The notes under the pieces are model-generated. The model was not told where the DNA came from. It did not search any database and was given only the letters and a program-made list of their open reading frames with translations. A DNA stretch of 64,000 nucleotides from an uncultured Gammaproteobacteria bacterium (GTDB lineage Bacteria; Patescibacteriota; Patescibacteriia; Patescibacteriales; GWC2-42-12): assembly GCA_964560005.1 (NCBI GenBank), contig CAZLKB010000002.1:64381-128380 (forward strand). The letters run 5' to 3'. Below, one piece after another: positions 1 through 64,000 of this stretch; the stretch's first letter is position 1, and the number at the start of each line of letters is the position of its first letter. The position numbers and the translations under genes were made by a program.

Positions 1-5
1 TTTAT

Positions 6-1169
6 ATGAAAAGAATATTAATTTTTTCAACTGCCTACTTGCCGTTTATCGGCGGAGCGGAAATTGCAGTAAAGGAATTAACGGATAGAATCAGCGAATA
101 TGACTTTGATCTGATAACCGCCAGACTTAACCGACGCCTGCCAAGGCGGGAAAAGGTTGGCCGGGTAAATGTGTTTAGGGTAGGCTTAGGCAATAAGTTT
201 GATAAATTTTTATTGCCGCTTTGGGGTTTATGGCTGGCGCTGCGTCTGAACCGCTCAAAGCAATACGAAATCATTTTTTCTCTAATGGCCAGCCAGGCCT
301 CAATTGCCGCGGCTTTTTTTAAAACCGCTTATCCTAACAAAATTTTAGTGTTAAATCTACAGGAAGGCGACGAAGAAGAGCACCTTAAGCGCTATGTTTT
401 TGGCAGTAATTTTTTATATAATTATCTGATCAAACCTTGGCATTTGCTGGTTTTTAAAAAAGCCGACTTGATCACCACTATCAGCGACTATTTAAAAAAA
501 CGGGCGATTGCCAATGGCGTTAAATGCCCGGTTGAGATCGTTCCGAACGGAGTAGAAGCGGAAAAATTTTTATTGAAGCCGCCAACCCGGCAGCTGGCAG
601 AAAAATTACGGAAGAAATTAAATTTTGAAGAAAGTGACGTTGTTTTAATTACTACCTCCAGGTTGGTAAAGAAGAACGCGGTAGAGGACATAATTAAATC
701 GTTATCTCAATTGCCGGCTAATGTAAAATTATTGATCTTAGGCGACGGACCGGATAGAAAAATGTTGGAAGCGTTAGCCGAAGAATTAATGTTGACGGAT
801 AGAGTTTTTTTTCTAGGCCAAGTTTCCCAAGATGATTTGCCAAAATATTTGGCTATTTCCGACATTTTCGTTCGACCTTCATTATCGGAAGGTCAGGGAA
901 TCTCGTTTTTAGAAGCTATGGCGGCCGGCGTGCCGATTATTGCCACGCCGGTCGGCGGTATTGTTGATTTTTTATCCGATAGTGAAACCGGCTTATTTTG
1001 CAGGGTTAAAAAACCCGAAAGCATCGCGGAAAAAGTAAAAATATATTTAGCTGACAAAAATTTAACTCTAAAGATAACATCGCGGGCAAAAAATTTAGTA
1101 GCAGAGTGTTATAATTGGGATTCCATTGCCCTTAAGATGGAAAACATATTAAAGAAGATAAAAAAATGA
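6..1169 (+). CDS. Glycosyltransferase, GT-B fold (GT4-like)
   Basis: 387-aa ORF. C-terminal donor-binding motif typical of GT4 (FVRPSLSEGQGISFLEAMAAGVPIIATPVGG). Its stop overlaps the next start (ATGA at 1166). Confidence 0.85.
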   Translation: MKRILIFSTAYLPFIGGAEIAVKELTDRISEYDFDLITARLNRRLPRREKVGRVNVFRVGLGNKFDKFLLPLWGLWLALRLNRSKQYEIIFSLMASQASIAAAFFKTAYPNKILVLNLQEGDEEEHLKRYVFGSNFLYNYLIKPWHLLVFKKADLITTISDYLKKRAIANGVKCPVEIVPNGVEAEKFLLKPPTRQLAEKLRKKLNFEESDVVLITTSRLVKKNAVEDIIKSLSQLPANVKLLILGDGPDRKMLEALAEELMLTDRVFFLGQVSQDDLPKYLAISDIFVRPSLSEGQGISFLEAMAAGVPIIATPVGGIVDFLSDSETGLFCRVKKPESIAEKVKIYLADKNLTLKITSRAKNLVAECYNWDSIALKMENILKKIKK

Positions 1170-2599
1170 AAGATTTACTGCGCCGCCAGATCATAAAACA
1201 TAAACGACCGATTAAATACCTTATTGCCGGCGGTACTGCCGCTCTGGTAGACTTATCATTGATTTATTTTTTTACCGATATTTTGGGAATTTGGTATTTA
1301 TACTCTGCCTGTTTGGCTTTTTCCGTGGCATTCTTCGTTAGTTTCTTTTTACAGAAGTTTTGGACTTTTAGGGATAATAATACGGAACGGATGTATCGGC
1401 AAATGACGGTGTATCTCTCCGTCGCCTTATTTAACTTAATCCTCAACGCCTTTTTCATGTATATATTGGTTGACGGTTTCAAGGTCTGGTACATGCTGGC
1501 CCAAGTTATGGCTAGCGGCTTAATCGCCTGCGAAAGTTATTTAGTTTCCAGCTTTTTTATTTTTTTTCATCATCGCTTGGATAAAAATAAATTAAAAATT
1601 ATTATCGCCACGGGCATCTATCCGCCCGATATCGGCGGGCCGGCCCAGTACGCTAAAAACTTAGCGGAGCAGTTTAAGCAAAAAGGCTCTGAAGTCGAAG
1701 TTTTGAGCTACCAGTTGGAGAAAAGATTGCCGATAATTATCAGGCATATTTATTATTTTTTTAGACTGGTTTTTAAATCGCGCGGCGCGGATTTAATAAT
1801 CGCCTTGGATACTTTTAGCGTAGGCATGCCGGCCGTAATTGCGGCTAAAATCTTTAAGAAAAAAATTATTATCCGCACCGGCGGCGATTTTCTTTGGGAA
1901 ACCTATATTGAAAGAAGCGGCAAGCTGATTACCTTGGAGAAATTTTATGAGAACCTGCCGCCTTTAAATTTTAAAGAAAAAATTATTTTTTCTTTATCAA
2001 AATATATTTTAAAAAATGCCGCCGTTGTTGTTTTTAGTACCGCCTGGCAAAAAGACATTTTTGAAAAGTACTATCAGCTAAATCCTCAAAAGAGCCGAAT
2101 TATAGAAAATTATTTCGTTGCCCAAAAAGATCAGGGTCAGCCGGTGAAAGAAAAAATTTTTTTGTGGGCCGGCCGGCCGGTGAAATTAAAAAATTTAGAA
2201 AAATTAAAGCAGGCTTTTATTGAGGCGCAAAAAAATAATCCTGATCTAAAATTAAGCATAGTTCAGAGCATGCCTTATGAAAAATTGCTGGAGGTAATAA
2301 AAAAAAGCTATGCCGTGATTTTGCCGTCGCTTACTGAAATCAGCCCGAATTATATTTTAGACGCCTTAAGCTGCTCTAAGCCGTTTATTTTAACCGAGGA
2401 AACCGGATTCAGAGAAAAATTAAGTTTATTCGGCTTGTTCGTTAATCCGCTAGACGAGGCGGATATAAAAGACAAAATATTATTTTTGGCCGATGATAAA
2501 AATTATAATGAGTATAGAAATAAAGCCATGAATTTTAATTACCGCCATACCTGGGAAGAAATTACGGAAGAATTTTTAAATATTTATAAGAATTTATGA
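1166..2599 (+). CDS. GtrA-like 4-TM membrane domain fused to a GT-B glycosyltransferase
   Basis: The N-terminal ~130 aa have four hydrophobic helices and a GtrA-family signature (IKYLIAGGTAALVDLSLIYFFTDILG ... FFLQKFWTFRD). The remaining ~340 aa look like a GT-B transferase (KIIIATGIYPPDIGGPAQY...). ATGA overlaps at both ends. Confidence 0.75.
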   Translation: MKDLLRRQIIKHKRPIKYLIAGGTAALVDLSLIYFFTDILGIWYLYSACLAFSVAFFVSFFLQKFWTFRDNNTERMYRQMTVYLSVALFNLILNAFFMYILVDGFKVWYMLAQVMASGLIACESYLVSSFFIFFHHRLDKNKLKIIIATGIYPPDIGGPAQYAKNLAEQFKQKGSEVEVLSYQLEKRLPIIIRHIYYFFRLVFKSRGADLIIALDTFSVGMPAVIAAKIFKKKIIIRTGGDFLWETYIERSGKLITLEKFYENLPPLNFKEKIIFSLSKYILKNAAVVVFSTAWQKDIFEKYYQLNPQKSRIIENYFVAQKDQGQPVKEKIFLWAGRPVKLKNLEKLKQAFIEAQKNNPDLKLSIVQSMPYEKLLEVIKKSYAVILPSLTEISPNYILDALSCSKPFILTEETGFREKLSLFGLFVNPLDEADIKDKILFLADDKNYNEYRNKAMNFNYRHTWEEITEEFLNIYKNL

Positions 2600-3714
2600 A
2601 AATTATTAGTTTAGGTTTAGATAATTCGATTTTAAATAAAAGCTCCGCCCTGGCCGGCCGGGTTTTAGAATACGGCCGATTGGTTGAAGGTTACTCGGTT
2701 ATTGTCCCGAATCAAAAAAAGGAGGTTATTGTATTATCGGATAAAGTTAAGGCGTATGGTTCCGGCGGCGTAAATAAATTGAGCCAGTTTATTAAAATTT
2801 ATCGTTTGGCGTTGAAGCTTTGGCGAGAAGATAAAGACAACCTGATTACGGTGCAAGATCAATATTATTTGGCTTTAATCGGCCTTAAATTGGCCAGAAA
2901 TTTAAACGCCGCCTTGGAAATTCAGATACATGGCTTTGAAAAGTTTTCCGGTCTGCGCGCGCTTATAGCAAAATTTGTTTTACCCAGAGCTAATGCCGTC
3001 AGATGCGTCAGCCAAAGATTAAAGAAATTGTTAATTAGAGATTTTGGGGTTAAAGAAGAAAAAATAACAGTAGTACCGATTTACACCGAATTACGAATTA
3101 CGAATTACCCGTCTCGCCAAGGCGAAGCCGAGGCGGGCGAATTACGAATTACAGAAAATAAAGGTAAATTTGTATTTTTAACTGTCGGTAGACTGGTGCC
3201 GGTAAAAAATATTGAATTACAAATTGAAGCAATGAGAGAAGTGGCAAAAAAATATCCGCAAACAGAGCTTTGGATAATCGGGGATGGACCGGAAAAAAAG
3301 AATTGTGAATTAAGAATTGTGAATTATGGGTTAAGCGATAGAGTAAAATTATTAGGTTGGAAAGATGATTTGGGAAAATATTACCGTCAAGCAGACGCAT
3401 TTTTATTGACCTCTAATTCGGAAGGCTGGGGCTTGGCAGTGATAGAGGCGGCCGGCCTTGGTTTGCCGGTTATTATGACCGATGTCGGTTGCGCCGGCGA
3501 AGTGATTGAAAATAATGAGAGCGGATTAATTATTCCGGTTGGCGACCGAAATGCCCTGGAGCAAGCCATGGTGAAAATGATTACGGATGAGAATTTACGT
3601 AAAAAATTAGCAGCCGGCGCCGAAGCGACTGTAAGTATACTGCCTAACCAGGAAGAAATTTTTAATTTATATAAATTATCCTGGCAAAAGGCAGTAAATA
3701 ATAAACAAAAATGA
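2596..3714 (+). CDS. Glycosyltransferase, GT4-like
   Basis: 372-aa ORF with the motif FLLTSNSEGWGLAVIEAAGLGLPVIMTDVGCAGE. Carries the in-frame repeat/hairpin insertion at 3087..3152 in the interdomain linker. Confidence 0.85.
   Translation: MKIISLGLDNSILNKSSALAGRVLEYGRLVEGYSVIVPNQKKEVIVLSDKVKAYGSGGVNKLSQFIKIYRLALKLWREDKDNLITVQDQYYLALIGLKLARNLNAALEIQIHGFEKFSGLRALIAKFVLPRANAVRCVSQRLKKLLIRDFGVKEEKITVVPIYTELRITNYPSRQGEAEAGELRITENKGKFVFLTVGRLVPVKNIELQIEAMREVAKKYPQTELWIIGDGPEKKNCELRIVNYGLSDRVKLLGWKDDLGKYYRQADAFLLTSNSEGWGLAVIEAAGLGLPVIMTDVGCAGEVIENNESGLIIPVGDRNALEQAMVKMITDENLRKKLAAGAEATVSILPNQEEIFNLYKLSWQKAVNNKQK
3087..3152. repeat. Heptamer tandem repeats (CGAATTA x3 and x2) flanking a GC-rich 9-bp-stem hairpin, in frame inside a GT4 gene
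   Basis: Read directly: cgaattacgaattacgaattac (3087-3108), then ccgtctcgccaaggcgaagccgaggcggg (3109-3137), then cgaattacgaattac (3138-3152). CCCGTCTCG pairs with CGAGGCGGG (one G-T wobble). Translates as ELRITNYPSRQGEAEAGELRITEN. Confidence 0.8.
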
Positions 3715-4721
3715 ATTTACTTATAATTACCCAAAAAGTTGATATCAACGACAGTATCCTTGGTTTTATGACCGCCTGGATTTTAGAATTCGCCAAGCAT
3801 TGCCGGAAGCTTACGGTTATTTGCTTAGAGAAAGGCGAATACAGTTTTCCGGAAAATGTAAAAGTTTTATCGTTAGGCAAAGAAAAATCGCGGTCAAAAA
3901 TAAATTACGTTTTAAATTTTTATAAATATATTTGGCAGGAACGAAAAAATTATGACACGGTTTTTGTCCACATGAATCCCGAATATATTGTTTTGGGCGG
4001 GTGGTTATGGAAAGTGTGGCATAAAACCATAGCGCTGTGGTATACTCATAAAAATGTGGATTTAAAATTACGGATTGCGGAAAAATTGTCCGATATTATT
4101 TTCACGGCTTCGACTAAAAGCTTCCGGCTTAAGAGTAGAAAAGTCCAGGTTATGGGGCATGGCATTGATGTCCAAAAATTTGCGCCCGCAGCCAACGCCG
4201 CACCAGAAAAAATAATCTTAAATGTTGATAGAATATCACCAGCGAAAAATCAATTAAAAATAGTTAAATTGTTTGCCGAAATAAGGCAAGAAGTTATTGC
4301 CGCGCGCCTATTTCTTGTCGGCGCGACGGCGCTGGAGGAGGATAAGGCTTATGAGATTAAATTAAAGAAATATGTTGCTGAAAATAATTTATCGGAGCAA
4401 GTCAAGTTTTTCGGTGCGGTAGCCAACAAAGATATGCCTGGCATATATCGGCAGGCAAAAGTTTTTGTCAACCTTAGCGCCACCGGCAGCCTGGATAAAA
4501 CGGTTTTAGAAGCTATGTCTTCAAGTTTGCCCGTGGTAACCACCAATGAAGCTTTTAAAAATATAATTCCCGCGGGTAATTATTGTCCCGACGCCGAAAC
4601 CGCCCGGCAGAAAATTATTGAGTTTTTACAAGCCAGTAGCACGGTGAATTTACGCGAGATTGTCGTTGCCAGCCATAGTTTAAAAAAATTGGTAGAAAAT
4701 ATAATAAAAAAACTAACTTAG
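3711..4721 (+). CDS. Glycosyltransferase, GT-B fold
   Basis: 336-aa ORF. N-terminus MNLLIITQKVDINDSILGF and C-terminal VFVNLSATGSLDKTVLEAMSSSLPVVTTN resemble GT1/GT4 enzymes. Confidence 0.75.
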   Translation: MNLLIITQKVDINDSILGFMTAWILEFAKHCRKLTVICLEKGEYSFPENVKVLSLGKEKSRSKINYVLNFYKYIWQERKNYDTVFVHMNPEYIVLGGWLWKVWHKTIALWYTHKNVDLKLRIAEKLSDIIFTASTKSFRLKSRKVQVMGHGIDVQKFAPAANAAPEKIILNVDRISPAKNQLKIVKLFAEIRQEVIAARLFLVGATALEEDKAYEIKLKKYVAENNLSEQVKFFGAVANKDMPGIYRQAKVFVNLSATGSLDKTVLEAMSSSLPVVTTNEAFKNIIPAGNYCPDAETARQKIIEFLQASSTVNLREIVVASHSLKKLVENIIKKLT

Positions 4722-4726
4722 AAATT

Positions 4727-5359
4727 ATGTTTTTTAGTATTTTAAAAAGCTTAGCTCAGAATAAAAGCTTAGTTCGTACGCTGATGAATTTGGAACTAAA
4801 GAAGTATAAAATTTCCGGCCGGGTTTTAGATATTGGCGGAGGCGTAAATCCCAGCTATCTGAATTTTCTACAAAAAGGGGAAGCCGTCAAGGTAATAAAT
4901 TTAGATAGTAAAAATTCGGCGATTAATTTTGAAAAAGACCAGCTAACGGCTGGCGACTTGAGCATTGATTGCGTCTTGATGTTTAATATTTTAGAGCATA
5001 TTTATAACCATAATTTTTTAGCCGCCGAGGCTTTCCGGGTAACGAAAAAGGGCGGCCAATTATTGGGTTTCGTGCCCTTTTTAATTAACTATCACCCCGA
5101 CCCGCACGATTATTTTCGTTATACTTCCGAGGCTTTAGAGAAGATTTTTCATCAAGCCGGCTTTAGCAATATAAAAATAAAGGCAATCGGCGGCGGTCCA
5201 TTTTTTGTTAACTTCAACAATGTTATCTTTATTTTTCCCAAGATAATCCGGCTCCTAATTTTCCCTTTTTACTACCTTTTTGACTTTGGGCTTTTAAAAT
5301 TTAGGCCCGCCATGAAGACTAGATTTGCCCTGGGATATCTCTTTACTGCCCTAAAATAA
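4727..5359 (+). CDS. Class I SAM-dependent methyltransferase
   Basis: SAM-binding motif I VLDIGGG and an Methyltransf_11-like core (VLMFNILEHI ... KKGGQLLGFVP). Confidence 0.75.
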   Translation: MFFSILKSLAQNKSLVRTLMNLELKKYKISGRVLDIGGGVNPSYLNFLQKGEAVKVINLDSKNSAINFEKDQLTAGDLSIDCVLMFNILEHIYNHNFLAAEAFRVTKKGGQLLGFVPFLINYHPDPHDYFRYTSEALEKIFHQAGFSNIKIKAIGGGPFFVNFNNVIFIFPKIIRLLIFPFYYLFDFGLLKFRPAMKTRFALGYLFTALK

Positions 5360-5363
5360 TAAT

Positions 5364-6746
5364 ATGTTAAAAAAATATAAAACAGTAATAATAATTTTTA
5401 TAGTAGCCTTGATTTTAAGGTTAATTTTTTCTTTTCTTTTTTACAGGGCGGTAAATTTTGATACCGATAAATTTTTAAATTCCACCCATTCGGATGGCTA
5501 TTATAATTACGCCTATAATTTAATTCATTATAAAGTTTTTTCTGGTTATAACCCGCCAACTATCTTGGATTCTACGAGGACTCCCGGCTACCCGCTGATT
5601 ATCGCCGCTTCCTTATTTATTTTTAATTCGCTTTGGCCCTTGGTTATTATTCAAATTATTATTAGTAGTCTTCTGCCAATACTCGGGAGGAAGATAAGCC
5701 GAGAAATAATACCTAACAATAGTATCGCCAACCTGGTGGGCTGGCTTTTAGTCTTCGAACCGGTGGGGGTGATGCTGTCTCTTTGGATGATTTCAGAATC
5801 TTTTTTTGTTTTATTTTTCTTTTTGTTTATTTTATTTATCATTAAATTTATAAAAGCTGCAGAGCAGAATGCGGCTTTCAATAATTATAAAACAATTGGC
5901 TGGTCAGCGTTTTTATTAGGCATGGCGACATTAATTAAGCCGACTACGCTTTATTTGCCGATAATTTTGATCGCCGCCTGGCTGGCTTACAGGTATTTTT
6001 TAAAAAGAAATTTTTTATTGAAACAGGTAATAATATTTTTGATAATTTTTATATTAATCTTAAGCCCTTGGTATTATAGGAACTATCGTGCTTTTGGAGT
6101 TGCCGCGCTTACCTCGAATAAAGAGGAGGTTTTGTTTACCGCTCTCGCCCCCTCCGTGCTGGCGGTAAAAAATCATGAGAGTTACAGCCAATCGCTGATT
6201 AATTTTTTTAAATCAAAAGGAATTGAGCAATATCCCATAATTAACACGGGTAACGCCGGCTGGTTTCAACAGCAAGCCATTGAGGTTTTAATAAAAAATC
6301 CCAAAGAATCAATCATTGTTGCCGGCATCAGTCTATTAACTTTTTTTACGCATGACGGCCTGCTGACATTTTTAGGTTTTCTCGGTTTCTATCAAGCCAA
6401 TGGACTGACCGTTGGACAAATATTGACGCAGCCATTGCCGGAAATGTTTGTAACTTTTAAATCCCTGTTTTTTAGCTCGGCTTTTTTTATAATATTGATG
6501 CGATTTTTATGGATTTTAATTGCCGCAATATTTTTTATTAGTATAATCCGCACGTTTTTAAGGAAAAAGTTTACCGCCCTTTCGGCTCTGGGCTTAATCT
6601 TTGTCGCTTATTTTGCTTTAACGACAATCAGCAACGGTTTCGGCGTTAACGCCCGCTTCCGTTTTCCGGTTAACATTTTTATTTTTATGTTCGCCATTGA
6701 ATATTTATTTGAAATATTTAATTCCTTTAGAAGAAAAATTTTATGA
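5364..6746 (+). CDS. Polytopic membrane glycosyltransferase, GT-C fold (ArnT/PMT-like)
   Basis: 460 aa with many TM helices. The first loop has HSDGYYNYAYNL ... TRTPGYPLIIA, typical of GT39/GT83-type enzymes. Confidence 0.7.
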   Translation: MLKKYKTVIIIFIVALILRLIFSFLFYRAVNFDTDKFLNSTHSDGYYNYAYNLIHYKVFSGYNPPTILDSTRTPGYPLIIAASLFIFNSLWPLVIIQIIISSLLPILGRKISREIIPNNSIANLVGWLLVFEPVGVMLSLWMISESFFVLFFFLFILFIIKFIKAAEQNAAFNNYKTIGWSAFLLGMATLIKPTTLYLPIILIAAWLAYRYFLKRNFLLKQVIIFLIIFILILSPWYYRNYRAFGVAALTSNKEEVLFTALAPSVLAVKNHESYSQSLINFFKSKGIEQYPIINTGNAGWFQQQAIEVLIKNPKESIIVAGISLLTFFTHDGLLTFLGFLGFYQANGLTVGQILTQPLPEMFVTFKSLFFSSAFFIILMRFLWILIAAIFFISIIRTFLRKKFTALSALGLIFVAYFALTTISNGFGVNARFRFPVNIFIFMFAIEYLFEIFNSFRRKIL

Positions 6747-7441
6747 ACATTTTATCCGTGGTAATTCCAGTTTTTAATGAAAAAGAGACTATTAAAGAAA
6801 TTATCCGCCAGGTAGAGGCGGTGGAGTTGCCGCTAAAAAAAGAAATAATTATTATTGATGATTGCTCAACCGACGGCACCAGGGAAATTCTAAAAAGCTT
6901 TGATGAAACGAAATATAAAATAATTTTTAGGGAAAAAAATGAAGGCAAGGGCGCCGCCCTGCGTGACGGATTTTTGCGGGCGACCGGGGATATTGTTGTC
7001 ATACAAGACGCTGATTTGGAATACGATCCTCAGGATTATTTAAAATTGCTCGACCCTATTTTAAAAGGCAGGGGAGATGTGGTTTACGGCTCTCGTTTCG
7101 TTACCAGCGATCCTAAGAGAGTTTTATTTTTTTGGCATCTTTTGGGCAATACTTTTTTAACTAAATTTTCTAATATGCTATCAGGTTTGACTTTCTCCGA
7201 CATGGAAACCGGCTACAAAGCTTTTAGAAAAGAAGTGGTTGATTCTTTTAAGGATAAACTAAGATCAAAGCGCTTTGGTATAGAACCGGAATTAACCGCA
7301 CTGGTTGCCAAAGGCAAATGGCGGGTATATGAAGTCGGAATTTCCTATTATGGGCGCACTTACGAAGAAGGCAAAAAAATTAATTGGCGCGACGGCTTAG
7401 CGGCGATTTGGCATATTATTAAATTTAATATTTTTTCTTAA
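6743..7441 (+). CDS. GT2 glycosyltransferase (polyprenyl-phosphate sugar synthase-like)
   Basis: Motifs LSVVIPVFNEKETI, IIIIDDCSTDGT and QDADLEYDP (GT-A DxD). Paralog of 11234..11926. Confidence 0.85.
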   Translation: MNILSVVIPVFNEKETIKEIIRQVEAVELPLKKEIIIIDDCSTDGTREILKSFDETKYKIIFREKNEGKGAALRDGFLRATGDIVVIQDADLEYDPQDYLKLLDPILKGRGDVVYGSRFVTSDPKRVLFFWHLLGNTFLTKFSNMLSGLTFSDMETGYKAFRKEVVDSFKDKLRSKRFGIEPELTALVAKGKWRVYEVGISYYGRTYEEGKKINWRDGLAAIWHIIKFNIFS

Positions 7442-7449
7442 TTCATAAT

Positions 7450-8757
7450 ATGAAAGTAACTTTGTTGGAAGTATATTCACCGCGGCCGCAATACATTAAT
7501 AAAGATGTCATGGGAGAATACGGCATGGTGGCGCAAATTGGCGATTCTTTTTTGGCTAAAATTCTTGAGGCGTCAAAAAAGAAGTCGGTTAATATTCCGG
7601 TTTTTGCCTTGGGGTATTTGGCGGCAATACTGAAGAAAAACGGCCATCAAGTTGAATATAAATTTAACGAAATTCCGGCTGATGCGGATTTGGTTATCAT
7701 TCCTTCCTCTATAGTAGATTATAAGTTCGAGCTGTCATTCGCCCGAAAAATAAAGCAAGAAAACAGCAAGGCAAAAATTGGTTTTTTTGGTCCCTTTGCC
7801 TCGGTTATGCCCGAGCCGTATCTGGCAGTCGCGGATTTTGTAATAGTCGATGAACCTGAGCAGGTGATTGATAAGATAAGCGACCATTGGCTGCCGCAGG
7901 GAAAAATAATCGGTCAGAAAGTGGAAAATTTAGACGCTTTGCCTTTTCCGGTCTGGGATATATTTCCTTTAAAAAAATATTCCTATCGGCCTCTTTTAAA
8001 ACCCCGTCCCTTTGTGACCGTATTATCAAGCCGCGGCTGCACTTTTAATTGTCCCTATTGCCCCTATAAAGCTTATTATGGACATTTAAGGCAGAGGAGC
8101 GCCGTTTCAGTGATCGGAGAATTAAAGTATTTAAAAGCAACCTATGGTATTAAATCCGTGCAATTTCGAGACCCCTTATTTACCAGCCAAAGAGACCGCG
8201 CTCTGGCCATTGCCGATGGCATAATCGCCAATCATTTGAATATATTCTGGGGCTGCGAGACTCATGTTAACTGTTTAGATTATGAATTGATTGATAAATT
8301 ATACGACGCCGGTTTAAGAAGCATAAATTTAGGTATAGAGTCGTCGGATATAGAAGTGCTGGCCGGGGCTTCGCGTTTTTCCGCGCCCAAAAGCAAGGAG
8401 GCGGATATAATTAATTATTGCCAAAAAAAAGGAGTCCGGGTCGCGGCTTTTTATGTCTTTGGTTTTCCCGAGGATACCGAGGAAACCATTGAACGTACCA
8501 TTGGTTATGCGAAGAAGTTGAATACTGTTGTGGCTCAATTTTTTATTTTAACTCCTTTCCCCGGCACCGCCCTATATCGGGAGATGGCGGATAAGATTAC
8601 AGAGAAAGATTGGGAAAAGTTTAATAGTTTTAATCCGGTTTTCAAACATCCTAATTTATCAGCTCAGCAACTTTTGTCTCTTAAAGAAAAAGCTTTTGTG
8701 TCTTATTATTTTAGGTTTAGATATTTAATAAAATATTGGTTTAAAATATTATTTTAA
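7450..8757 (+). CDS. B12-binding domain radical SAM enzyme (paralog A)
   Basis: N-terminal Rossmann-like B12-binding region followed by the CxxxCxxC cluster SSRGCTFNCPYCPY and a radical SAM core (RSINLGIESS). Confidence 0.85.
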   Translation: MKVTLLEVYSPRPQYINKDVMGEYGMVAQIGDSFLAKILEASKKKSVNIPVFALGYLAAILKKNGHQVEYKFNEIPADADLVIIPSSIVDYKFELSFARKIKQENSKAKIGFFGPFASVMPEPYLAVADFVIVDEPEQVIDKISDHWLPQGKIIGQKVENLDALPFPVWDIFPLKKYSYRPLLKPRPFVTVLSSRGCTFNCPYCPYKAYYGHLRQRSAVSVIGELKYLKATYGIKSVQFRDPLFTSQRDRALAIADGIIANHLNIFWGCETHVNCLDYELIDKLYDAGLRSINLGIESSDIEVLAGASRFSAPKSKEADIINYCQKKGVRVAAFYVFGFPEDTEETIERTIGYAKKLNTVVAQFFILTPFPGTALYREMADKITEKDWEKFNSFNPVFKHPNLSAQQLLSLKEKAFVSYYFRFRYLIKYWFKILF

Positions 8758-8780
8758 AGGATTATTCATAAACGGAAGTA

Positions 8781-8928
8781 GTTGGGGAAAAAAAATTTAT
8801 TTTGAGTGAATACAAAATTGTATTATTTTTTATTAAAATTATTACATATACTTTAAAAAATAAATATAATTTTAATAAAAAATACTCAAATTTTGTCTTG
8901 AGCAAAAAACAAATTTTTTTACCCCAAC
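8781..8928. repeat. Long imperfect palindromic intergenic element (member 1 of 2)
   Basis: Outer arms gttgggg(a)8ttt / aaa(t)7accccaac. Perfect inner 17-bp stem tattttttattaaaatt (8824-8840) / aattttaataaaaaata (8868-8884). Shares the 16-mer AAATTTGAGTATTTTT (minus strand, 8878-8893) with 49562-49577. Confidence 0.7.
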
Positions 8929-8965
8929 AACTGCATTATATTAAAATGTTTGAAGATAATGTATT

Positions 8966-9790
8966 ATGAAAATATTAATTACCGGTAGCCAAGGATTTCT
9001 AGGCAAGCATTTAATACCTCAATTAAAGGCCGATGGGCATAATTGTATTTTTTTTACTGGCGATATTCGCAATAAGAAAGATGTGATTAAGTTATGGGAA
9101 GAAAAAGTTGATATTATCGTTCATTTAGCGGCTCAGATTAAAGGTAAAGACAGCCGGTTGTTTTATGAAGTTAATCAGGCCGGGACCGAAAACATATTAG
9201 AAATATGCCGCGAAATCAAGCCCCGCAGTTTTATTTTTTTATCTAGTATTAGAGTTTTATCCGCCTATCAAAATCCCTATAGTTTATCTAAGAAGGCGGC
9301 GGAGGCGGCGGTGATTAAATCCGGAGTGCCATATATTATTCTTAGGCCAAGCCTGCTTTATGGGCCGGGTGATAAAAATAATTTAGGATTTTTTTTCTCG
9401 CTTTTAGCTCGTTTTCCGGTTGTCCCGATTCATAATTTTAAAATTCAGCCGTTGTTCGTCGGCGATTTGGTAAAAATTATCGCCGGCTGCTTAAATTATA
9501 AAACCAATCAAATTATCAATATTACCGGCGAAGAGACGGTCAGCCTCGATGATCTTTTAAGGCAAGCCAAACCATTGCTTGATCGCCATTCTTATATTTT
9601 ACGCCTGCCATGGTTTTTTATTTGGTTTTTAAAAATAATATCAAGCCTGCCCCTTTTTCCTTTCCCCTGGTGGCAAATTAGGCCGTTATTAAGCAATGAA
9701 ATTTTTAAGAGCGATCCTTGGCCGGTTCTATTTAAAATTAAGCCGACCAAGCTAAGCGATGGCTTGAAGCAGACACTGAATAATCAATAA
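8966..9790 (+). CDS. NAD-dependent epimerase/dehydratase (SDR)
   Basis: Motif ILITGSQGFLGKHL (GxxGxxG) and a YSLSK (YxxxK) catalytic motif. Confidence 0.75.
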   Translation: MKILITGSQGFLGKHLIPQLKADGHNCIFFTGDIRNKKDVIKLWEEKVDIIVHLAAQIKGKDSRLFYEVNQAGTENILEICREIKPRSFIFLSSIRVLSAYQNPYSLSKKAAEAAVIKSGVPYIILRPSLLYGPGDKNNLGFFFSLLARFPVVPIHNFKIQPLFVGDLVKIIAGCLNYKTNQIINITGEETVSLDDLLRQAKPLLDRHSYILRLPWFFIWFLKIISSLPLFPFPWWQIRPLLSNEIFKSDPWPVLFKIKPTKLSDGLKQTLNNQ

Positions 9791-9792
9791 TT

Positions 9793-11208
9793 ATGAAAAG
9801 ATTAAAAGTTTTATTATTAAAACCCTATAGTCAAGTCGATGAATTAATCCCTCCTTTTAGTCTGGGCTATTTAGCAACCGCGATTAGGGAAAAACACGAC
9901 GTAACTATTTTGGACTGCCTTAAGGAAAAGCTGCCGCCGAATAAATTGGAACCAATATTAAAAAGCCATCAGTATGATGTGGTTTGTTTGCAAGTGTTTA
10001 CCTTTCATATTCCCGTAGCTTTAGAGTATATAAAAATTATCAATAGAATTTTACCGCCAGCCAGGATAATTTTAGGCGGCCCGCATCCGTCGGCTGACCC
10101 GGAAAATATTTTTAGTTTATTTCCGCAAATCGATTGGGCTTTTATCGGCGAAGCGGAAATTGGCCTGCCAAAGTTATTGGAATTTATAGCTTTGAATAAT
10201 CCGGTATCGGAGAGTTTGAATGATATACCCGGCCTGATTTGGCGCCGGTCGGACAAGGTTATTGTCAACCAGCAAGTTTTTTGCGTAGATATTGATCAGT
10301 TCGGCATGCCGGCTTGGGACTTGATACGCCCCGACACTTATCCGTTTGCTCCCCACGGCGGTTTTTTTAAGAATTACCCGATTGCGCCGATTATTATTTC
10401 CCGGGGCTGCCCATTTTCCTGCACCTATTGCTCCGGCCGGATCGTTTCCGGGAGGAGAATTCGCTATCGCAGCGTAGTCAAGGTTATTGAAGAAATAAAA
10501 TTACTCTATCATAAATACGGAATCAGAGAAATCCACATAGAAGATGATAATTTTACTCATAACCATGAGTTGGTAAAAGAATTTTGTCGAGAGTTAAAAG
10601 AAAATAAATTGGCCATTAGCTGGACCTGCCCCAATGGCGTGCGGCTTGACAGCCTAACCGAAGATTTGCTTAAGACCATGAAAGAGGCGGGTTTATATTT
10701 TATTTCCGTGGGCATAGAATCGGGATCCGATAAGGTGCTTAAAGATATGAAGAAAAGCTTAACCACCCGGGAAATCAGAGATAAGATTAATTTAATAAAA
10801 AAATGCGGCCTGGAGGTTTCCGGATTTTTTATTATCGGGTATCCTACCGAAACTAGGGAAGATATTGAGAAAACCATTGATTTCGCCTGCAGTTTAAGTT
10901 TAACCAGGGCCGGGTTCTTTTTATTTAAACCCTTTCCTGGCTCTGATATCGCCCGCGAACTGGTTAAAAGGGGAGAATGGCAGTTTAACAATTCGGCCGA
11001 AGCTTGGAGTAAATTTATTTTGGCCGATGCGGTTTATGCTCCCCCGGGGTTTACTTTAAAAGAAATAAAACAATGGCGTAAAAAAGCTTTACGCCGGTTC
11101 TATTTGAGGCCGCGGATAATTATTAATTTTATTAAAGCTATACGCGGACCGAAACATTTTTTGCTTATTATAAAAAGAATTTATAGCTGGCTCTGGCTGG
11201 CAAAATAA
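9793..11208 (+). CDS. B12-binding domain radical SAM enzyme (paralog B)
   Basis: Cluster ISRGCPFSCTYCSG. B12-domain-like N-terminus (LGYLATAIREKHDVTILD). Core motif FISVGIESGS. Confidence 0.85.
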   Translation: MKRLKVLLLKPYSQVDELIPPFSLGYLATAIREKHDVTILDCLKEKLPPNKLEPILKSHQYDVVCLQVFTFHIPVALEYIKIINRILPPARIILGGPHPSADPENIFSLFPQIDWAFIGEAEIGLPKLLEFIALNNPVSESLNDIPGLIWRRSDKVIVNQQVFCVDIDQFGMPAWDLIRPDTYPFAPHGGFFKNYPIAPIIISRGCPFSCTYCSGRIVSGRRIRYRSVVKVIEEIKLLYHKYGIREIHIEDDNFTHNHELVKEFCRELKENKLAISWTCPNGVRLDSLTEDLLKTMKEAGLYFISVGIESGSDKVLKDMKKSLTTREIRDKINLIKKCGLEVSGFFIIGYPTETREDIEKTIDFACSLSLTRAGFFLFKPFPGSDIARELVKRGEWQFNNSAEAWSKFILADAVYAPPGFTLKEIKQWRKKALRRFYLRPRIIINFIKAIRGPKHFLLIIKRIYSWLWLAK

Positions 11209-11233
11209 ATAATAAAGAAAAAATTAATAATTT

Positions 11234-11926
11234 ATGAAACTTTCTATAATCATTCCAGCCTATAATGAAAAAGACACTATCACCCAAATTTTAAACAAAA
11301 TGGAAGGGTTGGATTTGGGCGTAGAAAAAGAAATTATTATTATTGACGACTATTCTACTGATGGCACGCGGGAGATTCTTAAGCAATACCAAAATAAGTA
11401 TCAGATCCTATATCATGATAAAAATTACGGCAAAGGCCGGGCTCTGCGCAGCGGATTAGTTAAGGCCACCGGTGATTATACCGTTATTCAAGATGCCGAT
11501 TTGGAATATGACCCAAACGATTTTAAGACCATGCTCAAGAAAATAACGGAAACTGGCGGACAGGCTGTCTATGGATCGCGCCGACTTCAACATAGTTATC
11601 TTAGAAGGCGCCATTCCGGCCATATTTTTGCTATCGGCGGAATTTTTTTAACCTGGCTGGCCAACTTTTTATACGACATCAATATTACCGATGAACCGAC
11701 CTGCTATAAGATGTTTAAAACCGATTTACTGAAGGAATTGAGTTTGGAATGCGAAGGGTTTGAGTTTTGCCCGGAGGTGACCGCCAAGATCGCTAAAAGA
11801 AAAATAAAAATTTATGAGGTGCCGATTAATTATTACCCCCGGCATAAAAATGAAGGCAAAAAGATTAAGTGGCAAGACGCGGTTACGGCCGTTCGGGTGT
11901 TATTTAAATATAGATTTAAAAAATAA
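11234..11926 (+). CDS. GT2 glycosyltransferase (polyprenyl-phosphate sugar synthase-like)
   Basis: Motifs LSIIIPAYNEKDTI, IIIIDDYSTDGT and QDADLEYDP. Paralog of 6743..7441. Confidence 0.85.
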   Translation: MKLSIIIPAYNEKDTITQILNKMEGLDLGVEKEIIIIDDYSTDGTREILKQYQNKYQILYHDKNYGKGRALRSGLVKATGDYTVIQDADLEYDPNDFKTMLKKITETGGQAVYGSRRLQHSYLRRRHSGHIFAIGGIFLTWLANFLYDINITDEPTCYKMFKTDLLKELSLECEGFEFCPEVTAKIAKRKIKIYEVPINYYPRHKNEGKKIKWQDAVTAVRVLFKYRFKK

Positions 11927-11927
11927 A

Positions 11928-13328
11928 ATGTCTAAAGTATTATTAATAAATCCGCCATGGGTGATCGGTGAAGACAGGAATTTATGGCAGGATGTCGGCA
12001 GTTGCTGGCCAAGTCTGGGTTTGGCTTATATTGCCGCGGTTTTAGAAAAATCCGGCCACCGGGTTAAATATTTGGATTATCCGGCGATGCACTACACGGT
12101 TAATGATACGGCTAAAGCCCTGGCCGATAATAAGGAAAATTTTGATTATATCGGCCTTAGCGCTACCACGCCGTTGGTTAATAACGCACTTGCGATTGCC
12201 AAGGTAGCTAAGAAAATATTTCCTAAAGCTAAAACGGTTTTCGGCGGAGTTCACCCCTCGGTTTTACCCGACGAGGTAATGGCTCATGAGGAGGTTGATT
12301 TCGTAGCCATCGATGAAGGTGAGGAGAGTATGAGCGAGCTGGCCAGCGGGAAAAATCCGGCAGAAATTTTAGGTCTCTGCTATAAATTAGACGGTCAAAT
12401 TGTTAAAAATGCTCCTCGTCCGTTGATTAAAAATTTAGATGAAATTCCGCCTCCGGCCTATCATCTCTTACCTATGGATAAATATTTTCCGGCCGTTGGC
12501 AGTTTTAAGAGGTTGCCGGTTATGATTATGTTTGCCACCCGCGGCTGTCCCGGGCGCTGCACTTTTTGCTACCGTACCTTTCGCGGGATCGTCAGAAAAC
12601 GGTCGGCTCGAAATATTATTGATGAGATAAATATATTGCAGAGAGATTATGGCATAAAAGAAGTGGCTTTTTATGACGATACTTTTACCTTGTTTAAAGA
12701 GGTAGTTCGTGAATTTTGTGATATAATTAAAAAAGAGAAAATTGACCTGACCTGGTCCTGCTTTACCCGGGTTGACCACATCAATGAAGATCTCTTAAAG
12801 ATAATGAAACAAGCGGGCTGCCATTTAATATTATTTGGTATTGAGTCGGCCGATGAGCAGATTTTAAAAAATATAAATAAAAAGATTTCTTTAGATCAAG
12901 CGATTCAAGCGGTCAGAGCCTCTCGTAAAATCGGCATTGAAACCAGAGCCTCTTTTATGATCGGCAATCAAGGCGAGACCGAAGAAACGATTAAAAAAAC
13001 CATTGCATTCGCCATTAAATTGGACCCGGATGAAGTGCAGTTTAATATTGCTACGGCCTATCCGGGAACCGAATTATTCGCTTGGGCTAAAGAGCTGGGG
13101 TACATAAAAAGTTTTAATTGGGACGACTATAGCATGTCAAATGTAGTTTTAGAAATTCCGGGATTACCTCGTGAGAAAATGCAGTATTATTACGAGCTGG
13201 CTCATCGCAAATTTTATTTTCGGCCTAAAGTAATAATCCGCCGCCTCGCCCATATCAGAAGCTGGGAGCAATTTATTCAGGAAATTAAGGGCGGTTTGGC
13301 TTTAATAAAATTAATTTTTAAATTTTAA
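11928..13328 (+). CDS. B12-binding domain radical SAM enzyme (paralog C)
   Basis: I place the start at the ATG at 11928 (MSKVLLINPPW), 1 nt after the upstream stop. The track ORF from 11814 overlaps the GT2 gene. Cluster ATRGCPGRCTFCYR. Confidence 0.85.
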   Translation: MSKVLLINPPWVIGEDRNLWQDVGSCWPSLGLAYIAAVLEKSGHRVKYLDYPAMHYTVNDTAKALADNKENFDYIGLSATTPLVNNALAIAKVAKKIFPKAKTVFGGVHPSVLPDEVMAHEEVDFVAIDEGEESMSELASGKNPAEILGLCYKLDGQIVKNAPRPLIKNLDEIPPPAYHLLPMDKYFPAVGSFKRLPVMIMFATRGCPGRCTFCYRTFRGIVRKRSARNIIDEINILQRDYGIKEVAFYDDTFTLFKEVVREFCDIIKKEKIDLTWSCFTRVDHINEDLLKIMKQAGCHLILFGIESADEQILKNINKKISLDQAIQAVRASRKIGIETRASFMIGNQGETEETIKKTIAFAIKLDPDEVQFNIATAYPGTELFAWAKELGYIKSFNWDDYSMSNVVLEIPGLPREKMQYYYELAHRKFYFRPKVIIRRLAHIRSWEQFIQEIKGGLALIKLIFKF

Positions 13329-13331
13329 CCC

Positions 13332-14048
13332 ATGAAAGAACTGTCAATTATAATCCCGGCGTATAATGAGGAATTAATTTTAGAGGAAGAAATGAAAAAA
13401 ATTATTTTTTCCATGGGAAAAATTTTGGCCGGAGCGGAGTATGAAATATTAGTTGTTGAAAACGGCAGCACCGATCGAACCAAGGAAATAATTTTAAAGC
13501 TTGTGAAAGAATATCCGATTATTAGGGCGATAAATCTTCCTCGGGCCGGTTATGGTTTGGCTTTAAAGGCCGGCCTTTTAGCAGGCGATGGAAAAAATTT
13601 AGCTATTTTTAATGTTGATTTTTGGGACGTAGAATTTATTAAGCAGGCGCTGGGGTTAATTGCTGATTACGATCTGGTGATTGGTTCAAAAAATATGCCG
13701 GGCGCACGCGACCAGCGGAATCTACTAAGGCGATTTGTCACTAAAGCATTTAATATTTTTTTAAGCTTATTTTTTGGTTTCAAGGGCACGGATACGCACG
13801 GAATTAAGCTCGCCTCCAGGGAGAAAATTATTTCTGTTGTGGCTGAATGTAAAACCGACCGAGCCGTATTTGACACGGAGTTTGTGCTTCGGTCCCAGCG
13901 GGCCGGTTTAAGGCTGACTGAAATCCCGGTAAATTGCGTTGAAAAAAGAAAAACCAGGTTTAAGATTATGAGAAGCACCTGGCAGACGGTTAAAGATTTA
14001 ATTATTCTTTTTATAGTTTTGCATAAACATGATGATAAACAATATTAA
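13332..14048 (+). CDS. GT2 glycosyltransferase
   Basis: Motifs LSIIIPAYNEE and ILVVENGSTDRT, with a GT-A fold pattern. Overlaps the next gene by 20 nt. Confidence 0.8.
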   Translation: MKELSIIIPAYNEELILEEEMKKIIFSMGKILAGAEYEILVVENGSTDRTKEIILKLVKEYPIIRAINLPRAGYGLALKAGLLAGDGKNLAIFNVDFWDVEFIKQALGLIADYDLVIGSKNMPGARDQRNLLRRFVTKAFNIFLSLFFGFKGTDTHGIKLASREKIISVVAECKTDRAVFDTEFVLRSQRAGLRLTEIPVNCVEKRKTRFKIMRSTWQTVKDLIILFIVLHKHDDKQY

Positions 14049-15474
14049 AAAGATAATGCCGGAAGGCAAATGGTTTAATTTTTGCCTGGGTTTTATTTTC
14101 ATAATTTTTTTAGCCTTAATTTTAAAAGGTTTTCCGGATAGCCCTTCGCCCTGGTATGACGAAGGCATAAATTTAAACCTAGCAAAAAATTTGGCGCAAA
14201 ACGGGGTTTATGATTTTTCTACGGGCCCGGGCCAGTCTACCGGCAAGCCCTATTTATTGATTACTACCAATTATCCGCTTTTGGCTCCAATGGCAATATT
14301 TTTTAAATTGTTTGGTGCGGGATTACATCAGGAAAAAATCGTTATGGCCGTTTTTTTAATCGCCTTCTTCTGGTTGTTTTATTTGGCGGCAAAAAAATAT
14401 TATGGTAAGAAGGCGGCGTTAATCGGTTTAATATTAGTAACCGGTTTTTTGCCTTTGTATGGCAATGGCAAAGGCGCTTTAGGCGAAATACCGGGTATAG
14501 TTTATTTTTTATCCGGCTTATTAATTTTAGATAAGAAAAAATGGTGGCAGTTGATTTTAGCCGGGCTGTTATTTGGCCTGGCAGCCGCTACCAAGTCGTT
14601 ATATATGCTTTTTATTCCGGCCTTAGCCGGCGGTGAAATTTGGCTGGCGATAAAAAATAAAAAAATTGACTGGCGCAGATGGTGCTATCTGGCGGCCGGA
14701 GGCCTTTTACCCGTCTGCCTTTGGGTTTGGACCATACTACCGGCCAGTTTAAACCAGCAATCGTTTTCTGAATTTATCGCTTATTATTCTAATCCATATA
14801 ATGTGGCCCCCCAGGGCGTCATGTTTAAAAATTTTCTAAGATTCTTTACCGAAACAACCCCGCTACACTTTCTTTCATTGTTCGCCGTATTCCTGATTAG
14901 TAAGATTATCAAGCGGAGGATCAGCCAAATGGAAATTATAGTATGTTTTTTTATTGCTCTTGACTGGTTTTTTTATCTAAAAACTCCGGGTTGGTATAGA
15001 TATTTTTTCCCGGCGCATATCTTGCTTTTTATTTTATTTCCTTTTGCCCTTATGGAAATAGCCGGTAGCCTTTGGGGCGGCAAATTTAGAAAACAGACTA
15101 TATTTATTGCCGTAACCGTAGTTCTTTTGTCGCAAATGGCTCCTATGTTTACCAATATCAACACCAAGCTTTATTATAATCCGACGCCGAGGATTTTCGC
15201 TAATTATATAAATAAAAATATTCCTGCCGATAAGGATATTTTAGTGGTGAATAATCCGGCAGTCGCCTTTATGATAGATCGGGATAAAGTTTGGCAGCGT
15301 TTGGCTATCAATCCCTATCTAACGGTCGGCCGCGATTGGTTCGGCAGAAGCGAGTACCCGGATTACGTGGTTTTAAATGACGGTGGCAACGAGCTTTTGG
15401 GGGAAAATGATTTAACGCCTAAATACAAAAAAGCCTATCAGGCCGATAATGCCATATTGTGGCAGAAACAATAA
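14029..15474 (+). CDS. Polytopic membrane glycosyltransferase, GT-C fold (ArnT-like)
   Basis: 481 aa, multi-TM. First loop SPSPWYDEGINLNLAKNLAQNGVY has an acidic DE motif typical of GT-C enzymes. Confidence 0.7.
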   Translation: MMINNIKKIMPEGKWFNFCLGFIFIIFLALILKGFPDSPSPWYDEGINLNLAKNLAQNGVYDFSTGPGQSTGKPYLLITTNYPLLAPMAIFFKLFGAGLHQEKIVMAVFLIAFFWLFYLAAKKYYGKKAALIGLILVTGFLPLYGNGKGALGEIPGIVYFLSGLLILDKKKWWQLILAGLLFGLAAATKSLYMLFIPALAGGEIWLAIKNKKIDWRRWCYLAAGGLLPVCLWVWTILPASLNQQSFSEFIAYYSNPYNVAPQGVMFKNFLRFFTETTPLHFLSLFAVFLISKIIKRRISQMEIIVCFFIALDWFFYLKTPGWYRYFFPAHILLFILFPFALMEIAGSLWGGKFRKQTIFIAVTVVLLSQMAPMFTNINTKLYYNPTPRIFANYINKNIPADKDILVVNNPAVAFMIDRDKVWQRLAINPYLTVGRDWFGRSEYPDYVVLNDGGNELLGENDLTPKYKKAYQADNAILWQKQ

Positions 15475-15482
15475 TTTTTTTT

Positions 15483-16817
15483 ATGTCTGGAGTTAAGCAA
15501 ATTTATAAACATACCATATTTTGGATAATCATAGGGTCATTTTTAGTCTCTGCTCTTTACGCCTTTCATTTTAAGATTGAGCCGTCGGTAGACGCGCGAG
15601 CCTATAATCAGATTGCCTGGAATCTAGTGACCGGAAACGGTTACCGCGAAAATTTAGAAACCGACTTGGCTCACGATTACGCGATTGCCCGTGTCGGACC
15701 GCTGTATGAATATTTTTTAGCCGGTATTTATAAAATCTTCGGCCATCACTACGAGCCGGTTTGGCTGATCCAGGCCTTACTTCACGCTTTAAGCGCCTGG
15801 TTGGTTTATCTTGCTACAATATTAATATTGGTGGATAACCAAAAGAAAAAAACAGCCGGTTTGTGGGCGGCAGCAATTTTTGCCTTTTATCCTGATTTAA
15901 TAGAAATTTCGGCCATGCTGATGACGGAAACCTTTTCTTTATTCTTTATTTGTCTGATGGTTTATCTTTTTTTTCGTGTTGTTGGGCGGCCCGATTATCG
16001 GCTGATAGCGGTGCTGGGGCTAACGGCCGGGTTGGCGGTATTGGCGCGGCCGCCGGTGATTTTTTTGATTCCGGTTATGTTATTTTATTTTTGGAGAAAA
16101 AAATTGTGGCGCCAGGCAACCCTATTTACATTAATTATTATTTTGGTTTTTATTCCCTGGACCTGGAGAAATTACCAAGCTTACGGACAGCTAATGCCCT
16201 TCGGCGCAGCCGGCAATTTTAATTTTTGGATCGGCAATCGCCATGGCGGCGACGGCGAACAGGGGCCGACCAAGGAACAGATTGAATTCGTCACTACCCG
16301 CGAGCTTAAAGAAGTTAACGGCGAATCCATGAAGCAGTTTAAAAGTTTTTTATATAGCCACCCCTTTGAATTTATTAAATTGACCTGCTTAAGGATAAAC
16401 AAATATTTTAGCGTAATCAGGCCTATGGGGTTTTGGTTTTATCAGGAAGGGCTGGGGCAATTGTTATTTCTTTTATCTTCGGCGGCCGCTTCGGTTATAT
16501 TATTTGTCCTTGGTTTAGGCGGAATTTTAAAAACCGTTTTCTTAAGAGATAAACGGCTTTATTATTTATTAGCCATGGCGGCGTTTACCCCTTTAATTAT
16601 TTTTGTCACTGTTGTAGAAACCAGATATCGTTTTCAGATTTATCCGCTCTTAGCCATTTTCGCCGGTTATTTTATGGTCACACCACCGAAAGACCAGCCA
16701 AGGTGGTGGCAGGGAAGAATTTTTTGGTTGGCGGCCGGTTTAGTTTTTTTAAATGGCCTGATTGACGCGTTTTTGAGCCTGGAAAGACTTAAGGAAAGAT
16801 TCGGTTTATTTTTTTAA
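15483..16817 (+). CDS. Polytopic membrane glycosyltransferase, GT-C fold (GT39-like)
   Basis: Start moved to the ATG at 15483 (MSGVKQ), which avoids overlap; the track start is 15459. First loop VDARAYNQIAWNLVTGNGY, many TM helices. Confidence 0.7.
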   Translation: MSGVKQIYKHTIFWIIIGSFLVSALYAFHFKIEPSVDARAYNQIAWNLVTGNGYRENLETDLAHDYAIARVGPLYEYFLAGIYKIFGHHYEPVWLIQALLHALSAWLVYLATILILVDNQKKKTAGLWAAAIFAFYPDLIEISAMLMTETFSLFFICLMVYLFFRVVGRPDYRLIAVLGLTAGLAVLARPPVIFLIPVMLFYFWRKKLWRQATLFTLIIILVFIPWTWRNYQAYGQLMPFGAAGNFNFWIGNRHGGDGEQGPTKEQIEFVTTRELKEVNGESMKQFKSFLYSHPFEFIKLTCLRINKYFSVIRPMGFWFYQEGLGQLLFLLSSAAASVILFVLGLGGILKTVFLRDKRLYYLLAMAAFTPLIIFVTVVETRYRFQIYPLLAIFAGYFMVTPPKDQPRWWQGRIFWLAAGLVFLNGLIDAFLSLERLKERFGLFF

Positions 16818-16843
16818 TCTATTAAATCACTGGCTAAATTTTT

Positions 16844-17881
16844 ATGACGATTTGTTTTTTTGGAATATATAATCCGGACTATAGCCGCAATAGCATTCTG
16901 ATTAAGGGGCTCGAGCAGAATGGGGTTAAAATATTATTTTGTAATTCCAGAAGCGGCAGAATTAAGAAATATCTTTCTTTGGTGGCTAAGCATTGGCAGA
17001 TTAGGAAAAAATATGATGTTATGCTGGTGGCGTATCCAGGATATCAGGCAGTGATTTTAGCAAAACTGTTAACCAGAAAGACGATAATCCTTGACGCCTT
17101 TTTTTCCCTTTACGATTGCCAGGTTTGCGACAGGAAAATTAATAAGCCGCATAGTTTAAAAGCTTTTTATTATTGGTTTTTAGACTGGTTATCCTGCAGT
17201 CTGGCGGATAAGGTTTTACTCGATACTCAGGCGCAGATAAGGTATTTTTGCCGGCTATTTCATCTAAAAGAAAAAAAATTTATGAGAGTTTTGGTTGGCG
17301 CGGATAATGAATTTATTAAACCTAGGCAACCGAAAGACAAAGATTGTTTGCTGATTCATTTCCATGGCTACGCCACCCCGCTGCAGGGCGTAAGCACAAT
17401 AGTGGCGGCTGCCCATTTGCTTGAACACGAGAATATTAAGTTTAATTTAGTCGGAAATAAAATTAAAAGATATGATGCTAAAGCAGGGCTGGCCGGAAAT
17501 ATAAACTATATTATGACGGCGCCTTATCCGGAATTAGTAAAGATAATGGCCGAAGCCGATGTTTGCTTGGGGATTTTCGGCGACACCACAAAAACACAAG
17601 TGGTTATTCCCAATAAAGTTTATGAAGCGCTGGCCGCCGGCAAGGCCGTTATTACCGCCGATACCCCGGCAGCCAGAGAATTGTTAATTGATCATGAGAA
17701 CTGCTTGTTTTGTCGAACCTCTGACCCGAAAGATTTGGCGGAAAAAATCATGATTTTAAAAAATAACCCTGAACTGCTGAAGACGATTGCCGAAAAGGGT
17801 TACAATTTGTTTATTAACCGGTTAACGCCGCAAAAAGTTACTGCCGAATTAGCGGCTTTAATTGAACAATATGGAAATTAG
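16844..17881 (+). CDS. Glycosyltransferase, GT-B fold
   Basis: 345 aa. C-terminal IPNKVYEALAAGKAVITADTPAARELL resembles a GT1/GT4 donor-binding region. Confidence 0.7.
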   Translation: MTICFFGIYNPDYSRNSILIKGLEQNGVKILFCNSRSGRIKKYLSLVAKHWQIRKKYDVMLVAYPGYQAVILAKLLTRKTIILDAFFSLYDCQVCDRKINKPHSLKAFYYWFLDWLSCSLADKVLLDTQAQIRYFCRLFHLKEKKFMRVLVGADNEFIKPRQPKDKDCLLIHFHGYATPLQGVSTIVAAAHLLEHENIKFNLVGNKIKRYDAKAGLAGNINYIMTAPYPELVKIMAEADVCLGIFGDTTKTQVVIPNKVYEALAAGKAVITADTPAARELLIDHENCLFCRTSDPKDLAEKIMILKNNPELLKTIAEKGYNLFINRLTPQKVTAELAALIEQYGN

Positions 17882-17922
17882 TGAATATTACGATAAAAAA
17901 TTAAGCAGTAATTAATAAATAT

Positions 17923-18603
17923 ATGTTTTATTTCGTGGGAATGAGAAAACCTGATTTTAAAAACGTTAAACTTTTTGATTATGAAGAATATTGGCGTTTT
18001 CGGGGCTTAAAAATAAGAGAGAAATTAAGGGATAGGGAGAGAATTTTTATTGATTGGATTAAAGAGGGTTCTTCAGTTTTAGACATTGCCTGCGGCGATT
18101 CACCGCTTCTAGCGGAGCTAAAAAAAAGAAAAAATTGTCAGGTTGAGGGTTATGATTTGTCTTCTTTAATTGTTGGGGAGCAGAAGAAAAAGGGGGTTGA
18201 GGCTAAAGTTAAAGACATTGGCGCTAAAGATTTTCGCTTAGAAAAAAAATATGATTATATTGTTTTAAGCGAGATTGTAGAGCATTTAGTGCTGCCGGAA
18301 GAGTTGATTAATAAAATAAAGAATCAGGCTAAGTATTTAATTATTTCCATTCCCAACTCCGCCTTCTATCGTTATCGCTTAGATTTTTTATGGAAGGGTC
18401 GATTCTTTACCCAATGGGCATATCATCCTTCTGAACACTTAAGGTTTTGGAGCCATCTTGATTTTACGGATTGGCTTAAGGCGCTAGATTTACGCTTAGT
18501 TGATTGTCGGGCTTCAAACGGCCTGACCCTTGGTCCGTTAAAGATTTTTAAATGGAGGAAAAACTTATTTGGTTATCAGATTTGTTACTTAATTAAAACC
18601 TGA
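17923..18603 (+). CDS. Class I SAM-dependent methyltransferase (MetW-like)
   Basis: Motif I VLDIACGDSPLL and a YDYIVLSEIVEHL core. Confidence 0.7.
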   Translation: MFYFVGMRKPDFKNVKLFDYEEYWRFRGLKIREKLRDRERIFIDWIKEGSSVLDIACGDSPLLAELKKRKNCQVEGYDLSSLIVGEQKKKGVEAKVKDIGAKDFRLEKKYDYIVLSEIVEHLVLPEELINKIKNQAKYLIISIPNSAFYRYRLDFLWKGRFFTQWAYHPSEHLRFWSHLDFTDWLKALDLRLVDCRASNGLTLGPLKIFKWRKNLFGYQICYLIKT

Positions 18604-18621
18604 CGGGTGTTTTCTGAATTT

Positions 18622-19755
18622 ATGAAAATAATATATTTAACTAATGCGAGAATCCCCACCGAGAAGGCGCATGGCTACCAAATTTGTAAAATGTGCGAGG
18701 AATTTAGCAATCTCGGAGCCGAAGTTGAACTTTGGCTGCCGGGGAGAAAAAACCATATTAAGGCCGACCCCTTTTCTTTTTATGGTATTAAAAGTAATTT
18801 TAAAATAAAAAAAATAAACAGCTTTGACTTTTATCAGTACATTAAATATTTAGGCGGTCTAGGTTTCTGGCTTAATAGTCTATGGTTTTTATTTCATTTA
18901 TTTTTTATTAAGATTGATAAACCATCGGTAATTTATACTAGAGACCCGGAGATAGGCTGGCTTTTAAATATAAGAGGATATAAGACAGTTTATGAAGCCC
19001 ACACTTGGCCGGAAAAAAGACCCAGACTTTATAGATTTTTATTTAAAAAAATTAATAAAATAATCACCATTACTGACGGTTTAAAAAGATTTTTTGTTCA
19101 AACCGGCTATCCTGAAGGTAATATTTTCACCGCTCCTGACGGCGTTGATTTAAATGAATTTAACATTAATTTGGATAAAGTATCGGCCAGAAAAAAATTG
19201 AATTTGCCGTTGTCAAAAAAAATTATCCTCTACACCGGGCATTTATACGGCTGGAAGGGCGCTCAGGATTTAGCCGAAGCCGCGGTTTTACTAGATAACA
19301 GCAATCAGGTAATTTTTGTCGGCGGACTCGAGGCTGATGCCGCTAAATTTAAAATAAAAAATCAAGAATCAATCGCCAGCGGTAAAATTGCCATTTATCC
19401 GCACCAGCGCCATGATTATATGCCGGTTTGGCTTAGGGCCGCCGACGTCTTAGTGCTACCGAATAAGTCGGGAGAAAATATTTCAAAATATTTTACATCT
19501 CCCCTGAAGCTATTTGAATATATGGCCGCGGGCAGGCCGATCGTAGCCTCAAGCCTGCCCTCAATCTCCGAGATATTAAATGAAAATAATTCTGTTTTAG
19601 TTGATTCCGATAACCCTCTAAGCTTGACCCGGGGGATAAATAAAATTTTAGAAGATGACGCTTCGGCCGAAGTTTTGGCTAAGCAAGCCCTGGTGGACGT
19701 TAAAAAATATAGCTGGAAAAAACGCGCGGAGAAAATTATAGAATTTATTGCTTAG
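18622..19755 (+). CDS. Glycosyltransferase, GT4-like
   Basis: The ATG at 18622 (MKIIYLTNARIPTEKAHGYQ) is preferred over the GTG at 18607. C-terminal LKLFEYMAAGRPIVAS. Confidence 0.8.
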   Translation: MKIIYLTNARIPTEKAHGYQICKMCEEFSNLGAEVELWLPGRKNHIKADPFSFYGIKSNFKIKKINSFDFYQYIKYLGGLGFWLNSLWFLFHLFFIKIDKPSVIYTRDPEIGWLLNIRGYKTVYEAHTWPEKRPRLYRFLFKKINKIITITDGLKRFFVQTGYPEGNIFTAPDGVDLNEFNINLDKVSARKKLNLPLSKKIILYTGHLYGWKGAQDLAEAAVLLDNSNQVIFVGGLEADAAKFKIKNQESIASGKIAIYPHQRHDYMPVWLRAADVLVLPNKSGENISKYFTSPLKLFEYMAAGRPIVASSLPSISEILNENNSVLVDSDNPLSLTRGINKILEDDASAEVLAKQALVDVKKYSWKKRAEKIIEFIA

Positions 19756-19789
19756 ATATTTTTTATTTGGTTTCTTAATCTTTCGAATA

Positions 19790-19825
19790 GGGGGGGGTTG
19801 CTATTTTTTCTAATTATGCTATATT
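19790..19825 (+). promoter_or_regulatory. Sigma70-like promoter with an upstream G8 tract and extended -10
   Basis: G8 (19790-19797), TTGCTA (19798-19803), 16-nt spacer, TGcTATATT (19817-19825). By hand alignment 31/38 positions are identical to the promoter at 21084. Confidence 0.55.
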
Positions 19826-19864
19826 TATTTAGTTATTTTATATACTTACTAATTTTAAATAAAT

Positions 19865-20476
19865 ATGCAATATATCAGTAAATATCTAGAAGAGGTTGCG
19901 CTTATTACTAGGTTAATAGACCGCCAAGCGATAAGGAGAGTAGTCGGAATTTTGCATGATTTAAGAGATAAAAAGGGCCGTCTTTTTATTATCGGCGTTG
20001 GCGGTTCAGCGGCTAATGCTTCGCACGCGGCCAACGATTTTAGAAAAATTACTCACATTGAAGCGTACAGCCCGACGGATAATGTCGCCGAGCTGACCGC
20101 CAGAGTAAACGACGATGGCTGGGATTCGGTTTTCGCTCGCTATCTTGAACGGAGCAATTTTGGGCAGAATGATGCGGTTATGGTTTTGTCGGTCGGGGGT
20201 GGGAATGCGGAGAAGAATATCAGTAAAAATATTGTGTGCGCCTTGGATTACGCTAAAGAAATGGGCGCCAAGGTAATTGGCATCGTTAGCCGAGATGGCG
20301 GATATACGGCTAAAGTTGCCGATGCCTATGTGCTAGTGCCGGTTGTCAATCCGGAAAATGTGACGGCGCACGCCGAGGCTTGGCAGGCAGTGGTTTGGCA
20401 CGCGATTGCGTTTCATCCGGACTTAAAAATGATTGAAGGCAAATGGGAATCAGCAGAAAAATTAAAAATCATTTAA
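19865..20476 (+). CDS. gmhA: Phosphoheptose (sedoheptulose-7-phosphate) isomerase, SIS domain
   Basis: SIS-domain motifs (GRLFIIGVGGSAANASHAANDF, VLSVGGGN). Sits next to the gmhB-like phosphatase. Confidence 0.85.
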   Translation: MQYISKYLEEVALITRLIDRQAIRRVVGILHDLRDKKGRLFIIGVGGSAANASHAANDFRKITHIEAYSPTDNVAELTARVNDDGWDSVFARYLERSNFGQNDAVMVLSVGGGNAEKNISKNIVCALDYAKEMGAKVIGIVSRDGGYTAKVADAYVLVPVVNPENVTAHAEAWQAVVWHAIAFHPDLKMIEGKWESAEKLKII

Positions 20477-21021
20477 GGCAGGCGGTTTTTTTTGACCGCG
20501 ACGGCGTGATCAATAATGCTATCGACCGCGGCAATGATTTTTTTGTGGCTGGAAAAAAGGTGCGCTGGACCGCCCCCTTTAATCTCGGGGAGTTTAAATT
20601 AAAAGTTGGAACAGAAGAAGCGTTAAAACAGATAGGCGAGTTGGGATTTCTGCGCATCTTGGTTACTAATCAACCCGATATCGCTTATAAGACAATGACT
20701 CAGGCTGAACACGACCGCATCATGACAAAGGTAAAGAAGTTGCCGTTTGATGACATTTTTGTCTGCGTTCATGGCCGGGATGACGGCTGTGAGTGCAAAA
20801 AACCCAGACCCGGTATGTTGCTGGAGGCCGCTGAAAAATGGGGAATTGACCTGGGCACATCCTTTATGATCGGCGATACGGCCTGTGATATGGGAGCCGC
20901 CAAAGCGGTTGGCTGCCGGATGATTTTGATTGACGGTGATTATAATAAAACATTAGCGGCGGATATTCGGGTGTCTGATCTGCGGGAAGCGGCGCTGGTC
21001 ATAAAAAATCATCAAATTTAA
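20443..21021 (+). CDS. gmhB: D,D-heptose 1,7-bisphosphate phosphatase (HAD-IIIA)
   Basis: HAD motif I FFDRDGVIN, Zn-loop CECKKPRPGM and motif IGDTACDMGAA. The 34-nt overlap with gmhA makes the exact start uncertain. Confidence 0.85.
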   Translation: MGISRKIKNHLRQAVFFDRDGVINNAIDRGNDFFVAGKKVRWTAPFNLGEFKLKVGTEEALKQIGELGFLRILVTNQPDIAYKTMTQAEHDRIMTKVKKLPFDDIFVCVHGRDDGCECKKPRPGMLLEAAEKWGIDLGTSFMIGDTACDMGAAKAVGCRMILIDGDYNKTLAADIRVSDLREAALVIKNHQI

Positions 21022-21043
21022 GAATTTGAATTCCATAATTTAT

Positions 21044-21079
21044 ATCCCTCAATAATTTTTTAGGGATTTTTTATTTTTG
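21044..21079 (+). terminator. Weak intrinsic terminator candidate
   Basis: atccct (21044-21049) / agggat (21062-21067), 12-nt loop, followed by a T-rich run. Confidence 0.35.
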
Positions 21080-21083
21080 TGCA

Positions 21084-21116
21084 GGGGGTTGTTATTTCTT
21101 GCTGTTATGCTATATT
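21084..21116 (+). promoter_or_regulatory. Sigma70-like promoter, twin of the one at 19790
   Basis: G5 (21084-21088), TTGTTA (21089-21094), 16-nt spacer, TGcTATATT (21108-21116). Confidence 0.55.
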
Positions 21117-21185
21117 TATTCTAGATGTTTTATTTATAATTATTAGCAGAAACCCATGGATAGACCCCACGGGTAGACATAAATT

Positions 21186-21920
21186 ATGAAAATATTTATT
21201 GACAGCGCTAATTTAGCTGATTTAGAAGCGGGCCTTAAAAGAGGTTTTGCCCAGGGCATAACAACCAATCCTTCTTTATTGGCTAAAGAGCCGAAATCAT
21301 CATTTGAGGGGCATGTCGGGAAAGTTATCGACCTGATAAACAAATATCAGCCGGGGATACATCTTAGTGTTGAAGTTTTTTCTCGCGATGCGGAAGAAAT
21401 TGTTCAGCAGGCCAAGCGATTTGTTGAGCAATTTGCCTATCCAGCCATGAGTATTAAAATACAGGTCGGCTGGAATGAGTTGGAAACCATAAAGCAGTTA
21501 AGCCAGTTAGGAATTTCAGTCAATTGCACGGCTTGTATGACGGCCACCCAGGCGATTATGGCGGCTAATGCTGGCGCCAGGTATGTAAGTTTATTTTGGG
21601 GGCGAATCAGAGACGGAAAAACCGATCCCGACATGGCCGTTGCCCGAGATCAAGCGCTGGCTAAAAAAGCTTTAGATGAGAAAGATTTTGATCCGGCTTT
21701 TGTCGTTGGAGCTACTCGCCAATGGTTGGATAAATCAAAAAGTCCGGCTGAAATCATCGCCGGCAGTATCCGCGGGGTTACGGATATTAGGGATGCGGCT
21801 TTGGCCGGCGTTCATATTGTTACTGTGCCGCCTAAATTTTTTCCCGAGATGATGCAACATTTTAAAACCGACCAGATTGTCGATCAATTTTTAGCGGAAT
21901 TTAATAAATGGCTGAGTTAA
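21186..21920 (+). CDS. Transaldolase / fructose-6-phosphate aldolase family (TalC/Fsa type)
   Basis: MKIFIDSANLADLEAGLKRGFAQGITTNPSLL and the short (244 aa) length are typical of the Fsa/TalC subfamily. Confidence 0.85.
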   Translation: MKIFIDSANLADLEAGLKRGFAQGITTNPSLLAKEPKSSFEGHVGKVIDLINKYQPGIHLSVEVFSRDAEEIVQQAKRFVEQFAYPAMSIKIQVGWNELETIKQLSQLGISVNCTACMTATQAIMAANAGARYVSLFWGRIRDGKTDPDMAVARDQALAKKALDEKDFDPAFVVGATRQWLDKSKSPAEIIAGSIRGVTDIRDAALAGVHIVTVPPKFFPEMMQHFKTDQIVDQFLAEFNKWLS

Positions 21921-21957
21921 TAAGCGTTGAATGACGATTAAATAAAAATAATTTACC

Positions 21958-22650
21958 ATGTCGCTTCAAAGATCCGATTTTTGGCGCGCAGCAATCGCGG
22001 GTGAGGCAATTGCTTGGCTTAGTTGGCCGATTTTAAAAAATTTAAACCTTTTTGATTACTTGAATTTACATTACAGAGAATTGTCATATCTGTTTTTTGT
22101 TATTTGGTTAATCCTGGTGCCGGTAATTTTATTAGTTTGGCTTTATTCGACCTATCGGTTATCTGTATGGCGTTGGCCCGTTATGTTTGAAGTAGGAAAA
22201 TATGGCGTGGTGGGCTGGCTGAATGTTTTTTTAAATACCAGCCTCTTTAATTTTTTTATTTTAATTAGCGGAATAGCCAGAGGCTGGTTGGTTGATTTGT
22301 TTTTCATAATCTCTGTCGTTATTACCATTACCTCGGCATTTTTTTGGAATAAATTTTGGACCTTTTCGTCCGGCCAAAGCGGCCGAGCGAAGTTGGAGTA
22401 TGGTAAATTTTTCGCCGTAATCGCCGCTACTTCCGGTTTGAATGTTTTTTTGTTACATTTAATCGTCAATATCATTGGAGCGCCGGCCGGTTGGGATTCT
22501 GAAATTTGGGCTAATATTGCCTTGGTGATTATGCTACCCGTTTCGATTTTTGGTAATTTTTTTGGCAGCAAATTGTTAGTATTTAAAAAATATGAAAATC
22601 AAGCTTATAAACTTAAGCCGCCAATACCAGATTTACAAAAAAGAAATTGA
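21958..22650 (+). CDS. GtrA-like membrane protein with N-terminal TM extension
   Basis: Multi-TM. GtrA-type motifs YGVVGWLNVFLNTSLFNFF and FFWNKFWTFSS. Confidence 0.7.
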   Translation: MSLQRSDFWRAAIAGEAIAWLSWPILKNLNLFDYLNLHYRELSYLFFVIWLILVPVILLVWLYSTYRLSVWRWPVMFEVGKYGVVGWLNVFLNTSLFNFFILISGIARGWLVDLFFIISVVITITSAFFWNKFWTFSSGQSGRAKLEYGKFFAVIAATSGLNVFLLHLIVNIIGAPAGWDSEIWANIALVIMLPVSIFGNFFGSKLLVFKKYENQAYKLKPPIPDLQKRN

Positions 22651-23695
22651 TCAAGCTATTCAGTCTGTTTTGTTGAGCGGAAATTTTATTTTAGGCAAAG
22701 AAGTAGATAATTTTGAAAAAGATTTTGCTAAATTCTGTGGAGCTAAATATTGTATTGGCCTTGCCTCTGGCACAGATGCCTTATTTTTATCGCTAAAGGC
22801 ATTGGGGATTGGTGCGGGAGACGAGGTAATTACGGTTCCTAATTCTTTTATTGCTACAGCCTTGTGTATTTCAATGACCGGTGCCAAGCCGGTTTTTATT
22901 GATATTGATCCGGACACTTATAATATTGATATTAAAAAAATTGTAGCTAAGATTAATTTTAAAACCAAAGCGATTATTCCGGTGCATTTATATGGTCAGC
23001 CCGCTGACATGGATAACATTAAACGGCTGGCGAAAAAGTATAGTTTGTTTGTTTTGGAAGATGCTTGTCAGGCTCATGGAGCTTATTATAGAAACACAAG
23101 AGTGGGTGCGCTTGGTCAGATTGCGGCCTTTAGTTTCAACCCTCCTAAAAATCTAGGCTGTTACGGGGACGGAGGGGCAGTGGTTACTAATGATAGTTCT
23201 TTGGCTAAAAAGGTTTTATTATATCGAGAATATGGTTCAAAGAAAAAATATCTTCATTTAATTAAAGGCTTTAATTCTCGATTAGACGCGCTTCAAGCGG
23301 CAATTTTAAGCGTAAAGTTAAAACACCTGGATACCTGGAATATAAGTCGGAGCCATAATTGCCGACTTTACGATCAGCTGCTGGCCGGATTGCCGATCGT
23401 TAAGCCGACAGTTTTAAAAAACGCGCGGCCGGTATGGCATCAATATGTTATCAGGACAAAGCGGAGAAAGGCTTTGATGAAATATTTAGGGGATAGGCAA
23501 ATCTCCACCATGATTCATTACCCGGTGCCGATTCATCTGCAGCCGGCCTATAAAGATTTGGGTTATAAGAGGGGAGATTTTCCGGTCACCGAAGCCGCGG
23601 CTGGTGAAATTTTATCTCTGCCTGTATGTCCACAGCTCAAAGACGAGGAAATCAGGTATGTGGCGAAAAATATAGCAGCTTTTTTTAAAAAATAA
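22592..23695 (+). CDS. DegT/DnrJ/EryC1/StrS-family PLP sugar aminotransferase
   Basis: Family-typical N-terminus (LSRQYQIYKKEIDQAIQSVLLSGNFILGKEVDNFEKDFA), EDACQAHGA and a FSFNPPKNLG lysine region. Confidence 0.85.
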   Translation: MKIKLINLSRQYQIYKKEIDQAIQSVLLSGNFILGKEVDNFEKDFAKFCGAKYCIGLASGTDALFLSLKALGIGAGDEVITVPNSFIATALCISMTGAKPVFIDIDPDTYNIDIKKIVAKINFKTKAIIPVHLYGQPADMDNIKRLAKKYSLFVLEDACQAHGAYYRNTRVGALGQIAAFSFNPPKNLGCYGDGGAVVTNDSSLAKKVLLYREYGSKKKYLHLIKGFNSRLDALQAAILSVKLKHLDTWNISRSHNCRLYDQLLAGLPIVKPTVLKNARPVWHQYVIRTKRRKALMKYLGDRQISTMIHYPVPIHLQPAYKDLGYKRGDFPVTEAAAGEILSLPVCPQLKDEEIRYVAKNIAAFFKK

Positions 23696-23769
23696 AATTG
23701 ATTGATTAGTAAAGGCATGCTTGTCCTACGACATTAGTCCGTTAGATGTGTGTGTCTTTTTTAAAATCC

Positions 23770-23798
23770 TTGGCAAAAAGATGAATATGTTCTATTAT
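23770..23798 (+). promoter_or_regulatory. Sigma70-like promoter for the NUDIX gene
   Basis: TTGGCA (23770-23775), 17-nt spacer, TATTAT (23793-23798). A GGAAG Shine-Dalgarno-like site lies upstream of the ATG at 23902. Confidence 0.45.
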
Positions 23799-23901
23799 AA
23801 TTAATCCAGTTCTTTTAGAAATTAAGCCGTGAAAAAGTATTAAGAAGGTTAAATTAATCTTTTTAATGCTAATTTTTAACCTGAATCGAAAAAGGAAGCT
23901 A

Positions 23902-24483
23902 ATGAAAATTGAAATACAATGCCGGGTGAATATTTTGAACATTATCCACGATGACCCCTGGGTGCAAGCTCAGCAGGCGGCAGTTACCTACGACAGCGGC
24001 AAGATGTTGCCTGCCCCGTATTTGATGCTAAAGCTAAAAGGCGGCGGTTTTGTGATGGTCGCCGCCAGGCTCGAGGATGGAAGATTTCTCTTGGTCGAGC
24101 AGTGCAAGCCGGCAGCCGGCTATTCGATTGAGGCGGTGGCCGGCGGAAGAAAAAAAGGTGAGAGTTGGGAAAGAGCTGCCAGGCGGGAGCTGGCTGAAGA
24201 AACCGGATATAAGCCGGGGAAAATGGTTCCCTTTAATCGGACCGGGTTTCATACCCAGACAGACAGAATTCTCGGTAAGTGTCATCTGTTTCTGGCGTTT
24301 GATTGCGTACCGGAGGCTAGGAGAGCCAAGTTGGCAGAAGATGAGGTTCAGGGCATTAAAACCCTTAAGCTCACTCCGGCGCAAGTGCTGGTAAAAATCC
24401 GCCAAGGCGAGGTTAGGGATGCCAGCACTATTGCATGTATTTTTTTTCACCTCTGGCTGGACAAAGGGCCGGGGAGCTGGTGA
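23902..24483 (+). CDS. NUDIX hydrolase
   Basis: Nudix box GGRKKGESWERAARRELAEETGY (Gx5Ex7REUxEExGU). The ATG at 23902 has an SD-like site; the track start is 23866. Clearly more GC-rich than its neighbours. Confidence 0.8.
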   Translation: MKIEIQCRVNILNIIHDDPWVQAQQAAVTYDSGKMLPAPYLMLKLKGGGFVMVAARLEDGRFLLVEQCKPAAGYSIEAVAGGRKKGESWERAARRELAEETGYKPGKMVPFNRTGFHTQTDRILGKCHLFLAFDCVPEARRAKLAEDEVQGIKTLKLTPAQVLVKIRQGEVRDASTIACIFFHLWLDKGPGSW

Positions 24484-24510
24484 GTAAGAATATAGCCTAG
24501 TTAATAGGTT

Positions 24511-24542
24511 GAGCCATTCTTTCGCGAGAATGGCTTTTTTAT
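24511..24542 (+). terminator. Rho-independent terminator
   Basis: gccattct (24513-24520) / agaatggc (24527-24534), 6-nt loop, followed by T7. Confidence 0.7.
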
Positions 24543-24560
24543 TTTTTAAATATTTAAATA

Positions 24561-24589
24561 TTGACCTAAATGAAAATATAAGAGATAAT
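24561..24589 (+). promoter_or_regulatory. Sigma70-like promoter
   Basis: TTGACC (24561-24566), 17-nt spacer, GATAAT (24584-24589). An alternative extended -10, TGTATAAT, lies at 24596-24603. Confidence 0.5.
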
Positions 24590-24626
24590 AGATTATGTAT
24601 AATTTGAACTAAATTATCCGAATATT

Positions 24627-25301
24627 ATGAAAGCAGTTATTCTTGCCGCCGGACGAGGGAAAAGGATGGGGGAGCTGACGGAAAAATTTCCTAAGCCGCT
24701 TTTGCGTGTTGGTGATAAAACTTTATTGGATTATATTATTGAAGTGTTGCCGCCGAAGAAGGTAGAAGAGATAATTATTGTGATTGGTTATTTTGGCGAA
24801 AAAATCAGGGAGCATTGCCGTAAATATCACTCAGGCAGGAAAATAGTTTTTGTGGAGCAAAAGGAATTAAACGGTACTGCCGGCGCGGTGCTTTTGGCCA
24901 GGCCGTATATTAAGGAAGGGGAGCGATTCGCCATAATTTATGGCGACGAAAAAACCACTCGTGAGCAGATGGCCGAGTGCCTGGCCCATGAATTTAGCTG
25001 GCTCTGCCGCGAGATGTCCGACCCATCGCAATCCGGGGTGGCCACGGTATCCGCTGACGGCCGCGTAATTGAAGTTATAGAGAAGCCGACCAAGCCGAAA
25101 TCAAATTTTGTGGCGGCCGGGGTTATGGTAGTTAATTCCGATTTGTTTAAATATCCGCCGGTACGGCATCCTAACGGCGAATATTATTTGACCAGCCTGA
25201 TGGATGGTTTTATAACAAGACATGCCGTTTATATGGTTGAGGGTACAAAAGACGCAGCCTTCAGTTATCCGGAAGATATTTACAAGTTTAAGGAAAATTA
25301 G
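24627..25301 (+). CDS. Sugar-1-phosphate nucleotidyltransferase (HddC-like heptose-1-P guanylyltransferase candidate)
   Basis: N-terminal MKAVILAAGRGKRMG ... KPLL signature of NTP_transferase enzymes. The ~224-aa size matches HddC-type enzymes. Confidence 0.75.
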   Translation: MKAVILAAGRGKRMGELTEKFPKPLLRVGDKTLLDYIIEVLPPKKVEEIIIVIGYFGEKIREHCRKYHSGRKIVFVEQKELNGTAGAVLLARPYIKEGERFAIIYGDEKTTREQMAECLAHEFSWLCREMSDPSQSGVATVSADGRVIEVIEKPTKPKSNFVAAGVMVVNSDLFKYPPVRHPNGEYYLTSLMDGFITRHAVYMVEGTKDAAFSYPEDIYKFKEN

Positions 25302-25337
25302 TAAAGTATCTAAATTAAGAAGGAGATAAATATTAGA

Positions 25338-26855
25338 ATGACAAAAGAGCCAAAAATACTGTTAATCTATCCACCCAATCAATTATTACCCATGGAGACG
25401 CCCAGGCCTGACGGTTCCCTGGGGCTATTATATTTAGCCGGCGCTTTGGAACAGGCAGGTTTTAAAACCGATGTTTTGGATGCCTCGGTCGGCGCGAAAG
25501 ATGATAATTTAGAAGACACTTTTAATCATCAGGTTAGGCAAACTAATGGTTTAATTAGAATTGGCATGTCGCCTGAAAGAATTAAGGAGTTTATGATTAA
25601 GGGCGAGTATGATATTATCGGCATAAACTCAAATTTTACTTCGCAGACCAGCATGGCTTTTGATGTCGCCCGGATCGCTAAAAGCGTTAACCCGGATATT
25701 TTAGTTATTGTCGGCGGAGTTAACGCGCGCAGTTTATCGGAACGTTTTTTGGATAATGGAAACATAGATATAGTTTGCCTTAGCGAAGGCGAAAAAATAA
25801 TAGTTCGGCTGGTTCGTGACTGGAGCCGGGGACACGGCTATGAGCATATTTCGGGTATAAAATATAAAAAAGACGGCCAGTATATAACCAATCCGACTAC
25901 TCGCGATGATATTTATTTAAATCTTGATGAATTGCCGTTTCCCGCCTGGCATAAGCTTAATTTTGATCATTATGACAAAATCGCTTTTTCGCGCGGCGGC
26001 GGCTTAAATCCTAAAGAAGCGCGCTACGCTTCGCTGATGACATCGCGAGGCTGTCTTTTTAAATGCCATTATTGCCATATTTCTTTAGAAAAGGAAGGCA
26101 GTTTAAATACCGGTCAGATCGGCTTTATCCGTTTTAAATCAGTTGAACGGGTTTTAGAAGAAGTTAAAAGACTGCGCCAGTTAAAAGTTAAAAAACTTTA
26201 TTTTGAGGATGATTGTTTATTGGCGAAAAAGGACAGGATCAAAACTATCTTTGAAAGCGTCATAGATATGGGCTTGGAAATTGCCGCTATCAACGGCGTT
26301 AACCTTATTCATTTTCAGCGCAAAAACGAACAAGGTCGGTTAGAAATAGACATTGAATTTTTAAAACTTTTACGGCGAGCCGGGTTTACGGAAATTACTT
26401 TTCCCATTGAATCAGGCTGCCAGCGCATTATTAATAAATATGCCACCGCTAAACTGGATTTGGCAACTTTAGACATTATTAAGCTTATTCAAATTGCTTC
26501 CGGCCTCGGCATAAAATGTCCGATAAATATAATGATTGGTTTTCCCGATGAAACCGAAGTAGAGATAATGCAGAGCATAGAATTAGGGAAAAAATTAGTG
26601 GCAGCCGGCGCGGATTACTGCTCTTTTTTTATACCTACTCCATTTCCCGGAAGCAAACTGTTTGATCTGGCCATTTCCGGCGGGTATTTGGATAAAGATT
26701 TCAATCATGATGCCATGAATTATCATAATCCGGTCATGAAAAACACTTTGGTTCCGCCGGAAAGAATTTTGGAGTTGCGCGAATGGGCCTGGCGGACGGT
26801 AAATCGCCCGGAGTATGTCCGGGCTCGGCTAAAGGTAAGCGTTAAAAATTTATAA
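25338..26855 (+). CDS. B12-binding domain radical SAM enzyme (paralog D)
   Basis: Cluster TSRGCLFKCHYCHI. B12-domain-like N-terminus (LGLLYLAGALEQAGFKTDVLDA). A good SD (AAGGAG) lies upstream. Confidence 0.85.
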   Translation: MTKEPKILLIYPPNQLLPMETPRPDGSLGLLYLAGALEQAGFKTDVLDASVGAKDDNLEDTFNHQVRQTNGLIRIGMSPERIKEFMIKGEYDIIGINSNFTSQTSMAFDVARIAKSVNPDILVIVGGVNARSLSERFLDNGNIDIVCLSEGEKIIVRLVRDWSRGHGYEHISGIKYKKDGQYITNPTTRDDIYLNLDELPFPAWHKLNFDHYDKIAFSRGGGLNPKEARYASLMTSRGCLFKCHYCHISLEKEGSLNTGQIGFIRFKSVERVLEEVKRLRQLKVKKLYFEDDCLLAKKDRIKTIFESVIDMGLEIAAINGVNLIHFQRKNEQGRLEIDIEFLKLLRRAGFTEITFPIESGCQRIINKYATAKLDLATLDIIKLIQIASGLGIKCPINIMIGFPDETEVEIMQSIELGKKLVAAGADYCSFFIPTPFPGSKLFDLAISGGYLDKDFNHDAMNYHNPVMKNTLVPPERILELREWAWRTVNRPEYVRARLKVSVKNL

Positions 26856-26888
26856 AAGGTAGGGATAAAGATAAAAAAATTAAACCAT

Positions 26889-27815
26889 ATGATATCAATT
26901 ATTGTTCCAATTTATAATGAAGAGGAAACTGTAGCTGAATTACATCGGCGGATTGTGGCGGCTATGCAAAAGGAAAATAAGTCTTACGAAATAATTTTTG
27001 TTGATGATGGTTCCACCGATAGGACGCGGGAGATTATGAAGACTTTGCATCCGCTCAAGGCGGTATTTCTGCAAAAAAATTATGGTGAAACGCCAGCCTT
27101 AGAAATGGGCGTTCAGGAAGCCAATGGCGATATTGTCGTTTTTTCCGATGCCGACCTGCAGGATGATCCGGCGGAAATTCCGAAAATGCTAAAGAAAATC
27201 GAAGAGGGTTATGACGTGGTGGTTGGCTGGCGTAAAGATAGAATAGATCGTTGGACTCGTCGCTTATTTTCATACTTCGCCAATCGAATGCTAAATTATA
27301 TTTCCGGCATGGATATACATGATTTTGGCTGCGGTTTAAAAATTTACCGGAGTATTTTTATTAAGGATTTTAAACTTTTCGGCCATGCGCAAGTATTTTT
27401 GCCGGCGGTAGCCAAAGAAAAGGGGGCTAAAATATATGAAATGGGAGTAAGGCACTCTTCCCGCCAGTCGGGCGATTCAAAATTTAATATCTCTCATATG
27501 CTTAAGGGGATATTTGATTTGATCAGTGTAGTTTTTTTCATTAAATATTTTTTCAAGCCTTTAAGATTTTTTGGCGGTTGGGGAGCGGCGTCGGTTTTAT
27601 TGGCTATATTAATGTTCGGCGCCGCTATTGTTTTGCGGCTCTTCGGCATTTTAAATTTTACCGAAACGCCATTGCCGATTGTCGGGTCTTTGTTTGCTAT
27701 GCTCGGTATTTTGCTTTTTATGATGGGGCTATTAGCGGAAATTTTGTTAAGAACTTTTTACCTTAGCACCAATCGCTCCCCCTATATCGTTAAAGAAGTA
27801 AAAGAAAATAAATGA
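26889..27815 (+). CDS. GT2 polyprenyl-phosphate glycosyltransferase with C-terminal TM pair (GtrB/ArnC-like)
   Basis: Motifs ISIIVPIYNEEETV, IIFVDDGSTDRT and SDADLQDDP, plus two C-terminal TM helices. This is the GtrB/ArnC/DPM1-type architecture. Confidence 0.85.
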   Translation: MISIIVPIYNEEETVAELHRRIVAAMQKENKSYEIIFVDDGSTDRTREIMKTLHPLKAVFLQKNYGETPALEMGVQEANGDIVVFSDADLQDDPAEIPKMLKKIEEGYDVVVGWRKDRIDRWTRRLFSYFANRMLNYISGMDIHDFGCGLKIYRSIFIKDFKLFGHAQVFLPAVAKEKGAKIYEMGVRHSSRQSGDSKFNISHMLKGIFDLISVVFFIKYFFKPLRFFGGWGAASVLLAILMFGAAIVLRLFGILNFTETPLPIVGSLFAMLGILLFMMGLLAEILLRTFYLSTNRSPYIVKEVKENK

Positions 27816-28927
27816 AAAAAAATAGAAAATTAGAGGTGGCCATTATAGGCGGGGGCATTTTCGGCATAACTTCGGCTTTAATTTTAAGTGAAGATTTTAA
27901 GGTGACTATTTTTGAAAGGCGTGAAGATATTTTGGGGGAAGCGACTTGGGCTAATCAATACCGCCATCATGCCGGCTATCATTATTTAAGAAGCCCCCAA
28001 ACAATTAGAGAAATTCAAGAGACGGCAAAAGATTTCGAACAATTTTATAAAAATATTATTATAAAAAAATTTCCGAGTTTTTACGCAGTGGCGAAAGAAA
28101 ACTCTCTCGTTTCGGCTGTCCAATTTTTAAGTGTTTGCGATAAATTTGATTTAAAATTTAAAGAGGGCTGGCCGCCACCGGAATTTTTAAATAGAGAGAA
28201 GATTAGCCTTTGCGGAAAGACCAGCGAAGCGATTTATGATTGGCGCGGCTTAAAGAAGTTTTTAAAAACGAAAATCAAACAAAATGAAGCCGTGCGTTTG
28301 TCTTTGACCAGTAAGGTAATTGGAGTAAAAGTCAATCAAGACGGCGTTAAAACTTTAACAATTGCAAAAAACGGTAAAGAAACTAAGCAAAATTTTGATT
28401 TTGTGGTCAATACCACTTACGTTAATTTTAATAGTCTTAGCCAGTGGCTGGGGATTTCTCGGCCGGAAATCCATTATCGTCTAAAGGAAATAGTGGTGGT
28501 TAAGATAAATCAACCGGAAAAAATTGGCGTGACGATTGTTGACGGTCCCTTTGCCACTTATTTGCCGACCGGGCAGGGCGATCTTTATACCTTCGGCGAT
28601 GTGCCATTATCAATCCATGAAGATTATTTTTCAAAAAACGACGCCTCCAAAATAGAAAATAAGTTGTTAAAGTTGAAGACTCGCTGGCCAGAAATGCGGG
28701 AACGCTGCCGCCAATGGTTTCCCCTGGTTGATAAAATGCGTTATAGTTATTCCATGTTCGTTATTCTGCCGGTAGAACCTAAGTCCGATAAAACCGACGC
28801 CCGCCCCACCAGAGTAGAAAACCACGGTTCCGGTTGCTGGTCGATATTAAGCGGTAAAATTATTACTTGCGTAACAAACGCTAAAAGTTTACAAAAAGAG
28901 ATAAAAAATGAAGCTGGTATTTTATGA
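27812..28927 (+). CDS. FAD-dependent oxidoreductase (DAO-like)
   Basis: N-terminal dinucleotide fold VAIIGGGIFGITSALIL...IFE. ATGA overlaps on both sides. Confidence 0.65.
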   Translation: MKKNRKLEVAIIGGGIFGITSALILSEDFKVTIFERREDILGEATWANQYRHHAGYHYLRSPQTIREIQETAKDFEQFYKNIIIKKFPSFYAVAKENSLVSAVQFLSVCDKFDLKFKEGWPPPEFLNREKISLCGKTSEAIYDWRGLKKFLKTKIKQNEAVRLSLTSKVIGVKVNQDGVKTLTIAKNGKETKQNFDFVVNTTYVNFNSLSQWLGISRPEIHYRLKEIVVVKINQPEKIGVTIVDGPFATYLPTGQGDLYTFGDVPLSIHEDYFSKNDASKIENKLLKLKTRWPEMRERCRQWFPLVDKMRYSYSMFVILPVEPKSDKTDARPTRVENHGSGCWSILSGKIITCVTNAKSLQKEIKNEAGIL

Positions 28928-29922
28928 AAAAATTTAATGTTTCACCGATTATTTTCAGCCGGACGCCTTTTCGTTTATCGCTTGGCGGCGGTTCAACCGA
29001 TTTGCCATCGTATTATCAAAAGTACGGCGGTTTTATTTTTGCTGTTTCGATTAATATGTATATGGATATTTTTGTTAAAAAGCCGGTAACCGACGATCTG
29101 GTCCATATGCATTATTTAAAATATGAAAATGAAACGTCGGCTGATAAAATAAAACACACTATTGGCCGAGAGTCATTGCGATTGCTTGGCATTAAAAATA
29201 AAATTTTAGTTTCTTTCAACGCCGATACGCCGTCCGGCACCGGACTGGGTTCTTCAGGCGCTTGCGCGATCGGTTTGCTCAAAGCCTTGTCGTTATTTAA
29301 GGGCAGGGAGATGAATAATTTAAAAGCTGCCCAGACAGCTTTTAAATTGACCCAGAACTTAGGATTGCCTGACGGCAAGCAAGATCCTTATATTTGCGCT
29401 TTGGGAGGGTTTGCGGTTTTAGAAATTGCTAAAAACGGTTTAGTTAAAATAATCAAACCTAAAATTTCTACCGGTACAGCTAATAGATTTTTAAAAAATA
29501 CCCTCTTGCTTTATACCGGTGTCAATCGCGACAGCGCACCGATTTTAGCCGCCCAAGACGTTAAAAAAGTTTTAGAATTAAAACATCAGACTAAAAAAAT
29601 CGGGCAAGAGATTTATCGATGTTTTTTAAAAGGCGACTTAGATAAATTCGGTAGATTAATGGACAAGCACTGGCAGATAAAAAAAGCGATGTCAGCCGAT
29701 ATGAGCAACAGTAATTTTGACCAAGTTTATAATTTGGCTAAACGGGCCGGCGCGCTGGGCGGTAAGATAATCGGCGCGGGCGGAGGAGGCTATTTTATGT
29801 TTTATTGTCCCGCCGAGTCGGCTAAAGAGCGCGTACGCCTTTCCTTAAAACCGTTTAATCTGCGAGAAATAAATTTTGGTATTGATGAAAAAGGATCGAG
29901 GGCAAAAGCGTTGTATTTTTAG
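28924..29922 (+). CDS. GHMP-family sugar kinase (HddA-like D-glycero-D-manno-heptose 7-phosphate kinase candidate)
   Basis: RTPFRLSLGGGSTDLPSYY N-terminus and GHMP motif II PSGTGLGSSGACAIG. Confidence 0.8.
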   Translation: MKKFNVSPIIFSRTPFRLSLGGGSTDLPSYYQKYGGFIFAVSINMYMDIFVKKPVTDDLVHMHYLKYENETSADKIKHTIGRESLRLLGIKNKILVSFNADTPSGTGLGSSGACAIGLLKALSLFKGREMNNLKAAQTAFKLTQNLGLPDGKQDPYICALGGFAVLEIAKNGLVKIIKPKISTGTANRFLKNTLLLYTGVNRDSAPILAAQDVKKVLELKHQTKKIGQEIYRCFLKGDLDKFGRLMDKHWQIKKAMSADMSNSNFDQVYNLAKRAGALGGKIIGAGGGGYFMFYCPAESAKERVRLSLKPFNLREINFGIDEKGSRAKALYF

Positions 29923-29999
29923 GAATAGTTAAGCAATCCGTAGTAGATAAGATTATGTTGCAATCCCCAGAAAATTTGTTTTCGGGAAAAAATATGCGT

Positions 30000-30030
30000 G
30001 GGGGGGGTAATACAGAAAATAATTTATAAT
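30000..30030 (+). promoter_or_regulatory. G8 homopolymer tract occupying the -35 position of a TATAAT promoter
   Basis: G8 at 30000-30007, a 17-nt spacer, TATAAT at 30025-30030, then the ATG at 30054. Confidence 0.4.
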
Positions 30031-30053
30031 TTGATGGATTTAGTCGGAATTAA

Positions 30054-30905
30054 ATGAAAGAAAATTTTTTAAATTTTTTAATTTGTCCTTATTGCCGCGG
30101 CGCGTTGATTTCCGGCGCTGAAGGTTTTCGCTGTGCGGCCTGCGCTAGGGATTACTACCTAAGAAACGGCGTGATTTTTTTTCGGAAGGAAGGATCCGTA
30201 GAAAATGAGGGATCCGGCGACCGCCTTATTTTTGCTTTAAAGAATTTTGTTAAACGCTCGCCAAAGCTTTTTCATTTTTTAAACAATATTTTGGGCGTTT
30301 ATTTGATGTCAGCTCGCAAAGTCATCGGTCGTTTGCCTAAAAATTGCTTAATTATTAATTTGGGCTCTGGTTCAGAAATTTTAAGGGAAGATGTTATTAA
30401 TGTTGATTACGAGCCTTACCCCGGCGTAAAAATAGTGGGGGACGCTCAGTATTTGCCGTTAGCCGACAGCAGTGTCGACGCCTTAGCGGCAGAATCGCTT
30501 TTAGAACATGTGCGGGATCCTAAGCTTGTTATTGAAGAAATTTACCGCGTGCTTAAGCCTGGCGGACTGGTTTATTTAACCGTGCCTTTTATTATCGGAT
30601 TTCATTCATCCCCTGAGGATTATTGGCGTTGGACCAGCCAGGGTTTGCACCACTTTCTGGCTGAAAAATTTCATGAAGAGAATATTGGTATAGCTGTCGG
30701 TCCGACTGCGGCTTTTACATATATTTTACGCGAATGGTTGGCGACCTTGTTGTCTTTTAATTCTAACTTTGTTCATCAAATTTTAGTTTTGATTTTTATG
30801 GTTCTTTTTGCGCCGTTGAATTTGCTTGATTATTTTTTAGCAAATTATAAATCAGCAAAAAATATCGCCCACATTTTTTATTTTATCGGCGTTAAAAGGC
30901 AATGA
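30054..30905 (+). CDS. Zinc-ribbon (Trm112-like) domain fused to a class I SAM methyltransferase
   Basis: CPYCRG...FRCAACARDY four-Cys ribbon, then an Methyltransf_11-like core (DALAAESLLEHV...LKPGGLVYLTVP) and a hydrophobic tail. Confidence 0.75.
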   Translation: MKENFLNFLICPYCRGALISGAEGFRCAACARDYYLRNGVIFFRKEGSVENEGSGDRLIFALKNFVKRSPKLFHFLNNILGVYLMSARKVIGRLPKNCLIINLGSGSEILREDVINVDYEPYPGVKIVGDAQYLPLADSSVDALAAESLLEHVRDPKLVIEEIYRVLKPGGLVYLTVPFIIGFHSSPEDYWRWTSQGLHHFLAEKFHEENIGIAVGPTAAFTYILREWLATLLSFNSNFVHQILVLIFMVLFAPLNLLDYFLANYKSAKNIAHIFYFIGVKRQ

Positions 30906-30906
30906 T

Positions 30907-32751
30907 ATGAAAATTATTGAGTTTATTAAAAAAGAATTTAAACAGCATTATTTAGCCATTCTTTTTGCTGTTTTAGTCGGGCTGATTTATGTCAGCCCCT
31001 ACTTATTTTTTAGCTGGTCGTTAGGTAGTAAATATCAGGGGATACAGATGATTGCGACCGCCAACGAAGATGCCTACCTAGGGATTATGCAAGAAATAAT
31101 CGACGGCCATCCAGCAGTGGGCTCTTTTCCTTTTTTTGAGTATAAAGACAACTGGCCGTTAACTCCGCCGGTTGTCGCTTATTTCTACGCGTTGCCGGCG
31201 TTGCTGCTCAATATTTCAATAGTTAAAATTCTAATCTTAAGCAAGTTTATCCTGCCTTTTGTTTTGTTTATTTTAGTCTACTTTTTAATTAATAAGCTCA
31301 CGGAAAATTCGTGGTTGTTATCCAATAAGATGAATGCGATAGCCGGAGCAATGCTCGTAACTCTCGGTTATGATTTAGTGGATTTTCGCAGTCTGCTAAT
31401 TTTTTTAAAGGGCCAGATTACTCTAGGGGGTAAATTTTTAATTTGGGCCCGGCCGGTTAATCCCATTTTTGGGGCAATTTTTTTATTTTCATTTTTAATC
31501 TGCCTCTGGCTGCTTATTGAGAAATCAAAATACAGAAAAAGCTTAATATTTTTTTCTTCTTTGTTTTTAGCTTTGATGGTTTCCAGTTATTTTTTTAGCT
31601 GGGGCATGGCTTTATCGGTTTTATCCGTGGTAACTTTAATATATTTATTTAAGAAAGAATTTCAGGTCGTAAAAAATTCATTTTGGATCTTAGCTTGGGC
31701 GATTATTATGACTTTACCTTATTGGTATATATCTTTTAAGGCTAGCCAGAGCCCATGGTATCATGATTCCGTACTAAGGAGCGGGCTGTTTTATACCCAT
31801 TATCCCTTATTAAACCTATTAGTTTTGGCAACGTTGGCGGTTTATTTAATTATGGTTTTTGGTTCCATCTTTAAGATAGAAAAGTCAGCCGCTGATCGAA
31901 GGGGCCCCATAGCGCTTAATTTCCTCAAGCTTAAAAATTGGCATTGGTTTTGCCTGTCATTGCTTTTAGGCTCTGTTTGGGCATATAGTCAGCAGATAAT
32001 TACCGGCCTAACTATCTGGCCTTTTCATTTTGTCCAATACACCATTCCTTTATCAATGGTAGTAATCTGCGTTTTGTTTTATAATATCGTTAAAAAGTGG
32101 CGGCCGTTTTTATGGGCTTTGGTAATATCGGTTATGATTAGCTTGTCTTTTATTTTTGGCGTTATAGTCCAGGTAGAGACTTACAAAATGAACTTTGATA
32201 ATTATGCCAGACTGCAATCTTATAAACCGGTTTTTAACTGGCTGAATCAGCAAGAAAAAGACAGTGTGATTTTGGTAAGCGACCAAAATCAGGGCGCGAC
32301 CCCTTTGCCATTTAATTTCGGCACCCTGATATTGGCTCTCACCCATTGTAATGTTTATATAGATACTGACACCTTTTCTATAATGCCCACAGATCGGTTG
32401 CTTCATAATTATTTAGTTTTATTGCGCCTAAAGGGCGTAACCGCCCAGACAATTGAACCATACTTAAAAAACAACCAGTCCGAAGCCGAGAGCTATCTCT
32501 ATTCTAATTGGAAGGGCGTTTATAAGGTTAAGCAATTCCCGGATTTTACCGATGCCATACTTCCGGAGAGGCTGGAAGAATTACCCGAAGATTTTCGCCA
32601 ATTCATGAAACAAGATTTTTCTGAAGAGCTGAAGAAATATCGGCTGGATTATATTTTATCCGTAGGCACGTTGCCGGACGGCCTGCAAAGGGACTTGCCG
32701 AATTTAAAGAGGATTTTTCAGCATAAGGATATACAAATTTATAAATTTTAA
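30907..32751 (+). CDS. Large polytopic membrane protein with C-terminal soluble domain (GT-C-like candidate, function unknown)
   Basis: 614 aa. The first ~430 aa hold roughly a dozen hydrophobic helices, with an acidic first loop (ATANEDAYLGIMQEIIDGHP). The last ~190 aa are hydrophilic. No family motif recognised. Confidence 0.5.
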   Translation: MKIIEFIKKEFKQHYLAILFAVLVGLIYVSPYLFFSWSLGSKYQGIQMIATANEDAYLGIMQEIIDGHPAVGSFPFFEYKDNWPLTPPVVAYFYALPALLLNISIVKILILSKFILPFVLFILVYFLINKLTENSWLLSNKMNAIAGAMLVTLGYDLVDFRSLLIFLKGQITLGGKFLIWARPVNPIFGAIFLFSFLICLWLLIEKSKYRKSLIFFSSLFLALMVSSYFFSWGMALSVLSVVTLIYLFKKEFQVVKNSFWILAWAIIMTLPYWYISFKASQSPWYHDSVLRSGLFYTHYPLLNLLVLATLAVYLIMVFGSIFKIEKSAADRRGPIALNFLKLKNWHWFCLSLLLGSVWAYSQQIITGLTIWPFHFVQYTIPLSMVVICVLFYNIVKKWRPFLWALVISVMISLSFIFGVIVQVETYKMNFDNYARLQSYKPVFNWLNQQEKDSVILVSDQNQGATPLPFNFGTLILALTHCNVYIDTDTFSIMPTDRLLHNYLVLLRLKGVTAQTIEPYLKNNQSEAESYLYSNWKGVYKVKQFPDFTDAILPERLEELPEDFRQFMKQDFSEELKKYRLDYILSVGTLPDGLQRDLPNLKRIFQHKDIQIYKF

Positions 32752-32756
32752 CATTC

Positions 32757-33827
32757 ATGGTGGTACACTTTTTTACCAAGGGGGATATTAATAGCGCCAC
32801 AGCCAGGTATAGAGGGTTTTTAGTGGCTAGCGAATTAAACTCAAGAGGCTTTGAAACTATTATCTATCAGCCGCCGATCTGGCAGCCGTTTTTTAAAATA
32901 AGCGTGGCTAGGCTAAAAGAGCTATGGCGGCACGCTAGAATTTTATTTTTTGTTAAGCGAGGCGACGTCATTTACCTAGTTAGAACCGTTTATCAATATG
33001 ATTTTTTATTACTGGTGATTTTTTTTAAGATATTTTTTGGAAAAAAAATTATTTTTGATTTTGACGATCCGATTTTTTTAAGGCGGAACTTCAGGTTGAG
33101 AATGATAATTTTAACCAAACTAGCCGATGCTGTTATCGTCGGCAGCCACTATTTGGCTGAATGGGCAAAAAGATACAATAAAAAAGTTTTTATAGTGCCG
33201 ACATCAATTCCTTTTGATATTTACGCTAAAAACAGCAAATTGTATAACCATGGCGACGGCAGCAAGCTGATGATTGGCTGGGTTGGCAACGCCCCGGCTC
33301 ATTATGAAAATTTAAAGATTTTAGTACCGGTTTTTAAAGAATTAGTAAAAATCGGCGTTCAATTTAAATTTACTTTGGTTGGCTCCCTTAGGGACAACAG
33401 GATTTATCAGCTTTTTAAATCAATCAATGGTTTAGAAGTTATTTTTATTGATAGTTTGGACTGGAAAAATCCAGAAAACATTGCCAGACAGATTAGTCAG
33501 TTTGATCTCGGGCTGATGCCCCTAGTGGAAAGCGAGTGGAATAAGGGGAAGTGCGCCTTTAAAGCGATTGAGTATATGGCTTGCGGCGTGGCGCCGATAG
33601 TGTCGGCGGTAGGAGAGAATAATTACCTTATTCAAGAGGGAAAGAATGGTTTTTTGGCAAGCTCAAGCCAGGCTTGGGTGAATAAAATTTACAATTTGTC
33701 TAAAGACAGGGCATTGCTCAAACAAATAGGCCGAAGAGCGCAGTTAACCATAAAAGATAATTACTCTTTTTCGGCCAATCTGCCGGAAATAATAAAAATA
33801 ATCAAAAGCTTAGTAAAGCCGCAATAA
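32757..33827 (+). CDS. Glycosyltransferase, GT-B fold
   Basis: C-terminal motif KCAFKAIEYMACGVAPIVSAVGEN, typical of GT1/GT4. Confidence 0.75.
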   Translation: MVVHFFTKGDINSATARYRGFLVASELNSRGFETIIYQPPIWQPFFKISVARLKELWRHARILFFVKRGDVIYLVRTVYQYDFLLLVIFFKIFFGKKIIFDFDDPIFLRRNFRLRMIILTKLADAVIVGSHYLAEWAKRYNKKVFIVPTSIPFDIYAKNSKLYNHGDGSKLMIGWVGNAPAHYENLKILVPVFKELVKIGVQFKFTLVGSLRDNRIYQLFKSINGLEVIFIDSLDWKNPENIARQISQFDLGLMPLVESEWNKGKCAFKAIEYMACGVAPIVSAVGENNYLIQEGKNGFLASSSQAWVNKIYNLSKDRALLKQIGRRAQLTIKDNYSFSANLPEIIKIIKSLVKPQ

Positions 33828-33841
33828 AAATTTTAAGAAAC

Positions 33842-35341
33842 ATGACCGTAATTTTGTTTTCATTTGAATTAAGATCAGTGAATAGCCGTCTGTTAGCTGC
33901 ATATTTGAAGGAGCGCGGGCACAAAGTATTTATCATTTTTTGCCTTGGCGCTGTTTCCAAAAAAATGGCTAGCGCAGCTTTAGAATTTGTCAAAGCCAGT
34001 GATGTTGGTCTAATCGGAATAAGCCTAGTAACCGATGACTTTGAAAAAGCAAAACTTCTAACCGACGTTATTAAACAGGACGTGAAGGTTCCGATAATTT
34101 GGGGAGGGGCGCACCCTAGCATTCGTCCAGACGAGTGCCTTAAATACGCGGATATGGTTTGCCAGGGAGAAGGCGAGGAGGCGCTAGCTGAGTTATGCGA
34201 GAGCATAGATAAGAAGCAGAATCGTTTGGATATTAAAAATATTGTTTTTAAAAAAGACGGCCAGACCATAAGAAACGACATTCGCTGTTTGACGGAGGAT
34301 CTAGATGCTCTGCCCTTCGAGGACGTGGAGATAAAAGACCACTTAGTTTTGACGGAAGAGGGGATAAAACCATTTGGCGAAGATTTTTTAAGAGGACAAT
34401 ACAGTATTATGTGTTCTCGCGGTTGCCCTTTTTCTTGCAGTTATTGTTATAATAATGAACGGCGGAGAAAGTATTCAAATAAAGGAAAATATCTGCGGGA
34501 GAGATCGATTGAAAGTGTCTTGGAGGAATTAGTTAAAGTTAAAAGAAGATTTCCCTCGTTAAAACTTGTCAATTTTTGGGATGATAATTTTTTTAGTAGA
34601 GACGAAAAACAGCTGGCCGCCTTTGCCGAAGGCTACAGAAGGTTAATTAATTTGCCATTTTTCTGCTTGGCTAATCCTAGTAATGTTAGCGAAGAGAAAA
34701 TAAAACTATTAAAGTCGGCCGGGTTATTTAAGATGCAAATCGGCGTACAAACCGGAAGCGAGCGAGTTAATTTTAAAGTTTACCATCGTCCGATTTTAAA
34801 TAAAAACGTTATTCAGCTGGCTTTCTTGTTGAAAAAATATAAAATAACGCCTGTTTATGACATTATTTTTAATAATCCTTATGAAGCCAAAGAAGATTTA
34901 AAAGAGACGATTAAACTACTGGCTCGTTTTCCTAAGCCGTTTGTCTTGCAAGGGTTTAATTTGATTTTTTATCCAGGCAGTGATATCACTGATCAAGCAA
35001 TCAAAGATTCGTATATACAAACGACTTCGCGAATAGATGAGTTGGCGAAAATACAGTCATCGGAAAATACTCCCTTAGGCGAAACTGGCGAGGTGTTAGT
35101 TAGCGAAAGATTTTATAAAGTTCTTTATTCAGTTAAAGAAAAGGAATATCTTAATTCTCTAATTGTTCTTATCCAGCATTATCCGGCGTTTTTAATAATA
35201 CTTTTATCATTTCAAGAGAATTTTTTAACAAGAAGGTGCGTGTTTTTTCTTTTCTGGTTTAGAAGGACGGCCGCTAGAATGAAGTTTTGGCTGAGGCAGA
35301 TTGTTAACCGCGCGAAAAATTCGGTTAGGGCAAAAGTATAA
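33842..35341 (+). CDS. B12-binding domain radical SAM enzyme (paralog E)
   Basis: Cluster CSRGCPFSCSYCYN, B12-like N-terminal domain, core motif MQIGVQTGSE, hydrophobic C-terminal segment. Confidence 0.8.
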   Translation: MTVILFSFELRSVNSRLLAAYLKERGHKVFIIFCLGAVSKKMASAALEFVKASDVGLIGISLVTDDFEKAKLLTDVIKQDVKVPIIWGGAHPSIRPDECLKYADMVCQGEGEEALAELCESIDKKQNRLDIKNIVFKKDGQTIRNDIRCLTEDLDALPFEDVEIKDHLVLTEEGIKPFGEDFLRGQYSIMCSRGCPFSCSYCYNNERRRKYSNKGKYLRERSIESVLEELVKVKRRFPSLKLVNFWDDNFFSRDEKQLAAFAEGYRRLINLPFFCLANPSNVSEEKIKLLKSAGLFKMQIGVQTGSERVNFKVYHRPILNKNVIQLAFLLKKYKITPVYDIIFNNPYEAKEDLKETIKLLARFPKPFVLQGFNLIFYPGSDITDQAIKDSYIQTTSRIDELAKIQSSENTPLGETGEVLVSERFYKVLYSVKEKEYLNSLIVLIQHYPAFLIILLSFQENFLTRRCVFFLFWFRRTAARMKFWLRQIVNRAKNSVRAKV

Positions 35342-35350
35342 TCAAAAATT

Positions 35351-36265
35351 ATGATAAAAATAGCCTGCAATATTTGCGGTTCAAATGATTACGATTTTTT
35401 ATTCAGCGGCCGAGATCGGTTTTGCCGGGTGGATAATCAATTATTTGACGTGGTAAAATGCCGTAATTGCGGCTTGGCGTATATTAATCCCCAGCCAACT
35501 CAATCAGAGTTAAAAAAGTATTACCCCGAGGATTATTCACCATACGAAAATAATTTAAATACGTTTAAGCTTGGTTGGTTTAGTAAAACATTGAAGAAGA
35601 CCCGGGATAAATTTAGAAAAAACAACCCCCCTTTAAAAGTTAACGGCCAGACTATAATTAAAGAAACGCCGATAAATTATCTTGATTTTGGTTGTGGCGG
35701 AGGGTTTAACTTAGAAAGAATTAAAAAAGATCATCCAACCTGGAATTTATACGGTCTTGATAATAACGATTTTGCTTGCGCCAAGACCAGGCAAAAGGGC
35801 TTTACAGTTTTTTGCGGCGATATTTCTGAAATAGAAATACCCGAAGGTTTCTTTGATGTGGTTAATATGAGGCAGGTTTTAGAGCACTTGAACGATCCTA
35901 AAGCCGTGCTTTTAAAAATCAACAAAATATTAAAAAGTGACGGCCAGCTGATAATCTCCCTGCCTAATTTTAATAGCCTGGCAGCCAGATTATTCAGGCA
36001 ATATTGGTACGATCTGGATGTCCCGCGGCATCTGTTCTTTTTTACCCCCGAGACTCTGGCAGTTTTACTAGAAAAAACCGGCTTCTCCGTTAAAAAAATT
36101 GAATACGAAAAAGAATTAAAAGCGGAGATAATCAGTCTATATTATTTATTAGGCAGAACAGACTTAAGGATTAATCCGATAATTTGGAGGATGTTAAGGC
36201 CAATCGCCTCAATTTTACATAAATTTAAAAAAACCAGCGTAATGGTGGTTCACGCCGTAAAATAA
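35351..36265 (+). CDS. Zinc-ribbon plus class I SAM methyltransferase
   Basis: CNICGS...VKCRNCGLAY ribbon, motif I YLDFGCGGGFNL, and VVNMRQVLEHL. Confidence 0.8.
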   Translation: MIKIACNICGSNDYDFLFSGRDRFCRVDNQLFDVVKCRNCGLAYINPQPTQSELKKYYPEDYSPYENNLNTFKLGWFSKTLKKTRDKFRKNNPPLKVNGQTIIKETPINYLDFGCGGGFNLERIKKDHPTWNLYGLDNNDFACAKTRQKGFTVFCGDISEIEIPEGFFDVVNMRQVLEHLNDPKAVLLKINKILKSDGQLIISLPNFNSLAARLFRQYWYDLDVPRHLFFFTPETLAVLLEKTGFSVKKIEYEKELKAEIISLYYLLGRTDLRINPIIWRMLRPIASILHKFKKTSVMVVHAVK

Positions 36266-36294
36266 TTTTTGAGATGGATTTTCTAGTATTAATT

Positions 36295-37806
36295 TTACCT
36301 GCTAGTTAGGTTCAATTTTTTCGCTATCAGATCGGTTATAGGAAGTAGTTGGTCCTTTTTGGTTTTAAGCTGACCGCCGCCTTCAATATCCCAAAGTTGT
36401 ATTAAGTCAACATCAACGCTTTCAGAATGAATAGCCGTTAAAAAATTAACCAGGGAGTCTTCGTTGTGTTTGAAATTTTCCAATTGCCCCTTAACGATAA
36501 AAGGCAGTTGTTCTATAGCAACGCATTTTTTAACCATAGGCAGGCGGCTATAAAAAACGTCGCTAAAAACAATAACCGGTTTTTTTAGCTGAACAGCCTC
36601 CCAGCCGGCCGTGCCACTGATTGTGATGATTAATTTAGCCTTATTTATTAAAGAAAGGCCGTCAACCTCCGGTTTTATCAGTTTTACATTAGGTATTTTT
36701 TTAAGCTCTTTGTAAAAGCTTCTTGAACGATTGCCGTGCATGCTCGGATGTTCTTTGATATAGAGTTTAAAATTTAAGGGCAAAGAACGCGCCGTTTGCT
36801 TTATCAGCCAGAGCTGGTCTTTGTAGAAAGGGGCGAAAAGCAGAATGGCAATTTCCGGCTCTTGATGAATGGGATAGTAGGCGAAGTCTTCGCCAGGCGT
36901 CATTTCGTCATAAAGATCATTGTAGCCGATTAAAACCCTGATTTTCTTTTTAAAATTATCCCAGATTTGCACAAAGGGATTGATATTGCTATAGTCTTTT
37001 CGGTTCGGGTTGTTTAAATAGCGAATAATTGTTTTTAGGCGCCAAAAAATGGACCAGATTAATTTTTGAGGAAGCAGGAAATTAAATTGTCGGCGCCGAT
37101 TTATTGGCCTGGACTGAGGCAAATCGATTGAGCAATAAGGCTGAAGATTTTCGCGGAATTTTTTTAATTCCGCAGTGGCGCAGGCTTGTTTTTCGGGGAG
37201 CGAAACTTGGCCAGACTGGAGTCTTTCAAATAGGCCGTTGACGTAACTGAAATTAAAAGGATTATCGCTTAGAGTGTGTTTAATCTTAGTGCGGGTGTTG
37301 TGGATAATAAGAGTTTTTATATTTTTTTTCTTCGCCATTTCATATAAAAGCAGTCCGCTGATCGATCCGACAACAGAAAAAATAATTGCGTTAGGTTTTT
37401 CTTCGTCTAAGAATCTAATTATTGCTTTAGCCGTGACCTGGATAATTTTTATCATCTCCTCATGAGAGTAGGGGGGAGTATCGTGAGGCAGAGCCCTGAT
37501 GAATTGGCCATAGCGGATAATTCGGTCAAGCTCGAGGTAGGGCCATAAATTAGGCAGGCCGTATTCAGACTCTAATTTTTTGATGAATTTCCAGTTAAGA
37601 GTTTCGGTTTTATATCGGCCGATGATATCCTCATCTAATAGAATTTTACTAAAGCTGGGCGAGGTTTGATTTTTAATAAAATTATAACTTTCTCGCGTAA
37701 GAATGTAACCGCAAAATCCCGAGATATTATACTTTTGGTATAGTTGAGCGGCTAGGACGTATCCGATATAGGCAAAACGACGTTGTAAAAAAAAACAAAT
37801 TTTCAT
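36295..37806 (-). CDS. Capsule-synthesis (KpsC/KpsS-like, HP-motif) GT-B glycosyltransferase
   Basis: YIKEHPSMHG (HP motif) and TISGTAGWEAVQLKKPVIVFSDVFY resemble the KpsC/KpsS HP and S-x-x-G-F/W-E-A-L signatures. Paralog of 48106..49521. One of only two minus-strand genes in the locus. Confidence 0.6.
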   Translation of the reverse strand: MKICFFLQRRFAYIGYVLAAQLYQKYNISGFCGYILTRESYNFIKNQTSPSFSKILLDEDIIGRYKTETLNWKFIKKLESEYGLPNLWPYLELDRIIRYGQFIRALPHDTPPYSHEEMIKIIQVTAKAIIRFLDEEKPNAIIFSVVGSISGLLLYEMAKKKNIKTLIIHNTRTKIKHTLSDNPFNFSYVNGLFERLQSGQVSLPEKQACATAELKKFRENLQPYCSIDLPQSRPINRRRQFNFLLPQKLIWSIFWRLKTIIRYLNNPNRKDYSNINPFVQIWDNFKKKIRVLIGYNDLYDEMTPGEDFAYYPIHQEPEIAILLFAPFYKDQLWLIKQTARSLPLNFKLYIKEHPSMHGNRSRSFYKELKKIPNVKLIKPEVDGLSLINKAKLIITISGTAGWEAVQLKKPVIVFSDVFYSRLPMVKKCVAIEQLPFIVKGQLENFKHNEDSLVNFLTAIHSESVDVDLIQLWDIEGGGQLKTKKDQLLPITDLIAKKLNLTSR

Positions 37807-37840
37807 AAACTATAAAAATAATCTGGTAAATTATATTTTT

Positions 37841-37869
37841 AATATATCATTTAAAATCGCTAAGGTCAA
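37841..37869 (-). promoter_or_regulatory. Sigma70-like promoter for 36295..37806
   Basis: On the minus strand: TTGACC (plus 37864-37869), 17-nt spacer, TATATT (plus 37841-37846). Confidence 0.45.
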
Positions 37870-37886
37870 GTAAAATTAAATGACCG

Positions 37887-37925
37887 TTGACACCAGTTGA
37901 CACTTTTTGCTACTTCGATTAAAAT
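37887..37925 (+). promoter_or_regulatory. Promoter with tandem TTGACAC repeat; near-leaderless start for the HTH gene
   Basis: TTGACAC (37887-37893), cag, TTGACAC (37897-37903). From the second TTGACA, a 17-nt spacer leads to TAAAAT (37920-37925), and the ATG lies 8 nt further on at 37934. Confidence 0.6.
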
Positions 37926-37933
37926 AGCAGTAT

Positions 37934-38182
37934 ATGACTGAAGAAATAAAATCAAACGCGGTTTATACCACATCTGAAACGCAAAAATTGCTTAAGATAA
38001 GCAATAGCACGATTAAGCGCATGCTTAAGAAGGGCCTGATTAAAGCTAATAAAGTCGGCGGACAATATCGTATTATGGGTAAAGAAATTCTTCGCTTAGT
38101 CTCACCAGAGATTGAAAAACGAGCAATACAATCTTATTTAAATATTAAGCAGAAAGTCGTTGATAGGATAAATAAGTGGTAA
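37934..38182 (+). CDS. Small helix-turn-helix DNA-binding protein (excisionase/MerR-like HTH_17)
   Basis: 82 aa. YTTSETQKLLKISNSTIKRMLKKGLIKANKVGGQYRI matches the excisionase-family HTH pattern. Confidence 0.75.
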   Translation: MTEEIKSNAVYTTSETQKLLKISNSTIKRMLKKGLIKANKVGGQYRIMGKEILRLVSPEIEKRAIQSYLNIKQKVVDRINKW

Positions 38183-38185
38183 ATT

Positions 38186-39982
38186 GTGTATTTATTTATG
38201 GTGATAAAAAATAAATTTTTCAATTTTTCTAAAATTTTTTATCGGGCTTATTGGGGATATAAGAAACAAATTTTAGCCCTAACCGTTTTGGGATTTTTAA
38301 GCACCTTACTCGAGGGTATCGGCATCAATGCCGCTATCCCCATCTATTCTTTTATCACCGGTACCGGCAGTAAAGCTAACGATATAATTTCCAAGCTAAT
38401 CGTAAAGTTTTTTAATTTTTTTCATTTAAATTATAGCTTGAAATTTTTATTCATTTTTGTCTGTTTTTTGCTCATCTTCAGGGTGCTGATTCTGCTATTA
38501 TCGAATTATATTAAAATCAGAATTGCCGCAGTTTATGAAGAAAAAACCAGAATAAAGCTGTTTAAGCTTACGGCCGAAGCCAACTGGCAATTTCTTTTAA
38601 AGCAAAAATTGGGTTATCTGGATACAATTTTAATAACTAATGTTCAGTATGGCAGCCTGTTATTGCAATATATAAGCAACAGTTTAATGATAATTGCCAG
38701 TTTGGTAGTTTTCCTTTTAGTAGCTATAAATATTTCTTGGTTTATTACTCTTATCACCATAGCTTTGGGGGGCGTGGTGTTTTTTATTTTTAAGCCTTTT
38801 TTATATAAAACCAGATCTTTATCTCGGGAGCGGGAAAAAATCAACCGGCTGACCGCTCATCATGTCAATGAAAATATTTTAGGCATGAAAACCATTAAAG
38901 TAATGTCGGCCGGCGGCAATATTATCGATAAAGCCAGAGAATACTTTGAAAAACTAAGAGAGCTGGCTATTAAAACTACTTTTTTAAGCATAATTACCGA
39001 CGCCTTAATTCAGCCGATCGGTTTATTTTTTGTCTTTATTATTTTTGCCATTTCCTATAAAACCAACTCATTTAATTTCGCCGCCTTAGCCGCTATCATC
39101 TATTTGATTTCCAGGATATTCACTTATACTCAGCAGCTGCAAAGCACTCTTTATGCCGCGGTTACCGCTGTCCCGTATGTGCAAAAGATGCTTGATTATA
39201 GCGACGATGTATTGAAGCATAGGGAAATCGATAACGGCGCCTCTAGTTTTAAATTTGAAGACTCGCTGGAGTTAAAACATATCGGATTTAATTATGTTGA
39301 CGGAAAAAATGTTCTGGCCGATGTAAATTTTATTTTAAAAAAGGGAGAAATGGTGGGTTTGATCGGTCCGTCGGGCGCGGGAAAAACCACTATCGTTGAT
39401 ATAATGCTAAGGTTATTCAACCCGGTAAAAGGAGAAATTTTACTGGATGGAAAAAATATCGACGAAATCCATCTTGATGAATGGAGAAAAAACATCGGTT
39501 ATGTCTCGCAAGACATTTTTCTAAAAAACGATACCATCGCCAATAATATAAAATTTTATAGCGGATCGATAACCGATCAAAAAATGGAACAAGCCGCTAA
39601 AATGGCCAATATTGATGAGTTTATCCAAAGTTGTCCGGAAAAGTATGGCACGGTTATCGGCGAGCGAGGCTTACTTTTATCTGCCGGGCAAAGGCAAAGA
39701 ATAATTATCGCCAGAATTTTAGCCCGACAACCAAAAATTTTAATTCTTGATGAAGCCACCAGCGCGCTGGACAATGAGTCGGAAGTTCAAATCCAGGGAG
39801 TAATAGAAAATTTAAAGAATAAGGTTACCGTTTTATTGATTGCCCATCGTTTATCTACGGTGATGAATTGCACTAAACTATTGGTCTTGCAGGAGGGAGA
39901 AATTAAAGAGCAGGGTTCTCCCTTTGAATTGCTTAAGGACAAAAACTCCTATTTTTATAAAGTCAGTAATATTAGGCAATAA
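38186..39982 (+). CDS. ABC exporter, fused permease-ATPase (MsbA/PglK-like)
   Basis: Six-TM N-terminal half. Walker A GPSGAGKTT, signature LSAGQRQR, Walker B ILILDEATSALD. Start is the GTG at 38186 or the in-frame ATG at 38198. Confidence 0.9.
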   Translation: MYLFMVIKNKFFNFSKIFYRAYWGYKKQILALTVLGFLSTLLEGIGINAAIPIYSFITGTGSKANDIISKLIVKFFNFFHLNYSLKFLFIFVCFLLIFRVLILLLSNYIKIRIAAVYEEKTRIKLFKLTAEANWQFLLKQKLGYLDTILITNVQYGSLLLQYISNSLMIIASLVVFLLVAINISWFITLITIALGGVVFFIFKPFLYKTRSLSREREKINRLTAHHVNENILGMKTIKVMSAGGNIIDKAREYFEKLRELAIKTTFLSIITDALIQPIGLFFVFIIFAISYKTNSFNFAALAAIIYLISRIFTYTQQLQSTLYAAVTAVPYVQKMLDYSDDVLKHREIDNGASSFKFEDSLELKHIGFNYVDGKNVLADVNFILKKGEMVGLIGPSGAGKTTIVDIMLRLFNPVKGEILLDGKNIDEIHLDEWRKNIGYVSQDIFLKNDTIANNIKFYSGSITDQKMEQAAKMANIDEFIQSCPEKYGTVIGERGLLLSAGQRQRIIIARILARQPKILILDEATSALDNESEVQIQGVIENLKNKVTVLLIAHRLSTVMNCTKLLVLQEGEIKEQGSPFELLKDKNSYFYKVSNIRQ

Positions 39983-39994
39983 AATTACGTAATT

Positions 39995-40735
39995 ATGGAT
40001 TTTAATAATAAAAAATTAAAATTTTTAGCTGTGATTCCGGCTCGATCGGGCAGCAAGGGAATTAAAGGAAAAAATATTCGGCTGTTTGGCGGAAAATCTT
40101 TAATAGCTCATGCTATCGGCTGCGCAAAAAAATCTAAGTATATCAATCGTTTGATCGTATCAACTGATTCCAATGAAATTGCCGTGGTTTCAAAAAAATA
40201 TGGCGCCGAGGTTCCATTTTTGCGCCCGGCAAAATTAGCCAAAGACGACAGTCCGGTAGTGGAGTCGGTTCTGCATCTGTTATCTTTTTTGGGTAAAAAA
40301 GAAAATTATTTTCCGGATTTTTTAATTTTACTGCAAACCACTTCGCCCCTTAGAATGCCGGAAGATATAGACGGTGCGATTGAGTTATTGCTTAACGGCG
40401 GATGCAATGCGGTGGTTACCGTTTGCGCTACCGAACAGCTACTTTTTATTAAAGACGAGTTTAAGAGATTAAAATTGGTTTCTAAAAAAGATTTTATGAA
40501 AACATCCAATCGTCAGTATCTGCCGACTACTTACAAACTCGATGGTTCGATGGTCTATGCAATAAAGACTAAAGAATTTTTAAAAAGAAAGTCCTTTTTA
40601 AAGGGGAAATTGGCCGGTTATGTTATTCCGCGATGGCGTGCTTTGGATTTAGATGAACCGCAGGATTTTGTCACCGGAGAAATAATTTTTAAAAAATTTG
40701 AGCAAATTAATAAATTAATTAACACTTTTAAATAA
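39995..40735 (+). CDS. CMP-nonulosonic acid synthetase (acylneuraminate cytidylyltransferase family)
   Basis: AVIPARSGSKGIKGKNI and LLQTTSPLR motifs of the CTP_transf_3/NeuA family. Confidence 0.85.
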   Translation: MDFNNKKLKFLAVIPARSGSKGIKGKNIRLFGGKSLIAHAIGCAKKSKYINRLIVSTDSNEIAVVSKKYGAEVPFLRPAKLAKDDSPVVESVLHLLSFLGKKENYFPDFLILLQTTSPLRMPEDIDGAIELLLNGGCNAVVTVCATEQLLFIKDEFKRLKLVSKKDFMKTSNRQYLPTTYKLDGSMVYAIKTKEFLKRKSFLKGKLAGYVIPRWRALDLDEPQDFVTGEIIFKKFEQINKLINTFK

Positions 40736-40753
40736 AAATTAATTAAGAATTTT

Positions 40754-42067
40754 ATGCTAGTTAAAGAAGTTAAACAATTATTGGCTCGTCGTCATGATTT
40801 AATTCCCGGTGGCGCCCATACCTACTCAAAAGGTGATGATCAATTTCCCGCTAATGCACCCAAGGCGATCTTAAAAGGGAAAGGCTGCTATGTTTGGGGA
40901 GATGACGGGAAAAAATACTTGGATTGGTGTATGGGATTAAGAGCGGTTTCTTTAGGGCACTGCTATCCGGCGGTTAATAAAGCCGTTTTGGCACAAATGA
41001 ATGAAGGGACAAATTTTGGTCGTCCTCATATTAGCGAGTTTGAGCTAGCAGACTTTTTGACAAAAATTTTACCTAATGCGGAAATGGTTAAATTTACTAA
41101 AAATGGCTCAACGGCAACTTCAGCCGCTACTAAATTAGCGCGAGCCTATACCGGACGAAAATATATTGCGGTTTGTAGCAGTCATCCGTTTTTTAGCTAT
41201 GACGATTGGTTTATAGGCACAACTGCCTGTAGCGCGGGCATACCGGAAGAGATAAAAAAATTAACGCTGACTTTTCAATTTAATGACATTGCTAGCTTGG
41301 AAATTTTATTTAAAAAATATCCGGGCCAGATAGCCTGTGTAATTATGGAGGTGGTTACTACCGAAGAGCCGCGGGATAATTTTTTAATTAAGGCGCAAAA
41401 TTTAGTGAAAAAAATGGGTGCTGTTTTTATTCTAGATGAAATGATTACCGGTTTTAGATTTGACCTTAAAGGGGCACAATATCTCTATGGCCTGGAGCCG
41501 GATTTAACTACTTATGGAAAAAGCATCGCCAACGGATATTCATTGGCTGTTTTGGCGGGAAAAAAGAAAATAATGAAGCTTGGCGGATTGCAGCATAATA
41601 AAGAAAAAGTGTTTTTAATCTCAACTACTCATGGAGCGGAAACTATTGCGCTGGCGGCGGCTATGGCGACTATCAAAGAAATGAAGCTAAAAAGAGTGCA
41701 GACCAATTTTTGGAAAATGGGAGAAAAATTAAAAAGTGGTTTGGCCGGAATAATAAAAAATCATGGCTTGGAAAATTCGGTCAAAGTGATTGGGTTCGCT
41801 CCTAATTTAAGTATGAGTTTTACGGATAACCGAGGAGCCATATCGTTGGAGTTGAAGACGATTTTTTTGCAGGAGGTCATAAAACGAGGTATTCTCTTTC
41901 AAGGGTATTTCGCCATTTCATACTCGCATAAAGAAAAAGAAATTGCTAAGACCCTGTCGGTTATGGACGAAGCTCTAGCCGTTTACAAGAAAGCTTTTGC
42001 TTGCGGAGACTATAAAAAGTTTCTTACAGGAGAAGCGGTTAAGCCAGTTTTTAGGAAATATAATTAA
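40754..42067 (+). CDS. Class III PLP aminotransferase (glutamate-1-semialdehyde aminomutase-like)
   Basis: LIPGGAHTYSKG, FILDEMITGFR and TYGKSIANGY (PLP lysine region) resemble HemL-like enzymes. Paralog at 55458. Confidence 0.8.
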   Translation: MLVKEVKQLLARRHDLIPGGAHTYSKGDDQFPANAPKAILKGKGCYVWGDDGKKYLDWCMGLRAVSLGHCYPAVNKAVLAQMNEGTNFGRPHISEFELADFLTKILPNAEMVKFTKNGSTATSAATKLARAYTGRKYIAVCSSHPFFSYDDWFIGTTACSAGIPEEIKKLTLTFQFNDIASLEILFKKYPGQIACVIMEVVTTEEPRDNFLIKAQNLVKKMGAVFILDEMITGFRFDLKGAQYLYGLEPDLTTYGKSIANGYSLAVLAGKKKIMKLGGLQHNKEKVFLISTTHGAETIALAAAMATIKEMKLKRVQTNFWKMGEKLKSGLAGIIKNHGLENSVKVIGFAPNLSMSFTDNRGAISLELKTIFLQEVIKRGILFQGYFAISYSHKEKEIAKTLSVMDEALAVYKKAFACGDYKKFLTGEAVKPVFRKYN

Positions 42068-42079
42068 TTTAGAATAAAT

Positions 42080-42883
42080 ATGATTGGTGGAAAAATAAAA
42101 GCGGCTCTGGGTCAGATGAAAATTATTTGGCAAGACAAAAGGAAAAATAGCGACAAATGCGAAATTATGGTACAACGGGCTTCGCGAGCGAAAGCTGATG
42201 TCGTTATATTTCCGGAACTTACCTTAACCGGATTTACAATGAATGTAAGAAAGGCGGCTGAGGATGTTGGCCATAGCCCCACCGTATCATTTTTTAAAGG
42301 GTTAGCCATAAAATATAAAATTAATATTGTTTTCGGTGTTGCTTTTAAATTTAAAGATGGAAAAAGGGGGCGGAATATGGCAATGATGATTGATGCTTCA
42401 GGCAGACTGCGCGCTAAATATCAGAAGATCCACCCGTTTAGTTTTGCTCGAGAGGAAAAATATTACCTTCCAGGAGATAAATTATCTTTGTTCAAAATAA
42501 AAAGATTTAAATGCGCCTTGGCTATTTGTTATGATTTGCGTTTCCCCGGTCTTTTTGAGGCGCTGGCGAAGCATCGGCCGGACATCGTAATAATTATAGC
42601 CAATTGGCCGAAAGCTAGGATCAGGCATTGGCAAACTCTTTTATCCGCCAGGTCGCTTGATATGCAATCTTATATCATCGGAGTTAATCGGGTTGGCAAG
42701 GGAATAAATTTGGAATATAACGGATATTCAAGCGTTTATTCTTTTAAGGGAGAAAAATTGGTAGAATACAAAAATAAAGAAACGTTGGGTTTTGTTAATT
42801 TAGAAAAAAAAGCAGTTGACCATTATAGGCGCGTCTTTACTTCCTTGCGAGATAAAAGGCATTATTTATATTTATCATTATAA
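42080..42883 (+). CDS. Carbon-nitrogen hydrolase (nitrilase superfamily)
   Basis: E-K-C triad contexts FPELTLTGF, YQKIHPF and ALAICYDLRFP. Confidence 0.8.
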   Translation: MIGGKIKAALGQMKIIWQDKRKNSDKCEIMVQRASRAKADVVIFPELTLTGFTMNVRKAAEDVGHSPTVSFFKGLAIKYKINIVFGVAFKFKDGKRGRNMAMMIDASGRLRAKYQKIHPFSFAREEKYYLPGDKLSLFKIKRFKCALAICYDLRFPGLFEALAKHRPDIVIIIANWPKARIRHWQTLLSARSLDMQSYIIGVNRVGKGINLEYNGYSSVYSFKGEKLVEYKNKETLGFVNLEKKAVDHYRRVFTSLRDKRHYLYLSL

Positions 42884-42893
42884 AATTAACATT

Positions 42894-43895
42894 ATGAAAT
42901 TTTTGCAAATCGGTTTAGGATCAATGGGTAAAAGAAGAATCAGAAATTTATTATTTCATAAAATAAATAAGGATAATATTTATGGTTTTGATATTTCCTC
43001 TAAGCGATGTGATGAAGTCGCTAAAGAGTATGGGATTAAAACTATAAATAATTTCAATCAGGCGCTTAAAGAATTCAAGCCGGACGCTTTTATAATCTCC
43101 ACGCCGCCCGACTTGCACGAGCGATACTTTTTATATGCCGCCAAGCATAAATTGCATTTTTTTACGGAAGTACCGACCACCGATAAGGGTTATAAAGAAT
43201 TAATGCCGCTGTTAAATAAAAGCTTCGTAGCCGCGCCGTCCTGCACTTTCCGCTACGTTCCGGCGATAAAAAAGATCAAAGAATTGTTATATAAAGGCAC
43301 AATCGGAAAAGTGTTGTCTTTTAATCATTATTTAGGTCAGTATTTGCCCGATTGGCATCCTTATGAGGATTATCGCCGGATATATTTTGCCCAGAAAGAA
43401 ACCGGCGGTTGTCGTGAGTTTTTACCGCATGAGCTTGTTTGGCTGGCTGACATTTTTCGAAGCAAAACAGATAAAGCGATTGGAGTATATAATAAAATTT
43501 CTAAACTAAAAATTTCAGCCGATGATATTTATTGCGTTATCGTGCAATTTAAAAATGGCGTTATCGGCAACATGATGATTGATCTATTAAACAGAGCGGC
43601 ATCCAGGACTTTGCGCATTATCGGTAGTGAAGGAACTTTAGATTGGGACTGGTTGAATTATGAAATAAAATTGCATTTACCAGATAAAAAAGAAAAAATA
43701 ATAAAGTTACCAAACATAAAAAAACTTGCCCATTATAATACAACGGAAGACATATATAGAGCGGAAATGAAAGATTTTTTATTAGCAATTGCGAGGCGCA
43801 AAAAATTTCCGTATACTTTCAAGGAAAATTGGGGGATGTTAAAAGTTTTTTATAAAGTTGACGGTAACCACAAAAAGTATTTTGTTAAAGTTTAA
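42894..43895 (+). CDS. Gfo/Idh/MocA-family oxidoreductase
   Basis: I place the start at the ATG at 42894 (MKFLQIGLGSMGKRR, Rossmann N-terminus). The track start at 42816 overlaps the upstream gene. Confidence 0.75.
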   Translation: MKFLQIGLGSMGKRRIRNLLFHKINKDNIYGFDISSKRCDEVAKEYGIKTINNFNQALKEFKPDAFIISTPPDLHERYFLYAAKHKLHFFTEVPTTDKGYKELMPLLNKSFVAAPSCTFRYVPAIKKIKELLYKGTIGKVLSFNHYLGQYLPDWHPYEDYRRIYFAQKETGGCREFLPHELVWLADIFRSKTDKAIGVYNKISKLKISADDIYCVIVQFKNGVIGNMMIDLLNRAASRTLRIIGSEGTLDWDWLNYEIKLHLPDKKEKIIKLPNIKKLAHYNTTEDIYRAEMKDFLLAIARRKKFPYTFKENWGMLKVFYKVDGNHKKYFVKV

Positions 43896-43904
43896 TTTAA
43901 GTTT

Positions 43905-44945
43905 ATGACAAATTATGTTACTATAGGGAAACGTAAAATTGGATCCAGTTTTCCACCATTGGTAATAGCGGAAATTGGTATTAATCATGAAGGCAGCATA
44001 CTAAAAGCCAGGCGGATGATTAGGGACGCGTATTTAGCTGGCGCCGAATGTGTTAAATTCCAATGCCATATAGTGGAAGATGAAATGGTGCCGATTGCCA
44101 AAAAAATTATTCCCGGCCACGCCAAAGAATCTATCTGGGACATCATGAAAAAATGCGCCTTTTCCGAGAGACAAGACCGCGAGCTTAAAAAATACGTTGA
44201 AAGCCTGGGTATGATTTATTTGTCCACGCCTTTTTCCCGCGCCGGCGCTGATCGCCTGCAGAAGATGAAAGTTAAGGCTTTTAAAATCGGTTCAGGCGAA
44301 TGCAATAATTATCCTCTGGTTGAGCATATTGCCAAATTCGGCCGGCCGGTAATTCTAAGTACGGGCATGAATAATCTGGCATCCATAAAAAAGAGCTTGG
44401 CGATTATTGGAAAACATAAAATACCGTACGCCATTTTAAATTGCACCTCCATGTACCCGGCGCCGTATGAAAAAGTGCGTTTAGGCGTGATTTTAGAACT
44501 GGAAAAGGCCTTTCCTAAAGCTGTTATCGGTTTAAGCGACCATTCAATCGGTAATTACGCTTGTTTCGGGGCCGTGGCCTTAGGCGCGAGCATACTGGAA
44601 AAGCATTTTACCTCATCAAAAAAATGGCCGGGTCCGGATATCGCTTTGTCGATTAACCCCCGTGAATTAAAAGATTTAATTTTTGGGGTAAAAGCGGTTT
44701 GGCAATCTCTGGGCGGCGAAAAAAATATTTTGCCGGAAGAAGAAGGAATTATTAAATTCGCTTACGCCTGCGTGGTTTCAATCAAAGATATTAATAGGGG
44801 CGAGAAATTAAGCGAAAAAAATATTTGGGTTAAGCGACCGGGAACCGGAGAAATCAAAGCGATTGAATATGATAAAATTATAGGCAAACATGCTAGTAAA
44901 GATATAAAAAAAGACGTTCAGTTAAAATTCAAAGATATCTTATGA
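43905..44945 (+). CDS. neuB: N-acylneuraminate (nonulosonate) synthase, NeuB family with SAF domain (LegI-like)
   Basis: LVIAEIGINHEGS, KFQCH, KIGSGECNNYPL and LSDHS motifs. The C-terminal SAF-like tail ends in an ATGA overlap with neuC. Confidence 0.9.
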   Translation: MTNYVTIGKRKIGSSFPPLVIAEIGINHEGSILKARRMIRDAYLAGAECVKFQCHIVEDEMVPIAKKIIPGHAKESIWDIMKKCAFSERQDRELKKYVESLGMIYLSTPFSRAGADRLQKMKVKAFKIGSGECNNYPLVEHIAKFGRPVILSTGMNNLASIKKSLAIIGKHKIPYAILNCTSMYPAPYEKVRLGVILELEKAFPKAVIGLSDHSIGNYACFGAVALGASILEKHFTSSKKWPGPDIALSINPRELKDLIFGVKAVWQSLGGEKNILPEEEGIIKFAYACVVSIKDINRGEKLSEKNIWVKRPGTGEIKAIEYDKIIGKHASKDIKKDVQLKFKDIL

Positions 44946-46102
44946 AACAAAACCGAAAAAGAAAAATTTTATTCGTGACCGAACGCCGGGCTGATTATTC
45001 AAGATTAAAGCCGATTATGAAAGCCGTTCAGAGGAGCAAAAAACTTGAATTACAGCTGGTAGTTACGGGTAATCATTTACTTAAAAATTTTGGTGAAACT
45101 AAAAAAGTGGTTGACGCCGATAGCTTTAAAATTAACGCTATTTTTCCGATTTTTTACGAAAACGATCAGGATGATGCTATCCATATGGTAAAAGCCATGG
45201 GCAAGGCTTTAATCGGCCTGGCTGATATTTTTACCCGCTTAAAACCGGACATTGTGTTTTGCGGCTTTGATTTAGGTACTCATCTGGCAGCCGCTATCGC
45301 CGGCTGCCACCTTAATATCCATGTCGCCCATATCCAAGGCGGTGAAGTCAGCGGCACGATTGACGAAATTATTCGCCATGCTACCACAAAATTTTCCCAC
45401 ATTCATTTCGCCGCTACTGCCAAGAGCATTAAAAGAATAATAAAATTAGGCGAAAACCCTGAATATGTTTATAATGTTGGCAGCCCGAGCCTGGATACTA
45501 TTAAGAGTATAAAATATTATTCGAAGAAGAAGATAATCGAGAAATACGGCCTTGATCCAAAGAAAAAGCTGATAATTTTTTCCCAGCACCCGGTAACCAC
45601 GGAAGTTGATGAAGTAGGAAGTCAAATACAAAGCAGCATTAACGCCCTGAAGCGGGTTAATAAAAAATATGGCACGCAAGTTTTAGCCATTTATTCAAAT
45701 AATGACGCCGGCGGAAAGAGAATTATCCGCCAGTTGAAGCGGTCAGGTATAAAGGTGGTTCCGCATATAGTATATGAAGATTATTTGCGTCTATTTAAAG
45801 TGGCGGATCTATTGGTTGGAAATTCCAGCGCCGGTTTTCATGAAGCTCCCTCGTTCGGTTTGCCTACGGTAAATATCGGCACCAGGCAAAGGCTAAGGGA
45901 GCGTGGCGATAATATTATTGACGCAGATAATGATGAAAAAAAAATTATTAAAGCTATTACTAAGGGATTATTCGATAAGAAATTTATAAAAAAAGTTAAG
46001 GTCGGGAAAAATCCATACGACAACGGGATTACCTCGGAAAAAATTGTCAAGATTTTAGAAAATATTGATTTGCCGCCTATTCAAAAAAACATAACCTATT
46101 AA
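44942..46102 (+). CDS. neuC: UDP-N-acetylglucosamine 2-epimerase (hydrolysing), NeuC/LegG-like
   Basis: VTERRADYSRLKP and HIQGGEVSGTIDEIIRHATTKFSHIHF are signatures of hydrolysing NeuC-type epimerases. Confidence 0.9.
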   Translation: MKQNRKRKILFVTERRADYSRLKPIMKAVQRSKKLELQLVVTGNHLLKNFGETKKVVDADSFKINAIFPIFYENDQDDAIHMVKAMGKALIGLADIFTRLKPDIVFCGFDLGTHLAAAIAGCHLNIHVAHIQGGEVSGTIDEIIRHATTKFSHIHFAATAKSIKRIIKLGENPEYVYNVGSPSLDTIKSIKYYSKKKIIEKYGLDPKKKLIIFSQHPVTTEVDEVGSQIQSSINALKRVNKKYGTQVLAIYSNNDAGGKRIIRQLKRSGIKVVPHIVYEDYLRLFKVADLLVGNSSAGFHEAPSFGLPTVNIGTRQRLRERGDNIIDADNDEKKIIKAITKGLFDKKFIKKVKVGKNPYDNGITSEKIVKILENIDLPPIQKNITY

Positions 46103-46153
46103 ATAGCCGTTTTATTTAAAGATAAATCTAAGGGATGCTAACGCGATAAAGTT

Positions 46154-47044
46154 ATGAAGAAACAAAAGTTAAAAATTTTCCAGGAGTTGAAAGTATTGCT
46201 TTTAGGCGGGACCGGTTTTGTTGGTGAATATGTTATTAAGCAATTAATAAAAAATAGAAACTGTCGAATAGCGGTGGCGCATAATTCGCCGGGCACATTA
46301 ATAAAGATCAAAAATCTAGTATATGTAAAAATGGATTTAGCTAAACAGCCAGTCCGGTTGAAAAAACTGACCAACAGTACTGATATAATCGTGGTAATGA
46401 CGCAGCCGAATATCAAAATTATTGAAAATTTATTAGGTTCCATAAAAGCTAATTCGCAATTAAAAAAAATTGTCTATCTTTCTACTTTATTGCTGTATGG
46501 CGACTCGGTTACAAGACAAGATGAAACATCACCCTTAGAACCACAAGGAGATTATGAAATAGGGAAGTATTTGGAAGAGCAGAGGCTAAGAAATTTTTGC
46601 CTTAAGAATAAGACTAAGCTATGCATTATTAGGTTGGCCAATGTTTACGGCGATATCAAAAACAGGGGCATCATAGGCAAGATATTCCAGTCCATAAAGA
46701 ATCATCAGGTTTTGACGGTAAATAACCAGGGCCAAGCAATCAGGGATTACATTTTTGTGGAAGACGCGGCACGATTAATTAAATTTTTAATATTTTTTAA
46801 GCAAAAGGCAGGCAAAGAAACCTTTAACGTGTGCGCCTCCAGAGGCTATAGCGTTTTAGCATTAATAAAAAAAATTCAAAGGATTACCGGTCAGAAGGTC
46901 GGTTTTAAAAATGGCGGCCGAGTTAGAGAAAAAAAGAAAATTATTGGAGATAATAAAAAAATACTAAAATTATTAGGAGGTAAATTAATATATAATTTAG
47001 ATAGAGGTTTAAAGAAAACTTGCCATAATTTACTAAAATATTAA
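46154..47044 (+). CDS. NAD-dependent epimerase/dehydratase/reductase (SDR)
   Basis: Motif LLLGGTGFVGEYV and a YEIGK (YxxxK) catalytic motif. Confidence 0.7.
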   Translation: MKKQKLKIFQELKVLLLGGTGFVGEYVIKQLIKNRNCRIAVAHNSPGTLIKIKNLVYVKMDLAKQPVRLKKLTNSTDIIVVMTQPNIKIIENLLGSIKANSQLKKIVYLSTLLLYGDSVTRQDETSPLEPQGDYEIGKYLEEQRLRNFCLKNKTKLCIIRLANVYGDIKNRGIIGKIFQSIKNHQVLTVNNQGQAIRDYIFVEDAARLIKFLIFFKQKAGKETFNVCASRGYSVLALIKKIQRITGQKVGFKNGGRVREKKKIIGDNKKILKLLGGKLIYNLDRGLKKTCHNLLKY

Positions 47045-47052
47045 TTAAATTT

Positions 47053-48093
47053 ATGATTAATCAATTCAAAAATAAAAGAATTCTGGTGACCGGCGCTACC
47101 GGCTCGATCGGTTCGGTGATTGTTAAGGAGCTCTTAGAATTTGAACCATATCAGGTCCGGGTCTTTAGCCGCGACGAGACCAAGCAATTTGAATTACACC
47201 ACGAAATCGGACCGTCGCTGCTGGTAAATTATTTGATTGGCGACACCAGGGATAAAGAGCGCCTAAATTTGGCGATGGAGAATATCGATATTGTCTTTCA
47301 CGTCGCTGCTCTGAAACATGTCGTCGCTTGCGAGAAAAATCCTTTTGAAGCGATTAAAACCAACATTCAGGGGACGCAGAATGTAATCGACTGCGCTTAT
47401 GCCAATAAAGTCGATAAAGTCATTATGATTTCTACGGACAAAGCTACCGATCCGACCAATGTCATGGGCTGCACCAAGCTTTTGGCGGAAAAATTAATTT
47501 TAGCCAGCTTTCTTTATAAGGGAGATAAAAAGACCAAGTTTTGTTGCGTTCGGTTCGGCAATGTTATCGGTTCCAGAGGCTCGGTTGTGCCTTTGTTCAT
47601 AAATCAATTAAAGCGCCGCCAGCCGATTACCATTACTGACCCTAAAATGACAAGATTTATTATGTCGATTCATCAGGCGGTTCAGTTGGTTTTTAAATCG
47701 GTTGAACTAATGAGGAACCGAGAAATTTTTGTGCTGAAGATGCCAGTGGTCAATTTAAAAGATTTGTCCCGGGCGGTCATTGAAGTATATCAGGAAAAAA
47801 ATAAAGTTAAACAGAAAGTAGAAACGAAAATTATCGGCAAGAAACAGGGTGAGCGTATTCATGAGAGGTTATTAACGGCGGAAGAATCCGCCGGCGCTTT
47901 GGAAACGGCCGAGATGTATATTATTTTACCCAACCTGTTGGATCCGGATTCCGGTTACGAGCCTGTTAAAGGTATGTGTTATCCTAAAGCCAAACGAGCA
48001 AAAGTGGGCGATTATTCATCAAAAAATGTAAAAAAAATGTCTGTAAACAAGATAAAAGAAATGCTAAAGTCTAACGGTGATTTGAATTTTTAA
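47053..48093 (+). CDS. UDP-sugar 4,6-dehydratase, CapD/PseB/PglF family
   Basis: ILVTGATGSIGS, SRDETKQ, HVAALKHV, STDKATDP and RFGNVIGSRGSVVP. Paralog of pseB at 51138. Confidence 0.85.
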   Translation: MINQFKNKRILVTGATGSIGSVIVKELLEFEPYQVRVFSRDETKQFELHHEIGPSLLVNYLIGDTRDKERLNLAMENIDIVFHVAALKHVVACEKNPFEAIKTNIQGTQNVIDCAYANKVDKVIMISTDKATDPTNVMGCTKLLAEKLILASFLYKGDKKTKFCCVRFGNVIGSRGSVVPLFINQLKRRQPITITDPKMTRFIMSIHQAVQLVFKSVELMRNREIFVLKMPVVNLKDLSRAVIEVYQEKNKVKQKVETKIIGKKQGERIHERLLTAEESAGALETAEMYIILPNLLDPDSGYEPVKGMCYPKAKRAKVGDYSSKNVKKMSVNKIKEMLKSNGDLNF

Positions 48094-48105
48094 CCTTTGA
48101 TAAAT

Positions 48106-49521
48106 ATGAAATTGCTTTTGGTTTTTCCGGATAAAATCGAAGTAACTTACAATCTGGTCTCTGGCTTAAAACAAAGCGGCCATGAGGTGGTTTATTTAGT
48201 GGGCACCGGGAAAAAAGAAGATAAATTCCCCGGGATTATTTTTCACGACCATTGGGATGCTTGGGTCGGCGTACCCCCCAAAGAGCTGACCGAAGCAAAA
48301 TTTGATCCGCCCGGAGAGGAGTTGATAAAAAAGCTGGCTGATGTTGAATCTATCATTATCACCATGATGAATAAGCATTTTGAGAAAATGGGCGTGGATG
48401 AACGAAAACTTGTCTATTATAATTTATTAGGTTATTGGCACGGAGTGCTAAACAAATATAAACCCGAAGCGATTGTTTTTTCTTCAGTTCCGCACCCGGG
48501 TTATAGCTATTTGATATTTGAGCTGGCGCGGATGCTTAATATAAAAACGCTTATTCTCCAGCATATAACCGATCTTGACAGGCTAGTTTGGTATAATGAT
48601 TTTTGGCAGGGAAGCCGGGTGCTTCAGGAAGAATTAATAAAAAATCGCGGCAAAAATTTTGCTTTAAATGATTTAGACAGAGATCTGCAGGCTTATCTGG
48701 AATATTATGCCAATGACGATCACGACGCTACCCCGGAGTATTTTAGAGAGGTCTTAAAAAAACATAATTTTAAACGCCAGGTTATTTTAAAAATTAGGTT
48801 GGGGCTTAAAAGCATAGCAGATTTTACTTTTGCCAAAAGAGTATTTTCATATTTTAAAAAATTGTTTTTCAATAATATCCGAAAAGACTATCGCCGTTAT
48901 TATAATCCTTCTCCGGATTTTTCCAAGAAGTTTATTTACGTGCCTTTGCATTATCAGCCGGAGTGCAATACCAGTCCGCAGGGCGGGGTTTTCGTCAGTC
49001 AAATATTTTTGGTTAAAACCTTATCGGCGGCTTTGCCTAAAGACTGGATTATTTATGTTAAGGAGCATCCGGGTCAATGGCTGGCGCTGGGTTTAAATTA
49101 TAATGGCTATCGCTTTCCCGGTTATTACCGGCAACTCGTCGAAATAAATAACGTTCAATTAATTCCCATCGAAACTAACAGTTTTTCTCTGATTAATCAG
49201 TCGCAAGCTGTAGCGACAGTGACCGGCTCGGTCGGCTGGGAAGCGATTCTCCGCCATAAACCGGCGTTGATTTTCGGCAGCGCCTGGTACAACGATTACC
49301 CCGGAATATTCAAAATAGATGGCGTTCTATCGTGCCGATCGGCCTTAAAAAAAATTGAAAGCGGTTATTCCCAGGATAATCAATCGGTGATTAATTATCT
49401 TAAGTGTTTAGAGTTATCCAGCATTAAAGGTCCGCTTGATAAATTGGCGGAGCCGGGAAGCGCAAAAGAGATTATAAAGATTATAAATCAAGAGCTGAAA
49501 AAAGTTATCAATGGCACATAA
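48106..49521 (+). CDS. Capsule-synthesis (KpsC/KpsS-like, HP-motif) GT-B glycosyltransferase
   Basis: YVKEHPGQW (HP motif) and TVTGSVGWEAILRHKPALIFGSAWY. The ATG at 48106 is preferred over the TTG at 48097. Paralog of 36295..37806. Confidence 0.6.
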   Translation: MKLLLVFPDKIEVTYNLVSGLKQSGHEVVYLVGTGKKEDKFPGIIFHDHWDAWVGVPPKELTEAKFDPPGEELIKKLADVESIIITMMNKHFEKMGVDERKLVYYNLLGYWHGVLNKYKPEAIVFSSVPHPGYSYLIFELARMLNIKTLILQHITDLDRLVWYNDFWQGSRVLQEELIKNRGKNFALNDLDRDLQAYLEYYANDDHDATPEYFREVLKKHNFKRQVILKIRLGLKSIADFTFAKRVFSYFKKLFFNNIRKDYRRYYNPSPDFSKKFIYVPLHYQPECNTSPQGGVFVSQIFLVKTLSAALPKDWIIYVKEHPGQWLALGLNYNGYRFPGYYRQLVEINNVQLIPIETNSFSLINQSQAVATVTGSVGWEAILRHKPALIFGSAWYNDYPGIFKIDGVLSCRSALKKIESGYSQDNQSVINYLKCLELSSIKGPLDKLAEPGSAKEIIKIINQELKKVINGT

Positions 49522-49524
49522 AAA

Positions 49525-49623
49525 TGGCAGAGGCAAGGATATCGCCTTCTCGCTTAAGACGAAATTTGAGTATTTTTCTTAAAATTATTAAATTTTAAGA
49601 AAAATAATACAATGCCTCTGCCA
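49525..49623. repeat. Palindromic intergenic element (member 2 of 2)
   Basis: Outer stem tggcagaggca (49525-49535) / tgcctctgcca (49613-49623). Perfect inner 16-bp stem tatttttcttaaaatt (49571-49586) / aattttaagaaaaata (49591-49606), loop atta. Shares AAATTTGAGTATTTTT (49562-49577) with element 1. Confidence 0.7.
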
Positions 49624-49655
49624 GCCGCGGTTAAATTAATTGTAGAAGTTATTTT

Positions 49656-51053
49656 ATGAATAAATTGAAAATTTTAGCGATAAATGTTTGCTTAAGGCCG
49701 TATATGGAAAAAATTTTATTTCCCCTGGGTTTATCATATATAACCGGAGCGGTTCGCCGCGCCGGGTATAATTTAGAGCTTCTGGATTTAGATAAAGACA
49801 GAAAAACCGACGCGGAAATTGAAGAATTTTTAAAAAATCAAGATTTTGACGTCGTGCTTTTAGGCTGCATCGTAACAGGCTATAAAATGGTTAAAGAGTT
49901 AAGCGCCATTATCAGGAAAATAAATAAGCAAGCGGTGATAGTCGTCGGTAATTCGGTAGCGGATTCAATTCCCAGTATATTATTGGAAAAAACCGAGGCA
50001 GATATTGCGGTTATGGGAGAAGGCGAAATAACTATCGTGGAAGTTCTTGATAAATTAAGCCAAGGCCAGACGCTGGAATCAGTTAGAGGGATTTGGTATA
50101 AAAAAGGAAAAAAAATATTTAATAATCCCAGGCGATCTGAAGTGGTGGATATTAACGCCCTACCATTTCCTGATTGGGAAAGTTTTGACATGGAGTCCTA
50201 TATTGAAAAAATGAAATTAGCTTCCACATCTTTTCCTCTGCCGCAGGAAAAAGTCAGGCCTTTTTTAATCAACACCGCCAGAGGCTGTCCCTTCCGCTGC
50301 ACTTTTTGCTATCAGGTTTTTCAGGCCTACCCCTACCGGCATCGTTCGGTTGATTCAATTATTGCTGAAATAAAAGAGTTGCAGAAAAGATATGGGGTAA
50401 ATAGCATATTTTTTAATGATGAGCTGTCTTTTCCGACCAAAGAGAGTGTAAAAGAATTCGTTGATAAGATATTGAGTGAAAAATTAACTTTTTTTTGGTT
50501 GGCCGATTGCCGTTCTAATCTTTTCAACACGGAAGCTGACTTGCCATTACTTAAGAGATTAAAAGAATCTGGTTGCATCGGGTTAGGCTATTCGTTAGAA
50601 TCAGCTAACCAGGAAATTTTAAAGGTCATGAATAAACGGCTGAATATTAACGATTTTATTACCCAGAAAAAACTTCTAGATAGGGCCGGGATTATCAGCT
50701 GGACCAGTCTGGTTTTCGGCTATCCGCCGGAGACTAAAGAAACCATTAAACAAACCATGGATTTATGTTTAGAGCTGGGTATTTATCCCAGTACCGGTTA
50801 TCTTTTGCCTCAGCCGGGCACGCCCATGTACGATTATATTGTTAAAAAGGGGCTGGTGAAAGACGAAGAAGCGTATCTTCTCTCAATGGGGGATCGCCAG
50901 GATTTAAGAATTAATTTAACTAAAATGGCGGACGATGAATTTCAGGATGAAGTAAAAAAGCATTTACAACGAATTTCCGATAAATTAAATTTATGCTTGT
51001 CGGCCGAAACACTGATTAAAACGATTAATTATAAAGTAGTTGATAAAAAATAG
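49656..51053 (+). CDS. B12-binding domain radical SAM enzyme (paralog F)
   Basis: Cluster TARGCPFRCTFCYQ, B12-like N-terminus (LGLSYITGAVRRAGYNLELLDL), core motif GLGYSLESAN. Confidence 0.85.
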   Translation: MNKLKILAINVCLRPYMEKILFPLGLSYITGAVRRAGYNLELLDLDKDRKTDAEIEEFLKNQDFDVVLLGCIVTGYKMVKELSAIIRKINKQAVIVVGNSVADSIPSILLEKTEADIAVMGEGEITIVEVLDKLSQGQTLESVRGIWYKKGKKIFNNPRRSEVVDINALPFPDWESFDMESYIEKMKLASTSFPLPQEKVRPFLINTARGCPFRCTFCYQVFQAYPYRHRSVDSIIAEIKELQKRYGVNSIFFNDELSFPTKESVKEFVDKILSEKLTFFWLADCRSNLFNTEADLPLLKRLKESGCIGLGYSLESANQEILKVMNKRLNINDFITQKKLLDRAGIISWTSLVFGYPPETKETIKQTMDLCLELGIYPSTGYLLPQPGTPMYDYIVKKGLVKDEEAYLLSMGDRQDLRINLTKMADDEFQDEVKKHLQRISDKLNLCLSAETLIKTINYKVVDKK

Positions 51054-51137
51054 AGTAATAAATATATTTTGATAATTAGGCGGGAAATTAACAGGCAAAA
51101 ACAATTTTAAATAATTAAATAATTACTTAAATAATTT

Positions 51138-52127
51138 ATGTCAACCGATGTTTTAAAAAATAAAATCATATTAATTACCGGCGGAACCGGGTCATTCGGT
51201 AAAAGCTTCGTCAAGTATTTATTAAAAAATTCCCAAGCCAAAAAAATCATTATTTTTAGCCGGGATGAGCTTAAGCAATCGCAGATGCAGTCAGAATTGA
51301 AAAATGACCAACGGCTAAGGTTTTTTATCGGCGACGTCAGAAGTTTACACCGGTTAGAGCGTGCTTTAAATGGCGTTGATATAGTCGTTCATGCGGCCGC
51401 CTTAAAACAGGTTACCACCATGGAATATAACCCTTTTGAAGCCGTGGAAACCAATATCTTGGGCAGTCAAAACGTAATTGACGCGTCTATTGACCAGGGA
51501 GTAGATAAGGTTATATTAATTTCTACCGATAAGGCCGCACAACCGACCAGTTTGTATGGTTCAACGAAACTTTGCGCCGAGAAATTATTTATCAGCGGAA
51601 ATTCTTATTCCGGCGGTAAAACTAAATTCAGCTGCGTTCGTTACGGCAATGTTATCGGCAGCCGAGGTAGTGTCGTAGACAAACTTTTAACCCATCAGCC
51701 GGTAGGCATCACCGACAAAAGAATGACTAGATTTTGGATTACGCTGGAGCAAAGCTTTAAACTGGTAATGTTTGCCTTAGAAAATATGGAAAAAGGCGAA
51801 ATTTTTATTCCCAAATTACCCAGCATGAAACTGCTTGATTTGTTTGAGGCGGTCGAACCGGGTGTAAAAAGAAAAACCATTGGCATATTACCGGGAGAGA
51901 AAATACATGAAATGCTATTATCGAAAGAAGAGGCTAGACATACGGTAGAATTGGGTGATTACTATGTTATTTTAAGTGAATGCTATAATTTGTTTCCCGA
52001 TGCTTACCAAAAATATCGCGAGTTAGGAAAAGAAATGCAACCGGATTTCTGTTACGAAAGCCACACCAATAATGACTGGTTAACGGGTAAACAGTTAAAT
52101 AAAATTATTAAAGGATTAAAAAAATAG
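51138..52127 (+). CDS. pseB: UDP-N-acetylglucosamine 4,6-dehydratase (inverting), PseB/FlaA1
   Basis: End-to-end resemblance to PseB/FlaA1: ILITGGTGSFGK, SRDELKQ, FFIGDVR, HAAALKQV, STDKAAQPTSLYGSTKL, RYGNVIGSRGSV, RMTRFWITL, GEIFIPK, PGEKIHE. Confidence 0.9.
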   Translation: MSTDVLKNKIILITGGTGSFGKSFVKYLLKNSQAKKIIIFSRDELKQSQMQSELKNDQRLRFFIGDVRSLHRLERALNGVDIVVHAAALKQVTTMEYNPFEAVETNILGSQNVIDASIDQGVDKVILISTDKAAQPTSLYGSTKLCAEKLFISGNSYSGGKTKFSCVRYGNVIGSRGSVVDKLLTHQPVGITDKRMTRFWITLEQSFKLVMFALENMEKGEIFIPKLPSMKLLDLFEAVEPGVKRKTIGILPGEKIHEMLLSKEEARHTVELGDYYVILSECYNLFPDAYQKYRELGKEMQPDFCYESHTNNDWLTGKQLNKIIKGLKK

Positions 52128-52137
52128 TAGATACATT

Positions 52138-53253
52138 ATGATATCTTACGGCCACCAATTTATAGATAAAAAGGATATAGACGAAGTAGTAAAGGTTTTG
52201 AAATCTAATTGGCTTACCCAGGGCCCGAAGGTTTTAGAATTTGAAAAGGCCTTGGCTAAATATTGCGGTGCGAAATATGCCGTGGCCGTTTCCAATGGTA
52301 CGGCCGCCTTGCACTTAGCTTATCTAGCGGCTGGCCTTAGAAAAGGAGATGAAGTAATCACTACTCCTAATACTTTCGCCGCAACTTCGAATATGCTTAT
52401 GGTTTTTGGAGTTAAGCCGGTATTTTGCGATATCAGGCTGGATACTAATAATATTGATGAAACTAAAATTGAAAAATTGGTTACCGGTAAAACTAAAGCG
52501 GTTATAACGGTTCATTTTTCCGGACAGCCATGCGAAATGGATAAAATAATAAAAATTGCCAAAAAAAATAAGTTGAAAGTAATCGAAGATGCCTGCCATG
52601 CCCTGGGTGCCAGATATAATAATCGAAAACTTGGTTCACTCGGAGTTGATATGACGGTTTTCAGTTTTCACCCGGTAAAAAGCATTACTACCGGCGAAGG
52701 CGGCGCCATCATAACTAATCATAAAAATTATTATGATAAGCTCAGGCTTTTACGAAGCCACGGTATTTATAAAGATAAGACAGGCAAAAACGTCATGATC
52801 GAAATGGGTTTTAATTACCGCCTGACCGATATTCAGGCAGCCCTTGGTTTAAGCCAGTTAAAGAAAGCCGATCAGTTCATTAAGCAGAGGCATATAATTG
52901 TTAGTTGGTATGAGAGAGAATTACGGGAAGTAAAAGAGATAATTTTACCTCAGGAATTAAAAAATAATTATTCCGCCTGGCATATTTATGTTATAAGAAC
53001 GGTTGACCCGAAAGACAGGGATAAGTTATCGGCTTATTTAAAAAGCCAGGGCGTAGGAGTTAATTTTCACTATCCGGCAGTTTATTCTCACCCCTATTAC
53101 CGGGCCAACGGGTATCGAGACGTTAAATTGGCTGATGAAGAAATTTATCATAGCTCCTGCATAACTTTGCCTTGCTATGTCGGCCTCAAGTCATCCGAAG
53201 TTAAATTTATTTGCGATAAAATTAAAAGTTACTATGACAGAAAAGATAATTAA
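52138..53253 (+). CDS. pseC: UDP-4-amino-4,6-dideoxy-sugar aminotransferase, PseC-like (DegT family)
   Basis: ISYGHQFIDKKDIDEVVKVLKSNWLTQGPKV N-terminus, EDACHALGA, FSFHPVKSITTGEGG. Lies immediately downstream of pseB. Confidence 0.85.
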   Translation: MISYGHQFIDKKDIDEVVKVLKSNWLTQGPKVLEFEKALAKYCGAKYAVAVSNGTAALHLAYLAAGLRKGDEVITTPNTFAATSNMLMVFGVKPVFCDIRLDTNNIDETKIEKLVTGKTKAVITVHFSGQPCEMDKIIKIAKKNKLKVIEDACHALGARYNNRKLGSLGVDMTVFSFHPVKSITTGEGGAIITNHKNYYDKLRLLRSHGIYKDKTGKNVMIEMGFNYRLTDIQAALGLSQLKKADQFIKQRHIIVSWYERELREVKEIILPQELKNNYSAWHIYVIRTVDPKDRDKLSAYLKSQGVGVNFHYPAVYSHPYYRANGYRDVKLADEEIYHSSCITLPCYVGLKSSEVKFICDKIKSYYDRKDN

Positions 53254-53788
53254 AAAATTTAAAAATAATTCAGCTTTAATTATTGGTAAAAGAATATATT
53301 TAAAAATATTGAAGGAGGAAAACGCCACCGCCGATTACTCCGGCTGGCTGAATGACGCGGAAGTAAACAAATACTTAGTAACTAAAAATGCAACTATTCA
53401 AGAGCTTAAAAATTATATCGCTGAAAAATTAGCTGACGATAATTGTCTGTTTTTTGGTATTTTTATTAAGTCTAACCATTGGCATATCGGCAATTTAAAA
53501 TTAGAGACGATCGATTGGCGGAAAAAATCAGCCGACTTCGGCATTTTAATCGGGGATAAAAATTATTGGGGTAAAGGCCTGGCAACCGAGGCTACAAAAT
53601 TAATAGTTGATTTTGCTTTCAATAAATTAAAATTGGTCATATTGGAGCTTGGCGTTATAGCAGATAATTTGGTTGCCTTAAAAGTTTATGAAAAAATCGG
53701 TTTTAAAGTTGATAAAATAAATAAAGAAGAGATTAGACATAATGGCAGGTCTATGGATCAAATAATCATGACTATTAAAAATGAATAA
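53234..53788 (+). CDS. GNAT N-acetyltransferase (PseH-like)
   Basis: I place the start at the ATG at 53234 (MTEKII); the track start is 53177. RimL-type GNAT core IGDKNYWGKGLATEA. Position after pseB-pseC matches pseH. Confidence 0.7.
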   Translation: MTEKIIKKFKNNSALIIGKRIYLKILKEENATADYSGWLNDAEVNKYLVTKNATIQELKNYIAEKLADDNCLFFGIFIKSNHWHIGNLKLETIDWRKKSADFGILIGDKNYWGKGLATEATKLIVDFAFNKLKLVILELGVIADNLVALKVYEKIGFKVDKINKEEIRHNGRSMDQIIMTIKNE

Positions 53789-54689
53789 TTTATTAAACAA
53801 ATTAGCCCTGGGAACAGTTCAATTCGGCCTGGATTATGGGATAAATAATCCCGTCGGCAAACCGTCACGGGAAAAATCTCTGGCCATGATTGATTTTGCT
53901 TACGAAAAGGGTGTTCGGATTTTTGATACGGCCAACGCTTATGGCGAGGCGGAAGAAATATTAGGTGAATTTACAAAAAGCCGGGGGCTGGCAGGAAAAA
54001 TTAAAATAATTACCAAGTTAAACGCCGATATCACTGGAGAACCTCCGGATAAAATAGAAAAAATTATTACGAAAAATTTAGCCGAGTCTTTAAAGCGATT
54101 AGGCAGCGAATACGTAGACGGCTATCTCTTACACAATCCTGAACATGTCAGAGAGGATAAAATCGTTAATATTTTGCACGGTTTTAAAAAACAGGGGCTG
54201 GTTAGAAATATCGGCGTTTCCATTTATGAGGAAGCGGACGCGATTCATGCCGCTAAAATAAAAGAGATTGATTATATCCAGGTGCCTTATAATATTTTCG
54301 ACCAGCGTTTGGATAAAACGGATTTTTTTAAACTGGCAAAGAGAAATGGTAAAACAGTTTTCGCTCGCAGTACATACTTACAGGGTTTATTTTTCATGCC
54401 GGAAGAAAAAATTCCGCAGGCTTTGGCCGCAGCTAAAATTTATTTAAGCAAATTAGATAAAATTATTGGAAAATATGATTTAACCAGACAGCAGGCCGCC
54501 TTAAGATTTTCTCTGAGTAACGAAAGTATTGATTATGTAGTCTTGGGCGTTGATGATATGAATCAGCTGGCCGAATGCATTGATATCGCCAAGCAAGACA
54601 TTTATTACGGAAAATGCGCCGACGAGTTAAGAATAGAGTTTGCCGATACCGATAAGAAAATAATTTCGCCAAATTTATGGGGAAAGTAA
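53781..54689 (+). CDS. Aldo/keto reductase
   Basis: LALGTVQFGLDYG, FDTANAYGEAEEILG and YLLHNPE, typical AKR motifs. Confidence 0.8.
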   Translation: MNNLLNKLALGTVQFGLDYGINNPVGKPSREKSLAMIDFAYEKGVRIFDTANAYGEAEEILGEFTKSRGLAGKIKIITKLNADITGEPPDKIEKIITKNLAESLKRLGSEYVDGYLLHNPEHVREDKIVNILHGFKKQGLVRNIGVSIYEEADAIHAAKIKEIDYIQVPYNIFDQRLDKTDFFKLAKRNGKTVFARSTYLQGLFFMPEEKIPQALAAAKIYLSKLDKIIGKYDLTRQQAALRFSLSNESIDYVVLGVDDMNQLAECIDIAKQDIYYGKCADELRIEFADTDKKIISPNLWGK

Positions 54690-55480
54690 AAAATTTATGC
54701 ATAATCCAGGCCCGCCTGGGGTCAACTAGGCTGCCGGGCAAAGTTCTTATGAAGGTCCGCGGTATAACCTTGCTTGAATATCAATTACAGCGTCTTGCTT
54801 TAGCAAAAAAAATTGATAAAATTGTAGTTGCCACCTCGATTAAAAAGCAGAATGACAAAATTGAAAAGCTATGCAAGAAAATTGGCGTTGACTGCTTCCG
54901 CGGCTCCGAGGACGATGTGCTGGATCGCTATTACCGTTGCTCCTTGGTTTATCCTCGATATGATAATATAATTAGAGTAACCGGTGATTGCCCACTAATT
55001 GACCCAGTTGTAACTGACGAAATTATAACATTATTTGAAAAAACTGGCGGTGATTACGCCAGCAATGTTAAAACCGGAAAAGAGTCATATCCCGACGGTA
55101 TGGACGTAGAAATTTTTAAAGCCAGTGTTTTGCATGAAGCGGCGCTAAAGGCGGAGCTACCCTCCGATCGCGAAGGCGTCAATGAATATATTTTTCGCCA
55201 GAATAAATTTAAAAAATATTATTTATCATCCGAATACGATTGGCCGCATTTTAGGCTGACAGTAGATAATCCGGAAGATTTAGAGGTAGTAAAATTTTTA
55301 ATTGAAAATTGTAAAATTACCGACGGTTATTTAAAATACATTTCCGTTTTAACTAAGCATCCGGAGATAATGATTAAGAATATGCATATTAAAAGAAACG
55401 AAGGCACGTTTAAAATGCTGGAAAACGATAAAATATATTTAAGCAATAAGAAAAAACATGGTAAATTTAAAAAACCTTAA
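54677..55480 (+). CDS. Cytidylyltransferase, SpsF/PseF-like (CMP-ulosonic acid synthetase family)
   Basis: IIQARLGSTRLPGKVL and TGDCPLIDP motifs of the CTP_transf_3 SpsF-type proteins. Confidence 0.8.
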   Translation: MGKVKNLCIIQARLGSTRLPGKVLMKVRGITLLEYQLQRLALAKKIDKIVVATSIKKQNDKIEKLCKKIGVDCFRGSEDDVLDRYYRCSLVYPRYDNIIRVTGDCPLIDPVVTDEIITLFEKTGGDYASNVKTGKESYPDGMDVEIFKASVLHEAALKAELPSDREGVNEYIFRQNKFKKYYLSSEYDWPHFRLTVDNPEDLEVVKFLIENCKITDGYLKYISVLTKHPEIMIKNMHIKRNEGTFKMLENDKIYLSNKKKHGKFKKP

Positions 55481-56783
55481 AAAGGGCCAGGCGCTCTGGC
55501 GCCAAGCCAAAAAAATAATTCCCGGCGGTTCGCAATTGTTATCAAAGCGCGCCGAACTGTTTTTGCCTGATAATTGGCCGTCATATTTCAAGAAAGCCAA
55601 GGGAGTTTATGTCTGGGATTTGGACGGCAATAAATATATTGATACTTGCGCCAGTATCGGCGCCAGTATTTTAGGATATGCGGATGAAGAGGTGAACAAG
55701 GCGGTGATAAAGGCGATTAAACAAAGCAATGTATCCACTTTGAATGCGCCGGAAGAAGTTGAATTGGCAAAACTGCTTTGCCACCTTCATCCTTGGGCCG
55801 AGATGGTGAGATATGCTCGGGGCGGCGGGGAAGCCATGGCCGTGGCGGTTAGAATTGCGAGAGCTTACAGCGGCAAAGATAAAATCGCTTTTTGCGGCTA
55901 TCATGGCTGGCAGGATTGGTATTTGGCGGCTAATTTAGCCAATGATAAAAATTTAGACGGCCATTTATTGCCCGGGCTTAAGCCTAAGGGTACGCCGCGC
56001 TCCCTGATCGGCACTGCCATCCCGTTTAATTATAATAATTTGGATGAGCTGGAAAAGATCATAGCTGAAAATAATGACATCGGCGTTATCGTTATGGAGC
56101 CGACGAGAGACCATGAGCCGAAAAATGGATTTTTAGAAAAAGTCAGAAAAATCGCTGATAGAATCGGCGCGGTATTAATTTTTGATGAAGTGACAATTGG
56201 CTGGAGATTCTTGGTAGGCGGCGCGCATCTAAAATACGGCGTTAATCCTGATATTGCTGTCTTTGCCAAGGGCATGAGCAACGGTTATCCTATGGCCGCG
56301 ATTATAGGTAAGAGCGAAGTTATGCAAGCGGCCCAGGATTCATTTATTTCCAGTTCCTCCTGGAGCGAGCGCATCGGCCCGACCGCGGCTTTGGCGACTA
56401 TTAGGAAAATGAAAGATAAAAAAGTGCCTGAACATCTAGAAAAAATCGGCTTTAAAATTAAGAATGGCCTCAACGAACTGGCAGAAAAATCGGGAGTCAA
56501 GCTGGAAATAACCGGTTTTCCCCAACTGATTTGTTTTTCTTTTAATTACGGTTCGGCTAGCCAAGCAGTAATGACGTTGTTTACTCAAGAAATGCTAAAA
56601 CGCGGTTTTTTAGCCAACGGCAGCATCGATATAAGTTATGCCCTAAAAGAAGAGCAGGCCAAAAAATATTTACGAGCAGCTGAGGAAGTTTTTGCCATAA
56701 TTAAACAGGCGGTAAAGAAAAATAATGAAGAGAAATTATTGGAGGGGCCGGTGGCGCATACTAAGTTTGTCAGACTGACTTAA
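55458..56783 (+). CDS. Class III PLP aminotransferase (glutamate-1-semialdehyde aminomutase-like), second copy
   Basis: IIPGGSQLLSKR, LIFDEVTIGWR and VFAKGMSNGYP. Paralog of 40754..42067. Confidence 0.8.
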   Translation: MVNLKNLKKGQALWRQAKKIIPGGSQLLSKRAELFLPDNWPSYFKKAKGVYVWDLDGNKYIDTCASIGASILGYADEEVNKAVIKAIKQSNVSTLNAPEEVELAKLLCHLHPWAEMVRYARGGGEAMAVAVRIARAYSGKDKIAFCGYHGWQDWYLAANLANDKNLDGHLLPGLKPKGTPRSLIGTAIPFNYNNLDELEKIIAENNDIGVIVMEPTRDHEPKNGFLEKVRKIADRIGAVLIFDEVTIGWRFLVGGAHLKYGVNPDIAVFAKGMSNGYPMAAIIGKSEVMQAAQDSFISSSSWSERIGPTAALATIRKMKDKKVPEHLEKIGFKIKNGLNELAEKSGVKLEITGFPQLICFSFNYGSASQAVMTLFTQEMLKRGFLANGSIDISYALKEEQAKKYLRAAEEVFAIIKQAVKKNNEEKLLEGPVAHTKFVRLT

Positions 56784-56791
56784 TAAATTTT

Positions 56792-57406
56792 ATGGTAAAG
56801 GCCGGTAAAAAAGTAATTTTTGTTTTAGGGGGAGCTTTAGTAAATGATGCCGGCACTTGGCGGACAACCAATTATGACGAAGGCGATAATTTCGGTATAA
56901 GCGGGGATCGGTTGAGAGTTTTAGCGGCCGCTTATTTATATAGAGACAACAATGATGCGTCTATTATTGTTTTAGGCGGCCGAGGCCAATTAAAGAATAT
57001 TTCTGGATCACCGCCTGTGGCGAAGGTAATCAAGCGGGAGTTAATTGATTTAGGCGTTCCTGCCGGAAAAATTGCCATTGAGACGAAGTCGGGCAATACC
57101 TATGAACAGCTAAAAGCTTTAATAAATGTTTTAAAAAAAATAAAAATTAAAGAAATCTCGATTATATCCAATCAGCATCATTTTAAAAGAATTAAAGCGA
57201 TGCTAGCAACGGCTCCGGGACTGGAAAATTTAAAAAGCGCAACGATAAAATTTATTTCTGCAGAGGCTGTAACCATAAAATATGGCGAAAAGAAATGGAA
57301 AAAAATAATTGATCGGGCTTATGCGAGTCAGACAATGAAAGAGAGGATCGCTTTAGAGAAAAAGGGCGTCAAGCAAATTAGGGCGGGAACATATAATTTT
57401 AAATAA
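56792..57406 (+). CDS. DUF218 / YdcF-ElyC-like protein
   Basis: VIFVLGGAL ... IIVLGGRGQ ... IETKSGNTYEQ pattern resembles the DUF218 family. Confidence 0.6.
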   Translation: MVKAGKKVIFVLGGALVNDAGTWRTTNYDEGDNFGISGDRLRVLAAAYLYRDNNDASIIVLGGRGQLKNISGSPPVAKVIKRELIDLGVPAGKIAIETKSGNTYEQLKALINVLKKIKIKEISIISNQHHFKRIKAMLATAPGLENLKSATIKFISAEAVTIKYGEKKWKKIIDRAYASQTMKERIALEKKGVKQIRAGTYNFK

Positions 57407-57450
57407 TCATTTAACACTGCGGTCTCTGCCGCAGGGTAATTATCGTCACT

Positions 57451-58509
57451 ATGGAAATTAAAATAGGCAATAAAACAATAGGCAACGGACGACCGGTTTT
57501 CATCGTGGCCGAACTAGGTTTAAACCATAATGGCCGCCTGGCTTTAGCTAAAAAAATGATTATAGCGGCTAAGAAAGCCGGAGCCGACGCGGTAAAAATC
57601 CAATCTTTTACCACGGAGGATTTTGTAGGCAATAAAAAATTGACTTATACTTATAAAAGCCAAGGCAAGACGGTTACCGAATCCCAGTATAAGATGTTTA
57701 AGCGTTATGAGCTAAATTACGAAAGGCAGAAAGAATTATTTAATTTTGCCAAAAAAACCGGCATTATTATTTTTTCCACACCCCAGGATAATAGCTTTAA
57801 AGCCGTTGATTATTTGTGCGATAATCTAAAAATGCCGCTGGTGAAGGTCGGTTCGGACGACCTGACCAATTTATTTATGCTCGAGTATTATGCGAGCAAA
57901 AGCAAGCCCATGGCTATTTCCACGGGCATGGCTGATTTAGATGAAGTTAAGGATGCAGTCAAAACCATAAAGAAGGCCGGTAATAATAAAATTGTTATAC
58001 TAAAATGCACCTCGCTTTATCCGACCCCGTCCCAGCAAGCGAATTTGGCTCAAATTAAAACCCTGCAAAGCACTTTCAAAGATTGCCTGATAGGTTTTTC
58101 TGACCACACCCAGGGTTCAACCGCGGCGGCAGTGGCCGCGGCTATGGGCGCAGTAATGGTAGAAAAACATTTTACTTTAAATCATAATTTACCCGGTCCG
58201 GATCATTGGTTCGCCGCCGATCCGAAAGAGCTGTCCGAACTAGTCCGCCGAGTGCGTGAAGCCGAGAAGATGCCGGGTAATCCACAACTGATTTTATCAA
58301 AGGCAGAGCAAGCCATAAAAAACATCGCCCGTCGTAGCATTGTCGCCGTTAAGCCGATAAGAATAGGCCAAAAAATCAATGCCGAAGATTTAGATGTTAA
58401 AAGGCCGGGCGCAGGATTACCGCCGAAGTATTTGCCAAAGTTAATCGGCAGGATCGCTAAAAAAAATTATAAGCTAGGTTATATATTTACAAAAGCTGAC
58501 ATAAAATAA
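57451..58509 (+). CDS. Nonulosonate synthase, NeuB family with SAF domain (PseI/LegI-like), second copy
   Basis: FIVAELGLNHNG, KIQSF, KVGSDDLTN, FSDHT and a C-terminal SAF-like domain. Confidence 0.9.
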   Translation: MEIKIGNKTIGNGRPVFIVAELGLNHNGRLALAKKMIIAAKKAGADAVKIQSFTTEDFVGNKKLTYTYKSQGKTVTESQYKMFKRYELNYERQKELFNFAKKTGIIIFSTPQDNSFKAVDYLCDNLKMPLVKVGSDDLTNLFMLEYYASKSKPMAISTGMADLDEVKDAVKTIKKAGNNKIVILKCTSLYPTPSQQANLAQIKTLQSTFKDCLIGFSDHTQGSTAAAVAAAMGAVMVEKHFTLNHNLPGPDHWFAADPKELSELVRRVREAEKMPGNPQLILSKAEQAIKNIARRSIVAVKPIRIGQKINAEDLDVKRPGAGLPPKYLPKLIGRIAKKNYKLGYIFTKADIK

Positions 58510-58510
58510 T

Positions 58511-58945
58511 ATGATTAAAAAAATAATCGCTAAACTTATCGGTATGCCGGTAAATGAATTTCACCCCCTGGTCTATATCGGCGGTAAACCGGAATTCGGC
58601 AAAAATGTGTATATCGGGCTGATGTCCGAAGTTAACGCCAAAGGAGCTAGAGTAAAAATAGGGGATAACTGCGATATTGCCTCCTTCGTCAGCATTAACG
58701 CGGCCGATTCGCATAAAAAAACTATTGGGCTGGAAAGAGAAATTCAAAGAAAGGATATTACTTTGGAAGATAATGTCTTCGTCGGTTCCCACTCTTTTAT
58801 CGGCGGCGGAGTTAATATCGGCCATCACAGTGTAGTAGCCGCCGGCACCATCATCGCTAAGTCGTGTAAAATTCCTCCTTATTCTTTAGTAGTTGGCAAC
58901 CCTTTTGTTGTGAAAAATAATTATTATAATAGCGGTAAAAATTAA
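58511..58945 (+). CDS. Hexapeptide-repeat (left-handed beta-helix) acyl/acetyltransferase
   Basis: Repeating [LIV]-G-x4 units: IGDNCDIASFVSI, EDNVFVGSHSFIGGGVNIGHHSVVAAGTII. Confidence 0.75.
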   Translation: MIKKIIAKLIGMPVNEFHPLVYIGGKPEFGKNVYIGLMSEVNAKGARVKIGDNCDIASFVSINAADSHKKTIGLEREIQRKDITLEDNVFVGSHSFIGGGVNIGHHSVVAAGTIIAKSCKIPPYSLVVGNPFVVKNNYYNSGKN

Positions 58946-58948
58946 TAA

Positions 58949-59638
58949 ATGAAAAGTTTTAATCAAACCTGGGAAAAAAAAATATATTCTAAGGGTAGGC
59001 AAATAAACAATTATCCTTACGATTTGGTAGTGAGCTTGATCGCCAAGAATTTTTTTTCTATACCCATAAATGAAAGAAAAAAAATTAGCATGCTAGATTT
59101 AGGATGTGGAGCAGGCAATCACGCGAAATTTTTTGCTGAAAACGGTTTTTCAGTTTATGGTATAGATGGGTCAATCACCGCGATTAAGCATTGCCGCGAG
59201 AAATTTAAAAGTTTAGGACTTAAAGGAAATTTTATTCAAGGTGATTTTTTAAATTTGCCTTTTAAGGATAATTTTTTTAATTGCGTTTTGGACCGCGAAA
59301 GTGTTTACGCCAATGAATACGCAACTATAAAAGAGGCGGTTGATCAGGTTTATCGAAAATTAAAGGTTGGCGGACTATTTATTAGTTTTATGTATAATAA
59401 TTATCATCCGGATATAAAGTATGGTAAAAAAATTGAGCTGAATACTTATAATGATTTTACAATTGGCACAAGTTTCAGTAACGCCGGCGCTGCCCACTTT
59501 ACTAATCTAAAGGAGATAAAAACATTATTTAGTAAATTTAAAATTCAAAATATAATCCGCCACACTTTAAATGAAATTTACGATAAAAAACATGCTTTCA
59601 TGCAATATGACGAATATATAATAATCGCTAAAAAATAA
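58949..59638 (+). CDS. Class I SAM-dependent methyltransferase
   Basis: Motif I MLDLGCGAGNH and the post-I acidic residue YGIDGS. Confidence 0.75.
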   Translation: MKSFNQTWEKKIYSKGRQINNYPYDLVVSLIAKNFFSIPINERKKISMLDLGCGAGNHAKFFAENGFSVYGIDGSITAIKHCREKFKSLGLKGNFIQGDFLNLPFKDNFFNCVLDRESVYANEYATIKEAVDQVYRKLKVGGLFISFMYNNYHPDIKYGKKIELNTYNDFTIGTSFSNAGAAHFTNLKEIKTLFSKFKIQNIIRHTLNEIYDKKHAFMQYDEYIIIAKK

Positions 59639-59639
59639 A

Positions 59640-60704
59640 ATGAAATCAAAAATTATACAACATAATCAGCCAAGCCTAGGTCAAGAAGAAATTTCGGCTT
59701 CAGCCAAAGTAATGAATAACGGTTGGGTAGCACAAGGCGAAGAGGTATTAAAATTTGAAAATGAATTCAGCCGCTATCTCGGCGGAAAAGACAGCCAAGC
59801 CGTTGCCGTCGCCAGCGGTACCGCCGCCTTATATTTGGCATTATATGGTTTAAATATTAAAAAGGGTGACGAAGTGATAGTACCGACTTACGTTTGTTCA
59901 GCTGTGTTAAACGCTATCTTTTTGGCCGGCGCTAAACCGATTTTAGTAGATATAAATGAAGGAGATTTGAATATTTCTTATTCCGAAACCATAAAAAAAA
60001 TAAATAAAAAAACTAAAGCCATTATTATTACTCATACTTTCGGTTACCCGTCCGACCTGGATAAATTTATTAATTTAGGCATTCCCTTAATTGAAGATTG
60101 CGCTCAGGCGCTGGGTTCGCGCTGGAAAGGAAGAGCGGTAGGCGGCTTCGGTCGAGTAGCGGTTTTTTCATTTTACGCCTCAAAGGTCATAACCACGGGT
60201 TATGGCGGCCTGGTTTATTCAAAAAATAAAAATTTAATAAATAAAATAAGGGATTATAGAGAGTTTGATTGTCGCCGTGATTATAGACCAAGATTTAATT
60301 TTAAGATGTCCGATTTACAGGCTGCCATAGGTAGGGAGCAGTTAAAAAAAATGCCCGGATTTTTGAAAAGACGCAGACAAATTGCGGCAGTTTACAAAAA
60401 GGCAGTATCGGAAAATAAATATTGGCCAATCGAAAGCGAAGGCGGGCAGTCTAATTATTATCGTTTTTTGCTTAAAACCGGTAAAGCTAAGGCAGTAAAA
60501 AATTATCTAATTAAACATGGCGTTAAAACGATTGTGCCTATAGAGACTTACGAATTATTGCACCGTTACTTAAAGCAGAGTCCGAAAGATTTTCCGGTTA
60601 GCGAAAAGATTGCCAAGACTGCCTTGTCGCTGCCGATTTATCCCTCCTTATCAACCGTGGAGGTTGATAAAATAAAGCGGGCCTTATTAGAAATAAATTT
60701 ATGA
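59640..60704 (+). CDS. DegT/DnrJ/EryC1/StrS-family PLP sugar aminotransferase
   Basis: EDCAQALGS and FSFYASKVITTGYGG (PLP lysine), with a family-typical N-terminus. Confidence 0.85.
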   Translation: MKSKIIQHNQPSLGQEEISASAKVMNNGWVAQGEEVLKFENEFSRYLGGKDSQAVAVASGTAALYLALYGLNIKKGDEVIVPTYVCSAVLNAIFLAGAKPILVDINEGDLNISYSETIKKINKKTKAIIITHTFGYPSDLDKFINLGIPLIEDCAQALGSRWKGRAVGGFGRVAVFSFYASKVITTGYGGLVYSKNKNLINKIRDYREFDCRRDYRPRFNFKMSDLQAAIGREQLKKMPGFLKRRRQIAAVYKKAVSENKYWPIESEGGQSNYYRFLLKTGKAKAVKNYLIKHGVKTIVPIETYELLHRYLKQSPKDFPVSEKIAKTALSLPIYPSLSTVEVDKIKRALLEINL

Positions 60705-61414
60705 TACTCACCGCTCATCAACCCGTCTATCTCCCTTGGCTGGGCTTATTTCATAAAATAGCTTTGAGTGATGCATTTTGCTATTTTAACGATGTCCAAT
60801 ATCAGATTAAGGATTATAATAATCGGAGCAAGATTAAGATCGGAGATGGCGGAACCTGGCTTACCGTGCCGGTTTTAAATAAAGGTTATCGCGAGAAAAA
60901 AATCAGGGAAATTGAGATTAATAATTCAATCGGTTGGCGCAAGAAGCATTGGAAATCCATTTATCTAAATTATAAAAAGGCGCCGTTTTTTGATAAGTAT
61001 GCGCCGTATCTTGAAGGGGTATATAAAAGTGATTGGCAATATTTAAGTGATTTGAACGAATCAATGCTTAAGTGGTTTTTGACCATGCTGGGAATTAAAG
61101 TAGATTATTTCAGGGCGTCGGAATTAAATTTTCAAGGCTATAAATCCGAATTAGTATTGGATATGTGCAAAAAGCTAAAAGCCGATACTTATATTTTTGG
61201 AGCTTTAGGCAGGGACTATGCTGAAGCAAGAAAATTTGCTCAAGCCGGTATAAAGATATACTTTCAAGATTATAAACATCCGGAATATAAACAGGCAGGG
61301 AAAGACTTTTTGCCTTATATGAGTATTATTGATTTATTATTTAATGAAGGGGATAAAAGCTTAGAAATTTTAATGTCAGATAATATTACAAAAAAAGATT
61401 TATTATTAAAATAA
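60701..61414 (+). CDS. WbqC-like family protein
   Basis: N-terminal ILTAHQPVYLPWLGLFHKI and the overall ~235-aa size match the WbqC-like family. Biochemical role not established, as far as I know. Confidence 0.7.
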   Translation: MILTAHQPVYLPWLGLFHKIALSDAFCYFNDVQYQIKDYNNRSKIKIGDGGTWLTVPVLNKGYREKKIREIEINNSIGWRKKHWKSIYLNYKKAPFFDKYAPYLEGVYKSDWQYLSDLNESMLKWFLTMLGIKVDYFRASELNFQGYKSELVLDMCKKLKADTYIFGALGRDYAEARKFAQAGIKIYFQDYKHPEYKQAGKDFLPYMSIIDLLFNEGDKSLEILMSDNITKKDLLLK

Positions 61415-61420
61415 AATTAT

Positions 61421-62092
61421 ATGAATAATGTATTAATAGTCGCCGCCCACCCGGACGATGAGGTTTTGGGGGCTGGCGGAACGATTGCAAAACATGCTCA
61501 AGCCGGCGACCGGGTAAGCATCTTGCTCTTAGGCGATGGCGTAACCTCTAGAGGGGCTAGCGCCCCCGACATCAAAAAGAGAGCTGATCAGGCTAACGAA
61601 GCGGCGAAAACATTGGGTGCTATAAAAGTAATTCTAGAAGCTTTGCCTGATAATAAATTTGACTCTTTACCTCTTCTGGAGATTGTTAAAATAGTTGAAA
61701 AGATAATCTTTAGCGTAAAGCCGAATGTAATTTATACTCACTTCGGCGAAGATTTGAATATTGACCATCAGCTGACATATAAAGCGGTCATAACCGCTTG
61801 CCGGCCGCAGCCGGATTTTTTCGTTAAAAAGATTTTGGCTTTTGAGGTTTTATCTTCTACCGAATGGCAAGCCAAAAAGAAAAATAAGATGTTTTGTCCT
61901 ACTTTTTATAACGATATAAGTAATTTTATTGATAAAAAAATAAAATCCGTGGAAATGTACAGAGAAGAACTTAGGCCTTACCCCCACTCGAGATCTAAAG
62001 AAGGCATAAAAATTCTTGCCCAATACCGGGGACTGGAAGTCGGTCTCAGATATGCCGAAGCTTTTCAAGTCGTGCGTTGGTTAAATAATTAG
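61421..62092 (+). CDS. PIG-L / LmbE-family N-acetylsugar deacetylase
   Basis: VLIVAAHPDDEVLGAGGT and HxDH-type (NIDHQ) zinc-binding motifs. Confidence 0.85.
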   Translation: MNNVLIVAAHPDDEVLGAGGTIAKHAQAGDRVSILLLGDGVTSRGASAPDIKKRADQANEAAKTLGAIKVILEALPDNKFDSLPLLEIVKIVEKIIFSVKPNVIYTHFGEDLNIDHQLTYKAVITACRPQPDFFVKKILAFEVLSSTEWQAKKKNKMFCPTFYNDISNFIDKKIKSVEMYREELRPYPHSRSKEGIKILAQYRGLEVGLRYAEAFQVVRWLNN

Positions 62093-62232
62093 GCAGTAAA
62101 AATAATTTTAATAAAACGCCAGTTATCTTTTTCAGCTCCGAGGCAGGCACCGAGGAGCCCCAAATTTTGTCTAAGCGAAAAATAAATTTCTTTGTCCGAT
62201 TTAATACAGTACAAACCAAACTTTGATAAACT

Positions 62233-63582
62233 CTACACGCCTTGTCTGGAAATTACCGTGGCCACCGTTTTTAAAATTATCGACAGGTCCAAATAAATTG
62301 ACCTGTTTTTTATATAGAAGAGGTCGTATTGTAATTTTTTCAAACTGTCTTCGCAAGATGGCGAGTGATATTCGCCGGAAATTTGATCCGAACCGGTTAG
62401 CCCGGGCTTGATTAAGGTTCTTTGGCCGTAGAAGGGGATTTGGTTTTCTAAATCGCATGACAACTCCGGCCGTTCCGGTCTGGGGCCGACGAAGCTCATT
62501 TCGCCGAGCAAAATATTTATCACTTGAGGCAGTTCATCAATCCTGGATTTTCTAAGTAAATGGCCGAACCTGGTGATGCGCGGGTCGTTGGCGCGCGTGG
62601 GAGAGCGGTCGTTGCCTTCTTCTCTCATGGTCCGGAATTTTATTAATTTAAAAATTTTATTATTTCTGCCTAACCGCTCCATGATAATAAAGATCGGTCC
62701 CCGGCTTTCTAATTTAATAATTAGCGCGATAACCAGCCAGATAGGCGCGGTTATGATAAAAATAAGTAAAGCTAAAATAAAGTCATATACCAGCTTGACG
62801 CGGTCAAACCAAATTTTATTATTTTCATTTAAATTTTCTAAAAACCACATCTGATTTATGGTATCCAGGGGGATTTTGCCGGTGATGGCTTCGTAAAAAT
62901 TAGGCAAGCTGACATAATTAATTTTATAGCGCAGATAGTTGAATAAGGTGGTTCTTAGATTTTCCGATTGATGCGGGTCGTGAGAAAGAATTATAGTGTC
63001 TAATCTACTATCGCGAATTAATTTTCCCAACTCCGAGATCGGTTTAATGCCCGGCGCTTGATCAAGGTTTTTGTCGTCCACTATGAAAGCGATCTTATAA
63101 CCCAGGTGGGGCTTTTGCTTGAATTCGTTAACGATTTCAGCGACCAGGTTATTGTAGCCGACAATGCCGATGTTATTTTTAGGCAGATACGATTTCAGCG
63201 ACCAATTATAAAAATAGCGCCAAAGATAGAATAAGGTGGCGAAGATAACGACATAGATAAATAAATTTCTTTTAGGAGCAATGCCGATTTGAGGCAAAAG
63301 GTAAAAGAAGGCAAACGAAATTAAGCCGGCGATAACCAAGGCCCGTCCGCTGGCTTGATAAAATTTTAGATTATTCACCGCCAAGCCGAGGCTGTATAGG
63401 TCAGAGATGTAAAAAACTATGATCCATAGAGCAAAGATTATGGTAAACGGCCAAAAATGATTTGACCAGATTGTCTCGGTAAAATTTCCCCAATATCTTA
63501 TCGCCAGGGTTAAATATAAGGAAAAATACAAGGCCATCAGGTCGCCTCCCAATAAAACGAGTTTTTTAAGATTTGAATTCAT
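62233..63582 (-). CDS. Polyprenyl-phosphate phosphoglycosyl transferase (WbaP/Bac_transf type, initiating enzyme)
   Basis: N-terminal TM bundle plus a C-terminal Bac_transf domain: KFRTM, DELPQ, MSFVGPRPERPE. Confidence 0.9.
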   Translation of the reverse strand: MNSNLKKLVLLGGDLMALYFSLYLTLAIRYWGNFTETIWSNHFWPFTIIFALWIIVFYISDLYSLGLAVNNLKFYQASGRALVIAGLISFAFFYLLPQIGIAPKRNLFIYVVIFATLFYLWRYFYNWSLKSYLPKNNIGIVGYNNLVAEIVNEFKQKPHLGYKIAFIVDDKNLDQAPGIKPISELGKLIRDSRLDTIILSHDPHQSENLRTTLFNYLRYKINYVSLPNFYEAITGKIPLDTINQMWFLENLNENNKIWFDRVKLVYDFILALLIFIITAPIWLVIALIIKLESRGPIFIIMERLGRNNKIFKLIKFRTMREEGNDRSPTRANDPRITRFGHLLRKSRIDELPQVINILLGEMSFVGPRPERPELSCDLENQIPFYGQRTLIKPGLTGSDQISGEYHSPSCEDSLKKLQYDLFYIKNRSIYLDLSIILKTVATVISRQGV

Positions 63583-63588
63583 GCCACA

Positions 63589-63658
63589 ATAATACTAATT
63601 TTGGATGAAAAAGTCAATAATATCATATTTTGACTTTTGTTTATTAAAAAGTTATAAT
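63589..63658. promoter_or_regulatory. Palindromic pair of divergent, apparently leaderless promoters
   Basis: AAAAGTCAA (63609-63617), N12, TTGACTTTT (63630-63638). Plus strand: TTGACT, 17 nt, TATAAT (63653-63658), then the ATG 6 nt later (63665). Minus strand: TTGACT, 17 nt, TATTAT (plus 63589-63594), then the ATG 6 nt later (63582). Confidence 0.55.
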
Positions 63659-63664
63659 CTAATC

Positions 63665-64000
63665 ATGGAAAAGAATATAAGCAAATCAGATTGGCCATTG
63701 GTGGGCAATAGCCATATTTTTGAGTTTTTAACAAAGAGTTTGCGTAATAAAAATATTTCCGGCAGCTATATCTTTACCGGTCCGGCTAATATCGGCAAGA
63801 CTACGGCCGCCCATTTTTTCGCCAAAAGCCTGGTTTGCCAGGCTAAAGATCGCTCTGCCTTGCCTTGCGGAAAATGTTCGGCTTGCCGGCAGGCGGCCAA
63901 AGGCATTCATAGCGATATTTATTTAATCAAGAAAGCGGCGGATAAAAAAAATATTTCAATTGATCAAATCAGAGAGTTTATAAAAAGTTTGAGCCTGAGT
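63665..64000 (+). CDS. holB: DNA polymerase III delta-prime subunit (partial, runs off window)
   Basis: Open frame from the ATG at 63665 to the window end. YIFTGPANIGKTTAAHFFAKSLVC and CGKCSACRQ are typical HolB AAA+ and Zn-module motifs. Confidence 0.8.
   Translation, partial: MEKNISKSDWPLVGNSHIFEFLTKSLRNKNISGSYIFTGPANIGKTTAAHFFAKSLVCQAKDRSALPCGKCSACRQAAKGIHSDIYLIKKAADKKNISIDQIREFIKSLSLS

What the first reader, a model, noticed from the sequence alone, without database searches (positions are those of the whole stretch)
39995..48093. Nonulosonic-acid set 1 (legionaminic-like): CMP-synthetase, NeuB, hydrolysing NeuC, CapD-type dehydratase plus unusual extras
The block contains a NeuA-family cytidylyltransferase (39995), NeuB (43905), a hydrolysing 2-epimerase NeuC (44942, HIQGGEVSGTIDE) and a CapD/PglF-type 4,6-dehydratase (47053). 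Combined with a DegT aminotransferase and a hexapeptide acetyltransferase (59640 and 58511), this matches the enzyme classes of the UDP-based legionaminic acid route. Interleaved are enzymes with no role in the textbook pathway: a class III aminotransferase, a nitrilase-superfamily C-N hydrolase, a Gfo/Idh/MocA oxidoreductase and an extra SDR. Their presence suggests a derivatised or novel nonulosonate.
Basis: partly seen in the sequence, partly recalled or inferred. Interest (0 to 1): 0.55.

Follow-up and report, generated by a model that had tools for sequence, protein, structure and literature searches.

The report
Mosaic sialic-acid-like sugar operon, aminotransferase-amidase add-on
An uncultured ultra-small (Patescibacteria) bacterium carries a real operon for a nine-carbon sialic-acid-like sugar. 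It is probably not textbook legionaminic acid: a reductase-type gene sits where close relatives have the amino-adding genes, and a conserved oxidoreductase, aminotransferase and amidase trio probably adds an amino group elsewhere on the sugar.

Summary

**Legionaminic reading: partly supported.**
- For: NeuC falls in a clade always linked to 4,6-dehydratases and sister to LegG-type enzymes. The dehydratase has MxxxK, unlike PseB's YxxxK, and is 78% identical to one in a relative (L097) with a complete PglD/PglE/PglF-like, NeuC and NeuB set.
- Against: the window has a GalE-like SDR exactly where L097, L096 and L100 have the acetyltransferase and DegT. It also carries a different NeuB/NeuC pair, with NeuB scoring 409 bits to Neisseria Neu5Ac synthase.
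- Against: the remote DegT and hexapeptide genes belong to their own conserved cassette (Hexapep-DegT-WbqC-PIG-L beside NeuB, in five fetched contigs representing three distinct DegT2 relatives).

**Best model:** the core makes a 5-acetamido-7-hydroxy-9-deoxy nonulosonate.

**The extras:**
- A Gfo/Idh/MocA gene has precedent in legionaminic loci (PtmF).
- The class-III aminotransferase beside the cytidylyltransferase is a widespread, uncharacterised cassette. This scan has met it before on other DNA.
- It is followed directly by the omega-amidase-like hydrolase in all five full contexts. This suggests glutamine-driven oxidise-then-transaminate tailoring.

Chemistry is untested.

The parts
38186..39982 (+). 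MsbA/PglK-like ABC exporter. It is part of the conserved frame upstream of set 1.
   Evidence: PF00005 and PF00664. 75% identical to the gene in the same position in L097.
39995..40735 (+). CMP-nonulosonate synthetase (CTP_transf_3), the last step of the pathway.
   Evidence: PF02348 E 6e-22. PseF model 135 bits, below its cut-off of 205.7. It directly precedes the class-III aminotransferase here and in L097, L098 and L100.
40754..42067 (+). Class-III (GSA-aminomutase-like) PLP aminotransferase; proposed glutamine-dependent transaminase acting on an oxidised nonulosonate.
   Evidence: NF004856 592 bits (cut-off 486) but hemL TIGR00713 only 221 bits (cut-off 527). PLP-lysine motif TYGKSIANG at residue 253. 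78% identical to the L097 gene.
42080..42883 (+). Nitrilase-superfamily amidase, omega-amidase-like; proposed to hydrolyse 2-oxoglutaramate.
   Evidence: PF00795. Best NCBIfam hit is YafV-type NF007757 at 129 bits, below its cut-off of 249. Glu46, Lys116 and Cys150 are intact. Relatives at 40-43% identity are named omega-amidase by JGI. It lies directly after the aminotransferase in the window, L097, L098, L099 and L100. In L096 the contig ends just upstream of it.
42894..43895 (+). Gfo/Idh/MocA oxidoreductase; proposed dehydrogenase that makes the keto group for the transaminase.
   Evidence: PF01408 and PF22725. 52% identical to the L097 gene and 51% to the Gfo half of a Gfo::NeuB fusion in L100. 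ATG at 42894.
43905..44945 (+). Nonulosonate synthase NeuB, Neisseria-NeuB-like clade.
   Evidence: TIGR03569 371 bits (cut-off 399.65); PseI 228 bits. 409 bits to N. meningitidis NeuB over residues 3-345. Member of a 64-row clade in the tree, sister to L007.
44942..46102 (+). Hydrolysing NDP-HexNAc 2-epimerase NeuC, subclade IIa.
   Evidence: TIGR03568 387.6 bits. PDB: human GNE 226 bits, A. baumannii LegG 208 bits. The tree places it in a 10-row clade, each with a Polysacc_synt_2 dehydratase or an extended SDR nearby, sister to the LegG-like clade.
46154..47044 (+). GalE-like extended SDR; proposed C4 ketoreductase (or 4-epimerase) of the UDP-6-deoxy-HexNAc intermediate.
   Evidence: GxxGxxG and YxxxK (Y134, K138) are present; there is no dehydratase TDE motif. 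Fold matches UDP-hexose 4-epimerases, TM 0.82-0.87. It occupies the slot held by Hexapep and DegT in L096, L097 and L100. Orthologues follow NeuC in L007, L009, L012, L013 and L031.
47053..48093 (+). UDP-GlcNAc 4,6-dehydratase of the MxxxK type; not PseB.
   Evidence: PF02719 343 bits. PseB model 317 bits, below its cut-off of 407. STDKATDPTNVMGCTK here against SLYGSTK in the window's true PseB. 78% identical to the L097 dehydratase, which sits beside DegT and an acetyltransferase.
48097..49521 (+). KpsS/KpsC-like candidate nonulosonate transferase that closes set 1.
   Evidence: PF05159 E 5e-10. 60% identical to the gene in the same position in L097.
58511..60704 (+). Hexapeptide transferase, methyltransferase and DegT.
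   Evidence: The closest DegT relatives (52-59% identity) lie in Hexapep-DegT-(MT)-WbqC-PIG-L cassettes beside a NeuB in L106-L110.

Best explanation
Set 1 is a recombinant nonulosonic-acid operon made of two functional blocks.

Core block (47053 to 43905, then 39995). The MxxxK-type dehydratase converts UDP-GlcNAc to UDP-4-keto-6-deoxy-GlcNAc. The GalE-like SDR reduces C4, giving UDP-QuiNAc or UDP-FucNAc. NeuC removes UDP and inverts C2. The Neisseria-like NeuB condenses the 6-deoxy-ManNAc-type sugar with PEP. The product is a 5-acetamido-7-hydroxy-3,5,9-trideoxy-nonulosonate (9-deoxy-Neu5Ac type), which the cytidylyltransferase activates.

Tailoring block (40754-43895). The Gfo/Idh/MocA dehydrogenase oxidises a remaining secondary hydroxyl of the nonulosonate, most likely C8, otherwise C4. 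The class-III aminotransferase converts the ketone to an amine using glutamine. The omega-amidase-like hydrolase destroys the 2-oxoglutaramate co-product. That pulls the reaction forward and could yield 2-oxoglutarate.

What is shown: gene identities, synteny, the cassette swap, the strict aminotransferase-amidase adjacency and the Gfo::NeuB fusion. What is inferred: every substrate, the position of amination, the amino donor and the order of steps.
For: (1) Cassette swap. Against L097 the flanking genes are 75-78% identical (ABC, aminotransferase, amidase, dehydratase). The centre differs: Gfo 52%, NeuB 38%, NeuC 40%. Hexapep and DegT there correspond to the SDR here (L096 is the same).

(2) The NeuB1, NeuC-IIa and SDR combination recurs as a unit in L007, L009, L012, L013 and L031. 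L007, L011 and L015 have NeuB1, NeuC-IIa, a dehydratase and a cytidylyltransferase (plus an SDR in L007 and L015). No DegT- or class-III-type aminotransferase was detected in the flanks fetched, up to 10 kb each side.

(3) The SDR folds like C4-acting NDP-sugar epimerases and reductases and keeps YxxxK.

(4) NeuB scores 409 bits to a Neu5Ac synthase that accepts a 4-hydroxy substrate. A NeuB in canonical Leg gene order (L056) scores 165. NeuC scores GNE 226 and LegG 208; the canonical LegG-context enzyme scores 320 and 179.

(5) The remote DegT and Hexapep sit in their own conserved cassette.

(6) The amidase follows the aminotransferase directly in all five full contexts (window, L097-L100). 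In addition, 15 contigs carry relatives of both, inferred by matching contig lengths, four of which were inspected.

(7) The catalytic Glu-Lys-Cys triad is intact and the nearest named relatives are omega-amidases.

(8) L100 has a Gfo::NeuB fusion. In set-2-like relatives Gfo and AKR alternate before cytidylyltransferase-aminotransferase.

(9) Precedents. EpaA (CTP_transf_3::AKR) with EpaB performs C8 redox on pseudaminic acid (PMC12053666). An 8-amino nonulosonate exists in Flexibacter maritimus (PMC3210612). A 7-hydroxy-9-deoxy nonulosonate, fusaminic acid, exists in Fusobacterium (cited in PMC5595891).
Against: There are no biochemical data for any member. The SDR could be a 4-epimerase and not a ketoreductase.

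The NeuB1 clade also occurs with HisH/HisF-type genes and with Gfo-CMPt-SDR trios like those of Leg loci. Clade membership therefore does not separate Neu-, 9-deoxy-Neu- and Leg-type substrates. I could not include typed LegI or Legionella NeuB sequences.

In L009 and L012 the same NeuB1-NeuC-SDR unit lies beside an acetyltransferase-DegT-dehydratase block, so NeuC-IIa may also accept diacetamido sugars. DegT2 and Hexapep in the same operon could still act in trans.

The class-III aminotransferase subfamily is nearest to enzymes that act on aldehydes or primary amines (GSA aminomutase, GntE). The amidase scores below the YafV cut-off. Trees were quick (SH-aLRT only) and contexts are limited to about 10 kb of MAG contigs.
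Confidence: 0.4

Rival explanations
1. First reader's model. Set 1 is a UDP-based legionaminic acid pathway. The dehydratase product is aminated by the remote DegT (59640) and acetylated by the remote hexapeptide transferase (58511). It is then processed by NeuC, NeuB and the cytidylyltransferase. The SDR and the Gfo, aminotransferase and amidase trio only tailor the product (epimer and/or extra amine).
For: Syntenic relatives L097, L096 and L100 contain exactly such a set in-cluster. NeuC-IIa is sister to the LegG-like clade. The dehydratase is 78% identical to the L097 enzyme. All genes lie in one co-directional operon. L009 and L012 combine NeuB1-NeuC-SDR with an acetyltransferase-DegT-dehydratase block.
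Against: DegT2 is only 33% identical to the in-cluster DegT of L097, which is closer to PseC and DegT3. DegT2's nearest relatives always sit in a Hexapep-DegT-WbqC-PIG-L cassette beside a NeuB, with no NeuC or MxxxK dehydratase called in those loci. The SDR occupies the slot of the lost acetyltransferase and DegT. NeuB and NeuC were swapped together with it.
Confidence: 0.2
2. The Gfo, aminotransferase and amidase trio is a front-end precursor supply. By analogy with PtmF/PtmA of C. jejuni, it would make an amino-hexose phosphate such as GlcN-6-P from a keto-sugar phosphate and glutamine. It would not tailor the nonulosonate.
For: PtmF is a Gfo-type oxidoreductase in Leg loci (PMC4481668). From my own knowledge of Schoenhofen 2009, which I could not read here, it is assigned to GlcN-6-P formation. 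This genome has no GlmS above the cut-off: best 61.8 bits against 418, in a 97.6% complete genome.
Against: Set 1 and L097 or L100 contain no mutase, NDP-transferase or GlmU-type gene. Seven of the nine relatives in the order with a strong aminotransferase hit (E at most 1e-80) do have GlmS. The aminotransferase sits beside the last-step cytidylyltransferase, and Gfo is fused to NeuB in L100. The trio also accompanies Pse-type cores that start from UDP-GlcNAc.
Confidence: 0.1
3. [quoted passage not shown] The product would still be a 5,7-diamino sugar (free or later-acylated N7). The SDR would be a Pal-like partner of a Pen-like dehydratase.
For: The best PDB match of the dehydratase is Pen of B. 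thuringiensis (295 bits), and the SDR weakly matches Pal (49 bits). In L017 the aminotransferase lies between NeuC and the dehydratase, with no DegT nearby.
Against: L097 and L100 carry both DegT and the class-III enzyme, at 78% and 56% identity to the window's. Set 2 has PseC plus a class-III enzyme. The SDR matches GalE better than Pal (73 against 49 bits). No class-III enzyme is known to aminate NDP-4-keto sugars (my own knowledge).
Confidence: 0.07

Closest known systems
UDP-based legionaminic acid route (PglF/PglE/PglD-type front end with Legionella NeuC/NeuB/NeuA; A. baumannii lgaABCDEFG, PMC9676051)
   Same: It has a Polysacc_synt_2 dehydratase, a hydrolysing 2-epimerase, a NeuB-family synthase and a CTP_transf_3 cytidylyltransferase. 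Close relatives (L097, L100) have the full set.
   Different: There is no in-cluster DegT or N-acetyltransferase; an SDR sits in their place. NeuB and NeuC are of other subclades than in the Leg-like relatives. A Gfo, class-III aminotransferase and amidase are added.
C. jejuni / Plesiomonas GDP-linked legionaminic pathway (PtmA, LegF, PtmF, PtmE, LegH, LegI, LegG, LegC; PMC4481668)
   Same: A Gfo-type oxidoreductase lies next to the cytidylyltransferase and NeuB. NeuC is sister to LegG-type enzymes.
   Different: There is no PtmE (CBS-NTP transferase), LegB or LegC. A NeuB in canonical Leg gene order (L056) scores only 165 bits to Neisseria NeuB, against 409 for this one.
Neu5Ac pathway of Neisseria meningitidis (SiaA/SiaC/SiaB)
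   Same: NeuB aligns over its whole length with SiaC (409 bits). The NeuC-NeuB-NeuA logic is the same.
   Different: The operon includes a 4,6-dehydratase and a C4-acting SDR. NeuC belongs to a dehydratase-linked clade, so the product should be 9-deoxy.
EpaA/EpaB (8-epipseudaminic acid, PMC12053666) and the ElaABC and AciA-E modules of A. baumannii (PMC9676051, PMC5595891)
   Same: A cytidylyltransferase is coupled to oxidoreductases that, shown for EpaA/EpaB and predicted for Ela and Aci, remodel the finished nonulosonate.
   Different: Here a transaminase and an amidase accompany the oxidoreductase, which predicts amination and not epimerisation.
Aeromonas group I polar-flagellin glycosylation islands (reductase - pseF - class III aminotransferase; PMC7874193)
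   Same: The same arrangement of oxidoreductase, cytidylyltransferase and class-III aminotransferase occurs inside a nonulosonate cluster. Its function is unknown there too.
   Different: The Aeromonas core is Pse-type, and no nitrilase-family partner is reported.
Chemical precedents: fusaminic acid (5-acetimidoylamino-3,5,9-trideoxy-nonulosonate, Fusobacterium; cited in PMC5595891) and the 8-amino-3,5,7,8,9-pentadeoxynonulosonate of Flexibacter maritimus (PMC3210612)
   Same: They show that 7-hydroxy-9-deoxy nonulosonates and 8-amino nonulosonates exist in nature.
   Different: No biosynthetic genes are assigned to either, to my knowledge. The configurations probably differ (L-series in Fusobacterium).
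Glutamine-dependent sugar and cyclitol transaminases (EC 2.6.1.50 and 2.6.1.100) with omega-amidase, and the WbpB/WbpE pair (my own knowledge)
   Same: The logic is oxidise then transaminate. 2-oxoglutaramate is the co-product when glutamine is the donor. A Gfo-family dehydrogenase is coupled to a transaminase.
   Different: Those transaminases are DegT-type, act on other substrates, and have no dedicated clustered amidase.

Membership tests
UDP-based legionaminic acid pathway | Retaining UDP-GlcNAc 4,6-dehydratase (PglF/LgaA type) | tested here: inconclusive
   Polysacc_synt_2 with MxxxK, not PseB's YxxxK. 78% identical to the L097 enzyme, which sits in a DegT, acetyltransferase and LegG-like context. 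The best PDB hit is Pen (295 bits) against PglF at 173. Stereochemistry cannot be read from sequence.
UDP-based legionaminic acid pathway | C4 aminotransferase (DegT family) in the gene set | tested here: not met
   There is none in 39995-48093. The genome's three DegT genes are at window 22592, 52138 and 59640. The 59640 gene belongs to a separate conserved cassette.
UDP-based legionaminic acid pathway | N-acetyltransferase (PglD/LegH type) in the gene set | tested here: not met
   There is none in set 1. An SDR occupies the slot where L096, L097 and L100 have one.
UDP-based legionaminic acid pathway | Hydrolysing 2-epimerase of LegG type | tested here: inconclusive
   TIGR03568 387.6 bits. 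However, LegG 208 bits is below GNE at 226, whereas a canonical-context LegG scores 320 against 179. In the tree it is sister to the LegG-like clade, not inside it.
UDP-based legionaminic acid pathway | Legionaminic acid synthase | tested here: inconclusive
   NeuB lies in the Neisseria-NeuB-like clade (409 bits). Leg-context NeuBs of L056, L097 and L100 fall in another group.
Neu5Ac (sialic acid) pathway NeuC/NeuB/NeuA | NeuC, NeuB and NeuA act directly on UDP-GlcNAc, with no 6-deoxygenation | tested here: not met
   A dehydratase and a C4-acting SDR lie inside the operon. All 10 members of the NeuC-IIa clade are linked to a dehydratase or an extended SDR.
Pseudaminic acid pathway | PseB (YxxxK, above the model cut-off), PseC, PseG and PseI | tested here: not met
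   The dehydratase scores 317 bits (cut-off 407) and has MxxxK. A NeuC-type hydrolase replaces PseG. PseI model 228 bits (cut-off 340). True PseB and PseC lie in set 2.
Glutamate-1-semialdehyde 2,1-aminomutase (HemL) | Scores above the hemL equivalog cut-off and lies in a tetrapyrrole context | tested here: not met
   TIGR00713 221.6 bits (cut-off 527.3). It passes only NF004856. The context is always a nonulosonate cluster.
Omega-amidase (Nit2/YafV branch of the nitrilase superfamily) | Glu-Lys-Cys triad and a score above the family cut-off | tested here: inconclusive
   The triad E46, K116, C150 is present. NF007757 scores 129 bits (cut-off 249). Homologues at 40-43% identity are named omega-amidase by JGI.
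PtmF-type oxidoreductase of legionaminic loci | Gfo/Idh/MocA protein encoded beside the cytidylyltransferase and NeuB in a Leg locus | tested here: inconclusive
   It groups with the Gfo genes of 17 NeuB1 loci at about 29-44% identity. No C. jejuni PtmF sequence was at hand for a direct test.

The most novel reading that the evidence does not exclude
The operon makes a nonulosonic acid of a kind not yet described: a 5-acetamido-7-hydroxy-9-deoxy core carrying a free amino group at C8 (or C4). The amine would be installed after condensation by a self-contained three-enzyme unit: a Gfo dehydrogenase, a glutamine-dependent class-III transaminase and a dedicated omega-amidase. The same unit would be the missing biosynthetic logic for the 8-amino nonulosonate of Tenacibaculum and for the class-III aminotransferase cassette found in Aeromonas, Legionella and many uncultured phyla.
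Probability: 0.22. Interest if true: 0.75.

Novelty: new variant of a known kind. Interest (0 to 1): 0.55.

Why it matters
Nonulosonic acids decorate flagella, capsules and O-antigens, and they set phage and immune recognition. Gene-based typing (Neu, Leg or Pse) is widely used.

This locus shows that typing from enzyme classes can mislead. A single cassette swap (acetyltransferase and DegT replaced by an SDR, with matched NeuB and NeuC) inside an otherwise conserved frame probably changes the sugar from a 5,7-diamino type to a 7-hydroxy type.

It also offers a concrete, testable mechanism for a very widespread but uncharacterised cassette of oxidoreductase, cytidylyltransferase and class-III aminotransferase. 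The proposed mechanism is glutamine donor plus omega-amidase pull. The cassette also occurs in Aeromonas (PMC7874193) and, to judge from gene order, in Legionella (PMC3694923).

Tried and rejected
(1) Typing NeuB against typed LegI, Legionella NeuB and E. coli NeuB was not possible, because no tool returned those sequences. I used PDB bit scores and a canonical-order locus (L056) as calibration instead.

(2) A metagenome scan with the amidase returned only one locus, L096.

(3) Searches for SDR orthologues in 400 genomes of the phylum, and for DegT2 orthologues in 300 genomes of the class, found none beyond the window's own genome.

(4) The GlmS complementarity test is weak. This genome lacks GlmS, but most relatives that carry the aminotransferase have it. 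C. jejuni also has both systems (my own knowledge).

(5) I tried to use L104, a relative lacking set 1, to argue that Hexapep and DegT2 were inserted. I dropped this: only PIG-L is orthologous there.

(6) The Atlas look-up of the SDR gave only generic epimerase/dehydratase clusters.

(7) Schoenhofen 2009 could not be read. The Kdo8N literature search found nothing in the library.

(8) The reading that the dehydratase is a PseB was rejected on MxxxK and the sub-threshold score.

(9) No complex prediction was run.

Full report
**Observation.** The window lies in a 1.14-Mb, 97.6%-complete genome. Earlier notes, and the names of the nearest homologues, assign it to Patescibacteria.

From 38186 to 62092 all genes run on the + strand with tiny gaps.
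- CTP_transf_3 cytidylyltransferase, 39995.
- Class-III aminotransferase, 40754 (NF004856 592 bits above its cut-off; hemL model far below its own).
- CN_hydrolase, 42080.
- Gfo/Idh/MocA, true start probably ATG 42894.
- NeuB, 43905.
- Hydrolysing NeuC, 44942 (TIGR03568 387.6 bits; HIQGGEVSGTIDE at residues 130-142).
- Extended SDR, 46154.
- Polysacc_synt_2 dehydratase, 47053.

A second, Pse-type set (PseB and PseC above cut-off) follows at 51138-58509. A Hexapep-MT-DegT-WbqC-PIG-L cassette lies at 58511-62092.

**What type of nonulosonate?** I fetched 80 loci around NeuB orthologues (57-82% identity) from many bacterial and archaeal phyla. I clustered their ORFs.

The window's NeuB sits in a tight 64-row clade. 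It scores 409 bits over its full length to the N. meningitidis Neu5Ac synthase.

As a calibration I used L056. This locus has the canonical legionaminic gene order of Plesiomonas and Campylobacter (PMC4481668): LegC-LegG-LegI-x-PtmE-Gfo-CMPt-SDR.
- Its NeuB scores only 165 bits to the Neisseria enzyme.
- Its NeuC scores 320 bits to A. baumannii LegG and 179 to human GNE.
- The window's NeuC scores 226 (GNE) and 208 (LegG).

In the NeuC tree the window enzyme belongs to a 10-row clade (IIa). Every member of IIa is linked to a Polysacc_synt_2 dehydratase or an extended SDR. IIa is sister (SH-aLRT 91) to the LegG-like clade.

The dehydratase has MxxxK where the window's own PseB has YxxxK. The same motif occurs in its orthologues in L007, L009-L012, L096-L098 and L100.

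I conclude that the pathway is of the Neu/Leg (D-manno) kind, depends on 6-deoxygenation, and is not Pse. The NeuB clade cannot by itself separate Neu-, 9-deoxy-Neu- and Leg-type substrates.

**A cassette swap.** Homologues of the amidase led to syntenic contigs. L097 reads: ABC - CMPt - class-III AT - CN hydrolase - Gfo - NeuB - NeuC - Hexapep - DegT - dehydratase - KpsS-like - PseB - PseC - GNAT.

| Gene | Identity to the window |
|---|---|
| ABC | 75% |
| CMPt | 57% |
| Class-III AT | 78% |
| CN hydrolase | 78% |
| Gfo | 52% |
| NeuB | 38% |
| NeuC | 40% |
| Hexapep + DegT | SDR in the window |
| Dehydratase | 78% |
| KpsS-like | 60% |
| PseB | 76% |
| PseC | 72% |

The frame is therefore conserved, while Gfo, NeuB, NeuC and the next slot have been exchanged. 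Where L097, L096 and L100 have an acetyltransferase and DegT, the window has the SDR.

L100 has the same order, with a PglD_N-type acetyltransferase and a Gfo::NeuB fusion. The window itself has lost the two amino-installing genes.

**The SDR.**
- It keeps GxxGxxG and YxxxK and lacks a dehydratase motif.
- It folds like NDP-hexose C4 epimerases and reductases (pLDDT 78; TM 0.82-0.87).
- Its orthologues follow NeuC-IIa in L007, L009, L012, L013 and L031.

L007, the nearest relative of the core (NeuB 82%, NeuC 64%, SDR 45%, dehydratase 74%), has CMPt-NeuB-NeuC-SDR-dehydratase. Neither L007, L011 nor L015 shows a DegT- or class-III-type aminotransferase in the flanks fetched.

**Are the remote DegT and hexapeptide transferase the missing enzymes?** A full HMMER search with DegT2, followed by context look-ups, argues against it. 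Its nearest relatives (52-59% identity) lie in a recurrent cassette, Hexapep-DegT-(methyltransferases)-WbqC-PIG-L, next to a NeuB and often a cytidylyltransferase. No NeuC or MxxxK dehydratase was called in those loci (L106-L110).

In the window this cassette directly follows NeuB2. DegT2 is only 33% identical to the in-cluster DegT of L097. Action in trans cannot be excluded, but it is not the parsimonious reading.

**The extras.**
- A Gfo/Idh/MocA gene beside the cytidylyltransferase has precedent in legionaminic loci (PtmF, PMC4481668).
- Oxidoreductases coupled to cytidylyltransferases remodel finished nonulosonates. EpaA (CTP_transf_3::AKR) with EpaB makes 8-epipseudaminic acid (PMC12053666). 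ElaA and AciA-E are predicted to act similarly (PMC9676051, PMC5595891).
- The class-III aminotransferase is not HemL. It recurs in nonulosonate clusters of CPR bacteria, Elusimicrobia and Marinimicrobia. It is also listed in Legionella serogroups 6 and 12 (PMC3694923) and in 96 Aeromonas strains (PMC7874193). It usually touches the cytidylyltransferase and has an oxidoreductase nearby.
- In set-2-like relatives, Gfo and AKR alternate in that position.
- New here: the nitrilase-family gene follows the aminotransferase directly in all five full contexts (window, L097-L100). Fifteen contigs carry relatives of both, inferred by matching contig lengths, four of which were inspected.
- The hydrolase has an intact Glu-Lys-Cys triad. 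Its nearest named relatives are omega-amidases.

The textbook partner of an omega-amidase is a glutamine transaminase. From my own knowledge, glutamine is an established donor for cyclitol transaminases (EC 2.6.1.50, 2.6.1.100). I therefore propose glutamine-driven transamination of a keto group made by Gfo, with hydrolysis of 2-oxoglutaramate as the pull.

The aminotransferase and amidase are 78% identical between a 7-acetamido context (L097) and the window. The target is therefore probably a position common to both cores, C8 or C4. An 8-amino nonulosonate is known chemically (PMC3210612).

**Precursor-supply alternative.** This genome lacks GlmS above the cut-off. However, seven of the nine relatives in the order with a strong aminotransferase hit (E at most 1e-80) have GlmS. 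No mutase or NDP-transferase is clustered, and Gfo is fused to NeuB in L100. I give this reading low weight.

**Verdict.** The best model (confidence about 0.4) has two parts:
1. A 9-deoxy, 7-hydroxy, 5-acetamido nonulosonate core.
2. An oxidise-transaminate-amidase tailoring unit.

The scan has met the oxidoreductase, cytidylyltransferase and aminotransferase cassette before in other genomes, with the same unresolved question. What this window adds is the amidase coupling, the Gfo::NeuB fusion and the natural swap of DegT and acetyltransferase for an SDR.

**Caveats.**
- ORF calling was crude in high-GC loci.
- Trees were quick, with SH-aLRT support only.
- Contexts are limited to MAG contigs.
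- There is no biochemistry.

Noticed in passing
window 19865-25301: A separate sugar module: GmhA-like isomerase, GmhB-like phosphatase, a transaldolase/FSA-like protein, a third DegT (22592-23695) and a short NTP-transferase (24627-25301). It suggests a heptose-type or other amino-sugar pathway.
   Followed up: no
whole genome G000: No GlmS above the model cut-off: best 61.8 bits against 418, in a 97.6% complete genome. The same-genus genome G044 and 56 of 101 genomes in the order (a count that includes G000) have one.
   Followed up: partly
L100:10795-12789: A Gfo/Idh/MocA::NeuB fusion protein of 664 aa inside a CMPt-AT3-CN hydrolase-...-NeuC-PglD-DegT-dehydratase operon.
   Followed up: partly
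L102 (G014:C111), about 6788-9061: A class-III aminotransferase ORF of 763 aa. Profile positions 5-149 and 151-438 are separated by about 330 in-frame residues, so an insertion lies inside the enzyme.
   Followed up: no
window 33842-35341 and 49656-51053: Two B12-binding radical-SAM paralogues flank set 1. The same family occurs in 14 of the loci clustered, a count that includes the window.
   Followed up: no
L056:34-12851: One Desulfopila MAG locus holds a canonical Leg-order set (DegT-NeuC-NeuB-x-PtmE-Gfo-CMPt-SDR) and, next to it, a NeuB1-type NeuB-NeuC-CMPt set. The two NeuB clades therefore coexist in one locus.
   Followed up: partly
L106-L110; window 58511-62092: Hexapep-DegT-(methyltransferase)-WbqC-PIG-L beside a NeuB is a conserved cassette, seen in five fetched contigs representing three distinct DegT2 relatives. 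In L106 and L107 an AP_endonuc_2 gene follows it.
   Followed up: partly
window 42816-42894: The mechanical Gfo ORF starts at a TTG that overlaps the hydrolase by 68 nt. An ATG at 42894, 10 nt after the upstream stop, fits the operon spacing better.
   Followed up: yes
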